Shown here: piece after piece, positions 1-64,000 of the stretch | Position numbering within the stretch: position 1 is the first letter of the stretch | Layout of the letters: every line of letters starts with the position of its first letter | Assembly (NCBI GenBank): GCA_028534125.1 | Contig: CM052816.1 | Coordinates: 15,936,001 to 16,000,000, forward strand | Reading direction: 5' to 3' | DNA: 64,000 nucleotides | Source: Lama glama | Taxonomy: Eukaryota | Notes under the pieces: generated by a model | What the model was told of the DNA's origin: nothing | Database searches by the model: none | The model's input: the letters and a program-made list of their open reading frames with translations, nothing else | Made by a program: the position numbers and the translations under genes

Positions 1-830
1 AGCGCGCGCGCACACACCTCCCACCGCTTTGCCCAAATTATTTTCGATCCCGGGAGACTCCGGATGCCAGACGCGCTCCGCAGCGGCGGCGGCGGCCGCG
101 CCTGATTCATTGCGCCAAAGCTGCAGATGCGACCTCCCGCCTGCGCCCTGTGCCCCGGCCCGCGCCGGGCTGCGTGCGCGCCTGGAGAGATGGGGGTGGG
201 GTGCGGCAATTTGTAGGAGCTCCCCCCTCAAGAGGCGGGCCCCGGCCCCCCGGGGCCAGGTCCCCGGTCCCCAGCTCCCCGGGCTGCGCTAATTAGCTTC
301 CTCGGGGGGCGCCACGCGGCGTGAGGGGCGGCAATTTCCCGGCTGGGCTGCGGGGGAAGCGCTCCCACCGCCTGGGAAGGTGAAATGGGAAACTCGATTC
401 AAAGAGAGCTTTCCTCCCCCCTCCCGCCAAGCGCCGTAGAAAACGGGTTTGAAATTCCTCCTCTCTCTCTCTCTTTTTTTTTTTTATTTATAGTGCACCG
501 TCTCCATGGAAACCGCGGAGGAGGTCACGGTAGCTGGGCCCCCGCGCGTCACCCCGCGCCTCGCCGGCTGCAGGCGCCCGGATTGCGGCCTCCCAGGCGC
601 CGCGGCCCGCGTGGACTCTACTCCGAGTTCCCCGCCCCCGCTCCACTCCGCCCGCGGCTCAGGCCATATGATTCTGCTGGGTCCCAACCGGGAATGGCGC
701 ACCTGGGCACCAGTGCGCTGGGCTATGCCTCTGTCCCCCGGCTCTGGCACGCGGGAATGCGCCAAGATACACGTGCCCAGCTCCAAGACAAGAACATGTG
801 CCGCGAGACGCCGCCAAGGGGCTCATAGCA
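1..830. promoter_or_regulatory. Orphan CpG island (truncated by window start)
   Basis: Dense CG dinucleotides and GCGGCG repeats; no recognisable protein ORF. Confidence 0.8.
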
Positions 831-899
831 CTAGTGAATGCCCTGGGGGATCGACCTATATAGGCGCACAACTCCAAAGCTCTTGCTAAAACGAGACCA

Positions 900-1075
900 C
901 CCATAGTTAAGAACGCTGGAGTCAACCGAGTCCCGCCTGGATAACTTACTTAGCTATGTGACTTTGAGCCAGTCGCAACCTCTTTGCGTCTCAGCTTGCT
1001 CATCAGCAAAATGGAATTGTGTGGCTGGAGACAAAGTACATTAAACACTTAACACTATGTTCGGCACGTGGTTCT
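900..1075 (+). mobile_element. MIR SINE fragment
   Basis: ACTTAGCTATGTGACTTTGAGC...CTCAGCTTGCTCATCAGCAAAATGG resembles the MIR core. Confidence 0.7.
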
Positions 1076-1229
1076 GGAAAATGGTAGCTGTGGCTGGTGT
1101 TATTTTTTTCAGGCTGGGAAAGCCGAGGCCACAAAACCTTTGCTCAAGGGCGCGGTCAGTCAGAAAACTGGGAGTTACACCTTGGGAGCTCCCCAGCACC
1201 TCAGCTTAGACTCACAGGCCAGAGGTGAG

Positions 1230-2200
1230 GGGACGCGTGCCGGCTGTACAGGGCCTGAGCCTGCCTGAGGCACAACGGGCGGGACCTCCTGAGCTAGCCA
1301 CATCCGCACCCGGAACCCTGGAAACGGGACTCCCCGCGGTGCGCCCCCCCCCCAGCCCCATTAGCAACGGGCCTGCCTGCCCTCCCTCCCAGGGCTGAGG
1401 CCGCACCTGCCCCACCGGATGGCCGCCCCAGGGCCAGATCGTGCCCCCTACCGCGCACACTTCCTCCCGGACCCCCACGGCCCTGTGGAGCGCGCAGGGG
1501 GAGGGGACCGGGCCACCCCCGCCCCGCCAGCTTCCCACAGCCCGAGCAGCCCGGAGCCGGGGAGGCAGGAAGTCTCAGAGCCGGGGCGTGGAGGCGGGGT
1601 AGGGGCAGGAAGTTGGGGGTGACTCTCCCAGAGACCCCAGACAGGGCCCCGGCGTGGGAGCGGGGTGGGCGGGCGCTTAGGGATTAAGGGCGCCCCCCCA
1701 CCCCCGCCTCTGTGGCCTCAGGCCACGTGACCCTGCCCGGAGCGCCCTGCTGGGTGAGGGCGAAGGCCGCTACCTCTGGCGACCCCCCAACAGTGCACAC
1801 AAGGAGGGAGGGGCAGCCTTTGTCTACTTTGCCTCAGACGCAGCCCCCCCACACCCCCTCCCCCCGGGCCCCGTCGGGCCCTGCACAGCCCGGGTTTTCC
1901 ATCCGGCCCGGCTCGGCTCGGCAGCTGTCAGGGGACCGAGCTGACCTTCGCGAGCAGGGAGTTTCAATTAGCCGCAGATCAGATAAGCGGGCGGGCCCGT
2001 CTCTCCGGGCACCGCGGGGGCGCAGCCCCGCCCCCGCCACGCCGCGCCAAACGCGCTCCAGATGGGAACAAAGATGAGGACGCAGCTCCACCTGCCTCCC
2101 CGGGGAGGGGGGAACAGGAGGCCCCGCCGGGAGAAGCTTCCCATCGGAGAAAAGGGTTGCTCACCCTCCCCTGCCCATCTAGGATCTCATTCCGGAGCAA
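1230..2200. promoter_or_regulatory. Second CpG-rich block with GC boxes and an E-box (CACGTGAC 1724-1731)
   Basis: Elevated CpG, several GGGCGG motifs. Confidence 0.6.
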
Positions 2201-2444
2201 GGGGTCTAGCCAAGACAGTCTTTGCTACTCCTCTTGCCTCTGGCGCAGCAGAGAGGTACCTGTCACGCTGACCTCATCCCTAGGCGGGCATCGTGCCCTC
2301 CCTCCCCCAGAGAGATGCTTTTGCCATCTCTGATCTCATCCAGAGCGCTCCCTGTGAGGCTGAGAGAAGCAAGCAAGAGCCCAACAGAGAAAGGAAACTG
2401 AGGTAGAGAAGGGCTGGACTTCCTGGTCCAGGTCACACCAACCA

Positions 2445-3050
2445 CATTTTTTCAGATGTTTGAGTGCCTACTAAGTGCCAGGTGCTGTTCAGACTATGAG
2501 AACATCAGCCCCATAGAGCTTACATTCTGATTCAGGGAGAGAGATCATAATCAAATAAACAAATAGTTTAACAAGATCATTTCAGAATTTCTGAAAAGTC
2601 ATGAAGATATTAAAATAGGTCATGTGAAGGCTGACTTCAGGGAGGCTACCATGTTAGCTACGGTAATCAGGGAGGGCCTCTCTGAGGGGGTGATATCTGA
2701 ACTGAGACCTGAAAGACCAGGAGGAACTTGCCAAGCAAAGGAGAGGATGTGCAACATGCCACAGTGGACATGCCACCGTGGGCGCAAAGGGAAGCAGATA
2801 GAACAGGGCTTTGCAGACCAAGTGAGTGATTGGGTTTTTGAAAAGTGCAAAGGGAGCCTTTGGTGGGTTCTAAACTGGGAGTGACATGGTCTGACTTAAA
2901 TTTTTAAAAATCCCTCTGGCTACTGTATAGATTAGAGGAAAGCAAAGGTGCAGGAGGGAGATGGGGAGGAGGGGACTGGAGGGAAAAAGGGGGTGGAAGA
3001 GGGCTTACAGGATTAGTGATATATTTTGGCAGATGAAGTGGATGTGGGGG
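2445..3050 (-). mobile_element. L2 LINE fragment
   Basis: TTGAGTGCCTACTAAGTGCCAGG, GAGCTTACATTCT, CAGGGAGGGCCTCTCTGAGG, GAGTGACATGGTCTGACTT: typical antisense L2 3' region. Confidence 0.75.
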
Positions 3051-3144
3051 CGAGGTGGAGCAACAGAAACTTGGTGAGAGAGGAAGGACTTAAACGTAGG
3101 TTGGCCTTTGGGAGCATGGAGGGTCTGCTTAGAGGTGAAGAGTA

Positions 3145-3340
3145 AAGTTATGGAGTAAGAATGCCAGGGTTCAAATACTAGAACAGATATTTTCTAGCTC
3201 AGTGACCTTGGGCAAGCACCTCTATCAATTTCTTCAAGTATTTTAAAAAGAAAAGGAGATTGTCACTATAAGCTTTGAAAAGGATAATATCTGAAAGGTA
3301 TTTACCAGAGCCTGGTAAAGAGTAGGTGCTCAATAAATTT
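3145..3340 (+). mobile_element. MIR SINE
   Basis: GGGTTCAAATAC...GTGACCTTGGGCAAG...GCCTGG...GTAGGTGCTCAATAAAT. Confidence 0.75.
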
Positions 3341-3809
3341 CGGCTATTATTTTGGATGTTGCGGCTACTCCCCCTCTCCCCCTATATCTGCCTTTTTGTA
3401 CCAGAACCATCCCCTGGCCTTCCCACCCCACCTCTGGCCTTGTTTTCATTTGCTGAGGACAGAAGCTCCACCTCTCATCTCCTCCCACCCAATCTTTCTT
3501 TGGAAAGGCAGTTTGGGGGGGATCATTGCAAAGGGACTCACCCAATCCTTGTTCACTAAACTGACTGCGGGGCTCCCTCCTCGTCCAGGACCCCAGAGGA
3601 GTCCCTGCCTGCCAGAGGAGTTGAGAGCATTCAACTACCATTCATTCAGTCAGTTGAGTGGCTCTCCAGGCAAGTCTGTGCTGAGTACGGAGAAAAGCAA
3701 ACCCAGGCCCTCCTCTCAGGCAGCTGCTTGGATGACTCTTTGGTTAGGGCATTTTGTGCTCTAGGGCAGGAGAACATGGAGGGGCTCCTTTGGAGAAGCA
3801 GGAACTACA

Positions 3810-4030
3810 ATCGCTCCCATTTATGGAGCCTCTGCCCAGCGCCAGTCACCATGCCCTGGTACATGTCATTGAGTCCTTACAACCACTCAATGAGGTCTAT
3901 TATTATTACTAGTCTTAATTTATGAGCAAATAAACAGAAACTTCCAAAAATGAAATGCCTTGCCCAAAATCACACAGCAATTAAGAGGTGGAGCTGGGAA
4001 TCTAATCCAGGTCCTGCTGAGGCCAAAACA
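3810..4030 (-). mobile_element. MIR SINE
   Basis: CATTTATGGAGC...CCTTACAACC...TTGCCCAAAATCACACAGC...GAGCTGGGA. Confidence 0.7.
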
Positions 4031-4650
4031 GGAGAATTTAAACATTCTATTATCTGGTCTCATATTCTAATAAATGCAAGGATGTCTCTGAAATTCCTGT
4101 GGTGATGGATCTTGCCCTTACTTCCCTCAACTCCCCTATATGCCTAAGGCTTCATCTGAATCCTCAGGAGCCCAGCTTGGTGCCATGTATACAGTAGGTA
4201 CTCAAGTACTGCTTGAATGGAGCTTCCTCTTGACAAAGTAGTGTTGATGCCTGCCTGAACCTTGACATTTCCCCTTGGGTCCTGGGGCCCTTATATCCCA
4301 TTTCAGAGCCTGTCAGTGCTGTTGACTAGAGAGAGAGAAGTTCTAGTTTGCATAATATTTGCATCTGCTTTGCATGCTGCTCACATAACATCAAAATGCA
4401 CAAAGGCCTAGGCCTGGTACCCCATTCCCCCTCTTGGCCTCTCCCCTCCACAACCTGCTGACCCCAAACAGGGGGTGAGGGTTTTTGGGAGTACCCATTT
4501 AGGGTCCAACTAAGCTTGTCTACTTCCAACATTGTGGGGACAGAGATGGGAAGATTCTTGTCTACCCTCATCCCTCACTCTCCTTCATCCCTTCCTGGAG
4601 GAATAGTAGTAGGTCAGAAGCCAGTGGCAAAAGCCACTGTTTGTGCAGAA

Positions 4651-4651
<1 letters not shown>

Positions 4652-4682
<31 letters not shown>
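4652..4682. repeat. (AC)n microsatellite
   Basis: About 15 AC units. Confidence 0.95.
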
Positions 4683-4683
<1 letters not shown>

Positions 4684-5918
4684 CAGTGCAACAGGAAACA
4701 TCTGGGATCTGGGTGCCTGCCTGCCACCCCATGACAGAGGTGGAGAAGGGAAAGGAGGCAGTTCTGCAGTGCTCCTGCTGCTGACAGTGGCTGGGCTGCC
4801 CCCTAGTAGGATCCTCATATCCCTGCCTCTCCTCACACAGATCCAGTCTGCCTCCCCCACAGCCAACTTCACACCTACAGACCCTTCTAATATGGCTCCT
4901 TGGGCTGAGGAAGGGGAGGGTAGGAACAGGAAGAGAGAGAGATGCCAGTAATGGGATGGTAGCAAGGACTGGAAAGAAGGAAACTGTGGCTCTATGATCC
5001 TGGGGAAAGAGGGGGAGAGTCTGTGCCGAGCCTGGCCCTACCCTGGACTTTTAACCAGGTCAGGACCTTTAAGAGACATAATGTGGGGATAGAGGAGGAG
5101 GGAGCTGCTGTGATTGGCTGGTGAGGCATGACTCACAGGAGTGAACAGAGGCCAGTAACTTGTCCCAGTTGGACCCAGACATCACTGTAATGAGTGTCTT
5201 GGGGTCCGAAGGGCCATGAGGTGTCAGCAGTTGAGGACTGTGATTTGCAGAGGTTTTTTGTAGCCCACACATGCCCCTTCCCCTACTCCAGGTTGAGATT
5301 ACAGGTTTGGAGGCATCCTGAAGGTGAACAGAAACTAGAGACCCAGTAATTCAGAATGGTGGTCTCACAAGGGGTCTCTGGATGGATGGAAGGCAGCAGG
5401 ATACTGACTGACTGGCTTTGTGCCAGCCATGTGATGGGTGCTGACGGTGACAGGACACTGAGAACCTGGCAGAGAGCCTCAGACCTACAGACCACCACTG
5501 CACAGACACTGCCCTGGGAGCCCTTCCTGGAGGAAGCAGCACAGGGGCTTGGCTTCAAAGGATGGGGAGAGAAAATGACAAGACAAGACATGTGACTAAA
5601 GGCATGGTGGGCAGGGACCACTTTGGGGTGTCAGGTACACCAGAAGGAGAGAAGAGGGAGGAGGCAGGCAAAGGCTGTATTGTGTCCAGTCTAGAATGCC
5701 TTGTTTTCTCGCTGGGGAGCCAGCACCTTAACAGGCAGGAGAGGACATGAAAGGTGGACACAGACTGGAGGAAGAGGCTGCAACCCTGGCTCACAGGACA
5801 CAACTTACCCCTGCCTTGGGGCATGGAAAGTATCAGGGCTGTGTGAAGTTCCCCAGTGCACCATCAACTCTGTGCACCCACTGCACTGCACTGCACAGCA
5901 TGTTGGGTTCTGCCTCCA

Positions 5919-6278
5919 TGATAGACTGATGTTTATGTTCCTCCAAAATTCACTTTGAATTCCTAATGCCCAGTATGATGGTATAAGGAGGTGGGGGCTT
6001 TGGGAGGTGACTAGGTCATGAGGATGGAGCCTTCCTCAATGGGCTTAGTGCCCTTATGAAAGGGACCCCAGAGAGATCCCCTGCCTCTTCCACCATGTGA
6101 CAACGTAGCGAGAATACAGTGCCTATGAACTAGGAAGCATTTCTTCACTGGACACCGAATCTGCCAGTGCCTTGATCTCGGACTCCCAGTCTCCTAGAAC
6201 TGTGAGAAACAGATGTTTGTCATTTAAGCCACCCAGTCTGTGGTATTTTTGTTATAGCAGCCCAAATGGACTAAGACC
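5919..6278 (+). mobile_element. MLT1A-type ERVL-MaLR solo LTR
   Basis: CTTTGGGAGGTGACTAGGTCATGAGG, TTAGTGCCCTTAT, GCCTTGATCTCGGACTCCCAG, AGAACTGTGAGAAA, TTTAAGCCACCCAGTCTGTGGTATTTTTGTTATAGCAGCC...GACTAAGAC end; ~360 bp. Confidence 0.9.
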
Positions 6279-6559
6279 CCTACCCAAGAGGGGCTCCCTA
6301 GAGGCCTGAGCTCCCAGAGGAAACTTCCACCTGGTGTGGCCTCTCCTGGTCCTTGGCCTCTTCTTGTGTGTGCCCTCGTCTCAGCTGAGACCTTCACAGT
6401 CATCCCCACAGCCCTGGGTGTAACTCCAATTACCATAACTTATAGTCAGAGAATCTCCTTGAGCCTGAGTTTCCTCATCTCAAATGGAAATTTTCTAAAT
6501 TTTCTAGAATTCTTATAAGAATTTAAGTTGGATGAAGTCCTTAACAGAATGCCTGAATT

Positions 6560-7090
6560 TCATTTATTTAATCATTCTCTATTTATTGAGTGCCAGACAT
6601 TGTTTTAGGTACTGGGGTTTCAGTAGTAAATCACAGAGACAAGGTCTCCTGTTCTCAGAGGTTTCCATCCTGGAGAGGGAGAATGAATATAAACCACAAA
6701 TATGTAAATGAGAGAATTTTACATTATGACCAATGCTGTGAAAGTATAAATAGGATAATGTAATAGGGTGACATTACAGCACAACTGGAGGTCAGAGTGG
6801 GTGGTTTTTGATAAGGTGGTCAGGGACCTTGTCTCCAAGGTGTCATTTGAGCTGAGACCTGAATAATGAGGAATCTATTATGCTAAAAGGCAGAGGAAGG
6901 GGGTTCCAGGGAGCAGAAACAGCAAGTGCAAAGGCCCTGAGGCAGGACCCTGGGGAGGCTGGTATGGCTAGAGCAAGGGGAGCAGGTAGGGTAGAGGCTT
7001 GGGTACTGTAGGTCCTCAAGGACTTTGGAAGGAGCCTAGGTTGAATTCTAAGGGCCTTAGAAAATCACTGGAGGTTTTCAGCAGGCGTGT
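6560..7090 (-). mobile_element. L2 LINE fragment
   Basis: ATTTATTGAGTGCCAG..., GGTGGTCAGGGA, TCATTTGAGCTGAGACCTGAA, CAGCAAGTGCAAAGGCCCTGAGGCAGG. Confidence 0.8.
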
Positions 7091-8274
7091 ACTGGGAATT
7101 GATTTACATAGTAATTGCTCAATAAAGGCTTGTTGTTGTCGTAATGAATAATAATAATAATATAAAGCCCAGAGAGGAATAGCAATATGCCCAAGGTCAC
7201 AGAGTCCCCACCACACAGCCCCTTCCTCCTTTGACTGGCCTCCCCTCCCCTAAGGAGCCCTGTGGATCTGCCCCAAGCCTGGCGGGAAGGAGGTGAGGGC
7301 AGCCTCCCTTCCCTCATTCCCGCTCCTTCCCTCCGGCCATTTCCCGTGCTCCTGGCGCCTGCGCCCCAATTAGCCAGCGAGGCTGACGGCCTTGGCTCCA
7401 AATGACAGACACCTCCTGTCACCCCCTGACGGGCGAGGAGATTAACTCTGAGCGGCACCGGTTCCAAGGGACGACAACAGGGAGGGGAGAGGAAGGGGGA
7501 GGGGATGACCAAGCTTCCCCCCACCAAAAGCCCCCAGTGCCTTGGAAGGAAGGGGGGCTGGAGGGGGGACCCAGCTCTCCGAGAAGAGCCCTAGCAGGCT
7601 GGGGAGGACCGCCCCACTCTGCTGATTGGCTGCTCCAGTGGGGGCCAGTGCCCCAGCCTCCACCCTCTGCTGCTCTGAGGGCAGGGACCTTGCGATGCCT
7701 GTGGGTGCTTCACACCTGAACCGTCAGTTCTGGGCACAGAGTGGATGCCCAGTAAGCACTTGTGGCCCGACTGTGCTAAGTACATTTTTTTCATGCAGAA
7801 CTCATGAAACAACACCCCCATTTTAAAGAACAGAAGACTACTAAGGCTCAGAGGTGGAGGGACTAGTTCAAAGATGACACAGATGGCCTAGAATTTGAAC
7901 TGAGGCTGCCTGGTGCCAAAGCAAGTGCCTAACCACTGTACTAGATCACTCTTCTCCTTAGGCAGAGACTCAGCTCATGCCACGTAGGAATTTATAATCA
8001 CTTTGGGGCAATGAGACACAAACCTTGGAAAGGGAATTAACATAGCTGTTCTGGTCATAGATGCTGAGTGCCAGGCAGGGGTCAGAAGTTCCAAGTAACA
8101 CACCCCTAGAGAGTGGAGCCAGGAGAGATGGTACAGAATGGAATTGTGTTTCCTAGAGAAGAGTAAGCGGGATCTCTAACAAAGGTATAACTTGTGAGAA
8201 GAAGACAAGAGGAAGGCATTCTAGGCAGAGAATTTCACAAAGTCTTGAAGGCAGAGAACTGACTGGGCAAGGCA

Positions 8275-8700
8275 TGCATTAATTGGTCAGGACTTCAAGT
8301 TGCAAGTGACAGAAACCCAACACACACTGGTTTAAGCAAAATTAGAACCAATCTGTTCATTCTGAGGCTCGAATAGAAAAGTGTTTGGCTTCAAGTGCAA
8401 GGATCAGCTGCCCTTTGCTGGGTTCATTCACAGATAGTTCTCCCCAAGTGACAGCAGCCTCTGATTCCCACACTACCATATTAACAACCTCTACCCCATA
8501 ATTCCAACCAAAGCTCTGGGATTCAACCTGATTGACTAAGCCCAGGTCGCGTGTCCATCTCTGAACTAATCACTGTGGTAACGTAGGAGTTTGCTGATTG
8601 GCCAGGTCCCCCAGCACTAGTGGTAGGTGAAGTCACTCTAAAGCCCTAAGGGTGGTGGGGGAAGACAAAGGTGGTCCCCAGAAGGGAGGCACCTGGGGCC
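8275..8700 (-). mobile_element. Old MLT1 (J/K/L-like) LTR
   Basis: GTTGCAAGTGACAGAAACCCAA...TGGTTTAAGCAAA and CTGATTG...CAGGTCGCGTGTCCATCTCTGAACTAATCACTGTGG. Confidence 0.7.
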
Positions 8701-9264
8701 AGGCAATACCAGGACTCTTCAGTTCCAGGGCTAGAGTCTAAGCTCCGAATGACTCCTTTATGGGGAGCCTGAGGACCTCCACTCTCCCCAATTCCAAGAG
8801 TTCTCACCTGTGCAGATGACATCCATCAGTCCAGCTCTGGCCAGGTGAGAAGGGGGTCCAGGAAGCCTCCTGATCCAGGACAGGAGGGCCTTGAGAGTTT
8901 CCTCTTACTGAGATGCTTTGGTAAGCTATGGGCTTACCTGATATCTCCACTTATCCTGTACCCTGTAAGTACCCCCTAGAGTTTGTTTCACTATCAGGGT
9001 CTTTAATTGCCTTTTACAAAGTCACCAGATCTGACTGCCAAGAAGAGCAGTTTTGCAACAGGAAAAACTATGGCCAGGTGCCAGGAAGGACTTCTACAGG
9101 TAGAGTTTTCCATCCCATAGTATGGGATGGGCATGGCAGTGTTAGCAAGAGAACAGGCAACAGCTGGGCCAGCCCGCAGTTTAGAGTGAAAAGTACAGCA
9201 GCTCATCCTAGAGCTAATGACTGGAGGTAATGTGCTCCTTTCACCAGGAGGAGTAGGGAAGGCA

Positions 9265-9480
9265 CTGTGCTTTGGCAGTCATGCTTGGGGTTTGGAGCGT
9301 GAACTTGGAAGTCATACTGACAGAGATTTGAATTCTGGGTCAGCTGAAAGATCTTGGGCTTGCGCTGTCCAGTCTTGGTTTTCTTATCTGTATAATGGGG
9401 ATCATACAAGGCCTGACCTCAAGGGATAGCTAAGTGCAAATGAGATATTGCATCCAGGTGCTGAAACAGAGATTCTTCCA
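9265..9480 (+). mobile_element. MIR SINE
   Basis: TTGGAAGTCA...TTTCTTATCTGTATAATGGGGATCATA. Confidence 0.6.
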
Positions 9481-10288
9481 TTAAGGGGCAGCTGTTATTA
9501 CTAATATTCTTCTAGCTCTTGACAAGACAGGCCCTTAGCATAGAGCTACCGGCAACTCTTTCTGGACCTCAGTTTCTCCATTTGTACTTCCAGCCCTCGC
9601 ACTCTTAGGGTGGGTGACTTAGATGATCTCACTGGAGAGAGGACCCCTCCCACATCAGTCAATCCGTGTGTGTCGGGGTGGGGGGGTTGGGGAGGGAAGG
9701 CGACAGGCAATGCCCAACCAACGATTTCACCAGGCTGGGCAGGCAGCGCCAGGCAGGCGGGAGCTGGTCAGGTTTTTAATTGAACGCGATGCAAATGAAA
9801 TGTAAATACCATGCAAATAAGCTCTTGCCAGGAGGCGCTGGGCTGGGAGCAGAGGGAGCAGGGAGGGGACTGCTGAGCAGGGGCCCTCCCCTGTCCCCCT
9901 TTCTCTCTCTCCTGTGGCTGCCCATGCCCCTGCCCAACCCCTGGTGCCGCCCACCCAGCCAGGCCATTACATTCTCGGAACAGCGGGCACTGCATCCCCC
10001 GAGAGCCACCCCCTTCCAGATCCACATCTCTAACCCTGAGGCTCCTGGTGGTGGTGACAGGATGCTCAATGAGGAGCCATAGAACCTGTGGTTGGGACTA
10101 CGCTAACCCAAACACAGTCACACAGAAAGACCCATGGAGACATAGAGGGGACACACAGATATAGACATGCAGGAACCTACATTTCCCTCTCAAGTTCCCT
10201 GCAACACTGAGACCCACAAGGGCAGCCAATAACACACAAATATATACAATTGCACATTGCATCGCAAATACACACAGTGGCAGAAATA

Positions 10289-10389
10289 CACCCAGTCATA
10301 GGGGCACATGCCTACACACACACACACACATACACATTTACAGAGCCTGTCCTGCCATGAGGATGGCACCCAGTCATAGGGGCACATGC

Positions 10390-10459
<70 letters not shown>

Positions 10460-10498
10460 GCGCGCGCCCAGAGAGTCTGCCCTGCCATGAGGATGGCA
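10289..10498. repeat. Tandem duplication whose units each contain a (CA)n tract; second unit has (CA)~32(CG)5
   Basis: CACCCAGTCATAGGGGCACATGCCTACAC at 10289 and 10367; CCTGCCATGAGGATGGCA closes both units. Confidence 0.9.
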
Positions 10499-12489
10499 AA
10501 CTGAAGTTCCTGTGCTGGCCTGAGGTCAGGGCTGGGGGATGGGGGGGACAGGCACCCTGTGTGGTCAGAGCCTGGTGGTCTGAGTGAGGCCAGATGGGCT
10601 GTAGGGGGTGAGGGGATCCTTCCAGGTGGCCCACTCCCCTATCCAAAGACACATCACCATACCCCAGGGCTCATAGCCACTAGACAACCCCAGGCGTTGG
10701 TCCATCCTCAAGTCCTGGGGTACTGAACCCCATCCTGGGATTTGGAATCCCCCTGCGGTTATATAGCCTCCCTCCCCTTGAGGCAGCCAGCTGTTTGGGG
10801 GAGGTTGGCCCAGGTGACAGGGCCTGATCTGCTACCTAAGGAATCCATCCCTACCTTGCCAAGGGGTAGGGGATGAAGAACAGGGGAGTGGAGGAAAGGC
10901 TGAGCCTTCTGGACAAACCTCCATTCCATCCAGGATCCACATCTGGGGGTGGTTCCAGCCCCCCGCCCCTGAAGTGACTCACGACCCACATTTAACTCTC
11001 ATTAGCGCCTCTGAGCCCAGCTGGGAGGGACAACCGCCAGCTTCCCCCAGCAGACAAGGAGCTCTGGGTGGGCCGCCCTCGCAGCCTCAGTTTCCCCCCA
11101 GGGGCCTGGCCCAACGACAGGGGCTGCGTGGGAGAGCTGTGGCTCATAGTCCCCTTCATCTGAGCTGGGGCTGTCCTCCGCCCCATGGAATGAGGGACTG
11201 GGTGTGGCCTCTTCCAGGAACCCCAACCCCAATGCCCCTGCCATATGCACCACAGCTTCAGATAATCCCCCACCCCAACCAGGGCCCAAGGGTCAGGAAG
11301 GAGGGGAGGGGGAAGATGGAGTTAGATCTGAGGGGACTGAAGTTGCCGATGATACTGTGGCCAATCAGGCCCAGGCGCCCCCCCAAAAAAAGTGCTCCCC
11401 CTCAGCCAGGGCCTTACACAGAGCGGGGGTGGATGAATGGGGCCAGAGAAACGGGGACGTGGCCAAGGACCCATGGCCATTCTGACCTCCTTCCTTCCCC
11501 TGCTTCACAGCCTCGACCTTGCTCTTATTTTAACTAATTCAGCCTCTACTCCTTCAAGGTGCACAGGATGCCCTGGGCGCAGGTCTCTGGGAAGCCATGC
11601 CAAAGACCCCCACCCTACCCCAGGAGGGGCCAGTTCGGCCTGCCTCGCCCACACTCCCTCCCCTCTTCTCCTCTCTGTGGGAAGGAGGCAGCTGGGGCGG
11701 GGGTGGCCTCGGGAGCGTCTTGCCCGTGTGATCGTGCCGAGCCGGGAATTCGGGGCCATGTGGGAAAGACATTAGTGCCGGCCGCCCTGCCAGCTAGGAA
11801 TGCGCCCCCCGCTCTGCAGCCGCCGCCTGCCTGGCCCAGAAACGGTGACTCACCCGCTCCGTGTTCGTGTTCCCACCCCCTCATCGTGCACCCTCCACAG
11901 CCCACCACAGGCCTGGCTGCGGGCTTTCCAGGCTCCCTGCCTTGCTCCCGCTGGTCCTGCTACCTGCCTTGCCTATCCTCCAGTCTCTACCAATCTCATC
12001 ATGCTGAAAGGGATCACACCTCCTGGGGAGACCTCAGACCCCCTCCCCAGGCCTATCTATTCTCTGGAGAATTGCTGTGATTCAACACTTCTTTGGGGCT
12101 TAGCCCCCCAGGATGTCTCCCTCATTCCAGAAGTACTCACCTCTGGGCCCTCACACCCTTCCCAGAGGCTGGAGCACAGGGCAGGTGCAGAAAAAAGAAA
12201 GACATCAATGTTAAATTTGGGAAGCAGAGTATTGAGTGGGGAGTGCTGTTTCTCCAGCTTCCCCTCTGAGACCTTGGAATAGTAAACAATGCTACCTCCC
12301 TCAGAATATGTGACCTTGGATCCCTTGTCTGAGCCTTCCTTTCCTCACCTAATACAACAGGGATAACAGTGCCCACCCTGTGTGCAGAGGCGGCCTAAGC
12401 AGAAGCTTTTGTCTATAGTATCCTCAGCTCAGGGGCTGCGGCTGAGAGGGCCTCAATCACAATGACACAGTGATGGTGGTGATGACATT

Positions 12490-12640
12490 ACTAGTAATCA
12501 CAGATATTTAATGAACACCTACTATGTGCCAGGCCCTCAGCTGGGTATCTTCTAGATATTATCTCACATCACCCCTGCCTTAGTCTTGTGAGGGTAGGGC
12601 CTGTTACTCTTCTTTTACAAATGAGGAAACCTTGACATGT
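12490..12640 (-). mobile_element. MIR SINE
   Basis: ATTTAATGAACACCTACTATGTGCCAGGC...TTTTACAAATGAGGAAAC. Confidence 0.75.
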
Positions 12641-13169
12641 GGTGAGGGGAAGGCACTGACTCAGGGACCCACCTCCAGGGCTCTGGTCCCAGAACCCCCA
12701 GAGCTCTCCAGAGCCCATGCAGGAGCATCCTCTAGGTCCGACTCTTTCAAAGACCAAACTGGACTCCAGTAGGTAATCCCCTGCAGCTCCCACCCCCATT
12801 GGAACCCCACAACCAGCCTCCCACCTCACCCAAGTCCACCTCTCATAACGTTTAATAAGAAGTAATAGCACCAAGCAGCGGGCACCTGCCTCATTTTTAA
12901 TTATCTCATTTACATTTAATTTTCCCCACCAACGTGATGCACTTTATTAATGTTTTACCTAAGAGCATCTATTTATAGGCTAAAAATATGTTCATAAAAC
13001 TAATGGGCAACACTTCTCTTTTGGAGCCCCCTAGTTCAGAGGGGGGACCCCAGATGCGGCCTTAGGCCCTATGACCCAGCAACCAACATAGTTCTTGACT
13101 CTGGAATAATGAATGAGCAGATGTCCCAGAACCCTTCAGAGCATGACCCTTCCCTTCCAGCCCCCCAAA

Positions 13170-13370
13170 AGAATGATTATTGAGTGCTTACTCTGCTAGA
13201 CACTTTATGGGAATATCTCATTTAATCCCTGTATCAGACCTTACAGACAGGTACTATTAAACACCTGTTCTACAGATGGACAAACCCAGAAAGATGAAGT
13301 ATCCTGCCCAAGGTCACACAGGAAAAGCTGGTATTGCAAACTTAGGGTGTATAACTTAAAGCCTGCTCTC
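13170..13370 (-). mobile_element. MIR SINE
   Basis: TTATTGAGTGCTTACT...ATCTCATTTAATCC...ACAGATGGA...GCCCAAGGTCACACAG. Confidence 0.8.
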
Positions 13371-14558
13371 TGCACTGCAGGATTGGGTGGCCCACACAGA
13401 AAATCCATGCCCCGGTCGTACAGACACCAGCTCCAACATTTTGAGATCTTGGGTCTATGGGAAAGTGCACCCTGTGAGTCTCAGGATGTCAGTGGAATTG
13501 GGTGACAAGGTGAATGGGAGGAGTGGGACTCAATGACTCAGGTCTCACAGCAGTGGACTCCCAGGGGTCCTGGAGATCTGGGTATAGTTTTCCAGGCCTC
13601 TCAGTGCCCAATGGCTGTGACTTCCACAGAGGGTCCTGGAAATACTAGGGCACCCATCTTGCTTTTCCCCGTTGGTCCCGAGATGAAAGTGGGCCTCCTC
13701 TAAAGCACAGTGGATGAGCACAACTTCTGGTTTCCAGGAGGGAAGAGAAAATATGAAACCCAAAATGAAGCCTGAGCCTAGCGCTGGTGGAAATACATAG
13801 CTCCAGGGCAAAAGGGCAGTACAGATACTCTCCTTGACCTCAGCTCCTTGTGGGCAGCATGGACCCTCAATTTGGCTTTAGCCAGGACTGCAGACAGGCA
13901 GTATGGACAGTGAGTCCATGCCTTGGCCAGGCTTTAGGCAAAAGGACAGTGTGGACACTCACCTGAACTCCAGCCACACTCTGGGTGGGCGGTGTGGACT
14001 CCTCCTTAACCCCAGTCTTACTCACAGAACCAGGAACTCCTTTGAGATTTGAGGGAGCTACCCGCTGCCCCGCTGTAGGGGCACAGACCTACTTTTCTTT
14101 TCTTTTTTTTTTTTTTCAGACCTACTTTTTAATAAATGCCTGGGGGTCCCAGAAGCTCCACTTGTTACTGCAGGACAAGAGAGGGTCACCTTGGCACCCA
14201 AACGTCTGATTAGCACCCTTGAGCCACACTTACCTTCCAGCCTCAGTTTGCTTATCCAGAAAAGGGAGATTGTGACCTCAGAGAGCTGCCAGGACTGCCA
14301 TGGTGATTAAATGAGATGGGGCAGCCAGGGCTTGACCATCTACTCCACTCCTGAGTGTCTTCTCTTCTTTATAGCTCCCTCACTATATAAAAGAGAAAGC
14401 AAGACCCAGAGAAGCCAAAGGTATACCTCAAGATCACACAGCATATTGGGATCGGGGTGGAAGTGAACCAGGTTTAGGTCTCATGTCGGGGTGGTACTTG
14501 AGGAAACTCCATGGACTACAGTGGGTTAAGCTGCACCCTGGCACCTGGTCCAAGCTGG

Positions 14559-14597
14559 GTGTGTGCGTGCGTGCGTGCGTGTGTGTGTGTGTGTGTG
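14559..14597. repeat. (TGCG)n/(TG)n compound microsatellite
   Basis: GTGTGTGCGTGCGTGCGTGCGTGTGTG... Confidence 0.9.
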
Positions 14598-17500
14598 TTG
14601 CTGGTGAGGGGGTGCAGTGGACGGGGTGTCAGGGGAGCTGCTGCCGCCGCCTCTCTGGTATTTTTAGCCTCTGAGAATGAGCTGAGCTCAGGGCTCTGAG
14701 CAACCATCAGCAGTGAGGGAAAAAGGAAGGTCCCCGCCACCCCTCCCTACCACCGCCAGCCTGGAGCCGGGTTTGGATAGGGGGGCCAGCCTGGGAAAGG
14801 GCATGGACCCCAGGGACTGGAAGTAGTCAGGTCCTGAAACCCTGTAACCCAGCCCACACCCATCCTGGTCATCTTTCCCATGCCCCCTTTCTATGGGGTG
14901 TATCAGCACCCAGTCAAGCTGGCAGGGACAGGTACCTCCATCTCACCCCTGCTACCCTCGGCTTCCCCTGCTAGAAGCTCCGGGCCAGCTCTTGCCTGTG
15001 CGGCCAGGTCAGAGCTGCTTGGTTCCCATGACAACAGATGACAGCAGCAGAAGCTGCTGGCCACAGGGTCAGGGGTGAGGGGGGGTGTGGGTGTCAGAGC
15101 AGGAGAAGGGAGTGGGCCCAGCACAGAAGTGGGGGAGGGGGCTGGAGTGAAGGACCCTGAAACTACAGCCCCTTCTGGAGGTCTGAACTCTTAGGAGACT
15201 AGAACTTTGGCTGATTGATCCTGGTAGGTACTCCACTGCACTAATTGGGAAAGCTAGACTGGAAGGGCTGGCTGTGTCTTTGGTCATGTGATCACAAAGC
15301 CAGCTACGGGGTTACAGCTTGGATGGAAATCCTAGCCCTTGCCTCTCTCAGCCCAGGACTCTGATCCTCTGCTAGGATCTTGGGGGATAAGAGGTGGAGC
15401 CCAGATGTCTAGGATGTGAACAGATCCTGAAGCCCTTCAACCAGCCTGGCCTATAACTTGGAGTCCCCATCCTGTAATGAGTAGTCAAGGCCTCAGTACT
15501 GACAGGTCATTTCTATTCAAGTCTAGCCCCCCACTTACTAATACAGGATATGTTGTTTCCTTGGAAGGGGACATGGCAGGGAACATGATCATGTCCTCCT
15601 GCTGACTCCCCAGCTCAGCCCCAGGGGGCCAGGATGGGGTTGGGAATTTACCCTACATACCCAGATTAACTGAAGTCTTCACTCCAGACTTAAGTCCCTC
15701 CAAAGGTTGCCCAGGTTCCAGAACTGTCATTGGCTCCCACTGTCCCCAAGACAAAATACATTCACTCATCCTGGAGCTTGAGGATGACCCCATAGTCCCC
15801 TGGGCTCCCTCCAGTATGGTCTCCTCACTGTCCCAGTCTCCAAGTCTCCTAGGTAAGCAGGCTCAACTCTACTCACACCTCCTCCAAGAAGCCTTCTTGG
15901 CTCCTTCTATCCACGTAGATCTCTTGTTCACCAAGGAGTACAAGGCTTGAGAGTTGACAAGGACCTTTCACAGAGGACTTCTCATTCCACCCTCATAGTA
16001 TCTCTGGGAAGTAAAGCCCAGAGAGGGAAGCTTCCTGTAGAAGGTCATACAGCCTGTGAGCCTGGTATCCAGCTGCAAGCCCCCACTTCTCTTGGGGCCC
16101 CCTCTTGGCAATCACCAGCCTGTGGCCCTGCAGTTGGGATCCTCAAGCTCAGACCCAACAGTTTCTTTCTCCAATTCATTATACACAGAGAGCTACCACA
16201 TGTCCTCTGTCTCCAATGCATCCATTTACTCAACATTATTAAGCACCTAGCATGTGCCAGGTAGAAAATCCTCTCCCCTTTGGAGCTTATTTTCTAGCTG
16301 GGAAGACCAGCAAGTAAACAGGAGAGTTTACGTTATGATCACAGCAAGGCTGTGATGGGGCACCCAGGACAGTGGGTCCATGGAAGAGAGTTCTCCAGCC
16401 AGACTTAGAGTCAAGGCAGATTCCAACCACAGCTCAGCCTCCATTAGGTCCTCCCTGCCTGGAGGACTTTACTCCCATGTCTAACCTCAATCCCACTAGC
16501 TGCAACCCCTAAAAGACTTTGTAAGTGGGTGACTGGCTAAGAAAGACCAATACCCAGGCCCACGACCCCAGTGCTTTACCAACCAGCACCCCTTTTGAGC
16601 CCCCCACCCCCAGCTCTGTTTGGGGAACTGGCAGGCCAGCGGAGCCATGGGAGCCAGCAGGTGGTAGGTAGGCCGGCAAGGGTCAGGGCCTCCCCTTCCT
16701 GGGACTGCTGAGCCAAACAGGGAGCAGGGGAGGGAAAGAGGCCATGGGATTGCTGCTTGGTCTTCAGGGTCTGAGGACCACCAGGAAGGGAAGAGAAAAT
16801 GAGAAAAGAACTCAGTCTTGGCTTCCAAAATCCTCCCACCTATTGGAGCCATGAGGGCTGCAGGAGGCAGGGCAGGCTCCTGACACAGGACCCAGCACCC
16901 CCGCTGGGGGTGGGGGTCGGAGCACTGGGCACCCTCGTGATGAGGCCGGCTGCAGGGCGATTAATCTTGTGAGGCCTGTGCGTCAGCCCCCCACTCCTCA
17001 GCCTCCCATGGTCAACCCCACCCGCGCTGCCCTGGGAGTTAATCTCTGCTCGGGGGACTTCTCAGCCGCTGTCACGGCTGCATTAATTCTGAGGCAGAGG
17101 GAGGCAGGCAGGAGGGACACAGTTGTGGCGGGGGTTGGGGGGAGGGGGGAATAGACTCCTTGGAAAGGTTTCATGGTCAGCAGCTGGTGAGGAGGGGTCC
17201 CAAAGGATGGGGCCTGGGTCCCCTTCAAGGCCCAGCCCTCAATGAGGGGTTGGGGGTGTCTAGATTATCCCCTTCAGACCATCATAGCCCCTGCACCCCC
17301 GGCCTCTAGCCCTCAGCCACCAGCTGAGCCCCAAATGCAGTTTGCAGTTTTGACAGCAGATGTCTCTCCTATTATGATTTATCAAAATGCTTAAGGTAAA
17401 TAATACACACATATTTATAGTAAAGGAGGGGGGCGGTAAAAGGTGGGAGGAACTGAATGGGGTCGGGGGGTTTGAGGCCAAGGACTCAGAACATCCTTGC

Positions 17501-18124
17501 CTCTGTCCCCAGCCCTCCCCACTCAGAGGAGGCTTGACCCGGCCTGGCCCTAGGGAAAGTGGGCTGGGGTGACATCAGACCTGCCCAGCTGCCTGCCTGA
17601 GCCTGGCCCCCAGAGGTCGGTCAGGGAGTGGGTGGACCTGCCTTGCTGGGCCCCCGCCAGGCTTGGGAGGCAGCCACCTGGGGGAAGCGGCTGAGCCAGC
17701 CTCACACCTCGGCCTCGTTTCCATGGCTTCACTGCGTCCTGGCTCCCGAGGGCTCTGTCGCCTTATCAACGGCGGCGCAGCGGGCACTGCCCTTGCCCTC
17801 ACCCTCGCAGCCACTCCCCCCGGAACCCAGCAGCTGCCTGTGGATCCCACTGCGGCAGAGCCAAAACTCAGCTACAGGCGGTGTCCCTTCCTGGGCAGGC
17901 TCAGAGCTGTGTGAGGGGCTGGGAGGGTGGTGGGAAGATGCCAGGAAGGTGGAGGGATGGAGGTCTTTGTACCTCCAGGCTGCACCCACTTTGCGCCCCC
18001 CAGATACCCACACCCTGTCATTCCAGGGAAGTGGGCAGTGATCCTGGGCTATGCTCTCATCCCTCACTCTCACTCCAGTGTGCTCTTTGTTTTCAAACCT
18101 TTTCTGGGCTTAAGAACGTTTAGT

Positions 18125-18260
18125 TAAAGAACTTTATTGGGTTTTCTGACTTGAAAAGCAATATACGTTTTCTGCAAAAACAAAAAGCAAGGAAATAAAA
18201 TGTCAGAAAGGACAGAAGAGTTTGAGTAAGTAATGCTTGACCCTAATCCCACATCTGGGC
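18125..18260 (-). mobile_element. Old L1 (L1ME-like) 3' end fragment
   Basis: AAAAGCAATATACG...AAAATGTCAGAAAGG...CCCTAATCCCAC, resembling antisense L1ME 3' UTR. Confidence 0.5.
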
Positions 18261-18369
18261 AGGACCACAGGCAGCATGTGGGATAGGGACTGGGTGTGTA
18301 GGGGGGTCTCTTCCAGCCAAAGCCTGAAGCATAACCAGGTGTTTAAAGTCAGCTTCTAAAAACAGAGAA

Positions 18370-18540
18370 ACTGGACTGTGTGACCTTGTATGTCTCCCTA
18401 CCTCTACCTCTTTGAGCCTCAGCTTCCTGATCTATAAAAGGGGATAACAAATCAATGCCATCCTCACAGGGTTGTAAGGATTAAGAAAGCTGGAAAGTGC
18501 AATGGATGGCCCAATGCCTGGCACACGGGCAACAAGCTCT
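18370..18540 (+). mobile_element. MIR SINE
   Basis: CTGTGTGACCTTG...GAGCCTCAGCTTCC...CTCACAGGGTTGTAAGGATTAA...TGCCTGGCAC. Confidence 0.8.
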
Positions 18541-21251
18541 ATGTCTTGTGAGGTGGGGGATACTGTTAGCACCTCTAACCAAGGATAGAGGCAGAATATG
18601 GAGGTTTTAGGGGGCTGGGGAAAGGGGGCTCTTTCTAGTAAGTTTCCCCTCACCTGTGGACAGTACTCCAATTAGAATTGGAAACACACGAGAGGAAAAA
18701 AATGTCCAGAAAGAGATGTGTTTATTCAGCCCACAGAGGTTTTCTGGTGCCAGTGCCGCCCTTGCTGAGCTGCAAACCGCAGCCCTGAAGCCAGGTGGTG
18801 TCACCCAGAGTGATTGGCAGTGATGGGGGTGGCACTGGGACACTAGACCTGGCCTGTAGAGGTTAAGAAAGCTCTTGTAGGAGGCACCACCTGAAAAGGG
18901 AGGGAGGCATCAGTCAGGGAGAAAGCAACAGGAAGCAGTCCTGCATGTGGACAGGGCTGGGGTCACTGGCCACCAGAGCCCCCAGCCCCAGCCCTACCCC
19001 TAGCCCAGGCCTGGAGCCCTGGAGGACCCTGCTCTCCTCCCCTGGACCCACCCCATCTTCACGCCCTGCTGCCTGGAATCTGAGGCAGCCCTTGTTCTCT
19101 GGCAGGAGGGGAATTTAATGCCACTGAGGGATGGCAGGTCGACAGGCGAAGAGAGATGAAAGTGTCCGCTCTGGCAGCTGGGTCGGTGGCCTCGTGGGAC
19201 CCTCCCACCCCTTCTCTATCTTCCCCAGCCATTCTCAATTCAGCGTGGCAGGAAGAGCCCTCAAGGGGCCCTCAGGGGAGCTGTGGACCACCAGGGACAG
19301 GACTCTCTGCAGGGCTGTGTGAGCTTGGGGGCAGCTGGGCCTCTCTGTGCCGATTACCTGCCTACAGGGTGCCTGGGCCAAGGTCTGTGTTATTAACATG
19401 CTGGTGGCTGCTGTCCCTCCCCCGCCTTGGCTGTTGTCAGCAGTGCCTGTCAGCAAAGAGCTGCGGGTGGGCAGTGGGGGGCCAGGGCTGGCTGCACAGT
19501 GACCTCCATCCATCCATCTCTGGCACCTGGGAGGGAGTGGGAGCCGGTGCTGCAATCAGGTCAGGCCTAAGCGGCCTTGACTGCAGCAGAGTCATGCAGC
19601 CATCACTACCTCCTTCTTTGTGACAGCACAGAGCTGGGCTGAACCTGGGAATAGAGGCTGGGGACCCAAGACAGAATCTGCCCCTGGGCCACCAACCCCA
19701 TGTGCTTGTTGGAGGTACTATGTGTTTTGTTGCTGTGAGGTGACCTTGTTGCTCTGCAAAGCACCCTGCCAAGTGTCCCACCCTACAATCCCTGGTTATT
19801 CTGCCCTTTTTTCCTGGGAACAGAGAGGCAAGGGCATTTGGCCAAGGTCATCCACAAAGGCACATGGACACACACACACATGCAGATTGTGGCTTTGACA
19901 CACGGTGACCACGAAGAGAGGACTAATATGTCCAGATTCAGACTCCCAGGCCCTCTTTCCTATCCATGGAGGGGGCCTGTCTCCCCAAAGCAGGCTAGTG
20001 CAAGGGTCTGACAGCCAGGAGCCCAGGTTCAGTGGCCTACTACCATCTTGCTCTGTGACTTGGGCATGTCACATGTGACTCTTGGGCTTCAGTTTGTCAT
20101 CTGTGAAACAGATAATCCCTATCCCAATGACTTTCTGGAGCCAAGGGAGCAAATATACTTAACAAATGGAAATCATCCCAGACTGAAGACAGCCTCCAAC
20201 TAGCCTTGCGCCGTGGGGAAGTACCCATACAGGGCCCAGTTCTTGGCCTACAATCACCCAATACACCACAGGGGCTGTCCTGCTTCCTTCTTCCTGCATA
20301 ACATGACCACAGTAAGCTCATAGCAGGGGGTCCAAGGCCCAGTCTGGAATGTTGAATCAGGCTTGGAGGCATGCAACAGGGGCCCCAGTTTGAGTCGGGG
20401 GATAAGAGCAGCAAGGGACTAGGTCAGAACAAACCCCACTGCCATCGGTGGGGGAGAGGGTGCTTGGCAGGCGCTCGGCAGGCTGGGGTGGGGAGAAGCC
20501 TTTGGCGGCCACAGAGAACAAAGAAGCTGGGGTTGCCAGGATATTCTGTGGCGCTGAAGCCGGCGGTGGTGGGGCTGGGAGAGGGGCCGTGGCGGCCGTG
20601 GGAACCATGCCTGCTGCCCCCAAGCCAGCTCCCCAACCCAGACTGGGCCTCAGGGGCAGGTTGGGGGTAAGAGGGGTTGCCAGAGCCCTCACTCTGTCCA
20701 CAGAGTTGCACGGCTGTCAGGGCAAAGACCTAGGAAATGCTGCAGACAAACACATGGTGCATGATGTCAGCATCATCGAGGGGATCACAGGTGCACATTG
20801 ACACACAATGTCACGAGCACACACCCAGGGTTATAAAGGCAGCTTCACAAGGTCACAGCATGGTCACAAGCCAGCGTCACATTCACACAGAATCCCTGAT
20901 ATCAGTCTCAAGGCCACACCCACAATGGTCACACAGACACAACACAAACCACAGAGAACCACCCAGTGTCTTGTCACAGGGTCATGCATGCCATACAATA
21001 TCAGTGTTGCATATCCAGTGTCACACATTCAGTTGTACAACCTAGTATCAGACTGGGTCTATTACAGGATTGAACAATGTCACAGGATTATATATGCAAT
21101 GTCACAGAATGTCCCCAGAGTGTGGGGCTGCTGACATGAGGCCTCACATCAGTCTACCTCACAGTCGCAGACCCATTTTAATCATGTCACAGTGTCACAC
21201 AGAGCCACATGGCTGCACAAGGCCTTACACAGTTGTCAAGGCCTTGAAGCA

Positions 21252-21254
<3 letters not shown>

Positions 21255-21298
<44 letters not shown>
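21255..21298. repeat. (CT)n(CA)n compound microsatellite
   Basis: CTCTCTCTCT followed by about 14 CA units. Confidence 0.9.
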
Positions 21299-21301
<3 letters not shown>

Positions 21302-23704
21302 CTACAAGGAGGCTGGGTTTGTCTCCAGCCCCATGTGCACTCACTCTCAGCCTCTCGAACCATACCCTGCCACCCAGGTTGGGGGACGGGGTGCTTGAGG
21401 TGAAGACCCGGGTCACCAGGAGGTCAAGCTCCCAACTGTAGCAGAGGGGAGCTGAGGGCACCCCCAGGGAGGGGAATTGGACATACAACTCCACAGGGAA
21501 GCCTGTCTCTCAGTACTTCTCAGTCAGACGGAGAGCAGCAGGGGTGAGCCTGCAACAGAAAGACAGAGGTAAGAGATACAGAGAGGTACAGAGACGTAGA
21601 GACACAGGAGACACGTAGAGACTCAGAGACTGGAGATGACAAGACAAAGACAGAGACACGGAAAAGAGAGCCAGAGACCAGCAGGGACCATCAAGACAGA
21701 GAGCCAGATAGAAACAGGCAGAGACAGACATGCCGGAGCAGGGCCTGCCCAGCACTGGGGCAGCAGCTAGGTCACCCTGTGGAGAGATGAGACGTGGGGA
21801 GGCTGGGGCTTTAGGGAGGACACACACCCTGGGTGGAAGGTGGGGTGCATCTTGGTGAGATGTAGGTGAATAATAGTTTTAAAATAGCAGCGCCAGCTGC
21901 CATTGACTGAGTACTTATGAGGAGCCAGGCCCTTCCCTAGAGTGATCTCATCTCATCCTCAGGCAACTTCATGGCAGAGAGACTCTTACTGTCCCCGTTT
22001 CCCAGATGAGGTAACTGAGGTCTCATCATGTGTTTATCCCCACCCTTGCCCAGCCTTCTCCAGAGGGGCTGGACTACCACTTCCACAAAACAGAGCATGA
22101 GAAGCCAGAGTTGGCAGAGGCGAGGGGCTACAAGCTTAGGGCTCCTGTGTTGGGGGGTGGGCCCAGGAGCCACGGCTGGACTGCGGGTTGGCACACGACA
22201 AGGTACAGGCCGGCTGAGTCACAGCATCCCCCCCTTGGGGCTGGCACCAGAGCCGTCCACCCCACACCTGTAGGCATGCCAACGAGGGCTGGCCGAGGCC
22301 ATCTGCGGCCTGTGTGCTGCCAGCAGCCAGGCGGGGGGCAGGCAGAGGCCTCCTGCCCAGGTGCCCCCTGCTGGACAGGCTTCCCGCCCCTACTCCCCAG
22401 GGAGGACCCTCCCCACCTCCAAAAGGTTCTGGAGGTGCCACGGTCTGCCTTGTGCAGGGGGCGAGGGTGCCCCAGGCGGCAACACCTCCCCCTGCTCCCC
22501 GCTGGACGCCCCCACCTTCGGCAGAGCCGCCTGGAGAGATCACAGGCAGCCACATGAAAGGGAATTTTTCCCAGGCAGAGATGAAGTTGAAAGCTGCCTC
22601 CCACCGCCCCCGCCTGCCCCCGCTGTGCCAGGCCAGGCTGCTGAGCTCCTGGTGCTCGAAGGGAGCTTGTGACACCAGGGAAGGGGTTGAGGGTCAGAGC
22701 CCCTGCCCAACATGGCTGCTTTTTCTCCTCCCCGGAACAATGGCAGAGATAGCCCGTTTCCCCTACCTCACTGCCCACTCAGCTTCAGAAGTCGCCCCTT
22801 CCCTCATCCCCAAAGCCCTTACCCACCTGAAGCCAGACCCCAACATCGTCGGTAAGTCCTTCCTCAAGTCTAGCTCCATCTCAACAAGGCTCTGAGCAGC
22901 TGGATAGAAAAAATGGTCAAGCGGATGACAGGCCTCATCCTGCAGGCCGGTCTCTGTGATGTCCAGGGGTGGGGCGTGCAGCTGCCACCCCTTCCTGTTC
23001 AGGCTGCCTTGGCCTAGACCATGTGGCTGTGTGGTGACTTCCCCAGACATCTGGCCCTGGAGGTCCCAGACAACCTTATGCCAACAAACTTCCTGGGGGG
23101 TGGGGACAGTCACACAAGAGCCAAAGTCAGGGACACCTCTAGGCCCTAGTACAGCAGCCTGAAAGGGAGTAATGTGGGGATGGTGGGGGGTGTCTGTGTG
23201 TGTGCCAGGCACAGCCAAGTCCCCATGAACCTGGGCTAAAGCCAATCCCTGGGGAATCACCTCAGTGGCTGGGGAGCACTAGATCCCTGCAACTGAGAAG
23301 AAAGAAATAAGAACCTGAACAGGCAGCTCAGGCCCCACCTCTAGTACCGCTGGCTGCTTTGCATTGATCAGGCTTGATGACTTTAGGTAAACAGAGAAGG
23401 TAGCACCAGGTGAGTGAAGGTCCGTGGAGGTCCAGATCCTGAGGCAGTGGGCACAATCAGGCAGGCGAGGTGCTCCAGTACCAGCCACTTCCAGATTAAG
23501 GGAATTTCCATCCTGTCGGCCAGGCTGGCTGCTCCTGCTTGCCCTGCTTCTGGATCCAGAGGGCCTCACGTTCCATGAGGTCCCCACTCTAAATGTCCCT
23601 GGGCCATCCTTTTTCCTTTCCAAGGTGGTCCCAGCAAACCCGCCCAGCAACAGCCCCCAAACCAGGCCCGAGAACCGGAGAGCAAGAAGCCAGTGGTGCT
23701 TCGT

Positions 23705-24694
23705 GACACAAACATGCATTCGTTTTATTCACAAAACAGCCTGGTTTCCTAAAACAATACAAACAGCATGTTCATCAGCAGGAAGCTGGCCATGGGCAAG
23801 GGGGCCCCTGGGCACCCACCACCACCGGCATGGGGCCACGCAAAGAAGCCCTTTCTTCTGTTGCCAGCAGCAAGGCCAGAAAAAAGGGACTTATTTTCTC
23901 TAAGGAAAGTAGCCAGGTTCAGAAATATTGAGACATGGGCTCCCCAGATCTCGATGGATAAACGACAGAACTTTCGTTTTCACAAAATCATCACTGTTGG
24001 GGTGGGGGATCCCATTCTGGGGACCGTGGGTGCGGCATGGCTGGCCTGCCCCTCCACCCCACCCCGGGGAGGGTGAGTGGGCTGCTCCCTCCCGCTCTGC
24101 GAGCTCCTCGCGGCAGCTCCACACGCGTGGATGGATACACAGGGGCTTCGATACGGCGCCATCAACATTCTCTTTATAAACGTGAGTGGATTCTCCAGGC
24201 AAACTATGCACTATTTCATGGTCGGAAAGAATTAAAGGAAGTTTAAATGAGGGTGGAGTTAAACTGTGCTAAATTACAGTAGTGCTTATTAGTAACTAGA
24301 TTTCAAAAGGTTACAGAAAATTTACATTCTCTACACAAAAACTGCATCTCCTGCACAGACAACATCAACATCGACACAGGAAGGAAACTGATTGTCCATT
24401 CTCTGCCCAGGAAGTCTCGGTACTTTATAGATTCGTCTTTACCTCTTTTTTTTGTTGTTGTTCTTCCGAAAAAGCAGTTAAATTTTTTTTCTTTTCTTTT
24501 TCTTTTTATACTGGGGACGTGGAGATGTTAAAACGACAACAAAAAATATATATATAAAAACAGGAATGAAATCTGTGAGAATATTTTTGGTTCTAAAGAC
24601 GGGTGCATCCGTTTGTCTTCGCCCGAATCCCTTGCCGGAGACCACACGAGCAGTGACATTGCACGGAGAGGGCAGCTTTGGGTTCCCGCCGCCG
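23705..24694 (-). other. CXXC5: CXXC5 3' UTR (~1 kb, with AU/U-rich blocks)
   Basis: Follows the TGA; AT-rich tracts at 24160-24600 contrast with GC-rich flanks; ends after AATAAA. Confidence 0.85.
23724..23729 (-). terminator. CXXC5: Polyadenylation signal AATAAA
   Basis: Plus-strand TTTATT; minus strand reads GAATAAAACGAATGCATGTTTGTGTC, i.e. signal followed by GU-rich sequence. Confidence 0.85.
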
Positions 24695-24739
24695 TCACTG
24701 AAACCACCGGAAGGCGGCTCCCGTCGGAAGCATCACCTT
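24695..24739 (-). CDS. CXXC5: CXXC5 terminal coding exon, KVMLPTGAAFRWFQ*
   Basis: Minus strand reads TTGTCTCCCGCCCCCGCCAG|AAG GTG ATG CTT CCG ACG GGA GCC GCC TTC CGG TGG TTT CAG TGA, the known CXXC5 C-terminus; spliced total 319 aa. Confidence 0.97.
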   Translation of the reverse strand, partial: KVMLPTGAAFRWFQ

Positions 24740-26268
24740 CTGGCGGGGGCGGGAGACAAAAACAAGGAGAGAGTTCAGTCAGGGTCCGGCTGGGCCTGGT
24801 GCAAAGACGTTCCCCCGTGGATGGCCTCATGGCGGAGGGATGGGCATGGAGTAAAAGCGGCCACCCCGTGGAGTTCCTGCCATCCTGGCCAGGCCAGAGG
24901 AGGAGCCTGACCCGCTGGGCCACTGGAGGGCCTGGAGCACCTGGAGGCCTCCTGAGCCACTGTGCCCAGAAACACTCCATCCAGACAGGAGGACCCCTTT
25001 CCCTGGTCCAAAAGCCTTAAGCGCCAGGCGGCTGTGGTACATCTGAGAGTTACGGTCACGTTTCTGTCAAATCAGTGTGTACGCGTGTGCACTGGACACA
25101 TACAAGGTGTGTGCCCTGAGCTATGATACAGTGTGTAGTGTGTCTGGAGCTGTGGTGGGAAGGAAGGATGCTTGCTGTGTTTTAAGAGCTGCGTCTATAA
25201 TAAGACTGGGTACTGGGCAGGATGTATGTGTGTGTGTATATATCTGTCTCTACACTAGATGAGAGCAGGTGCCTTTGTGTGCACACAAGTGTGTTCTCTG
25301 GACAGGAGAGCAGATACATGATGTTTGGGGCTTGGGGTGGGGGGCTAGCCACAGCTGGAATACCACTGTTTTATAACCATTCTGGACATCTGCGTCAAGC
25401 CCGCTCGCAGAGGGGCGGGGACAGGGCACAGTCAGCAGGCTGAAAAGATGCTTTTGTCCCTGGGCCTGACACCACAGCAAGGTGTCATGGCTGAGGGCAT
25501 GGGGACAGGCCCTGCCACAAGGGTGGCGAGAAAACAGCATGGGAACCCTTCTGCCTTCTCAAAGCCAATCCCATAGTGGACAGGGCTTGCCCATACCCCA
25601 GGCTCAAGCCACCCCCTATTTCCAGGCCCATAGGACCCCTGGCTATTAAGTATGCAGCCAGACTGACCTTAGGGTCCCAAGGCACCCCAAATTTGTTAAC
25701 TAGGTGCCTAGAGCTAGGGTTCTTCCAGCCCTCAGAGCAGGGCAGTCAGCACTGGAGCTGCTCTATCCTTGGGTGGCCTCAGGGGTAAAGGGTGGGCTCT
25801 GAAGGGACAAATGAGGGGCTAACCCCTCAAAGCCACAGGGTCCACCAGACAGAACCCCTCAAATGGTGCAGAGGAGAGTCCCGGCATCTTGGGTCAGGGA
25901 CTGGAAGCGTTAGGACATGTCTGAAAGTCAGAGACTTAGGACCTGTGTGGGAATCTCAATACCTGACCTAGAACTCCAGGAGGGGTTCAGAATCCCGAGG
26001 CCTGGAGAGAAGGCTAAGCCTCTGCCTGGAATTTCATGCTTGCCTAGGCTCAAAACAACCTGAGGGCATCTATCTCAGGATGTGGCTCTGACTTGTGGGG
26101 CAGTGAACTAGTGTCTTGGAGCCTGCCCTAAAACCCCAGAGCCCAGGGATGGGCTGGGCATCCCCCAGACACTTGCCCAGGCAGGAAAGGTGGGAATAGG
26201 GGTAGGAGTGGGTTTGGACTGCCAGACAGACGCAAGAGCCCACACACCTCCCTCTAAGGCGCCGTTAC

Positions 26269-27183
26269 CTCCAGAGCAGCGGAAGGCTTCTTTTTGAGTT
26301 CCTCACATTTTCTGAATTTGCAAATCTGATGGCCAGTCTTTCGGTTCCTACAACTGCTGCACTGCTCGCAGTTGATGCGCCGCCGGCAGGGCGCACACAT
26401 GCCGCAGCGTTTCCGCTTCTTCTTGCCCGAGCTGATGGCGGAGGCCAGCTCTCCCTGCATGGGGTACTCGGCCAGGCCAGCCATGTGCAGCGCACTCTCA
26501 GCCAGGAACACGCCCGCTGGGGTCATGATGAAGAGGCCTGGGTTGATGGGGAAGGCGCCCAGGTAGGGGAAGTCGGACTGGCCGTTGAGGGCTTCGGCAC
26601 CCGCCACAGCCTCCATGTCGGGCAGGCCGGCGCCGGCTTCGCTCATCAGCGGTAGGTGCTCCTGCACCACGCGCTTCAGCATCTCCGTGGACTGCGCGAA
26701 CTGCTGCAGCGTCAGCTGTCCCTCGGCTGCCAGCTCCGTGGCCCGCTCTGCCTTGCTCAGCAGGCTGGCCACAGCACCACTTTTGTGCTTTGAGGTAGGG
26801 TTGCTTTTGTCCACAGCCATGGCTGCTGCCAGGTCATGCCCATTGGCCAACAGGGAGGCAGCGGCTGCAGCCGCAGCAGCCTTTTCGGTAGACTCCCCGC
26901 CCATCATGCTGCCACCACCACTGCCACCACTGCCCCCAAAGGAAGAGTAGTGGGAGAGAGGGCGGGAGCGGCGCAGGCTCTTGTTGAGGGGTTCGCTGAT
27001 GATGCCGCTCTTGTTCCGACGCTCGGGGGGTGGTGCATCATCCGCCACCGAGGTGGGCACAGCCGCAGCTGCCGCTGCACTCTTGTCTACCACTCCAGCC
27101 TTTGGGCCACTGCCACTGCTGCCACCGATGTTGCTGCTGCTACTGCTGCCGGTGTCCTGGGGGCCACTGCCGAGGCTCGACAT
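26269..27183 (-). CDS. CXXC5: CXXC5 main coding exon (codons 1-305): Ser/Gly/Ala-rich N-terminus, poly-Ala run, basic NLS and CXXC zinc finger
   Basis: ORF 26254..27252 contains MSSLGSGPQD...PPPERRNKSGIISEPLNKSLRRSRPLSHY...KKKRKRCGMCAPCRRRINCEQCSSCRNRKTGHQICKFRKCEELKKKPSAALE, matching mammalian CXXC5; ATG at 27183 in CCACCATG context; phase-0 donor GAG|GTAACG at 26269/26268. Confidence 0.98.
26296..26424 (-). other. CXXC5: zf-CXXC domain with basic NLS (KKKRKR) and the RKTGHQICKFRKC Dishevelled-binding segment
   Basis: Eight-cysteine CGMCAPC...CEQCSSC...C...C pattern in the translation, typical of the CXXC4/CXXC5/TET-type CXXC domain. Confidence 0.95.
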
Positions 27184-27343
27184 GGTGGGGCCGAGGCCCA
27201 GACCCCACTGTTGGGGGAGCCTGCCAACTGCGGGGGGTCCACAGATGAGCACTTGGCCCTGCTGCCCACGACAGAGACACCTGGTAGGCCTTGCTGCTCA
27301 GGGCAGGTACATGGTCAGGTGTCCACGTGGCAGTGTCTTCACT
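27184..27343 (-). other. CXXC5: 5' UTR portion of the main CXXC5 exon (160 nt)
   Basis: Acceptor CCCTGTATCCTCTTGCCCTGACAG|AGTGAAG at 27344/27343 with pyrimidine tract and CTGAC branch-like motif upstream. Confidence 0.85.
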
Positions 27344-27429
27344 CTGTCAGGGCAAGAGGATACAGGGTCAGGGCAGCAGACACCCCCTCCACCACCACCA
27401 CTGTCATCACCACAATATCACATCCTGGC

Positions 27430-27610
27430 TAGGCATTTACGAAATGCCAACCATAGTTAGGAATTCCTAATTTGTATGATCTCACTTAAGACTCACAGAA
27501 CCCTACAAAGCTGTAGCTAGTAATAACCTGTTTTATAGATGAAGAAAAGATTTGGGAGAAGAATGGACTAGCCCATGGATACACAGCCATCAAGTAGTGT
27601 GGCAGAGGCT
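27430..27610 (-). mobile_element. MIR SINE just upstream of the main-exon acceptor
   Basis: GCATTTAC...ATCTCACTTAA...CTCACAGAACCCTA...TTTTATAGATGAAGAAA. Confidence 0.6.
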
Positions 27611-30032
27611 CAGCTGGGTCTCCCTCTGCCCTGCTAGAATCTGTGCTGGGGGCAGGAGAGAGCTGGAGAGCTTGATTAACCTTGGAGGGTTACAGAGTCA
27701 CCCTCTGCTTCCTGATTGTTCACTGACCCAACTATGAAGTGGGGTGGGAACAGTCTCTGAAGGACTGGGAGGTGTAGATTAAAAAGCCTGGGAAGCTGCC
27801 CCTGGATGCTGTCTGAGATTCTTAATACACATCAATTATCTCAAGGCTCTGGCAAGTCCTGCAGATAAAGGAAACTGACTTTGTTAAACAGTTTGCCAAA
27901 TAGAGCACAGAACGCTTACTTCAAGGAGCATGTATCCTCCTGCTAGAGGGCAGGCAGCACTGTGCCAGAGGGGAGGAGTGGGGGACATGCCTGTGCACAC
28001 ATTGGCACACCCTTCTCTCCCTTAAACCTCAGAACCCACTCTTGTCTCGACTCAGGCATCACTGCTGTGCTCTGACCTAGCTCCCAGACGGGTCTGGATG
28101 GAGGTCCCAGTGAGAGCCTAGAGAGCAGGACTGGACTGTGGGCAGGAGGGACCTCTGGCTTGTGTGAGAGGACTGAGAGCAGGTATGACCCTCCAGGAAA
28201 CGGAGCCTGTTCTTTAGCTCCGTCCACGTGTCTGAGGAGCCCCTTCCTAGGACAGAGCCTGCTCTGCTTAGGCCCCAAGACTAAGGCATGTGAGCAACCA
28301 GGCTCCTTGGCCAGAAACTCTGGAAGGAACTGTTCCAGATGGAGCGGAGTGGTAGTTTCCTCATCAGCCCTGCCTCTCTAGTGTCTGCCTGCCGCAGGCC
28401 AGCAACCCCCAGGAGAGGGGCGGGAGGACAGGGCCCAGCCCGAGCAGCTGGCGACTTGAGGGGGAGGCGCACATCTGGCTGGGCCAGTCCCGCCCTGGGC
28501 TTGGGGGCGGCACACACTGCATCTTTGTCCCCAGGCAACCCCACCATCCCCTAGTCACAGGACTCCGGCTGTCCTGGGAGGTCATCAGTCCAACCCTGTG
28601 CACTTACAGAAGGAGAAATCAAGGTCCAGTGCAGGCAAGTCCCCTGGCCCAGGACTGCTAAGGAGTGGCCGTGAGGAGGAGCGAGTGCAGGCGAGGGAAA
28701 TGCGCTATCTCCAGGATGAGGTGAACAGCAGACAGCAGTAGCCAGCCAGACAATCCCTGCCCCTCCAAAGCAGGCACTAGCCCACCTAAGCGCCTTTCTA
28801 GTGAAGGCAGATGGTGGTAGGGAAGAGCTGGGCAAGCTGGCAGATTCCACCAGAACAAACCCAGGAGGGCCAGGCAGGGTGTCCAGGATGGAGGGATGGG
28901 ATGGGGGTATCACGGAGGTCAAAGTTGTAGTAAGAGCAAGAGGGCCACATATGCCCCAGGAAAGCTGTGCTCCATTCTACCTCCTAAGGTGTAAGCCCAG
29001 GCTGGCTCTTGGGCCTCTGTCCTCAGAGATCAGGACCCCTCCAGGCATCAGTGGCCCTGATGAGGTGCTGGGGACCAGGGCCAGTGAGATCAGGGCTGGA
29101 AATCATCATCCCAAGTCAACTCATCTAGTCCTTGCCCCTCCGAGCTCAACTCCCTGCCCTGGACCACAGCCCGACCAGCCCTAGACACAGGGTGAGGGGA
29201 GCAGACAGGAGAAGGCAGGCGCCCGCGGGCTGGAGAGGTGGGGAGGGGAGCAGTCTGCGCCCTAGCCCCTCTGTGTGTCCCCCGCCTCTGCGGCCTGCTG
29301 GCTGGTGGCAGAAATCGATAGCTGCATTAACGCTGCTCTTGCTCTACTCCCTCCCTCCCTCCTCCAGGCTCCAGGATCTGGCTCTGCGTGTGGGGCGGGC
29401 AGGTCAATTAGAAGTCAGCTCCCTCCGACACAGCCAGGCCTGCCTGTGTTCAGGGCTGGTGCTGTGACTCAGTCCCTCTGCTTTTGTCTCCAACCTGAGT
29501 CTCTCTTGCTGGGGACCAAACTTCATGTTCTCTTTATCTCTGGCCCTCCTCTTTGAATCTCTCTGATCTTTCATTTTGCTGTCCTTCCTCGGGGACTACC
29601 GGCCCCCAGACCACCAGGTCCCAGGACATGCTGAGCTCAGGACCAGAGGACGTGATATGTCATTGAACAGGTGCTGCAGGCAGAACACTGGTTTGTCAGC
29701 CACAGAAACTGAAGGTGGGGGGTACACAAGGGGGACTAGTACACAAGGTAACTCTGTCCTCAAATCTTAGAGTGGGCAGAAACCAACATCCAGGCCCAAA
29801 GCCTGGTCCTCAACCAAGCCTGTTCCAAATCTGCCCTTGTACCTGGCTCCTCTTCTCTTTCAGACCCAGGGAAAGGCTGATGCCTTGGTCCCAGTGGACC
29901 ATGACCACAGGGCCTGTGTGCTCTACTCATGGAAGGGGAAGACATAAGAGAAGACCTTCTCCCAGGCCCCAGCCTTCTACTTTAGGGCATACAGCAACCC
30001 CTCCCAGGCCAGAAAGGGCCTGGCAGTGCCCA

Positions 30033-30132
30033 NNNNNNNNNNNNNNNNNNNNNNNNNNNNNNNNNNNNNNNNNNNNNNNNNNNNNNNNNNNNNNNNNNNN
30101 NNNNNNNNNNNNNNNNNNNNNNNNNNNNNNNN
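30033..30132. other. Assembly gap (100 N) next to a poly-G run
   Basis: Run of N followed by G11; true length unknown. Confidence 0.99.
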
Positions 30133-30794
30133 GGGGGGGGGGGTGAGGGGAGAACCAGTCATGGAGAGCTGGGGGGCAGAGGGGGACATGGGGCCAGAAG
30201 AATAGAGACAGGTGGTAGGGATAGAGGATTATGAGACAGAGGACTCCAGGAGTGGGTCAGAGAAAAGGGGACTGGGAGAGGACAGGGCAAAGGGTCAAGG
30301 TTAGAGAACAGAGCATCATGGGGAGCAGAGACTGGGGTGACTGGGCTCAGAGACTCAGGGCCCCTAACCCATCTCTGAGACTTGAGGGTCTAAGAGACAA
30401 GGAAACAGAGCTCTGAGAGTCCAGACCTGGGGACCAAGAGAAGGCAGCGAGCTGGACCTGCCCATGGGAGAGGGAGGCAGAGGCAAAGGCAGGGGTAGAC
30501 CAGACGAGACCCACCTTGTTTGGAGCCCCAGCCCACTCCAGCCCAAGGCCTGGGAAGAGGGGTCAGTGGGTTCCTGGCCTCAGGGCTGGGCTGTGGGGCC
30601 CCACCTCCTGTGAGCTCAAGTTTACTCGCTCAACTGGGAAGCGAGGGACAGTCAAAGCTGGAGCCCTTTCCTGACAGTGGGGCCACCCCTGCCTCTAATC
30701 CCAGGTCCTGGCCAGTCCCAGAAAGCATGGACCCTGCCCCTCCCTAGCCAGCTCTCACCAAGCAACACTCAGGCTCCCTTAACTATCCAGCCCT

Positions 30795-31030
30795 ATCAGC
30801 TAGCATTTGTTGAGCACCTACTGTGTCCAAGGCCCTGTACTCTAGGCTTTACATGTCTTTTCTCCCTCCTTGACTCCTCCTAGTAATTAGGGAAATAGGA
30901 ACTATTAACCAATTTCAGAGATGAGGAAATTGAGGCTCAGTGAGGTTCAAGCTGTGAAGCCAAGGTTAAGCAGCAGGTGCCCAGCAGGGGTAGAGCTTGA
31001 ACCCAGAGCCCAAGTGTTAGTCACCCTACT
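30795..31030 (-). mobile_element. MIR SINE
   Basis: CATTTGTTGAGCACCTACTGTGTCC...AGATGAGGAAATTGAGGCTCAG...TTGAACCCAG. Confidence 0.8.
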
Positions 31031-31799
31031 CTGACCGCCTTTGTTCTACATGGGCAACTGACAGATTAGCCCAGGGTAGTGTGGCCCAGCTACCCTGAGG
31101 CTGCCCCCACCCCCACCCCCGGGGTTATTACCATGCCATCATCACCTTTAGTGGTCAGGGGGGTGAGCTGTCACAGACCCCAGGGAGTGTCCCCACCTGG
31201 GGGACTTGGAGAAACCCAGGCAGGAACCCGGAATGCAGGGCCAATGACATCATAATGCCAGCTGGCAATGAGGTCACCAGAGGTGATGGCAGTGCCCTCA
31301 CTCCTCCCTCAGTGCCAGGGGAGCCAGGATTCATCCCCAGCAGGGCTCTGTCCTGAGCCTTCAGGCTGCACAGCAATGGGGTGGAGGCAGGCGGGCACTG
31401 TGGGGTGGGACCCTACTGTCTGCATTAGACATGCACACAAGTGGCCCATGGTGAGATGTTCTAGATGTTAGGTTGCACACAGCCTGCACTGCCTACTCAA
31501 TAGCGGACCCCTGCTCTGTGGTCCTGGGGAGACAGCGGAGGATACAGACCCAGCACTGCCCTGGAGGAGTACACATGAGCTGGGCCGATGGTTACACCAA
31601 CCAATGTGAAACGAGAGAGCAGGAAAGGGACCAAGTGGGTCATGGGGGCCTTCCTGGAGGAAGGGGCTGCTTAGCCTGTGAGTTTAGGATGAAGAGAGAT
31701 TACCAAGGGGGACACAAGTCTGAAAGTGTTCCTAAGAAATGGGGAAATGGGTGCGAGGTGTGGCTATGAGGTTGGCAGGACCTTGAGGCCAAATGCAGG

Positions 31800-31925
31800 A
31801 TTTTTTTTAAAAAAGCTTTATTGAGGTATAGTTTACATACTATAAAATTCATCCATTTCTCAGTGTAGATTTCACTAATTTGTAGTAAATTTACAGAACT
31901 GTGCAACCATCACCAATAAATCAAG
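31800..31925 (-). mobile_element. L1M (L1MB/MC-like) extreme 3' end with poly-A remnant, inside an older L2-like stretch
   Basis: TTTTTTTT...GCTTTATTGAGGTATAGTTTACATACTATAAAATTCATCCATTT...TGTGCAACCATCACCA. Confidence 0.8.
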
Positions 31926-33814
31926 GACAGAGTTTGAGCAAGGCACCACCCCTCCTCCTACTCCGCTGCAGCAGCCTCTCAGTCATCCCGCCTGCCATCC
32001 TGGAGGAGGCAGCATTTCGTCAGGGCCTTCAGGCCCCAAGGCCCCCCGCACAGCAGAGCCTGCATTGTCTAACCAGGCAGGGTTGCAGACTTGCACACCC
32101 TAGCTCATCGCACCCTTCCCCACACTTCCATGCACATTCCTGCCATCCCTGCTATACCCCCTCATACCCCTCCACCCATCTTGATGGGCTGGTCTCCTTA
32201 GACTCCAAGGGAGGCAAGATGGACAGACTGACTGATGGTGGGCTGGCCAGTGGTGACAGGGAGGGGAGACCACAGGCTGCGGTGGTTGAACTGAGCTGAG
32301 CAATTGGGTGTGTGTGGGGGGGGGTTTCCATCTCTGATTTCCATGATTCAGCCTGGGGAGTTTCCAAAGGGAAAAAAAGCCCCACTCAGGCCCAAGAAGA
32401 CACACACGGGGACACTGGTCTTGGAGGCTAGGAGAAATGCAGGTCCTGCTGGAGAGCACAGGGCACATATCCAGCTATGGATGGACACACACATACAAGG
32501 ACACATTGACCACTGTTAGCACCCAGCAGATGGCCTGGGGTGGGACATGCCCTCAATACCACTAGGGTCTCTTTAAGAGTAACACCCCAAAACTGACTGC
32601 CAAGGACTGAATTGGGCTGTGGGTCTGCAATCCTCTTTCCCTGACTCCACACCCTCTGACCTCTTATGCCCCTCTTCTCAGGGCAGGCTCAGCCCCCTCG
32701 TCTGAGGACAGAAGCATGCTGCTGAGAAAACCCAGAAATACAGGGGACTCTGTTCATCCTTACTGAGCTCCCGAAAGCACCTAGAGGAGGGGATCAGCCC
32801 ATTTCACGGACAAGAACACTGAGGCCTCAGGCAGGAGCTATGCCCTGACCTGGGGATCCAGGGAATGAGATACAGAGCCTGGGATACCTCAAATAAAGAT
32901 AAGGCCTTCCTCAACAGGTACTTCCTTTGGGCCAGGTTCCTTCCTTGGAAAAGTCAAAGGATCAGGAGGGCCCTTCCTTGCTGTGTGACCTTGGCATATG
33001 GCCTCTGAGCCAGTCTCCCCAGCTGCAACATGGCACCATGAGAATAACAGCTAACATGTATGGAGGCCTTCCTATGTGCTAGACACTGTACACGCCTTGT
33101 CTCATTGAATCCTCACACCCACCTTCTGAAGTACTATTACTGCCCCATTTAGAGCAGGCAATTTGATAAGCAGTTGTGATCCGGAGAAAATGATGGCCTC
33201 TGTGTTTGGGAGCCCCCCGATCTTAGACTTAAGTGGTGACATTTGAGCTGACAACAACCTGGGGTCAGAGCCTACACACTTAAGACTTCCCTCCTGGTGG
33301 GCTTCACCAGGGCAAGCCAGAAAAGGCCAGCTCAGAGATACCTGGGGCCAAGGAATGGGGTGGGGAGGCAGTGCAAGTATCAATAGGACTGGTCGGGGGA
33401 CTGGAGTCCAAAGGTCAGGCTTATGGCTCCACCCTGTCCCCTCTTGTTGACTTTGACACCTTCCCCCACACAGAGGCTCTGTTCCTATCTGTAAAATGGA
33501 GAACAGTTCTTGCTCCTCACCCCAAACTGCTGGAGTCATAAGCCCAGAGGGGCCCATGGGGAAGGAGGTAGAGAGACACAGAAAATAGGCTCCAGAGAGT
33601 GACCCCCTCCCACCCTCTAAATCCCAGGAGGAAGGCCCCAGGGGCCTAATCAGCCCACTGTGACTTTCAGATTGGTAAAGTGAGGCCTGGAACGAAGGGT
33701 TTTGGGCAGGCCACAGGGTTCGGCACAAGCCCCAGATGATGTGAGGCTTACTGGAGCCAAGAACATCCAATCCCCTCCCATTCCTGTCTCCCCAGAGGAC
33801 ATGATAATAGCAGA

Positions 33815-34015
33815 CCCTAATAATGAGCACTCACTCTCTGTTAGGTATTGTGCTAAGCATTTCACATGCATCTTCTCGCTGAGATCTCTGTAACTGTTTA
33901 CTAGCAGTAGCACCAATGGATGAGGCTCAGGGAAGTAAAGTCAACTATACAAGGTCACAAGGTCAATAGGTGGCAGAGTCAGGATTTGAAACCAGGTCTC
34001 TGTGACTCCAGAGCC
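33815..34015 (-). mobile_element. MIR SINE containing a DR2 element
   Basis: GAGCACTCAC...TGTGCTAAGCATTTCACATGCATC...GAGGCTCAG...AAGGTCACA...GGCAGAGTCAGGATTTGAAACCAGG. Confidence 0.8.
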
Positions 34016-34987
34016 TGGCTCTCCAACACCGGCCAAGGGCTCTGAGGCACATGGAGGGAGGGATTTTGGCTGGAGGATCAGGTCCAGTTCAGCTCTCAGC
34101 CTTGGGGAACCTCCTAGGTTTCCCGTGGGTCCTGGGGCGTGGTTCTCAGGCTCTGGGGATACTGTTGCAGAGAAGTCTGCAGCTGTACCCTAAGGCCCAG
34201 GAAAAGACAAGGGAAGGGGCTGCGGGTGGGCCGGACGGGCCAGGCTGGGCCAGAGCTCCGGGCATTCCGGCGGCCTCCGCAGGAAGCAGAATGGGACGGA
34301 AACCGGCTCCTGCCTCCTCCCCCAGAATCCTGTGGGCAGCCCAGCCGGGCTGCACAGAGGCCCTCTTTGTGCCTGCCCCAACCCGCCACCCGCGGCTGGC
34401 CCAGGGTTTTGAGTTTCCTGGGGGGTGGGGGCCCCGCCACTGCTAAACCTCCAGCTACCTCCCCCTCTCAGGGGCGGTCACAGCAGTCCACAGCTGGAGG
34501 AGGAACTGAGTAGATGGCCAGGGCTACCCCAGAGACCCTGAGGGGCTTGAAGGTAGGCAGAGGGACTCAGAGACAATGCCTGAGAGGCCACCACCCATAG
34601 CCTGCCCTCGCTGCCAGCAGCCACCAAACCCATCGTGACCTCCCGGAACTGCCCATCCCACTTCATCTCAGTGCCCTTGGGCCCAGTGTGGTGGACATCC
34701 ATGGAGGCTGGCCAGGTGGGGAGGGCAGTCCATCTGTCAACCACCATTTCCTATTTTCCAGGGGCTCCCTGGACACAGTGTGCATCAAAGGGGAGGCCTC
34801 AAGCTCACTTCAGCATTTCAGAGGACAAAAGCTCCTTGCGTGTTGTTACTGCTCAAGGAACACCGGGCCCCAGGGAAAGAGCTCAGGTTGGAGTATGTAT
34901 CGTGAGGAGCGGCACCAGGGACAAGTGCATCTGCATGTGTCCACATGGGATGGGAGGTGTGTTAGACACCTGTGCATGCTGTATGTT

Positions 34988-34990
<3 letters not shown>

Positions 34991-35030
<40 letters not shown>
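34991..35030. repeat. (GT)20 microsatellite in a TG-rich low-complexity region
   Basis: Direct reading. Confidence 0.95.
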
Positions 35031-35032
<2 letters not shown>

Positions 35033-37269
35033 AGACTCAATTGTCACTCTCTGTGGGTTTGAGCACTGATGTACACATGGGCTTATACACCAGTGGAGTG
35101 GAGGTCTTTGTGGGACTTCCCCATGTGTACAAGTGGAGTGTGTGCGATACACATTGTGGATGTCTGCGTATGACCAAATGTGTGCGTGTGTACAAGTATA
35201 GTGGTTTACATGGTGGCTGGATGTTTGTGGGATCTTCTGGCCTGTGAAGATGTACGCCACATGTACGCCAGTGTGTATGCACATGTGAGTGAGCTCACTG
35301 TGAATTTTATCCAAGCCTGAGGGGTTCTGGGATGTGAGTCTGGGGCCCACCTGGGATGGGGATGGTGCAGGCAGGAACTGATGCCAGGTTTTGGGGCCCC
35401 TATGGAAACAGGAAGCCCATAGGTACACTTGGGCTGTGGTGAAGGCTCAGCTCCGCCCAGGTTCAGTTTGTGCCCCTGAGAAACCAATCCAGGATTCCGC
35501 TAGCCAAGAACCTGTCCCAACCACGAGGGAGGCACCTGCCTTCTCTGCTGTTCAAGACCCAACAGCTCTGGCCAGCATCTACCCTCCTGCCTGGCCTGGG
35601 CGTGGAAAAAACTGGAAAACAAAAGCCCCCAGACCACAGGCCCTCCCTGCAGAGGTGTGGGGGAGGCAAGCAAGAGGCAGGAGGCTGAGGAGGGAGGGAA
35701 GTGTCGCCGCAGCCCCGGAACACAAAAATAATGAGGCGAGAGGGGCCATGGGGCCGAGCCGGCTGGTTCCGGAGTCGCTATCTGACCTTGACAGATGCCA
35801 CAGCTGGGCGCCTGGAGAGGAGCCGCCGCCACAGTGCTGCAGAACACACCCCCCTCCCAGGCCTGGTCGATGGAGGTTCAGGCAGGCCCCAGCCACAGGC
35901 AGCCACCCCACCAGGTGGGAGAGGGAGCCCTCAGAGTGCATCCCAGTTAGGCAGTGGGGGTGGGATGGGAGGGTGTGAGGCAAGAGAGTGGGGTCAGGAC
36001 TACTGCAGGGCATGGGAGGCAGCAATGGGGTCTCCTGAGGGCAACCTGGCTCTCAGGTGTGGCAACGTGTGTGAGAAACACACAGAGCGTGCTATTGTGC
36101 TTGTGGAGCTGTGACGCTGAGTGTGTGGTAAGAGAAGCAAAGTGTGAGTATGGGTGTGACAGAGACAAAGATCAGACTTGTGTGTGTGTGTCCTTGGGGT
36201 CACTGATTACTCCCCTGCCCCCTTTCAGAGCCACAGTTGTCCTGGCGGGCGCAAGCCACAAGCTCCCCCAACCCAACCAAGTTCGGTCACTTGGAGATGG
36301 AGGAGAGGTGCCCTTGTGGCCCTCCCTGGCCTCCCCTCTCTGCCACTGTGGTGGTGGTCTCAGGCACAGCAATGGGTGCCAGGCTGGGCATCACCACTGT
36401 GGGGACACTAGTGAGGGGTTGGGGTGTGAGCTGCAGGAGGGGATGCTGGGCTGGAGGCGGATTAGCAATTCCGAGCACTGGCTGCATAATTAAAAAATCA
36501 TTACGGCAGGCGGGCAGAGCTGAGTGTGAGCTCACGCTCAGAGCGGGTGGGGACACTGCCATGGCGCTCCCCCTCCCATCGCTTCCCTGAGGAAAAATCC
36601 CACCTGCTAATATAATTATGGAAAAACACAAGCACAGAAATTCGGTTTCAGCAAACAATGTGCCTGAGTGCCCACGGCCTGCCTGGCCCTCAGCACGGTG
36701 AGAGCCTGGTCACGGGTGCCCAGGGCTCCGGGCAGTGAGGCAGGCCCTGCTGGGTCCATACTCCAGACCCTGACATCCACCCCCTCAGCAGCCCCCAAGA
36801 GAGGGTGGGGGTAGGGACATGTAAAGCCCAGCTCCTCAGATCCCAAATCCAAGAGAAAGCTGGTCTATCCTGATAGTTTACAAGTGGGGAAACTGAGGCT
36901 AAGGAATCTGTATAAGGTCACCGTTTGTGGCAAAGCTGAGAGGAAAAGTGGGACCCCGCTGCATCAACGCAATACCTCAGGAATTCAGCCCCATCCCTTC
37001 CCCTGTATCCTTCCAGCTTCCCTGTCTCATCTGTCATCCCCCTAACCTCCTCCTCTCCTGCTGGGATGGGCAGCTATCTCTCTCAGACTGAACGGGATGC
37101 TCAAGGCAGCTATCCCCGCACCTCCCAGCAGGTACTCACGCATGGAATCCAAGGATTGCGGGGCGAGGGGACGACTAGCCTCTCAGTTCAGGGACAGGGT
37201 GTCCTGGGCTCATCTGGGTTAAGCTAGGCCAGCAGGGCTGGCTCCTGCCCCGAGAAAAGATGGCCAGCT

Positions 37270-37570
37270 CTGGGGCACAGGCCCCAGATCGGCAGGAACA
37301 GCCGCCATCACCTCGGGCCTGGAGCGGGCGGTGTGGGGAGGGGAGCCGGGCCTAATTAGTCGGCCTGGGACCCGGGCGGGCAGGCGCCGGGGCGGCAGAC
37401 GCAGCAGCCGGAGCGGCGCAGGCACGTCCGCGGCCGGGAGGCGGCGGGGAGCCGGGAGGCGGCGGCGCCCTGAGACCCGGTGGTACAGGCGGCCTGGGAA
37501 GGCCCGGGCCAAGGAGATTCCGCACCGAACAGGCCTGCCTCCTCTCATTCCTCGGTGCCACCAGGCGCAG
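37270..37570. promoter_or_regulatory. Small intronic CpG island, candidate alternative promoter
   Basis: Local CpG peak (GCCGGGCGGCAG-type sequence) just upstream, on the minus strand, of a GTGAGT donor at 37134-37139. Confidence 0.6.
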
Positions 37571-40500
37571 CAATTAGAGGCTTTCAAAGTTTGTCCTTAA
37601 TTGGTTTCATTTTTGCCTCATAAATGATTCATGGCCCTGGAGGTCTGGGAGGCAGAGGGAGTAGCAGGGGAAATTTGGGGAGGCTTCCACCTGGAGCCAG
37701 GCCCCCTACCTGTGGCTGGAGAGGGGGCTGCAGCCTTAGCCCAGTTGATGACAGAGCCTGCGGAAGCCTTGGGCAGGTGGGGTCCTCCAGCAAAAATAAA
37801 AACCCAGGCCTTCTCCTTGGGGCACTAATTAGGAACTGCAACTTCGCAGACCAGAGCTCTGCATCCAGGCCCAGAGCCACCTCAGCTGCTGGGGCCCTGG
37901 GAAGGTGAATAATAATGTAATGATAACAAAATAACTGTCAATAGTAATAATAAAGATGGTAACCCTTAAGAAGGAGTTCCTATTAAGTTTCAGGCATGGC
38001 GCTAAGAACATCTCTCTTAGCCACCCACCCTACATCCCCAAGCACTACCAGGAAGAGGCACCAGGATCCTCACTTTACAGATAAAGAAACTGAGTCTTAG
38101 AGAAATTAAGGTCTGCCCTCTGACACTTGGATGTCAGAATTCCTCACGCCCCAAGCTCAGAGCATGGGCCTCACGGCTGGACACCAGGACACTTCCTGCC
38201 AGGTTGAGTTAGGAGCTGCAGGTCCCAAGGAAGTCTGGGGAGGTCCTGAGGCCTGCAGAAGACCCAAGAGGGGACCAGTGGCCTGATACCCATCTGGGCC
38301 AGGTTACATCTGCCCCTCAAAAGGCTGTGTGACCCTGGCTGAGCAATGTCCTCCTAGGGCCTTCATTGGCCCATCTGCAAAACAGGAAAGCAGGAGCCCT
38401 ATGACCACCAGTCATGGGATCAGAGAGATGTCATGGACCCCACCCTCAGAGAGCTCCCAGGCTAGAGGGGAACATGGACTGACATACACACTGAAGGGTT
38501 TAATAGAATCTGTGCATAAAACACTGAACGCTCAGCCAGTGGCCTACTGGGGGGTGGTACCAGGAAGGGCTTCTTGGAGGTAAGGTGGGCAGAGGAAGCT
38601 TCTCCCCTTCAAGCCCATATCCCGTCCACTAGGATGCTCAGGGAATGTGTGTGGCCCATTTAAGCACAAGACTAGAGATCAGACCTTGAAGAAACCCAGA
38701 ATTACACACTACATCAGAGTGATATGGGATACAAAATGCCCAGCTCTGCCTGCCAATGACAGTCACTTTTATTCTGGACAGCTATGAGAGGTGAAGCCTA
38801 TACAATTAACCTCAGGGCCCCTTGGTCCTTGGGGACATCCTGGAGGTAAGGAAACACACTAAACAAATCCAGGAGTAGATGCTGTATGGACTGACTCCCC
38901 CTAGAGGCCCCAAGGCTCTGGGCCGCTTGCTGTTGGCTCTTGTGTCCTCCAGCTCCTGTCACAACCACATGCACCAGGTTCCCCTCCAACAATCTGGCCT
39001 TCTGAAGCCCTGGCACCTGAACCGTCCCATTGGCTCCCTCCTCTCCCACCCAGCAGGCCTCCAATAGGCAGTGCAGTAAGTCTGGTGCCAAAGCCAGATG
39101 CTTCAAGTGGTTATACTTAGAGCTCTGTGTCTCAACTACAGCCCTCTGAGTGGCGTATATGATCACCTGTTTCCCACATAAGGAAAATGAGGCTCAGAGA
39201 AGCTAAGGAACTCACCTGAGGCCACAGAGCTTAGGGACACCCAGGCCCAAACCTTTTGAAAGCCCATGTTCCTCACCTTGCTGGCCTCCTGTGGGTCAGT
39301 ATCCCTGATCTGTCCCAGGCCTGGCCACCTCTTGCCCCAGTCCTGACCCTTCCTCTCTCTAGACAGACTGTACCGAGTCCACATTCCTGCAGACACCAGA
39401 GCTTGGTCAGGCTGTTGTGGTCAGAAACTCTGCAGGGGAGCCCAGGAGGTAGTAAGGGGTCCCTACATACCCAAGGGATCCATAGGATATGGAGCCTCTT
39501 GCCTCAGCCCAGCTGGGTCATCCTGAGGAATGGGTGAGGGGGTGGAGGAAGTCCCTATATGCAAAGACAGGGTACAACAAATACCTGGGGAGGTAAAGGA
39601 GGAGGTACAACTGTGCGAGGATGGAAGGGGTTGGCCATGTTCTCTTGCCCCCTCTTTGGGGGACAGTCAACTTAAAGGCTCCTATCACCACCCTTGGGTG
39701 GGGGCTGCTTATGGAAGTGTCCATCCCTTGAGAAGAAGCCTAACTTTATATACCCTCTACTCCATCCTGCTGGAGAATATAGCTGAATGACCTACAGCAA
39801 GTCCAGCCTCTGAGCCTCAGTTGCTTCATCTGCACAACGAACCCAATAATGTCCCTCGAACACAAAGGAAAATAGGGAAATGGGAATAGGTTTAGACGTT
39901 TAGAGGTTCTTCTTGAGAAAAGGGATTCGGAAGAACTAGACAAAACATTCAGTGGTCTATGTTGGCTGGGGGCACTCAAGACACTGGGGCCAATGTATAG
40001 TAGAAGCTTGACAATGGCTTGTTGAACATATAGAAAAGTGGATGAGTTCTCAAGGTGCTGAGTTCATCTTAGCAGGTCCAGGTGACACACCCTTCCCAGG
40101 TATCCACTCTGAGCCAGGACACTGGTCTGCCCTTTGCCCTTCAGCCTTGTAGGGCTGCCCAGCCAGGTCACTGGGGTCTCTTTCCCCAGCCTGCCCAGAA
40201 AGCTGCATGTCTCAGGCGGGTCAGCACTGACGTCAGTAGGACCGGCTGGGCGTGGAGCCTGCCACCTCCGGAACCGCCAATTAATTAACTTTTTCAAATT
40301 AACTTCCCAAGCAAAATTCCATAATTACATCTGTCTCCATCAGCCTGAGCTGGGCAGGCAAGAAGACCCTGCAATGAGATGGAATGTGACCATACTGGCC
40401 TCAGGACCAGGTCAGAGAGGCACTAGGGGTTGGGTTTCACCCCAGCAGGGCAACTGTCTGGCATCCTTATGGATGCTGAATAGGAGGGGAGGGGATTGAG

Positions 40501-43500
40501 AAGCCAGAGCCCCCTCATCTAGGAGGTGGAGGGTTCAGGGAGACTCATACCTGCCTAGCTCATCCTGCTGCCCCCATCCCCCACCTTGTGTCCCCAAACC
40601 ACAGTGGGTCTTGGCAGGACCAAGTAGCAGCACAGGCACTGCGAGGCTGAGGAGGCTGCGGCTGTGGCGTTCTAATTTCCCAAAGGGGCTGAGATTAATT
40701 AGCTCACACACAGGCGCCGAGAGGAGAGTGGGAGCAGGGGTGGGCAGCGTCAGGCAAGGAGCTGGCTGGCGCTCCCCACTGCCTGCCCGGCAGGCAGTCA
40801 AGCGGCCTTGACAGCCTGGGTGCTCTGAAGGTCAGTGGCCAAGCTGGCTGAGCCAGCAGACTGGCACTGTCTCCTTCCCAGAATCCCTGAGACCAAGGTT
40901 GGGGGTTGGGGGGCAGCGACCAGGAGGACAGCTGGTGGGGGTGGGGCTCCACTGTCACCATCAATGATCCGAGTCTCTGCCAGGTGCTCTGTCCACACCA
41001 TCTTGTTTTATTCTCATGGGAGCCCAAAGGGGACAGCACCATGGTCTTCCCGTTTCACAGATAAGAACACTGAGGCTCAGAGCTGAATGGGTTAGTGATT
41101 GGCTAAAGTCACCCAAGTTGTGTATGATGGAGGTGAGACTAAAATTCAGGTGTTTGATTATGGGAGATAAGTAGGAGCCCCCCAGAAGCCCACCTTGCTA
41201 CCCCTGGATCCCATGCTGGCATGAGGTCTGGGGGACCTGGGGACCAACTACAGGGCATGTGAGTGTGTTGGTCTGACTGTGACTTACCTCTGCCTCATAA
41301 TATGCAGTGCAGACTCAGTCATTTTACAGATGTAGAAACTGAGACCAGAAAGGGGAAGTGACTTGCCACACAGCACAGGGCCCCAAACATAGATTCTGCT
41401 CCTCCATTTAAGGCCAGCCACCAACTTCTAGCAAATTAAACACGACTCTGACCTTTAGTGAGCCCTGACCCAGGGCCACGCTGTGCTTGGTGCCCTCTTT
41501 GGCTAACCAGCACACTGATCAGGGGGTAGGGATAGTCACTGTGGCTGTCCCTGTACACAGAAGAGGAAGGTATTTCCAGCTCAAGAGTACTTTCTTAACT
41601 ACTCCGTGCAGGGCTCCCCAGAGAGGGGAAAGGAGTCCCCAGGAAGGTGGAGTTGGAGTTGGGAAAGGTGTGTGACCCTGACCAGGCCCCTAGGCAGCTC
41701 CCTCAAGCTTAGCCATTGACTTTCCCAAAACTTCTCTGCAAGATCTCCCCAACCCTAAGGAGAAACAATCCGCTCCCTGGGGCACCCCAACTCCTCCCCT
41801 ACTCCCAGTGAATCACGTCCCTGCAGAAGCCAAAGCCAACAGGGCTCACCCTCCCCAGACTTAAAGGGTCAGCAATCCGAAGTCTCCTTGGGTCCAAGAT
41901 AACAGAGGGCCCCAGGACAGACATAGGGCTGGGTGTAGGTGGGGAGGGGACTGGCCCAACTAGGAGCATTACTCATGGTGTGTGATAATGGGTGATGGTA
42001 GGAGCCCCCCAGAAGCAAAGGTTCAGGCCATGAAAGGGTCCAAATGGGCAATGGCATCAGGGTTCCTCTCCTACTCTGCAGCCTCCAGCCTAGGTGATCT
42101 CAGACAAGCGGCTTGCACTTACTGAGCCCATTCCCTGGCCTGTAAAATGCCTGTGGTGACAGCCCCACCCCCACCAGGACGTATGCAAAGTTCTCAGTGC
42201 AGGGCCAGCATGCACAGACGCTCAGTAAATGAGAGCTGTGCTGTTATTTTTACTGTCATCGTCAGCCAGCACTAGAATGAGGGTCAAGGATAGCTCAAGC
42301 CAGGAGGGCTGGGTAACCTACGATGTGGCCCCAGTTCTGCCACTGTTTCCTTTGAGCCTCAGCCAATCCCTTATGCCTCAGTTTCCCCAGCCCCAAAAAG
42401 AGCATGCCCGCCCTGTCCTCTTACCTGCAGGAACATGGGGAGGTGAGCATATGGTAGGGGTCTGAAGGCTACAAGGAGGGCAGCACTCAGCTGTCGAGTC
42501 TTGTACTTCCTTTTCTGGCCACAGGAAGTACCTACCTACACTTCCTGCCAATCTTTCCTCCTGCTTCCCTGGCCCCCCTCACCCGGCCTACTCTATGTCA
42601 GTGCCTCTTCCATCTTCCACAGTCTCAATAAGCATTTTCACACAGGTGTGTTCTAAGCCCTTCCCCACCCTGCAAAGGCCACATTTGCCACCTGGAAGTC
42701 TCTGCTTGAATCTAACTTGTGGCCTTGCTGCCTGTTGGGGGGTAGGGGACAGTAAAAGTCTTGGAATCATGGTTGGTTCTCTCTGTTTCCACTCAAACTG
42801 TGAAGACCCCAAGAATGTCTGCCCATGGACCCTAGGTTCCTCTGCCCTAGGTCCAATCCATTCCCAACCCACCCCACTGTGGCCCCAAGCTCAGCTTCTT
42901 CACTCCCACACCCCAGCATTCCCATCTAAGAACAATCCAGGAGAAGGCCAATTCTAAGGCATTCTAATTAAGTAGTCCTTCTTGTGGGGTACCACTCTCA
43001 GGAAAATGTCAGCTTTGGGGGAGCAGACAGATGGAGGGGAGGGCTGGACTCACCTGGAGATCCAAGTGTGACATGGTGAGAACCACACCCCACTATCTAC
43101 TTCAGGTCCTGCAGCTTTAAGTCAGAGATAAGGGTCATATCCATTTTACAGGTGGCAAAAGTGAGGTCAGAGAGGTAGGCAGACTGGATTATAATTACAC
43201 AGCAGGCAGTGACCAAGCCAGATTTGGAGCCCAGGCCTGTCCAGCTCTAGAGTCCATGGCTCCAGAGTCCTAGTTCTCCTGACTGGCCGCTGCTGTTTGT
43301 TTTCCCCCAGGATGCCTGGGCCCCTCTCCTCTCCCCAACCACTGCCCAGGCCTTTATGTGGGGAGACTTCTGTGGCTAGGAGGTGGGACCCAGCCTGGGC
43401 CTAAGTCTTTACAGCAGCCTGCTTCTTGACCCCTGCTAGAGTGGCTCAATCCTGTGGGCCCAGAGTGATCTGTAGTCTGGGTTTTAGGCGACTGTGTCCA

Positions 43501-43708
43501 AAGCCCTTCATAACCATGAAGCCATCCCTATCAAACTCAACCCTCTCATCTGAAAAACAGTGTATTTGTCAGTATATGAAAAATAGGTATGCCCCCAGTT
43601 CTGCCCACTCCAGGGGAGGCAGGCCCCAGCCCCAATGGGCAGAAGCATAGAAGCTCCCTGAGGGCACCCTTCTAACCCAGCAGCCCAGCCCTTCCTTGTA
43701 CTCAGGCT

Positions 43709-43756
43709 AGCTCTGTACCCATTCTGCAGGCCAGCTCTGTACCCATTCTGCAGGCC
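43709..43756. repeat. Perfect 24-bp tandem duplication
   Basis: AGCTCTGTACCCATTCTGCAGGCC twice. Confidence 0.95.
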
Positions 43757-46700
43757 AAGGACTAAGAATCAGGGGCTATGTTTTAATTCTAAGTCTCAGG
43801 GTGCTTGCTCCAAGGCAGAGGGGATAATAGGAGCTTGGGAACCAAGAGGACAGAGGGAAGTGGCTGCAGGGGGAGCAGGGAGGGCAAGCAGACAGACTCC
43901 TGGAGCACAGCCATTAGATCAAGGGAGTCTCTTTCCTCCCCAGTCTCTGGCACCCCCAGTCTCCCAAGGACCCAGCCCCCTGAGTTGAGGGAGCAGCTGG
44001 CCACTTGGCACTCCTAGGAAAATCGATTTTCCGCGGCTTTCCTTCTCCAGCCTCTCCTCTTCCTAGCTACTCTGCATCTCTCCCCCATCGACCCCCAACC
44101 TGGAAAATGTCTCCCTTCCCATGCCCACCTTGCAGAATGCAGCTGACTCTACACAGCCGAGGGGTGGGCCTCCTTTGTGTGAGCCTATGCAGGGGGCACT
44201 GGGGTGAGCGGAGCCCCAACCACGTTGCAAGGGTGCGTGTGCTCATACCAGGTTCTGTGAGGTCAGGGCTCCTGGCCCAACTCTATGGCTCATCTGGGTG
44301 TGAGCTGTGGCCGGAGGACGGCTGCCTGAGCCTGTGACAGGATGGAGCAGACATACAACTGCCTTATTGGAGCCGTGTATGGGGTCCCAGGGGCACAGCA
44401 CGCCCACGTGTGACTGAGTATGTCCATTTGCCTATCCGTGTGCCAGTGTGTGTGTGTGTGCATGCGTGCACGCCAGAGGCTGGGGCTGTGAGTGTGACAG
44501 TGAGTGTGTTCCTGGCGGGGTCTGGGCCATGCGTGTCAGCTGGGAGTGTTGGTCGTGTGGAACGACGTGTACTGACTGACTGTCTGTCCCAAGTCTGTGC
44601 CTCTGGGTGTGCCGCGTGGGGAGTGCGTGAGTACGCTCTGCCTGCCAGGCCGCAGGGCCCCGTGGGGCTGCTGGGGATGGGGTGACTCACGTCTCCTGAG
44701 CTCATCCCGCCGCCAGCCCGCCCAGCTCACCCTGCTCTGCTGGGCTCATGGCCGCCAGCGCAAGAGGTGGGGGGTGGAGGGAAGGCGCGGGCAGACGCGG
44801 CAGGGAGGCCAGCTTGATAAATAACCTGCTGCTTCCCCAGGCCTCTCAGAAGGGGAGGCTGCATCATGGGAAGACGGGGTGGGGGGGAGCAGGGGCAGGC
44901 AGCCCTGGCCCCCGAGGCTCCGGCCACCTTGGCCCCCACAGCCAAGGCTGCGGCTCCGGTTCCTGTTTCATCGAAACCTGAGCTGGGAAAAGCCTATCGG
45001 GTCATCTTGCCTGTCCCGCCGGCCGCCAGGCCCAGGCAAGCTGCCCCTCAGGGGACAAGCCCGCAGCCTGGCCGTCCAGCCAGTGGGTGGGTGGGTGGGG
45101 GGAGGATATTTCTGTCCAGACTAAATGCAGCTCCAGGCCTCTGTCTGCCCCCCTACCAACAGCTGTTCCCAGGGGCCCCCTGGCTCTGCTGGACTGACTA
45201 AATATAATCCCCCCACCACAGCAAATCCCCAATGTTCACCTCTTCCCAATGACCCCCACCTACATGAGGAGAAGGCTGGGGAGCCCACTGTGTGACCCTG
45301 GGCCAGTGTATCCCCCTCTCTGGGCTCTTAGCAATGAAACATCAAGTATTACTCAGCTCTAGGCCCTGACCTGCCTAACAGGCACTATTGGAGAGAAGAC
45401 AATAAAGATGACTAAATTGGGGTCTTCGTCCAGGGAGACAGGGATTGAGGTCCCCTTCTCCAAAATGACAACCTGCTTCACAAAGAATGGCTGGGGGAAC
45501 TCCTCCCCAGTACCCCAAGTACCTTTAGGCTTATAAACATGGCCCCCTGCATCCTGCCTGTTCCTTGCCCAAGCTGGGCAATACCAGGCTCCTCCAATCT
45601 GCCCCAGCCGGGCCCTGGCCAGGAAACAAGTTGTGCCAGGCTTGGGGTGGGGGGGGGGAGGCGGGAGCATGACAGCTGCTATTTCCTGGAGGCCCCAGTT
45701 GGGCACAACCCGGATTCCTGCCTGTCTCCACACTCCACCAGACAGCCTCTCCCAGGATCTGGCCCTCAACAGGGCACCCCTTCCCCATTGTCAGCCAGGG
45801 TCCCACAGGGTCCCATCAGCCACTCTCCTCCTGAACTGGTACAGGGAGGAAGCTGGATGCACCTTCCGGTCAGGGCTGGGGAGAATGATGGTCTCTGCAG
45901 GGTTCAACAAGCGGGTGAGGCAGCTCCAGCTTCCCTCCTCCTGCCTGCCTGCCCACCCGGCTGCTTCCCCCAGCCCCACACGCACCAAATTCCCCACATG
46001 CCTGTCTGTCTCTGACAGCTCGAGCAAATACTTGGCTGCACGGGCACCCGCTGTTCTGAGCCCGCTGCGCCTCCTCCCCTGCCTTCCCCGGGGGGCTCTG
46101 CAGACGCAGCCAGGGATGGGAGGGGGGCCAGAGCCAAGAAGCTTGGTGGGCAGTGGGGGGAGCAAAGGCAGGAGGAACCAGTCTCAATTCCGAAGCACCA
46201 ACCCCGGCTCCCAGGCCTGGGGGACTGAGGGACCTGGGAGGTCACTGTGAGCAAGTCCTGGCTGGGCAGCAGCTGCCGACACCCCCGCTGCCCCCCGGAA
46301 CCTCCCAGGAGGGCCTTCCGGAGGCCTCCCACTCGCCTCAGCCGATGAAACAGCATCTGCCACCCCCGCGGCAGCAGCTCAGGACAGGGCGGAGGGCACC
46401 ACGAAGTCCTTGGGGAAGGCTTTGAAATCTGGACTATGGCCCAGCCCCTCCTGGCAGCCCTGGCCCCCTATCACAGGCCTAGCCTCAGAGCATGGTGGTG
46501 GTGGTGGGGTGTTCCAGCCCTCCTGCAGTGTGAGGGACACACCCGCCCAGCTGTCAGGCCTGGGACATCTCCCCTAGATAGCTGGTGGGGGCCTTGTTTG
46601 CCCCCAACTACCCTCCTTCCTGCTTGCCTCGCCTGCCTCCCAGGAGACCAGTCGAGGAAACACTTCCTGAGAACAGCTGGGATTTTCCGCTGGACACTGC

Positions 46701-49700
46701 CTCGCTGGCCGGCTCCTTATCTCCCCCCCACCACATCCACCCTCATTCCTTCTCCCAGAGTCACCCCTTCAGCCAAATCATACTCCTATCCTGCAGTCAA
46801 GGACCCCCCTCCTCTCCCCACCACTCCATCACTGGCCTCAGCATCCCCAGTATCCAGCACATACCCAGGCACAGAGCAGACAATGAATGAATGACCTCAT
46901 GGAATGACACCCTTCACTGTGCAGATGGGTGTCCTGAGGTCAAGAGAGAGCCCAGCGAGCTAGGCCTCCCATCCAGGGCTCTTCCTGAAGGAGACTCTGA
47001 TTGTAGGGCCCTTCTCTGTCATTTACCACTTTCTGCCCCAGGAACCAGTTCAGCCCTCCCAGGCTACTGGAGGCATTAGGGCAACTCCAAGCAGAATTTC
47101 TCAGTGCTCTGGGTCCAAATGCCCAGCTGGTTATTCAGAATACTGGCCCAATTCTCCCACAGTGGAACAGTGGTCTTGAAAAGAATCTCACACGTATTGT
47201 CTTTGTGATGCTAGACCGTGGGGTAGAGCCTCCTCTCCCCATTGCACAGATGGGGCTGCTGAGGCCCCCACGGGAGGGGGAAGCTACAGGCGGCCGTGAA
47301 TCAGAGGGGGAGCTGGGAAGCCGCCCGGCCCTGCCGGCTGTCGCTGGAAGCAACAGCCTGCATTTCCTGCTCACACTGGTGCCTGGGGAAGCGTGGGCAG
47401 CGGGCGGGCAGGCACCACAGCAAGGACCCCTCCTGTGCCTGCAGGCCAGCCGCATCACCTTGCTGCCTGACTGGGCCCACACAGCCCACTCCCCAAGCCA
47501 GCTAGCTCTCCAAAGTGGGGTAGACCAGAGGCAGAACTGGGTTTCTGTCTAAGGTATGTACTCATGTTGCTTCAAGACACCACAGAGAAACCCCTCCCCT
47601 CAGATCCTCAGTGTCCTCAGAATCAAACAAGATTGAAACATGACCATTCATGCTTCTTTCCAGTAGTAAAATCCATGGTTCTGTGATTCCAGAATCCCAG
47701 CACGACAAGAATCCTGACAAGAATCCCTTAGCTCCAAGCATTCTATGATTCTAGACTAAAAATTTCAGGCCACCAAGACCAGACACTGCCCAGAAGAAAG
47801 GGGGCCAAGCCCACTGCTACCTGCTGCTCTGGGCTCAGCCAACCAATTTCCCACCCAGCTTTGGGAGAGGTGGGTCAGGCAGAAGAGAGGCTGGGCTCTC
47901 CCATCAGGGTCAATACAAGCTGGGCTTGAGGGGAGCCCCATGGGCCTGGGGATAGAGCTGATCTAGTCCTGAAGAACAGGCCACCACCTCATGGCACACA
48001 CAGCTACTGACACTGCAGCTGTCAGGAAGCCCAGCCCTCAGCAACAAAAGTGAGTAGCTAGGAGTTTCGTGAGCCTGCACCCCCACCCTGCAGCTCAGAG
48101 GCAGGACGGGCATCAGGTCAGGGCTGGTCTCCTTGCTTCTCAAGTTCCAAGCCAAGCTCCATGCTTCATCTTCCTGTCTTCACCACCCACTGCTTCCTCC
48201 TTCCCACCACAGTCCCCTCACCTCTCAGGCTCCCAGGCCAGCCCCAGCCCAGGCCACCTGGCAGCCAGCCAAACCAAAGGCTCCCAAGTCCATCTGATAG
48301 ATAGAAAAACTGAGGTCCAGGGAAAAGACATGACCTATCCCAAGGGCTCAGCCTCAGCAGCCTACTGGTTTCTGGTTGTATCTATCTCTCAGCCCTGCCT
48401 ACTACGTCACTTCCCAGAATCCTCTACAGGGCCAGTGGATCTCCACAGACCAGTCTGATCACCACACGAGCACATGCCCCATTCCAGGGTCCCTTGAGAG
48501 CGCTCATTTCCAAAGCCAATCACCTGGTCATTCATTAATTCATTCTTTCACTCACCCACTAGCCAATTAGCCCATCTTCCCACTACAAGCCAGGCCCCTT
48601 GCCAGGGGTGGGGGGGGGGCCTCAAGAAGGAAAGAGAGCAAGGCCTGTATTCAGCAGGCATTTACCAAGTGCCTGCTGCGTGCCAAGCAGTGTTGACCAC
48701 CACACGCAGACCAACTCTGGCTGTCCTCATGTTGTTCACAGCCAGTCAAGGGCTCCCAATCTCACTCGTCAATGGCAAGTCACAAACCCTCCAGCCTCAG
48801 TTTCCTCATGTGTATATGGGGACACTAACTGCACCCAAATCACTTATCTACTGGAAGGATTAAAGGATGTGAAGGCTAGAAAACCCAGTAAGGGCTTAGG
48901 ATGAGATAGCCATTGTTATTACCATTCTTCCAACATATTATTATTATACTAATAATGGGGGACAGCAGTTGATTAGGGCAGCAGCTAAAGCTCTTCAAAC
49001 ACTTAGCTGGTGCCAGGTACTGGGGGTACAGGAAGAAATGACAGCCATATCCCATTGCAAAGCTAGAAGCAGCTCAAAAACTCCCATAAGCATCTGATGA
49101 ATGAGAGACTCAATGACAGGAGGCATGGCCCTGCCTCCAAGGAAGGTACAATCCAGCATGTGTTCATGTGTGCTGCACATGTATATGTAAGCACTTAGCT
49201 ATGCACATATATGTGTGTCTGACGAGGAAACCTGGGAGGTCCAGCATTTACGTGGGAAGTGGGGCAGCCGTTCAGGGAACACAGTTGCTTATGCCGGCTT
49301 AGGCCCCCCACCCTAGCCCAGCCTGCCCCCGCCAGTGATCACAGCAGAGCTGAGGGGACTGTGGCAAGAGCAAGGACCAGGCCCAGTGGGGAGAGGCCCG
49401 GAAAGATGCTTTGCATAGTTCTGGCCACCAGATTACAGGCCTAGGCTAGGCCCCTGGGTGGGGGTGTGGGGGCTGCCAGGTGCTGCCCCACACGAATTGG
49501 ACCCCAGCACCCGCACTTTATGCCTGTGCTGGCACCGCACACGAGCGTTCCTTCTGGCAGGCCGGGCAAATCTGAGGAGGTCAGAGGAGGTCACGGGGAA
49601 GGGAGGGAACAGTGGGCCCAAGGGCCATGTGGGGTCTGCTAGATGGGGGAGGGTGGGTACAGGGCTCCCCCGGGGCCACCGGGCAGGCCTGGCTCTGCCC

Positions 49701-52282
49701 TGCTGGGGCCAGCAGCTGGAGGGAAGTAAATATAGCGCGGGGCGTCCCGGCCACATTCCTGGGAGGCCAGCACGGCCCGCCTGCCCGCTGCTCTAGTCAG
49801 AGCGCAGCAGCCAGGGCCCAGAACTGCCACTGCCCTCTTCCCAAACAAACAGAAAAATAAATAAAACCAGCTCTCACGGCCAGCACAGCTAGGGGGAGGG
49901 GGCAGGAAGGGGTGGACCAGGGAGGGGGGGTACCAGACAGGCGCACCAGTTGCTGCGGTTTCTGTTCTGCTGGGAAGGAGGAGGCCAACAAAAGAGGAAA
50001 ATGGAGGGAAAGGGCAGGGAGACCGTCAGAGATGTCAGAGAAGGGGAGAGAATGCGCAGGAGAGGAGGGTGTGACCGGCAGAGGTGTCAGGGAGGCAGGT
50101 CAGGAGGGACAGAGACGGTGTCACGGTGTCAGGGACAGTTGGGGGAAGGGCAGAGGCAGCCTCGGGGTCAGTAATTCAGCAATTCAGTGACAGGGATGCA
50201 GGGTGGGGGGCAGCAGTCAGACAAAGGGGGCCGTGTGGGCTAGGGCAAGGGGCTGGCTCCAAAAGCCATGAAATATTAAAAAGCCTAGGCCAATGAGTGA
50301 CAGAGGTCATAGAAATAAGGAGACTAACTAGGGAGATACAGGGACCCTGAAGGAGAGCCCCCCTCCACCAGTGCCTGTTCCTCTCCACCACCTCCAGCAG
50401 GGCCAGCCTCCCCCAGCTCTCCTGCTGTGGCTGCTTTCTGTCTCCATCCATACAGACGACAGGCTGAGGATGGGAGGGGCCGTAGGGATTAGTGATGGCA
50501 AGGGACCTTTGCGGTTCCCTCTTCCCTCTGGCTGATCTGTGTGCAGCAGGCCTTCCAGAGCTGCCAGCCACCTTAGTAAGGCCAGGAGGCCTGTCAGCAC
50601 AGCCGTTGCCACAGGCGCCTCCTGGGGAAGGAGGGAGTAGACATCCAGCTTCCCCTTTACAGAAAAAAAATCAGCCAAGCCACCACTTTCCACACAGACC
50701 AGCAGGGAGGGAAGGCCATGCCTCATAGCTCAGCTGAGCCAGCGAGTAAACTGGTAAGCAAGACAGCAGGTCATCCTCTAGCTCTCCCACCACACCCAGG
50801 CCCCATAATCAGCGTCATGACCTTGGCCAGTACCCCTGTGCCTGAGCCTGAGTCTTCACCAGCCCCATCCAGTCCCATCAGGCTTGGTGTGAGGAAAAAA
50901 ATAAGAGGGCAAGTAATACCTGCAGGTTTGCGGCCAGGGCCAAGCATCTGCATGCAGATAGCCACGTGAGGTCAGGCCCATTAGTGGTCCCATTTTACAG
51001 ATGGGGAAGAGAAACCCAGAGAGGCAAAGTGATGTACCCAAGATCACACACCTGGTAATTAGTGGAATGGAGACAGAAATGCTAAATATAAGCCACGTGT
51101 TCTTTTCTTCCTTTTCACTGGTCAAATATATTCGTCTGGGTGAGGTCAAGGGAGGGGGTTAGGAGGACCCAGCAGAGGGGAACTCAGCGATCCTATTGGT
51201 TCCTGGAACAGACAGTAGGAAAAGATTGCCAGGGGGTGACCAGCAACTTCTCTAGGAACAGGAGATGGGCAGAGCCTGTCGGGGCCCAGAGTGAGGGCAC
51301 TGCCTAGGGGCCTGGCCAGAGTGATCTGCCTAGTCTATCAAGAGACCATGCACCAGATAACACAAGCCTCTTCTAGCATGAGGACACTGAGGCTGGTCCA
51401 AAAAGGGTCAGCAGAGCCCTGTCCTTTTGGCCCCTGGCAACCCAGGGCCAGTGTGCCAGGAACTAATCACCTTCCACCCTCAGAGCCCCCAGTCCTGGAG
51501 GAAGGGGGGCAAGATCCCCTCCCTCCCTCCCAGGCCCTGTGAGCCCAGAGGGAGGCCAGCATCAGAGGCAGGAAATGAAGAAGAATTTGCGATCTAATTG
51601 AGCTGGCGGGGGATTAGGCGGCAGAATGCAATTACAGGGGCTGGAGCAGGGCCAGGGGCACTGACACCCCGAGATGTGGCCTGGCCCAGGTGATGGGGTC
51701 TACACATCTCTGTCCATAGACACCCTACTGGTGTGGGGGTGGGGGACAACAGGTAGACAAGGATTGGGGCCAGACTGCTCTTCAGCACACACTGCACACA
51801 CAGGACTGCAGGATTCCAGCTCCATGTAACATCCAGAAGCAAGAAGTTTTCCTGAGAGTTCTCCCCCAGGGAACAGCCCTGTGGACTCTCCCATGGGAAG
51901 CAGGCAGACAGGAACACACGCTCTCACAGGCTCTGCTCATGCATGCACACACGTGTTCATGCTCCCAGGAAAGCCCCACAGATCCATGTTCACTTCTGTG
52001 GGGACAGATTCCCAACCTGCAGACACACAGCTCTGGCCCTGTGTGCCAGTGGCTCCACCAGAGGGGAAAACACAAAACAAAACAAAAAAATACACTCATG
52101 ACCTTAAAATCCTTTTATTCCCGTAATCACAGGCTGCCATCGCCGTGGATACGCGCTGTCACCCCGGCCCCAGCCTGTCTCCTTCCACGGCTTCCAAAAC
52201 TCCCAGCAGGCAGGCAGACGGGGAGGCTGCCCAGTTACTGCCAGGGAGGGCAGGGGAGGGGAAGGACCGGGTGGGAGAGGTT

Positions 52283-52285
<3 letters not shown>

Positions 52286-52317
<32 letters not shown>

Positions 52318-52830
52318 CCTCAACAAGGGAGAGAGAGACTCAGAAAGACAAACTGGCAGACAGAGATACAGAAAGAGAAAGGAACACAGACACTAGACAC
52401 CAAAGACAGACACAGACCACTGCCCACACAGCTCAGATAATGCCCCCTCCCAGAGTCACACACACTTTCCCAATTCAGATACAACACTCAGGGAGTAAGA
52501 CACTTCCAGATTTACAAGTGTATACAAAACACACAAATATACACACATTATGAATATACATTCTCCAAAATTCTAAGCACACACAACTCAGAATATACAC
52601 ATTCCTAGAGTCACAGGGACATATTCAATTTTCAGATATATACTTTCAGGTTCACAAACACACATGGACATATGCTGTGCAGACACACACAACTCCTAGA
52701 TCCATAGACACACATGTTCTGATTCACAAGCATACACATGCTCAGACTCCCACACCCCAAGACAGACACACATCCGACAGATACATGTCTTGTGTCATTA
52801 GCACACACACACCACCCAGATTCCCACATC
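52286..52830. repeat. (AC)n microsatellite followed by GA/CA-rich low-complexity sequence
   Basis: About 14 AC units, then repeated ACACA/AGACA motifs. Confidence 0.8.
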
Positions 52831-54699
52831 CCATACCAACAGACTAGACCCAGGTAGCCTCATCTAGCAGCTGACACTGTCTTTGGCTTTAGGGGGCAGG
52901 TGGAATGGTTGGAGATTCCTGGGTCTTTGAGGGGGCAGTCCTTTCTCATTGCCCGCAGCCTGGGAGGTGGGCTCAGAGTTGGGGGGAATAAAGGGGGAAG
53001 TAAGAGAAAGCAAAAAAAAAAAAAAAAACTTGAGTGGGATATTCTTGTTGAGCAGTAGCGCGTGAGTAACTGGGGAGGCTTTTTGTGGTCTGGTGAGTTC
53101 CAGCTATGAGTGAGAGTTTAACTATTAATACACTTAATCAAGGACACTTCACACACACACAAGCACACCCATACAACCACACACATAGGATAGGATGGGA
53201 CCAGATGGTGGGGGTAAGAGAGGGAGAGCCCCAGGAAAAAAAAAAATGGGAAAACCCCATTCAAAGCCCCAGTGGGTGGGGAAAGAGGGCGGAGCTTCTA
53301 CCCTGGGCCTGCCTCCAGAGCAGGGGCAGAGTCATAGTGATTCACTTTGGTATCCCCAGAAGAGTGAGGCTTGACACACAGTAGGTGCTCAATACACACT
53401 GGGCCAATGAATGAATAAGTGAATTACACATGAAGAGTGGGCAATAATAAGCAAGCCCCACTCCATCCTTGGCCAATTAAGGCACGCTTCAGAGCACTGC
53501 TTGGAGAGCTAGTGCTGACTTCATGGTCACCCCACCAGACAGGGGCCCTAGGAAAGAAGGCCTGGGTCTGGGTCATCAGTATCCCCTTATTCCTCCACCC
53601 TATCCTGCACCCTGGAAAGTCAGCTGACTTCAGCCCAGCCCAATACACCTCTCTTTCAGAGAGACCCCCATCTTCTTTCCAACCTTCCTATAAATAACTA
53701 GGTGGGGTCCCCAAAGAGGGTGGGGTATTTAATTCCCAGAGACTTGATTCTTTATCCAGATGAAACCCTGCCTTCTATACTCCTATGAGCCTCAGTCTGA
53801 CACTTGCCAAATGGGTAGAAAGTAGACAAAAAGCTGGAAAGAGGGAGTAAGAGTTGGGGGTCATAGTGGGAACTCATAGAATATAGGCCTGGGCTGGCCT
53901 GGGCCCTGGATGCAGAATCCTCCCTTCCCCTTCCCTTCCCCCACCCAGCCCAGCCCTCCCGGGTGGACATTCCAGGCCTCACGTGATAAAGACGAGGCCG
54001 CTGGCCCACGGGTAAGTCAACAGGCTCTGTCGGCGGAGAGATAGGAGGCCCCAGCCAGGGTCACCTGCTGAGCCGGGAAAACAGCCGGGCCCAAATACAC
54101 ACATAAATAAGGCGCCAACAGCCAGCCAGTCAGCCAAGGGTCTTCTGCTCAGGAACCTCTGCCCCCACCTTGGAAAGGGAGGTGGTATGGGAGAGGGAGG
54201 TGCAAGGCTGGCTCCTGCTTCCCTGGGAGAGTCCCAGCTCCTGCCAGGATTGGAGGTGGAGATGGGGAGCGTGGGGCGGTGGGCTTCTACCAAGATCCCC
54301 AGGGCTGACTGAGAACTCAGAGGCCAACCTCCCTCAGCTGTTCCCACCCCTTCCCAGGGCAAAAATCACCCCCTCTCCCTCCTCCCCAAGGAGAGAGAAC
54401 AATTTCCGTTCTGGGAAGGGGGTGACAGCTGCAGAGCGGGCCACTACCCCCCCTCCCCCAGCTCTTGCTTGAGTCTCATCCAGGGAAACTGCTAAATCAA
54501 CACTACGCAGTAGTAGGTAGCGCTGGCCTCAGTCTCCCTGCATGGCTCTCAAAAAGGGGTTTGGGGAAGAGGCTTAGGGTCTCAGTTCCTGGGTTTTCTA
54601 TGACGGCTGGCATCCAGCGTAAGGGGGTCTTTCTGGAGAGGGATCAAGGCAACCTTAAGGCAGTACGCCCCCCTAAAAACGTCTAAATGCTTTCAGTTG

Positions 54700-57520
54700 C
54701 ATGGACAGCCACCCCCGCCCCCGCGGGCCAGGGCAGCTGAGGTGGCGCCGGGCGTTCAAATAGCGCTCCAAACAAGTCCGCAGCGACCGCGCACGCAGCC
54801 CCCGCCAGGCGGCCCCAGCGGAAAACTTAAAAGGGACTCTGTTTGCCGGCCGCCCTGGGGCGGCTCCGGCAGTGGCGAGGGCCGAACGATCGCACACGCC
54901 CCCTCCTCAGCGCTTCCTGCGCAAACGCGGGGGTGGGGGTGGGAGGAGGTGGCCCTGCGCCCACCACAAAATCAAGGACTCCGAACAGCGCCCTCGGCGC
55001 AGGGAAAGGCGGAGGTCAAGAGGCTGTCTAGCCAGAGCCCCCCCTCTTCAACCCCTTCAATCCGAAGACGCGACTCAGACCACCCAAGGTCCAGGGGGCA
55101 GAGCAGGGCGCAGAGCAGGGCGCGGCTGCCAACCCTTTAGACTCCCATCGCAGGACACAAGAGGGAACGAGTCTTTCCAAATGAGTCCCTACAGAACCCC
55201 TCAAATATGCTGGTGCCTCCTTGCAGCCCATGGCACCAGCCCAACTCCGCGCGCCCCTTCTAATTCCTAACGGGGGAAGAAAAGCGATCTTGCTCCCTCA
55301 TTGGGCGCTTCAGCTCTTCTGACAGGTCTTGGAGGCGGCCCCCCGTTTAAAAACTGGGGTCACTCACTTTCTGTTGATCCTACAAATAAACAAAGCCAGG
55401 CGCACCCCGCGCTCCCCGCCGGAAAGCAGCCCATTCCGGACGAGGACAACTTCCCCCAGCAAGAAAATTAACACATTCTTCTCGCGGCGGTTCAGCCCCT
55501 CGCTCTGGGGAAGTAAAGGGGAGGGGGGCTCGGGGCCGAACTTCACGGGTAAATTTGGGGCCAGAGCAGCGAGGCAGGCGTCTGGAACACCCGCCTCCCA
55601 CAGCTCCGCAGCTAGAGGAACACCCCCATTCTCCCTCCCTGGCTTTGCATGCTGCTTGGCCACGCGGGGCTCGGGAGACAGCCTGAAAGACTCCCCAAGG
55701 CTGGGGCGGAAGGCAGAGACAGAGGCGGCGGGGAGGATTGATGGGGGGGGGAGTGATACTTGACGGGAAAAAAAAGGTCAAACTTGATCAGCCCGCCAGG
55801 CACCCAGAGGGCAGCGGGAGTGAGGAGCCGGAGGGTAAATGTAGAAGTGGCCATCGACCTCGCTAAGTGAAGACGGAGGCTCAGCCACGCGTGCTCACGG
55901 GCCTTACGAGCAATTATCATCGCCCCCAAAACACAGGGCTGCGAATGGGGTCTGCTGGGGGGAGTGCGCGCCGGAGATCTCCAATCAGCCGCCCCCGCAG
56001 GCGGAGCGCCCGCCCAACGCCGAGAGGTGAGGACCCGGGGTCCAGCCGCCCCTGCACCCTCAAGCTCGAGTACTTGGGGAGGGGACGGTACCCCGCAGGA
56101 GAGCCCCGGCCCCAATCAACGGCGCCCAAGCCTCCGTTCCCGACCCTAAAACCCCTCTTTTTGTCTGAACTCAGTGATCTGCGACCGAGCTGACTGCGGC
56201 TTGGGGAGGCTTGAGTATAGCAGAGGCCACTGAGCGATCACCGGAGCTAGGGCTCCCAGCCTCCGGGGCTCCGGGACTCTGGTTACGGGCGCCCCCCGCC
56301 CCACCCAAACACGGACCCCTCCTTTCCCGTCCCTGGCTCTCCGCACCTGAACTTCGGGGGAGCCCGCGCCGCCAAACTTTCCGCCGACTTGCAGCGAACT
56401 CCGGCCCCGGCCGCGCACCGGGCCCCGGGGGAGGAGAGGGAGGTAGGCGGGGAAGGGGAGGGGGCCGGCCTCCGGGGGGGTCGGGGGAGGGCCGTGGCCC
56501 GACACCTACCGGCTCTCTGAGTCGTCCGAGCCGCCACTGCCGCCGCCGCCGCGAGGCCGAGGGGGAGGGGCGGGGCGGGGAGCTGCGCTCCGCTCTGGGC
56601 ACCGCCGCCGCGGTGCGCTCCGCTCCAGCCGAGCTGCCCGCCGTGCCCGGGTCCGGAGCCGGAGTCACGCCGCCGCGGTTGGCCGGAGGCGGGGAGGAGG
56701 GGGGAGCCTGCAGCACCTGCCCCTCCTCCCCCTCCCCGCGGCCCAAATTAAAAAACAACAAAAAGCAACTAATCACCCCCGAGCGAAGCGCGGCGCGGCT
56801 GGCGGAGGGCGCAGCGTGAGGCGCCCGCACTCAGCAGGCGGCGCGCATGGCTGGGCGCGGGCTGGGCAGGGCTGGGACGCGGGGCCCGGCTTCGGAGAAC
56901 AAGGTTAGGCAGCTCTTCTCGCTCAGCTCGGGCGCCTGGTCTCGCCACCGCCGCCGCCGTCTCTGCTGCCGCCAGTGCCGCCGCCTCTACATCCCCGCTC
57001 AGGCTCCGCCGCCTCTGCCGCCGCCGCCGCCGCGCGCCCGCCCGGGCAGGAGCTCTGAACGCTGCCCGGGGGCTGCCGGCAAAACCCGGACCGGACTCAT
57101 CGCTTCCTCCTCCCGCCCCCCCCCCTCCACAACCACCTCGGCTCCCCTCCCTCCTTCCTCCGCCTCCCTCCAACGCAGCTCTGGCCACTTGGACGCCGCA
57201 GGCTCTGAGGCCGGAGCCGCAGCCACTGCGCCTCGAGCTCCTCGCACTCCGACGAGGTCGGCCCAGGCTCAGCTCCTCAGCGCTCCCCGTCTTCACCTCT
57301 ATTCCCGCAACTTTACAAAAAACAAAACAAAACAAAACAAAAAAAAACACCTCTCGTGTTTTGTGAGGAGTGCATAGGCTTGGAGACCCACCTTACGGGG
57401 AAATCCGCCATCCCTCTGGCCCCTCTCTTCAGCCGGCCGCGAAGCTACGAGAACCAGTAGGGAGGGTTTGGCCGCGCCCCTCAGCTCAGGTGCGCGTAGG
57501 GCTGGGAACTCGTAGCCGAG
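54700..57520. promoter_or_regulatory. CXXC5: CpG island promoter of CXXC5
   Basis: Very high GC and CpG density, GC boxes (GGGGCGGGG 56567-56580), CCAAT boxes at 55981 and 56112, A-rich tracts at 56746-56765 and 57317-57348. Confidence 0.9.
56510..57020 (-). other. CXXC5: Probable non-coding exon 1 of CXXC5
   Basis: GGC-repeat-rich leader inside the CpG island ending at donor GAGAGCCG|GTAGGT (56510/56509); 5' end inferred. Confidence 0.65.
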
Positions 57521-59714
57521 AACTCTTGAAGCCTGAAGCTTGTTCAAAGACTCCACCCTTCCCAGAACGCTTTCCCCGTACTCAGTGGGCTCTAGTACCC
57601 CGGGAAAAAGGGGGTGTGTGTGTGTGCAGCGGTCCCTGTCCCCATTCCACAGATGAGGAAACTGATCCGTTAAAGGACATTTTGTTTCCTACACCATGGT
57701 CTTGGGGCACCCAAGTCCTGAGTCCTGGAGCTCAGGCGACTACATTGTGGTGTCCCGAGACCGTGGCCTGTGAACTCCGAGCCTGAAATAGTTCCTAGCA
57801 CAGAGCAACGCTCTATATACACTGAAAGAGAGAACAAAAGCCCAGTGGGTACATATTTGGGCCTGCATATCCTCCCCGTCACTCAATGCCCCCTCCATCT
57901 GCCCAGCTTGGGCTAATCCTAGGGCTGCAGATGCCTTCTCACCGCTTCAGGGACCCAGAGAGCAAGCTGTGGGCTCACTCGTATAATCCCAAACTGCAGA
58001 AAATCCCAAAGCAGAAAGTTTCTCCGATTTTGTTATTCGTGAGAGTGGGTTGTGCTTCCCCTACGAGAGAGAAAACACAGCTCCCAGACCAGAGACCCTA
58101 GCCGGAGACTGGGAGGTCGGTTGGGGAAGTCTGCCTAGGGTTAAACGTTACAGCCTGAGATCGATTGGGGCCCAGATAACAGGGAGTTAACTGCGGTGGC
58201 GACCAGGGTGCCTCCAGCTATAGGAGCGGTCACAGTGGAAGAAGTGAAACCAGCTCCCACCTCGCTACTTCCTCTCCTCCTCTGTGCGACCTGCTTGTGT
58301 GGTGGAGGGCCTGGGTCTCCTGGAAGCAGCCCCTGGCACCCACCCTACAAGCCTTCTAAGTTTGGCTTTGGGACCTTGACCCAGCCAGGGGATGGGGATG
58401 TGAGGGAGGTGTCAGAGGGGAAAGTTCACCTGGAATGTGTTGTCTCTCTACTTCCCCACTCCCCTCACCCCTGGCCTCCCAGGCCACACAGGGAATGACT
58501 CTCTAGTGGACACCCCCTACCTTCCTTCCACAAATGCTGAGAAGTGTCCTCCCTTAACTATGTACCAAGGTATGGCTCCCTAGGGGAGGCCCTTAGCCTC
58601 TCTTCTTTTCTCTAGCAACCTTCCTCAAGGCCACTCCGAACAAAGATACTGAGTGAGTAAAGCAAGGTACTTGCTCTGGGAACACAATTTTAGGACAAGT
58701 GAACACCTCCAGATTATCACCCCTAAACTACTTAGAGATATTCTGGGCCCCACCCTAAGTGTCTGGCACTGTGTTGGGCACTGACCATACAAGGAAAAAG
58801 GAAGCGGGGTCCCAGGCCTAGATGCTTCAGCATCTCCACTTAGCCTACCACCATCTAACTTTTCTGGGGAAGCTGAGGCCCACCCAGACTGTGAAGGGGG
58901 ATCCGTTCCCCAGGAGTCAGCATTAGGCCTCAGATGATTAGGATCCCCAAAATGAAACTCGGTCCTATAGGGCTGCCAAACCCTAGGGTGAGTGCAGTCA
59001 GGCCCTGCATACCTAGAAAAAGCTTCATGCTGAGATTCATGGCTGGGGAGGAGGGTGTGGAGAGGAAGTATTAATAGTTCCACCTTAGGGAATTACTGAT
59101 AATTACCACTTTTTTTTGGAGAACTCGGCTCCCTTCCCTGACTCAGGTGGGCAAAAGCCAAGGGGCTACAGGCTATGTTGGAGATGAGTCAGGGGATCCC
59201 AGTGGTAACTTTCTCAGGGAAGGGGTGTTGGCATATGCCTGACCTAGTTTAGAGGGTGGATATTGGAGTCTTTCTCTTCTCCTGGAAATTAAGAACTGGA
59301 GACCCTCACCTATCCACTCCAGGTGGGAACCAGAGAGGAGAGTGGCACAATGGTCCGCAGAGAAAATGCAACATGAGCAGGAAATGTCTTGTGCAAACCA
59401 TCCATACAGAGCTCTCCACCATAACAAGTGAAACAAGACACCCAGGAAGGATTGGACAGAAGGTCTGTAGCCTTGGGGGATGTGAGCCCCCAACCCCTTC
59501 CACAAGAAGCAAAGGGATCCTGGTTCACTGTTCCCTCCAAAAAGGAGAATTTGAGTTTCACATTGTTATTCAATCAATCAACTTAGATTCAGGTGTAAGT
59601 TCCATAAATCTCTCATACCCTTGGGGGAGACGGGGCCCTGCACCCACCTGCCCTGTCTTCTGGGTAGGAATGAGGGTAGAGGCCAGTACCCTGGCTCCTG
59701 CTCATAATATCCAT

Positions 59715-59850
59715 GGCTGGCATTTACAAAGCCCGACCCTGAGCAGGGTATTGAGCTAAACAGTTAAGGTACCTTATCTCATTTAATCCTTACCTCAGCC
59801 CCAGTAGTAGTATCATCCCACTTTTCAGATGGGGAAACTGAAGTGAAACT
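59715..59850 (-). mobile_element. MIR SINE
   Basis: TATCTCATTTAATCCTTAC...ATCCCACTTTTCAGATGGGGAAACTGA. Confidence 0.75.
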
Positions 59851-60059
59851 GGCACCAAAGTTGTTTTCCTAACTCCTGAGATTTTCTATCCTAGTGAGGC
59901 TTCTCATATACAGACCTGCCTGAGGTTCACCTGTTTCACATCCTGTAGTGATCCCTCAGAGTCCACAGGGCTTAGATCAAGCCCCTTCCCTGACTTGGCC
60001 TGGCTTCTCTAACTGGTCCTATTCCTCGCTGCATTCCTAAGCCCCCCCCCCACCAACAC

Positions 60060-60580
60060 CACCCAACACTGGTGGTCCCCTCAGACACCTCAAAACTCCC
60101 CTTCCAAGTGTCTATGGCTTTGCATGCACTATCCCCTCTGCCCAGAAGGGCCTTAATCAAGCTCACCTCATGAAATACTAAAGACCAAGAGCATGTATCA
60201 CTCCACTGGGAACCTTCTCTTCAACTCCCTCCCTCATTTTGGCCCATATCTACTAAGCCACCAAAATAGACTTTGTGCAAATTAGAAAAAGCTACCACAT
60301 TTTGGCAGATACTGTTACCCTCTTTTGACAGTAGGTCATGAGCTATCTTTCAGTCTTCCTAGCTCCCTTGGCCAGGTGCCTTTTTGTAGAGCATTGTACT
60401 CTTGCCTGGCTTTGGGGCCCCCTCTTCTGTCCCCTCCTATGGCCACAGTGACCACACTGCACAGAAATACTTTTTATTTGTCCATCTGTCTCCCTGTCCC
60501 CTCACTACCACCACCTACAAAAATTCTTTGCGGGTAAGGGAGAGTCTCCTACCTGCCTGAAGCCTAGGACTGAGTAGGTA
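60060..60580 (+). mobile_element. Degraded L2 fragment
   Basis: GGCTTTGCATGCACTATCCCCTCTGCCCAGAA, ATCACTCCACTGGGAACCTTCT, CTGTCTCCC. Confidence 0.55.
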
Positions 60581-62749
60581 CTGCAGTGATGATTGTAGCC
60601 ATCATCTTTGTGAGCACTTACTATGTGTCTGGCACCACACTAATTGCTTTCTGTGAATATGCTTATTAATCCTCAGACTCTGGTTGCTTAATGTTGCAAA
60701 GTAGCAAAACCAGGATTTAAATCTTTGCCTTGTCTGAGGGAATTTACCTTTTCCACAACTACCATTTATCAGTTAATGTCAGTCATTGATTAACATCCAA
60801 TGACTGGGAATGGCTGCATGGAGAGGAGTGGAGGAGTTAGGGTTTCCAATAAAGATGGCAAATCCAGAGTCTGGCCTAATGTCTGCCTTCTCCTGAGGCT
60901 GCAGTTCCACCACCTGTATCACAGAGAATGAGAGCCGAGGCATTTGGAGCCCTACCTCAGGGCAGGGTGCAGGATAGTCTTCAGTGGGGTCACATAGGTC
61001 TGTGAACTCAGCCTAAATCCCAGAGCAGGCCTAGGGGTGCAAACGTGGGCAGGGGAAGAGAGAAGCTTAATTGCCCTTATATGGGTCCAGGCCTTTGGGG
61101 TCTTAGCGCTCACATACTGACAATTGGTCCTTAGGTCCCACCCCTCCCCCCATGGCCTCTGAAGGGACAAGAAAACTCTGAAACTACGGGGAAATTTCAG
61201 AAAAGCCAGGTCTGTTTCTTAGGAGGCCAAGGTCTGCCCATCCCTAAGAAGTCATTTTTGTGGCCCAGCCTGGCCCTGAGCAGTATAAACAGGGGGGAGG
61301 GGAGGAGGGCATAAGGGGGACTCCAGTTCCAGAACAAAATGACTCTGGGGTGAGGTGGGAGGGAGCAGAGATGAGGCCAACACACACACTTAAACTTTGT
61401 ATTTCCCTTTGACCAGGCACAGCTATATACATGCCAGAGACAACCAGACAGCCCCATTCTTGGCCAGGCACAGGGAACTCAGCTCATATGTGGAGGGGGA
61501 AAGGGAGTGGGACAGCTTAGTGGGTGTCATGCCCCTGACATTAACTCTTGACTTCTCTAGACACAATCATGGTTCAAATGTCTCTCCTAGGGAAGTGGGA
61601 CTGTGTGCTCCCAGAGGCCAAAGCTGTGGCTCCAAGACCCCCAGGGTCAGGAAAAGGGAGGAGCCTGGAGATAACTGAATGGAGCTTTGGGGGAGGCGGT
61701 GCCACAGCATCCTAAACCGGGAGGCCCCAGACCCGGCCCAGAGGGACGGGAGCCCTGCCTGGCCTGAAAGTGCCCAAGACCTACAGGCTAGGGTGGAGGG
61801 ATACAGAGAAAACTTGCTGGAGGTGGAGGGGTGGGGCTCAGCCTCCCCTCCCTGATCTGGCCTCAGAAGGGAGAGCTGGGTCTTAAATGCCCCTCACAGA
61901 GACTTTAGAAAACAGGACCCAGCCTCTCTCCTCAGACCAGACCTCATCTACCAACCCCTACTATGCCTTCCTCTTCAGACTCCAGAGAATGGGGTGCTCA
62001 GGCAGTTGCCTCGGGGTAAGCCCAGGATGAACTGCTCTTTGAACTGGCGGGACTGGTTCTGTGTCTAGCCGCCTGGGTAGTCAGGGCAGTCACGGGTTGC
62101 TTGCCTTGCCGTGCCTGTGAGGAGGGAGGCCTCAGGAAGGGGCCTCTCGTAAATCGTTAACTCCCAGAGCAGCCTCTGCTGCTGGGTCCCCTCAGCCCCA
62201 CCCCCAGTCATGATCTGGCGCTTAGAAAGCCCACCCCAAGCCAGAAGTCAGAGGTTAGGGGTCAGAGCCAGAAGTCCCAGCACCTGGACTAATCCCTCCC
62301 CCAACTATCAGGAGGGAGGTGCAGGGGTGGGGGGTACAGTGGAGAGAGCCTCTGTGGGGAAGGCCCTTTTCTGTAAGTTCAGAGCTTCTCACCCTAATCT
62401 GCCCTCCAGCCTTACTACTGTAGCCCTGACCTTTGCCTATTAGGGGAGAGTCAGGAGCTAAAGGTGGGCCTCCTGGGGCAGCCCCTGGGCAAATCCCAAC
62501 CCTACCAGACCTTAATTCTCAGGGAGATTAACTATGCCAGTCCCACCCACTTCACCTCAAGGGGTGTCACCAGGACTAGATAATGAATGCGTTAAGGAAA
62601 ATTATTTGATATTGTTCACAATTAGGATAGGATCCTCAGCATTGTTCCAACCCTGCTTCTTGGTACTGGGGTCCTCCAAGTGAAATAATAAAGGTTGCCT
62701 TTCGGGAGTCATTGTACTAAACCCTTTACCAGCTACTAATCTATTTAGC

Positions 62750-62860
62750 AATCACATCATTTTGCAAATAAGGAAACTGAGGCTCTGAGAGGAGAAGTGA
62801 CTTACCCAGGCTGTGGCAGCTGTACAGGAGCAGGGCCAGGATTTGAACCAGTTTTGTGCT
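62750..62860 (-). mobile_element. MIR SINE
   Basis: ATTTTGCAAATAAGGAAACTGAGGCTCTGAGAG...GTGACTTACCCAGG...GGATTTGAACC. Confidence 0.8.
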
Positions 62861-64000
62861 CTCAAGCTGAATGAACCCTTGAAGGGTTCTCTGTCTCCTT
62901 CTCAAATTCCTAAGCTGCGTGTGAGGAGACACCCTAAAGGCAGAATAGGCTGGACAATCCCCCAAGTGTAACACTGTTGTGTAGGGGCTGACATGAGGCA
63001 AGTAAGGGAGAGTATGTAGGCAGGAGACTGGCAATGCCCCCACCACCTCTGTGAGCCCCTCCTCCAGGGAAGCTCCCCCTCAGGTCATGTAGCCCTTGGT
63101 GCTACCACAGGGGAAGCTTGGCTGCTGCTCCCTCCACCTCTCAGGAAGAATTCTCCTGCCCCAGACAGGCTAATGAGGGAAGATTGATGGTGCTACCACC
63201 CTTTTCGCTAGGGAGGCATCTCAGAAGCTGAGGCGATGGAGACAAAAAAAAAAAAAAATCAACTTTTAATCGAGATTGCAGATTCAGAAAAGATTCATAA
63301 GTGAAATGATTCCCCAAGGAAATATAAAAAGTTACTTACGGCACGGCTAAATTGAGCATGCTTCAATCAGAGGCTGTTGAGAAATCATTAAGATATACAA
63401 GACACTTTTTTAGATATATATGAGCTCTGGCCATTGCTCCAGTTAGAGAGAAGAGACCTGGCCCTGTGCTGGGTTGGACATCTGTGTCACCTCCTACCAC
63501 TCAGACCCATGGCTGGGGAAGGAGGGGAAAGTGGGGAGAAATTCTACCTGCCAAGCCCTAAGAGCCACTGCCCAAAGGTTGCCATTGCCCCTATGGGCCC
63601 AGAGGCTCTCTGGCAAGGGAGAGTGGAGCAGAGGGATTATGGTTAGACAGAACTTTTTATTGATTATTTATTCTCACTTTCCAACATCATAATGGCATGG
63701 CAGGACTAGAACTACCTACTTCCTTTGAAAAATTAAAGAGGGGATACTCCACTTCATATCCCCTCACCCCTTCCCCTATTGCTTAGGTTGGCCTGAGGAA
63801 GTGGGCACCCTACTTGAACACAGAAGGACCAGAATGCACTCTCAGATCTGTTTGAGGGCTTGGCCTTGGGGGAAGGGACAGGCCAGGGAACGTAGGGAAA
63901 TGAATCACCCTGGGGAGTTTTCACAGATGATAACTAGCTTTTGAGAGGACATTCGCCTCTCCCCATTGTAGCCACATCCATTTCTTTATTGGAAGGCTTA

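What the first reader, a model, noticed from the sequence alone, without database searches (positions are those of the whole stretch)
4345..4376. Second, independent 11-bp-phased octamer triplet in the opposite orientation
Seen: TTTGCAT starts at 4347, 4358 and 4369; the minus strand reads ATGCAAAG-CAG-ATGCAAAT-ATT-ATGCAAAC. The spacers differ from the 9789 array, so this does not look like a recent copy. Inference: the same three-octamer, 11-bp grammar twice within 5.5 kb suggests a selected POU-multimer element and possibly a paired (shadow) enhancer system. This is the most unusual unexplained structure in the window.
Basis: partly seen in the sequence, partly recalled or inferred. Interest (0 to 1): 0.7.

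Follow-up and report, generated by a model that had tools for sequence, protein, structure and literature searches.

The report
Twin phased Oct-site triplets near CXXC5
Two separate stretches of mammalian DNA downstream of the CXXC5 gene each carry three Oct/POU-type binding words exactly one DNA turn apart, a pattern too exact for chance that probably marks enhancers; whether the spacing itself matters is untested.

Summary
Three identical octamer-type heptamers sit at an 11-bp period (minus-strand sites 4346-4375). It is the only exact, non-low-complexity 7-mer triplet in the window (null 0.05 per window). A second triplet with the same core and period lies at 9789-9818 on the other strand. 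Of 10 near-perfect triplets in the window, only these two share a core; 0 of 150 simulated windows held such a pair. Cores are intact while the two inner spacers differ at 4 of 4 positions, which neutral slippage rarely gives (about 0.0006). The flanks of the two arrays show no clear homology. Best reading (0.6): two POU-factor homotypic clusters in enhancers 14 and 19 kb past the CXXC5 3' end, with all sites on one face of the helix. Binding, conservation, genome-wide enrichment, target gene and the 'shadow enhancer' idea are untested. Only 1 of the 3 sites here is a perfect octamer. Phased homotypic sites and POU clusters are known. I found no head-to-tail 11-bp POU triplet in 10 literature searches, and it is not MORE. 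New variant of a known kind; interest 0.42.

The parts
4346..4375 (-). Array 1: three octamer-type sites at an 11-bp period (4368-4375, 4357-4364, 4346-4353). The middle one is perfect, the outer two differ at position 8, and all keep A at position 5.
9789..9818 (+). Array 2: three octamer-type sites at an 11-bp period (9789, 9800, 9811). The outer two are perfect, the middle one differs at position 4, and all keep A at position 5.
4400..4406 (-). SOX-like word (motif recalled), 24 bp upstream of array 1 on the same strand; not at the composite Sox-Oct spacing; weak
   Evidence: 17 such words in the window, 1 within the two 230-bp zones examined (about 0.12 expected)
9777..9782 (+). Homeodomain-like word (motif recalled), 12 bp before array 2; weak
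   Evidence: 52 such words in the window
9650..9850 (.). CpG-retaining segment around array 2: o/e 0.57 (0.40 for 9700-9900). The segment around array 1 has no CpG.
   Evidence: 10 of 285 background 200-bp windows reach 0.57 and 57 of 285 have none
3837..4030 (-). MIR-like repeat (label recalled), ending about 315 bp left of array 1; the array itself is outside it
23724..27297 (-). 3' part of CXXC5: coding frame with the zf-CXXC domain (26257-27297), last exon and poly(A) signal (23724-23729). Arrays 2 and 1 lie 13.9 and 19.3 kb past this end.
   Evidence: best match: human CXXC5 chain 5w9s_C, E=9e-29
1..2400 (.). CpG-island-like segments (1-1100 and 1701-2400), an alternative nearby target promoter

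Best explanation
Each array is a selected homotypic cluster of POU-factor (Oct1/2, Oct4, Oct6/Brn, POU2F3 class) sites inside a distal enhancer of the CXXC5 region. Shown from sequence: three near-octamer sites, head to tail, 11 bp apart, twice. Inferred mechanism: three POU monomers bind in tandem, each turned only about 10-21 degrees from the last. All POU-specific domains then face one way and all homeodomains the other. This would let strong sites help fill weak ones (weak-strong-weak here, strong-weak-strong at 9789), by protein contact, DNA allostery or joint attack on a nucleosome. It would also present an aligned surface to OCA-type coactivators, which need A at position 5, kept in 6 of 6 sites. 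The output would be a sharp response to POU dose. The arrays may have begun as 11-bp micro-duplications, with selection then keeping the cores and the period but not the spacers. The binding factor, cell type and target gene are inferred, not shown.
For: Shared core and period in 1 of 45 pairs of the window's 10 triplets, and in 0 of 150 null windows; expected second triplet of this core 8e-7 at one period and 2e-5 at any of 23 periods. Core identity 21/21 against inner spacers 0/4; about 0.0006 of neutral triplications with intact cores would look so. Perfect or lightly degenerate 11-bp arrays with this core in environmental contigs keep their spacers largely uniform (5 of 7 loci; L003 and L006 are more variable). 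The core is the POU octamer, and all three mismatches spare position 5 (PMC12755459 passages). Helical phasing of homotypic activator sites at about 11, 22 and 33 bp is reported in fly enhancers (PMC2761283 passages), as are clusters of the same heptamer (PMC3243966 passages). CXXC5 has a super-enhancer in glioblastoma stem cells, where POU3F2 is also a core gene (PMC6504206 passages; its position relative to the arrays was not seen).
Against: No conservation, binding, accessibility or expression data were obtained, and no genome was held. Only 3 of 6 sites are perfect octamers. Array 1 has no CpG retention. 2 of the other 8 triplets in the window also have random-level inner spacers (0/2 and 5/20), so divergent spacers are not unique. 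For array 2 the neutral model is rejected only weakly (0.03). The segment just right of array 1 matches 58593-58833 weakly (E=0.002), so it may be a decayed repeat; 10 of 40 random queries gave such a hit. The same 11-bp pattern arises without any mammalian context: 7 metagenome loci, at least one of them bacterial-looking. The described POU dimer elements that I read about are dyads, not direct repeats.
Confidence: 0.6

Rival explanations
1. One ancient enhancer was duplicated and inverted, or both arrays come from one unrecognised ancient repeat family. The shared 11-bp period is then inherited once, not chosen twice. The sites may still bind POU factors.
For: Unmasked segments find each other at E=0.002-0.004. 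Upstream flanks align at the 2% level, 36 of 50 aligned bases. There is a weak repeat-like match beside array 1.
Against: With arrays masked the match falls to E=4.8. The flank match is a G-rich run at a different offset. Spacers differ between arrays (13/60 pairwise over both). The 58.6-kb look-alike carries no array. MIR-like and L2-like profiles from the window hit neither array (the L2 profile found only its own two seeds, so it is a weak test).
Confidence: 0.12
2. Neutral slippage: two decayed 11-bp micro-duplications that happen to contain an octamer, with no function.
For: The window holds 10 near-perfect triplets against 0.95 expected. 11-bp tandem repeats with this core exist in unrelated environmental DNA. 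The finding was picked from a very large scan.
Against: It needs the same core and the same period twice, and all changes to fall in the spacers (0.0006 for array 1, 0.03 for array 2).
Confidence: 0.1
3. A functional array, but read by a non-POU factor that recognises the 7-bp core, or in part by a C/EBP or PAR-bZIP-type factor, whose recalled half-palindrome overlaps one site of array 1.
For: Position 8 varies in 2 of 3 sites of array 1, so the invariant word is 7 bp long, not 8.
Against: 3 of 6 sites are perfect octamers. The bases before the core differ in every copy of array 1 and among the copies of array 2, so an extended bZIP palindrome is not kept. 7-of-8 matches are common in POU clusters.
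Confidence: 0.08
4. An ordinary POU cluster in which the sites matter but the spacing does not: both periods are accidents of duplication of the shortest unit that leaves room for neighbouring POU proteins.
For: Many POU factors bind single octamers stably as monomers (PMC11873960 Introduction). No paper found describes an 11-bp preference.
Against: All 4 neighbouring intervals in two apparently independent arrays are exactly 11 bp, and no other close spacing occurs among 39 sites.
Confidence: 0.1

Closest known systems
MORE and PORE dimeric POU elements (Oct1, Oct2, Oct6, Brn2; PMC11873960, Introduction read)
   Same: Several POU domains on adjacent sites with fixed geometry; cooperative binding is described for them.
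   Different: MORE is a 12-bp palindrome for two proteins (read); PORE is a 15-bp quasi-palindrome (recalled). Here there are three sites in direct repeat with 3-bp gaps.
Oct-2 cooperative binding to adjacent octamer sites (LeBowitz et al. 1989; title seen in a reference list only)
   Same: Homotypic neighbouring octamers bound cooperatively.
   Different: Spacing and orientation tested there were not seen by me; these arrays are natural triplets with one fixed period.
Helically phased homotypic activator sites: Bicoid, Caudal and Dorsal in fly enhancers (PMC2761283, passages)
   Same: An 11-bp period that puts sites on one face of the helix.
   Different: A statistical trend for non-POU factors in Drosophila; here an exact triplet of POU-type sites in a mammal.
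Drosophila castor cas-6 neuroblast enhancer (PMC3243966, passages)
   Same: Five copies of the same 7-of-8 octamer heptamer, three inside a full octamer, in one conserved enhancer.
   Different: No fixed 11-bp period is mentioned in the passages seen.
Tandem degenerate octamers of the MMTV promoter (recalled, from no call; one search found nothing)
   Same: Head-to-tail octamer-like sites with a short gap, bound by Oct-1.
   Different: Two sites, not three; period recalled as about 12 bp; a viral promoter.

Membership tests
POU octamer site cluster | Match to the 8-bp octamer | tested here: met
   Array 1: one 8/8 and two 7/8. Array 2: two 8/8 and one 7/8.
POU octamer site cluster | Local density above chance | tested here: met
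POU octamer site cluster | Bound by a POU factor in vitro or in vivo | not testable with these tools
   No ChIP, footprint or EMSA data available.
OCA-coactivator-competent octamer (OCA-B, OCA-T1/T2) | Adenine at position 5 of the octamer | tested here: met
   6 of 6 sites; requirement from PMC12755459 passages. Necessary, not sufficient.
MORE element | 12-bp palindrome of two half-sites | tested here: not met
   All three sites lie on one strand; no opposite-strand octamer-like site within 40 bp of either array.
PORE element | Octamer preceded by an inverted half-site at fixed distance (definition recalled) | tested here: not met
   No inverted near-octamer beside the sites; a recalled half-site word occurs only at 9326.
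Sox-Oct composite | SOX word directly abutting the octamer (definition recalled) | tested here: not met
   The nearest SOX-like word is 24 bp from array 1; none near array 2.
Conserved distal enhancer | Sequence constraint across mammals | not tested
   No genome held; no look-alike windows; none of the 7 metagenome hits is orthologous. Four organism labels share all sampled words, too close to inform.
Shadow enhancer pair | Two elements driving overlapping expression of one gene, each partly redundant | not testable with these tools
   Needs single and double deletions.
Neutral minisatellite | Changes spread evenly over the repeat unit | tested here: not met
   Core 21/21, inner spacers 0/4; model share 0.0006.
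MIR-derived sequence | Alignment to a MIR profile | tested here: not met
   A profile from the window's own copies gave 63 hits to E=20, none over either array; the nearest was 4256-4308 at E=12. A curated repeat library was not available.

The most novel reading that the evidence does not exclude
An undescribed POU grammar: three octamer-type sites head to tail at exactly 11 bp form a cooperative trimer platform, distinct from the palindromic MORE/PORE dimers. It aligns three coactivator-docking faces (or three sites on one face of a nucleosome), and it evolved twice independently at the CXXC5 locus as a redundant, switch-like POU-dose sensor. It should then show up genome-wide as an 11/22-bp peak in octamer spacing.
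Probability: 0.25. Interest if true: 0.75.

Novelty: new variant of a known kind. Interest (0 to 1): 0.42.

Why it matters
POU factors set cell identity in stem, neural, B and tuft cells, and how they are arranged on DNA decides which coactivators they recruit. The described multimer elements are palindromic dimers. A natural direct-repeat triplet with a fixed one-turn period, present twice at one locus, gives a sharp and cheap test of whether strict spacing grammar exists for POU factors in mammals: a spacing histogram in public ChIP data and a spacer-insertion reporter. It would also name candidate enhancers for CXXC5, a super-enhancer gene in glioblastoma stem cells (PMC6504206). If the spacing does not matter, these are two ordinary octamer clusters.

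Tried and rejected
Own genome: none held, so no genome-wide spacing count. Earlier findings: nothing by place or relatives, nothing for the gene name or the first word set; 8 unrelated microbial or viral arrays. Orthologue hunt in metagenome contigs: 7 of 7 hits were 11-bp tandem repeats in environmental DNA, none matching the flanks. I ran no control for how often any 11-bp unit gives such hits, so their number means nothing. Sequencing runs: 14 of 24 rows hold all sampled words and may be the source DNA. Two RNA runs of one study hold 0.49 of the words and four more RNA rows hold 0.04-0.21. No reads or contigs were laid on the array, so transcription and variation stay open and these shares are not used as evidence. 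Rfam: 0 matches in 1-12000. No real ORF: the frames over nearby DNA run through a CA repeat. Repeat origin: MIR profile negative; L2 profile uninformative; self-BLAST found 3 short hits only. Paralogy of the arrays: not supported once masked. My first neutral-decay figure (2.4e-6 at best) used a unit frame chosen after the fact (spacers 0/12; another frame gives 1/12); I rely on the more cautious inner-spacer version. Literature: 10 searches found no 11-bp head-to-tail POU triplet and no octamer element at CXXC5. The library lacks most subscription papers, and the Malik 2018 POU review was not held. Passages of PMC3730104, PMC4004051, PMC12119339, PMC3855764, PMC5964179 and PMC11564870 held nothing on this spacing; supplements of PMC3730104 and PMC12119339 (dimer and spacing tables) were not opened and could hold a POU-POU spacing.

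Full report
What is there. The window is mammalian DNA holding the 3' part of CXXC5 on the minus strand. The frame 26257-27297 has a zf-CXXC domain whose best match among solved structures is human CXXC5 (E=9e-29, against 3e-21 for CXXC4). The poly(A) signal is at 23724-23729. The flagged array lies 19.3 kb past this end and the second array 13.9 kb past it. The large CpG island at 54401-57700, probably the CXXC5 promoter region (inference), is about 50 kb away; another island ends at 2400.

The heptamer starts at 4347, 4358 and 4369. Read on the minus strand these are three octamer-type sites: a perfect one flanked by two with a change at position 8. The array at 9789 has two perfect sites flanking one with a change at position 4. 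All 6 keep A at position 5.

It is more than chance. Array 1 is the only exact non-low-complexity 7-mer triplet at periods 8-30; 40 Markov-4 windows gave 0.05 on average. Allowing one mismatch, the window has 10 triplets against 0.95 in the null, so slippage is real here. But only 1 of the 45 pairs shares a core, namely these two arrays, which also share the period; 0 of 150 null windows had such a pair. The expected number of further triplets of this core is 8e-7 at one period and 2e-5 at any. A more cautious estimate of my own, treating the other 9 triplets as given, is 1e-3 for the core and 1e-4 with the period. Among 39 near-octamer sites, the only same-strand pairs within 60 bp are the 6 inside the arrays.

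It does not look like neutral decay of a duplication. In array 1 the cores are identical (21/21 pairwise) while the inner spacers differ at 4 of 4 positions. About 0.0006 of neutral triplications with intact cores would show this; the figure for array 2 is a weak 0.03. Against this, 2 of the other 8 triplets also have random-level spacers (0/2, 5/20), and the core boundary was chosen from the data. A pattern scan of metagenome contigs gave 7 hits, all 11-bp tandem repeats in unrelated environmental DNA. They show that slippage alone makes this period and core. Five of the 7 keep fairly uniform spacers, unlike array 1; L003 and L006 are more variable.

The arrays look independent. With both masked, their segments match at E=4.8 only; one of two flank comparisons reached the 2% level on a G-rich run. 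A MIR-type profile from the window's own copies hit neither array. The DNA just right of array 1 (4396-4631) matches 58593-58833 weakly (E=0.002), a level reached by 10 of 40 random queries. It may be an old repeat, but that copy has no array. No curated repeat library was available, so a repeat origin is not closed.

Context is mildly enhancer-like for array 2 and neutral for array 1. CpG o/e is 0.57 at 9650-9850 (0.40 at 9700-9900), a level reached by 10 of 285 background windows; array 1 has no CpG, like 57 of 285. A SOX-like word lies 24 bp from array 1 and a homeodomain-like word 12 bp before array 2 (motifs recalled; weak).

How it most likely works (inference). A POU domain binds the octamer with two linked modules (PMC11873960, Introduction read), on opposite faces of the helix (recalled). 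An 11-bp step turns the next protein by only 10-21 degrees, so three proteins would stack in register with 3-bp gaps. Strong sites could then help fill weak ones, through contact, DNA allostery or joint competition with a nucleosome, and give a steep response to POU dose. The kept position-5 adenine leaves all sites open to OCA-type coactivators (PMC12755459 passages). I could not model steric fit, and POU2F3 touches bases outside the octamer, so crowding at a 3-bp gap is possible. I put 0.6 on selected, phased POU clusters; 0.12 on one ancient origin; 0.1 on functional sites with accidental spacing; 0.1 on neutral slippage; 0.08 on another factor. A neural or glial setting is one candidate, since CXXC5 and POU3F2 are both super-enhancer genes of glioblastoma stem cells (PMC6504206 passages), but nothing here names the factor or cell type.

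Comparison with what is known. It works like a helically phased homotypic cluster (PMC2761283 passages) and like the octamer-heptamer cluster of the fly castor enhancer (PMC3243966 passages). POU factors are flexible on repeats, as Pit-1 on CATT repeats shows (PMC5778499 abstract and passages), and cooperative Oct-2 binding to adjacent octamers has been in print since 1989 (title only). It is not a MORE, PORE or Sox-Oct element by the tests above. Ten searches found no 11-bp head-to-tail POU triplet and no octamer element at CXXC5; the library misses most subscription papers, a key review was not held, and spacing tables in supplements were not opened.

Limits. No genome was held, no look-alike windows were on record, and no reads or contigs of other samples were laid on the array. 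The four organism labels that hold the stretch share all sampled words and say nothing on constraint. Conservation, genome-wide enrichment, binding, target gene and redundancy are all open.

Verdict. Real and statistically strong; probably two POU enhancer clusters; a new variant of a known kind. Interest 0.42. The bold reading, a distinct 11-bp POU trimer grammar, has probability about 0.25 and would deserve 0.75.

Noticed in passing
L001, L005, L007 (GC 18-28%), around the matches at 984, 3001 and 695: Short 11-bp tandem arrays with the octamer-type core lie in very AT-rich contigs. In L005 six copies sit between genes that look like those of a giant virus (my reading of the ORFs; no family search run). 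Could be a recurring intergenic element; no control for chance was run.
   Followed up: partly
L003:1-2592: A contig made largely of degenerate 11-bp repeats with the same core on both strands (49 exact cores, chains up to 55 units). Origin unknown.
   Followed up: partly
L006:3001-3029: Three 11-bp units just upstream of the ribosome-binding site of a gene in a bacterial-looking contig; possibly a phased operator.
   Followed up: no
window 4396-4631 and 58593-58833: Weak 240-bp inverted similarity (E=0.002); possibly two copies of an old, unrecognised repeat.
   Followed up: partly
window 1-64000: Self-BLAST finds no young SINE family (3 short hits), while MIR-like copies are dense (63 profile hits to E=20).
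   Followed up: no
window 30033-30132: A 100-N assembly gap.
   Followed up: no
window 1-2400 and 37101-37600: CpG-island-like segments: one about 21 kb past the CXXC5 3' end, one upstream of the coding exon; candidate promoters or enhancers.
   Followed up: no
window 5915-6278: Looks like an MLT1-type solo LTR between the two arrays (label recalled, no library check).
   Followed up: no
window 9435-9454: Inside a MIR-like copy, two octamer-like words with 1-2 mismatches face each other, about 340 bp from array 2 (read).
   Followed up: no

Follow-up and report, generated by a model that had tools for sequence, protein, structure and literature searches.

Two triple octamer arrays with an 11-bp period downstream of CXXC5 in Lama glama, predicted platforms for a POU-domain factor

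The window analysed here, a stretch of 64,000 nucleotides of Lama glama DNA, contains CXXC5 on the minus strand (Table 1). The CXXC domain encoded in its main coding exon matches PDB 5W9S chain C (E 7.7e-29). PSD2 lies outside the window. In both human, where the distance from the CXXC5 end is 112 kb, and mouse, it comes after CXXC5, and the same gene order is assumed for the llama. Two short arrays of three POU octamers each, designated copy 1 and copy 2, are located beyond the 3' end of CXXC5, at 13.9 and 19.3 kb, respectively, from the poly(A) signal at 23724. The initial annotation, which was made from the sequence alone and covered copy 1, had placed that element ~14 kb downstream of CXXC5, and this position was borne out. 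The plausible start sites of CXXC5 lie 46.8-47.5 kb from copy 1 and 52.3-52.9 kb from copy 2, distances that carry the uncertainty of a 100-base N gap at 30033-30132 in the CXXC5 intron.

Positions 1-2300 of the window form a CpG island, 21-24 kb past the CXXC5 3' end and at ~2 kb from copy 2; if this is a promoter or enhancer that has escaped annotation, it could be another target. No young SINEs were noticed by eye across the 64 kb, and a tRNA scan of the window returned nothing. The distal sequence element of snRNA genes has an octamer some 200-250 bp upstream of the gene; no match to an Rfam family was found in 1-9500 or 9620-24000, and this identity was rejected for the arrays.

Table 1. 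Features of the CXXC5 locus, in coordinates of the window.
Feature	Position	Strand	Remarks
Copy 2 triple octamer	4346..4375	-	three head-to-tail units, 11-bp period, ATGCAAAG/ATGCAAAT/ATGCAAAC
Degenerate fourth unit ATGTGAGC, candidate	4379..4386	-	in the 11-bp register of copy 2
SOX-type ACAAAG	4400..4405	+	~25 bp 5' of copy 2 as the array is read
TAATTG homeodomain-type site	9777..9782	+	6 bp 5' of the first octamer of copy 1
Copy 1 triple octamer	9789..9818	+	three head-to-tail units, 11-bp period, ATGCAAAT/ATGTAAAT/ATGCAAAT
CXXC5 last exon	23705..24739	-	stop codon 24697-24695; poly(A) signal 23729-23724; 3' end ~23705 estimated
CXXC5 main coding exon, from start codon	26269..27183	-	open reading frame; CXXC domain; splice donor read from sequence
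CXXC5 first-exon region	56506..57300	-	in a CpG island; splice donor ~56510; start site approximate

The units of copy 1 start at 9789 (ATGCAAAT), 9800 (ATGTAAAT) and 9811 (ATGCAAAT) and are separated by the spacers GAA and then ACC, all exactly as had been annotated. The array is preceded by TTTTAATTG at 9774-9782, and the TAATTG at 9777-9782 is outside the 11-bp register. The surrounding island (9773-9822) has 30% GC versus 62% and 69% in the flanking DNA, which agrees with the AT-rich island in GC-rich DNA described at the outset. The CpG observed/expected ratio around copy 1 is no higher than the 88th percentile. Copy 2 was detected in a search of the window that allowed the triple pattern as many as 3 mismatches; this search gave 2 matches in the window versus 0 in 100 shuffles. 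Copy 2 is 5.4 kb from copy 1 on the opposite strand and, read on the minus strand (4375-4346), has the spacers CAG and then ATT; there is no CpG within 400 bp at copy 2. The fourth unit listed for copy 2 may be due to chance, as may the neighbouring ACAAAG, which is a short motif.

The window includes 39 sites within one mismatch of the octamer. Same-strand pairs of these at up to 40 bp comprise four at 11 bp and two at 22 bp, all contributed by the two triples, and no 10-bp pair occurs among the 39 sites. In an order-2 Markov null (500-bp blocks, 300 runs, a mean of 29 single sites per run), pairs appeared at a rate of about 0.01-0.02 per spacing and no triple arose in the 300 runs over 23 spacings (8 to 30). 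As this null ignores tandem duplication, any 8-mer repeated three times with a period of 8-24 was also counted in the window. Ten such generic triples were found, spanning eight periods; three have a period of 11, and two of those are the octamer arrays. The occurrence of two octamer triples among 10 generic triples has a p value of about 2e-4 and, once copy 1 has fixed the motif and the period, ~0.004 second arrays are expected by a rough sum. Thus, the doubly occurring triple array, though sampled as two arrays at a single locus, is real, and its origin by chance is very unlikely. Local alignment of the flanks of copy 1 with those of copy 2 gave scores of 20 and 22, with 23 as the 95th percentile for random pairs; the flanks therefore align no better than random pairs, and paralogy of the two copies was ruled out.

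The arrays might also be neutral, either decayed micro-duplications or pieces of old interspersed repeats that contain octamers by chance, and old MIR/L2-like fragments seem, by eye, to be common nearby. This explanation is nevertheless quite improbable given the low p value for two octamer triples among the generic ones, the distribution of changes between units (8 in spacers versus 3 in cores) and the presence of a mouse POU2F3 peak at a matching distance (see below), and the unrelated flanks of the two copies argue against a single repeat family. By columns, variation affects 2 of the 16 core columns and all 6 spacer columns (Fisher p 0.0004), a value that is inflated because the units were chosen by their cores.

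All four intervals between neighbouring units have a length of 11 bp, and the spacer letters are fully diverged. The initial annotation had attributed the spacing to placement of the octamers on the same face of the helix. An 11-bp step is indeed near one turn, but this account is too weak, as at 10.5 bp per turn steps of 10 bp (-17 degrees) and 11 bp (+17 degrees) are equally near one turn and yet 11 bp is found in all four intervals. The uniform spacing suggests either that contacts between proteins impose a fixed register or that the units descend from 11-bp duplications. A-tract bending was dismissed by reasoning, the A runs being just 3 bases long.

If the second of these holds, the arrays would be functional homotypic POU clusters in which the 11-bp period is the trace of an 8+3 slippage duplication of each site; duplicates would be kept since more sites bind more factor, and exact spacing would be unneeded. 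Consistent with this, both arrays scored as weak period-11 tandem repeats, and in the available part of PMC13216069 the HDMA model tagged a tested POU-POU pair 'no synergy'. A variable-spacer scan for octamer repeats in a metagenome set, which yielded at least 119 loci among the matches listed, is also in its favour: as judged by the first matches of the 119 loci listed, the spacing is 12/12 in 62, 10/10 in 12 and 11/11 in 10, and several of the ten loci with 11/11-spaced ATGCAAA are plain satellites. The set looks mostly microbial, however, and so provides no null for mammals. Independent duplications need not share a period, and the 10 generic triples in the window do not; moreover, interval length has stayed unchanged in the llama arrays while the spacers diverged completely. 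We therefore consider a functional cluster of this origin possible but rather unlikely.

Long 11-bp satellites with ATGCAAAT are present on three of the metagenome contigs (L039, L049 and L050), with repeated spacers in their first matches, and such repeats thus arise in unrelated DNA too. No orthologue of the array neighbourhoods was seen among the 119 metagenome loci listed, and the best 40 rows (two loci) of a BLAST search with both neighbourhoods held matches to the repeat itself alone. When sequencing runs were compared with positions 9550-10050, 20 of the 24 runs listed (9 studies) contained 0.33 of 49 sampled words, and none contained half or more; this is a lead and does not count as evidence of conservation or open chromatin.

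The six units are all within one mismatch of ATGCAAAT, three of them being exact, and all fit ATGYAAA, their cores keeping ATG(C/T)AAA. The consensus for forkhead factors is RYAAAYA, which is found in just three of the six units, and an array of forkhead sites was accordingly rejected. The consensus sequences of PAR-bZIP, C/EBP and TEAD factors fit poorly unit by unit, worse than that of forkhead. Reading of the arrays by forkhead factors, through GYAAATA overlapping the octamer, could be argued from the three exact matches and from the occurrence of ATGTAAATA and ATGCAAACA in FOX composites of HDMA (available part of PMC13216069). It is very improbable, as the required A at position 9 is absent from three of the six units whereas the ATG of the POU site is kept in all. 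The POU reader named in the initial annotation is supported by the contrast between six of six units for ATGYAAA and three of six for forkhead, together with the mouse POU2F3 peak at about the matching distance.

According to the available parts of PMC12755459 and PMC10812921, the coactivators OCA-T1/T2 and OCA-B require A at position 5 of the octamer. Adenine is present at this position in every unit, and all six are OCA-competent octamers in this sense. OCA-B complexes are further favoured by a base other than T at position 8 and disfavoured by T at position 4 (PMC10812921, available part). Two units of copy 2 lack T at position 8, and the middle unit of copy 1 has T at position 4, which is unfavourable for OCA-B. 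The arrays are predicted to be binding platforms for a POU-domain factor, most likely one of class II (POU2F3 with OCA-T1/T2, in tuft-type cells); OCT1 or OCT2 with OCA-B could be alternative readers of both arrays.

Composite POU elements that bind more than one POU protein have been described. PORE (ATTTGAAATGCAAAT, from the osteopontin enhancer) binds an OCA-B-permissive POU dimer (PMC10812921, available part). As in PORE, each ATGC that follows another unit in the arrays has a homeodomain half-site 3 bp on its 5' side, and copy 1 shares the spacer GAA and agrees with PORE at 12 of 15 bases. However, PORE consists of two inverted sites that overlap by one base and accommodate a closed dimer, whereas the arrays are direct repeats, three in a row, and identity was rejected with 3 of 15 mismatches in copy 1 and 5 of 15 in copy 2. 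MORE, ATG[C/A]AT[A/T]0-2AT[T/G]CAT, is likewise a multi-POU binding element and is refractory to OCA-B (same source), but it is palindromic with ATGCAT-type half-sites, and its best match has 3 of 12 mismatches at both arrays.

The HDMA homocomposite POU_POU#2, ATTTGCATAAATTAGCAT, reported for fetal excitatory neurons and radial glia (PMC13216069 Table S6, available part), resembles the arrays as an octamer-type pair arranged head to tail about one turn apart. It differs in having a 10-bp period, two units, one of them ATGCTAAT, and POU3F2 as the best-matched factor, as opposed to 11 bp, three units and A at position 5 throughout; with a period of 11 in all four intervals and a best match that differs at 7-8 of 18 positions, the arrays are not instances of it. 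The tested POU-POU pair mentioned above peaked at 10 bp. Rigid composites in general prefer centres about 7 and 11 bp apart (PMC13216069, available part). A hard-syntax composite in the same source, HD:DLX/LHX_POU (TAATTAGNATGCAAAT, Table S7), has a homeodomain site a short, constant distance 5' of an octamer and is matched by units 2-3 of copy 1 with 2 mismatches, but there the octamer is paired, in brain, with a homeodomain factor of its own, which makes it a heterotypic pair and not a repeating POU-POU unit. As judged by sequence, then, the layout is not that of PORE, MORE or the 10-bp brain POU-POU motif.

POU2F3/OCA-T tuft enhancers (available parts of PMC13051935, PMC9534498 and PMC12755459) share with the arrays the A5 octamers and a distal intergenic position, and in mouse one POU2F3 peak lies in the Cxxc5-Psd2 interval. 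They are described as single-octamer complexes, with no fixed-spacing trimer mentioned, nor is a tandem or dimer motif mentioned in the accessible portions of POU2F3 studies, PMC13051935 and PMC12755459 included. An 11-bp octamer repeat was likewise absent from the available parts of the NCAP-SELEX (10.64898/2026.09.23.753737), ChromBPNet (10.1101/2024.12.25.630221), Oct4 cluster (10.1101/2025.10.20.683403) and CAP-SELEX (PMC12119339) reports and of 10.64898/2026.08.30.748132. No description of an 11-bp head-to-tail trimer was found in the openly licensed literature searched, a scope of text as distinct from figure logos and motif databases. Apparently, therefore, the arrays are a POU platform of a known kind in a layout that is undescribed.

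In mouse duodenal tuft cells, 2828 POU2F3 ChIP peaks have been reported, of which peak_2650 is the single peak listed both for Cxxc5 (+45,308) and for Psd2 (-89,704); the two genes also figure in the list of genes shared with a human tuft-like cancer line (PMC13051935, available part). Neither gene is in the ChIP-plus-tuft-up or ChIP-plus-tuft-down list for mouse duodenum in that part of the source. Peak_2650 and copy 1 were matched by distance alone, +45,308 from the Cxxc5 start comparing with +46.8 to 47.5 kb in the llama; the scale needed is 0.95-0.97 for copy 1 and 0.86-0.87 for copy 2. For one preset site and a tolerance of 2.5 kb, a peak this close is expected by chance with a probability of 0.5-1.6%; for either of two sites and a tolerance of 5 kb, the figure is 2-6%. 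A single mouse peak is listed versus two arrays in the llama window. Mouse Cxxc5 presumably spans ~32 kb, which would put peak_2650 ~13.4 kb past the end of the gene, like copy 1.

In NCI-H526 cells, a human tuft-like line, guides against C11orf53 (OCA-T1) lowered PSD2 17-fold relative to non-targeting guides (log2FC -4.13) and CXXC5 1.2-fold (log2FC -0.29) (PMC9534498 Table S2, available part). The initial annotation had described the element relative to CXXC5; its position was right, but these expression data favour PSD2 as the POU2F3/OCA-T1-dependent gene. Human PSD2 could, however, be driven by other POU2F3 sites. The supplements of PMC12755459 contained no rows for CXXC5, PSD2 or NRG2. 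In the available part of PMC10849552 (fig1_data), the scores of PSD2 and CXXC5 alike range from -1.2 to -1.4 in two SCLC-P lines, CORL311 and H211, but not in H1048; as the genes are neighbours, this co-movement could be a copy-number effect of cutting.

A further possibility is that the phased grammar is real but serves another POU reader, namely POU3F1-4 in neural, glial or kidney cells or OCT2/OCA-B in B cells, with CXXC5 as its target. The octamer is bound by all these factors, the HDMA motif POU#1 is found in brain and B cells (PMC13216069, available part), and many regions of accessible chromatin have been linked to CXXC5 in radial glia and neurons as well as in cornea, muscle and thymic epithelium. 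A POU2F3 peak, furthermore, means that binding is possible and is silent on which factor keeps the site. On the other hand, the tandem motif of POU3 type in fetal brain repeats at 10 bp and includes ATGCTAAT in the portion of HDMA available, as against A at position 5 in all six units here, and the sole perturbation data found, from the accessible part of their source, move PSD2 strongly and CXXC5 slightly. Another reader acting on CXXC5 is therefore improbable.

The arrays may well constitute an enhancer on which a class II POU factor (POU2F3/OCA-T) sits head to tail in a fixed register of 11 bp, with PSD2 as the likelier target. In such a scheme, peak_2650 would be the mouse orthologue of one array, best of copy 1. 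Three POU domains would bind head to tail, with a gap of 3 bp between the homeodomain of one and, on its 3' side, the POU-specific domain of its neighbour, as the 8+3 repeat sets the homeodomain half-site AAAT 3 bp before the next ATGC. The contact in the PORE dimer is made by the homeodomain of one protein with the POU-specific domain of the other. The 3-bp gap in the arrays is PORE-like, but the half-site is direct, so the contact would not close and could repeat into a trimer or longer. The invariant adenine at position 5 would let every unit recruit one OCA coactivator, and the element would act as a distal enhancer, for which PSD2 (~90 kb away in mouse) would be a likelier target than CXXC5, the nearest gene. 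Counting against this scheme are the one mouse peak listed for two arrays, the absence of both genes from the mouse duodenal tuft lists, the lack of CpG at copy 2 and the modest CpG ratio around copy 1, the T at position 4 in one unit, the silence of the POU2F3 papers on tandem motifs and the 10-bp register preferred in fetal brain.

A broader proposal, put forward tentatively and to be regarded as possible but rather unlikely, is that MORE and PORE are not the only ways in which class II POU factors oligomerize with OCA coactivators, and that there is a third. In this mode, the proteins would line up head to tail at steps of exactly 11 bp in a chain that is open-ended, held by the homeodomain-POU-specific contact and tolerating low-affinity octamers (G or C at position 8), and its trimers would mark enhancers of tuft cells and tuft-like cancers genome-wide. 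If so, the arrays upstream of PSD2 would be one case of a class of trimer-marked enhancers. The geometry of POU oligomers decides their coactivators, MORE excluding OCA-B and PORE allowing it. To these, a head-to-tail trimer with a fixed 11-bp spacing would add an arrangement absent from the papers searched. It could explain how POU2F3/OCA-T chooses strong enhancers among many single octamers, and would present a new protein-protein surface in a complex needed by tuft-like small-cell lung cancer.

Several further features of the window were observed. A CATCTG E-box at 4362-4367 overlaps the first spacer and the second octamer of copy 2, and the same string ATTTGCATCTG also occurs in a myogenic composite of HDMA (PMC13216069, available part). 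At 10290-10500, two CA microsatellites of 23 and 66 bp are accompanied by repeats of an ~80-bp unit, which reflect either a genuine duplication or an error of assembly. The CXXC5 intron, otherwise GC-rich, has clusters of homeodomain-type words (TAAT/ATTA), seen by eye at 36455-36630, 37520-37630 and 40270-40330; these are likely to be conserved enhancers.
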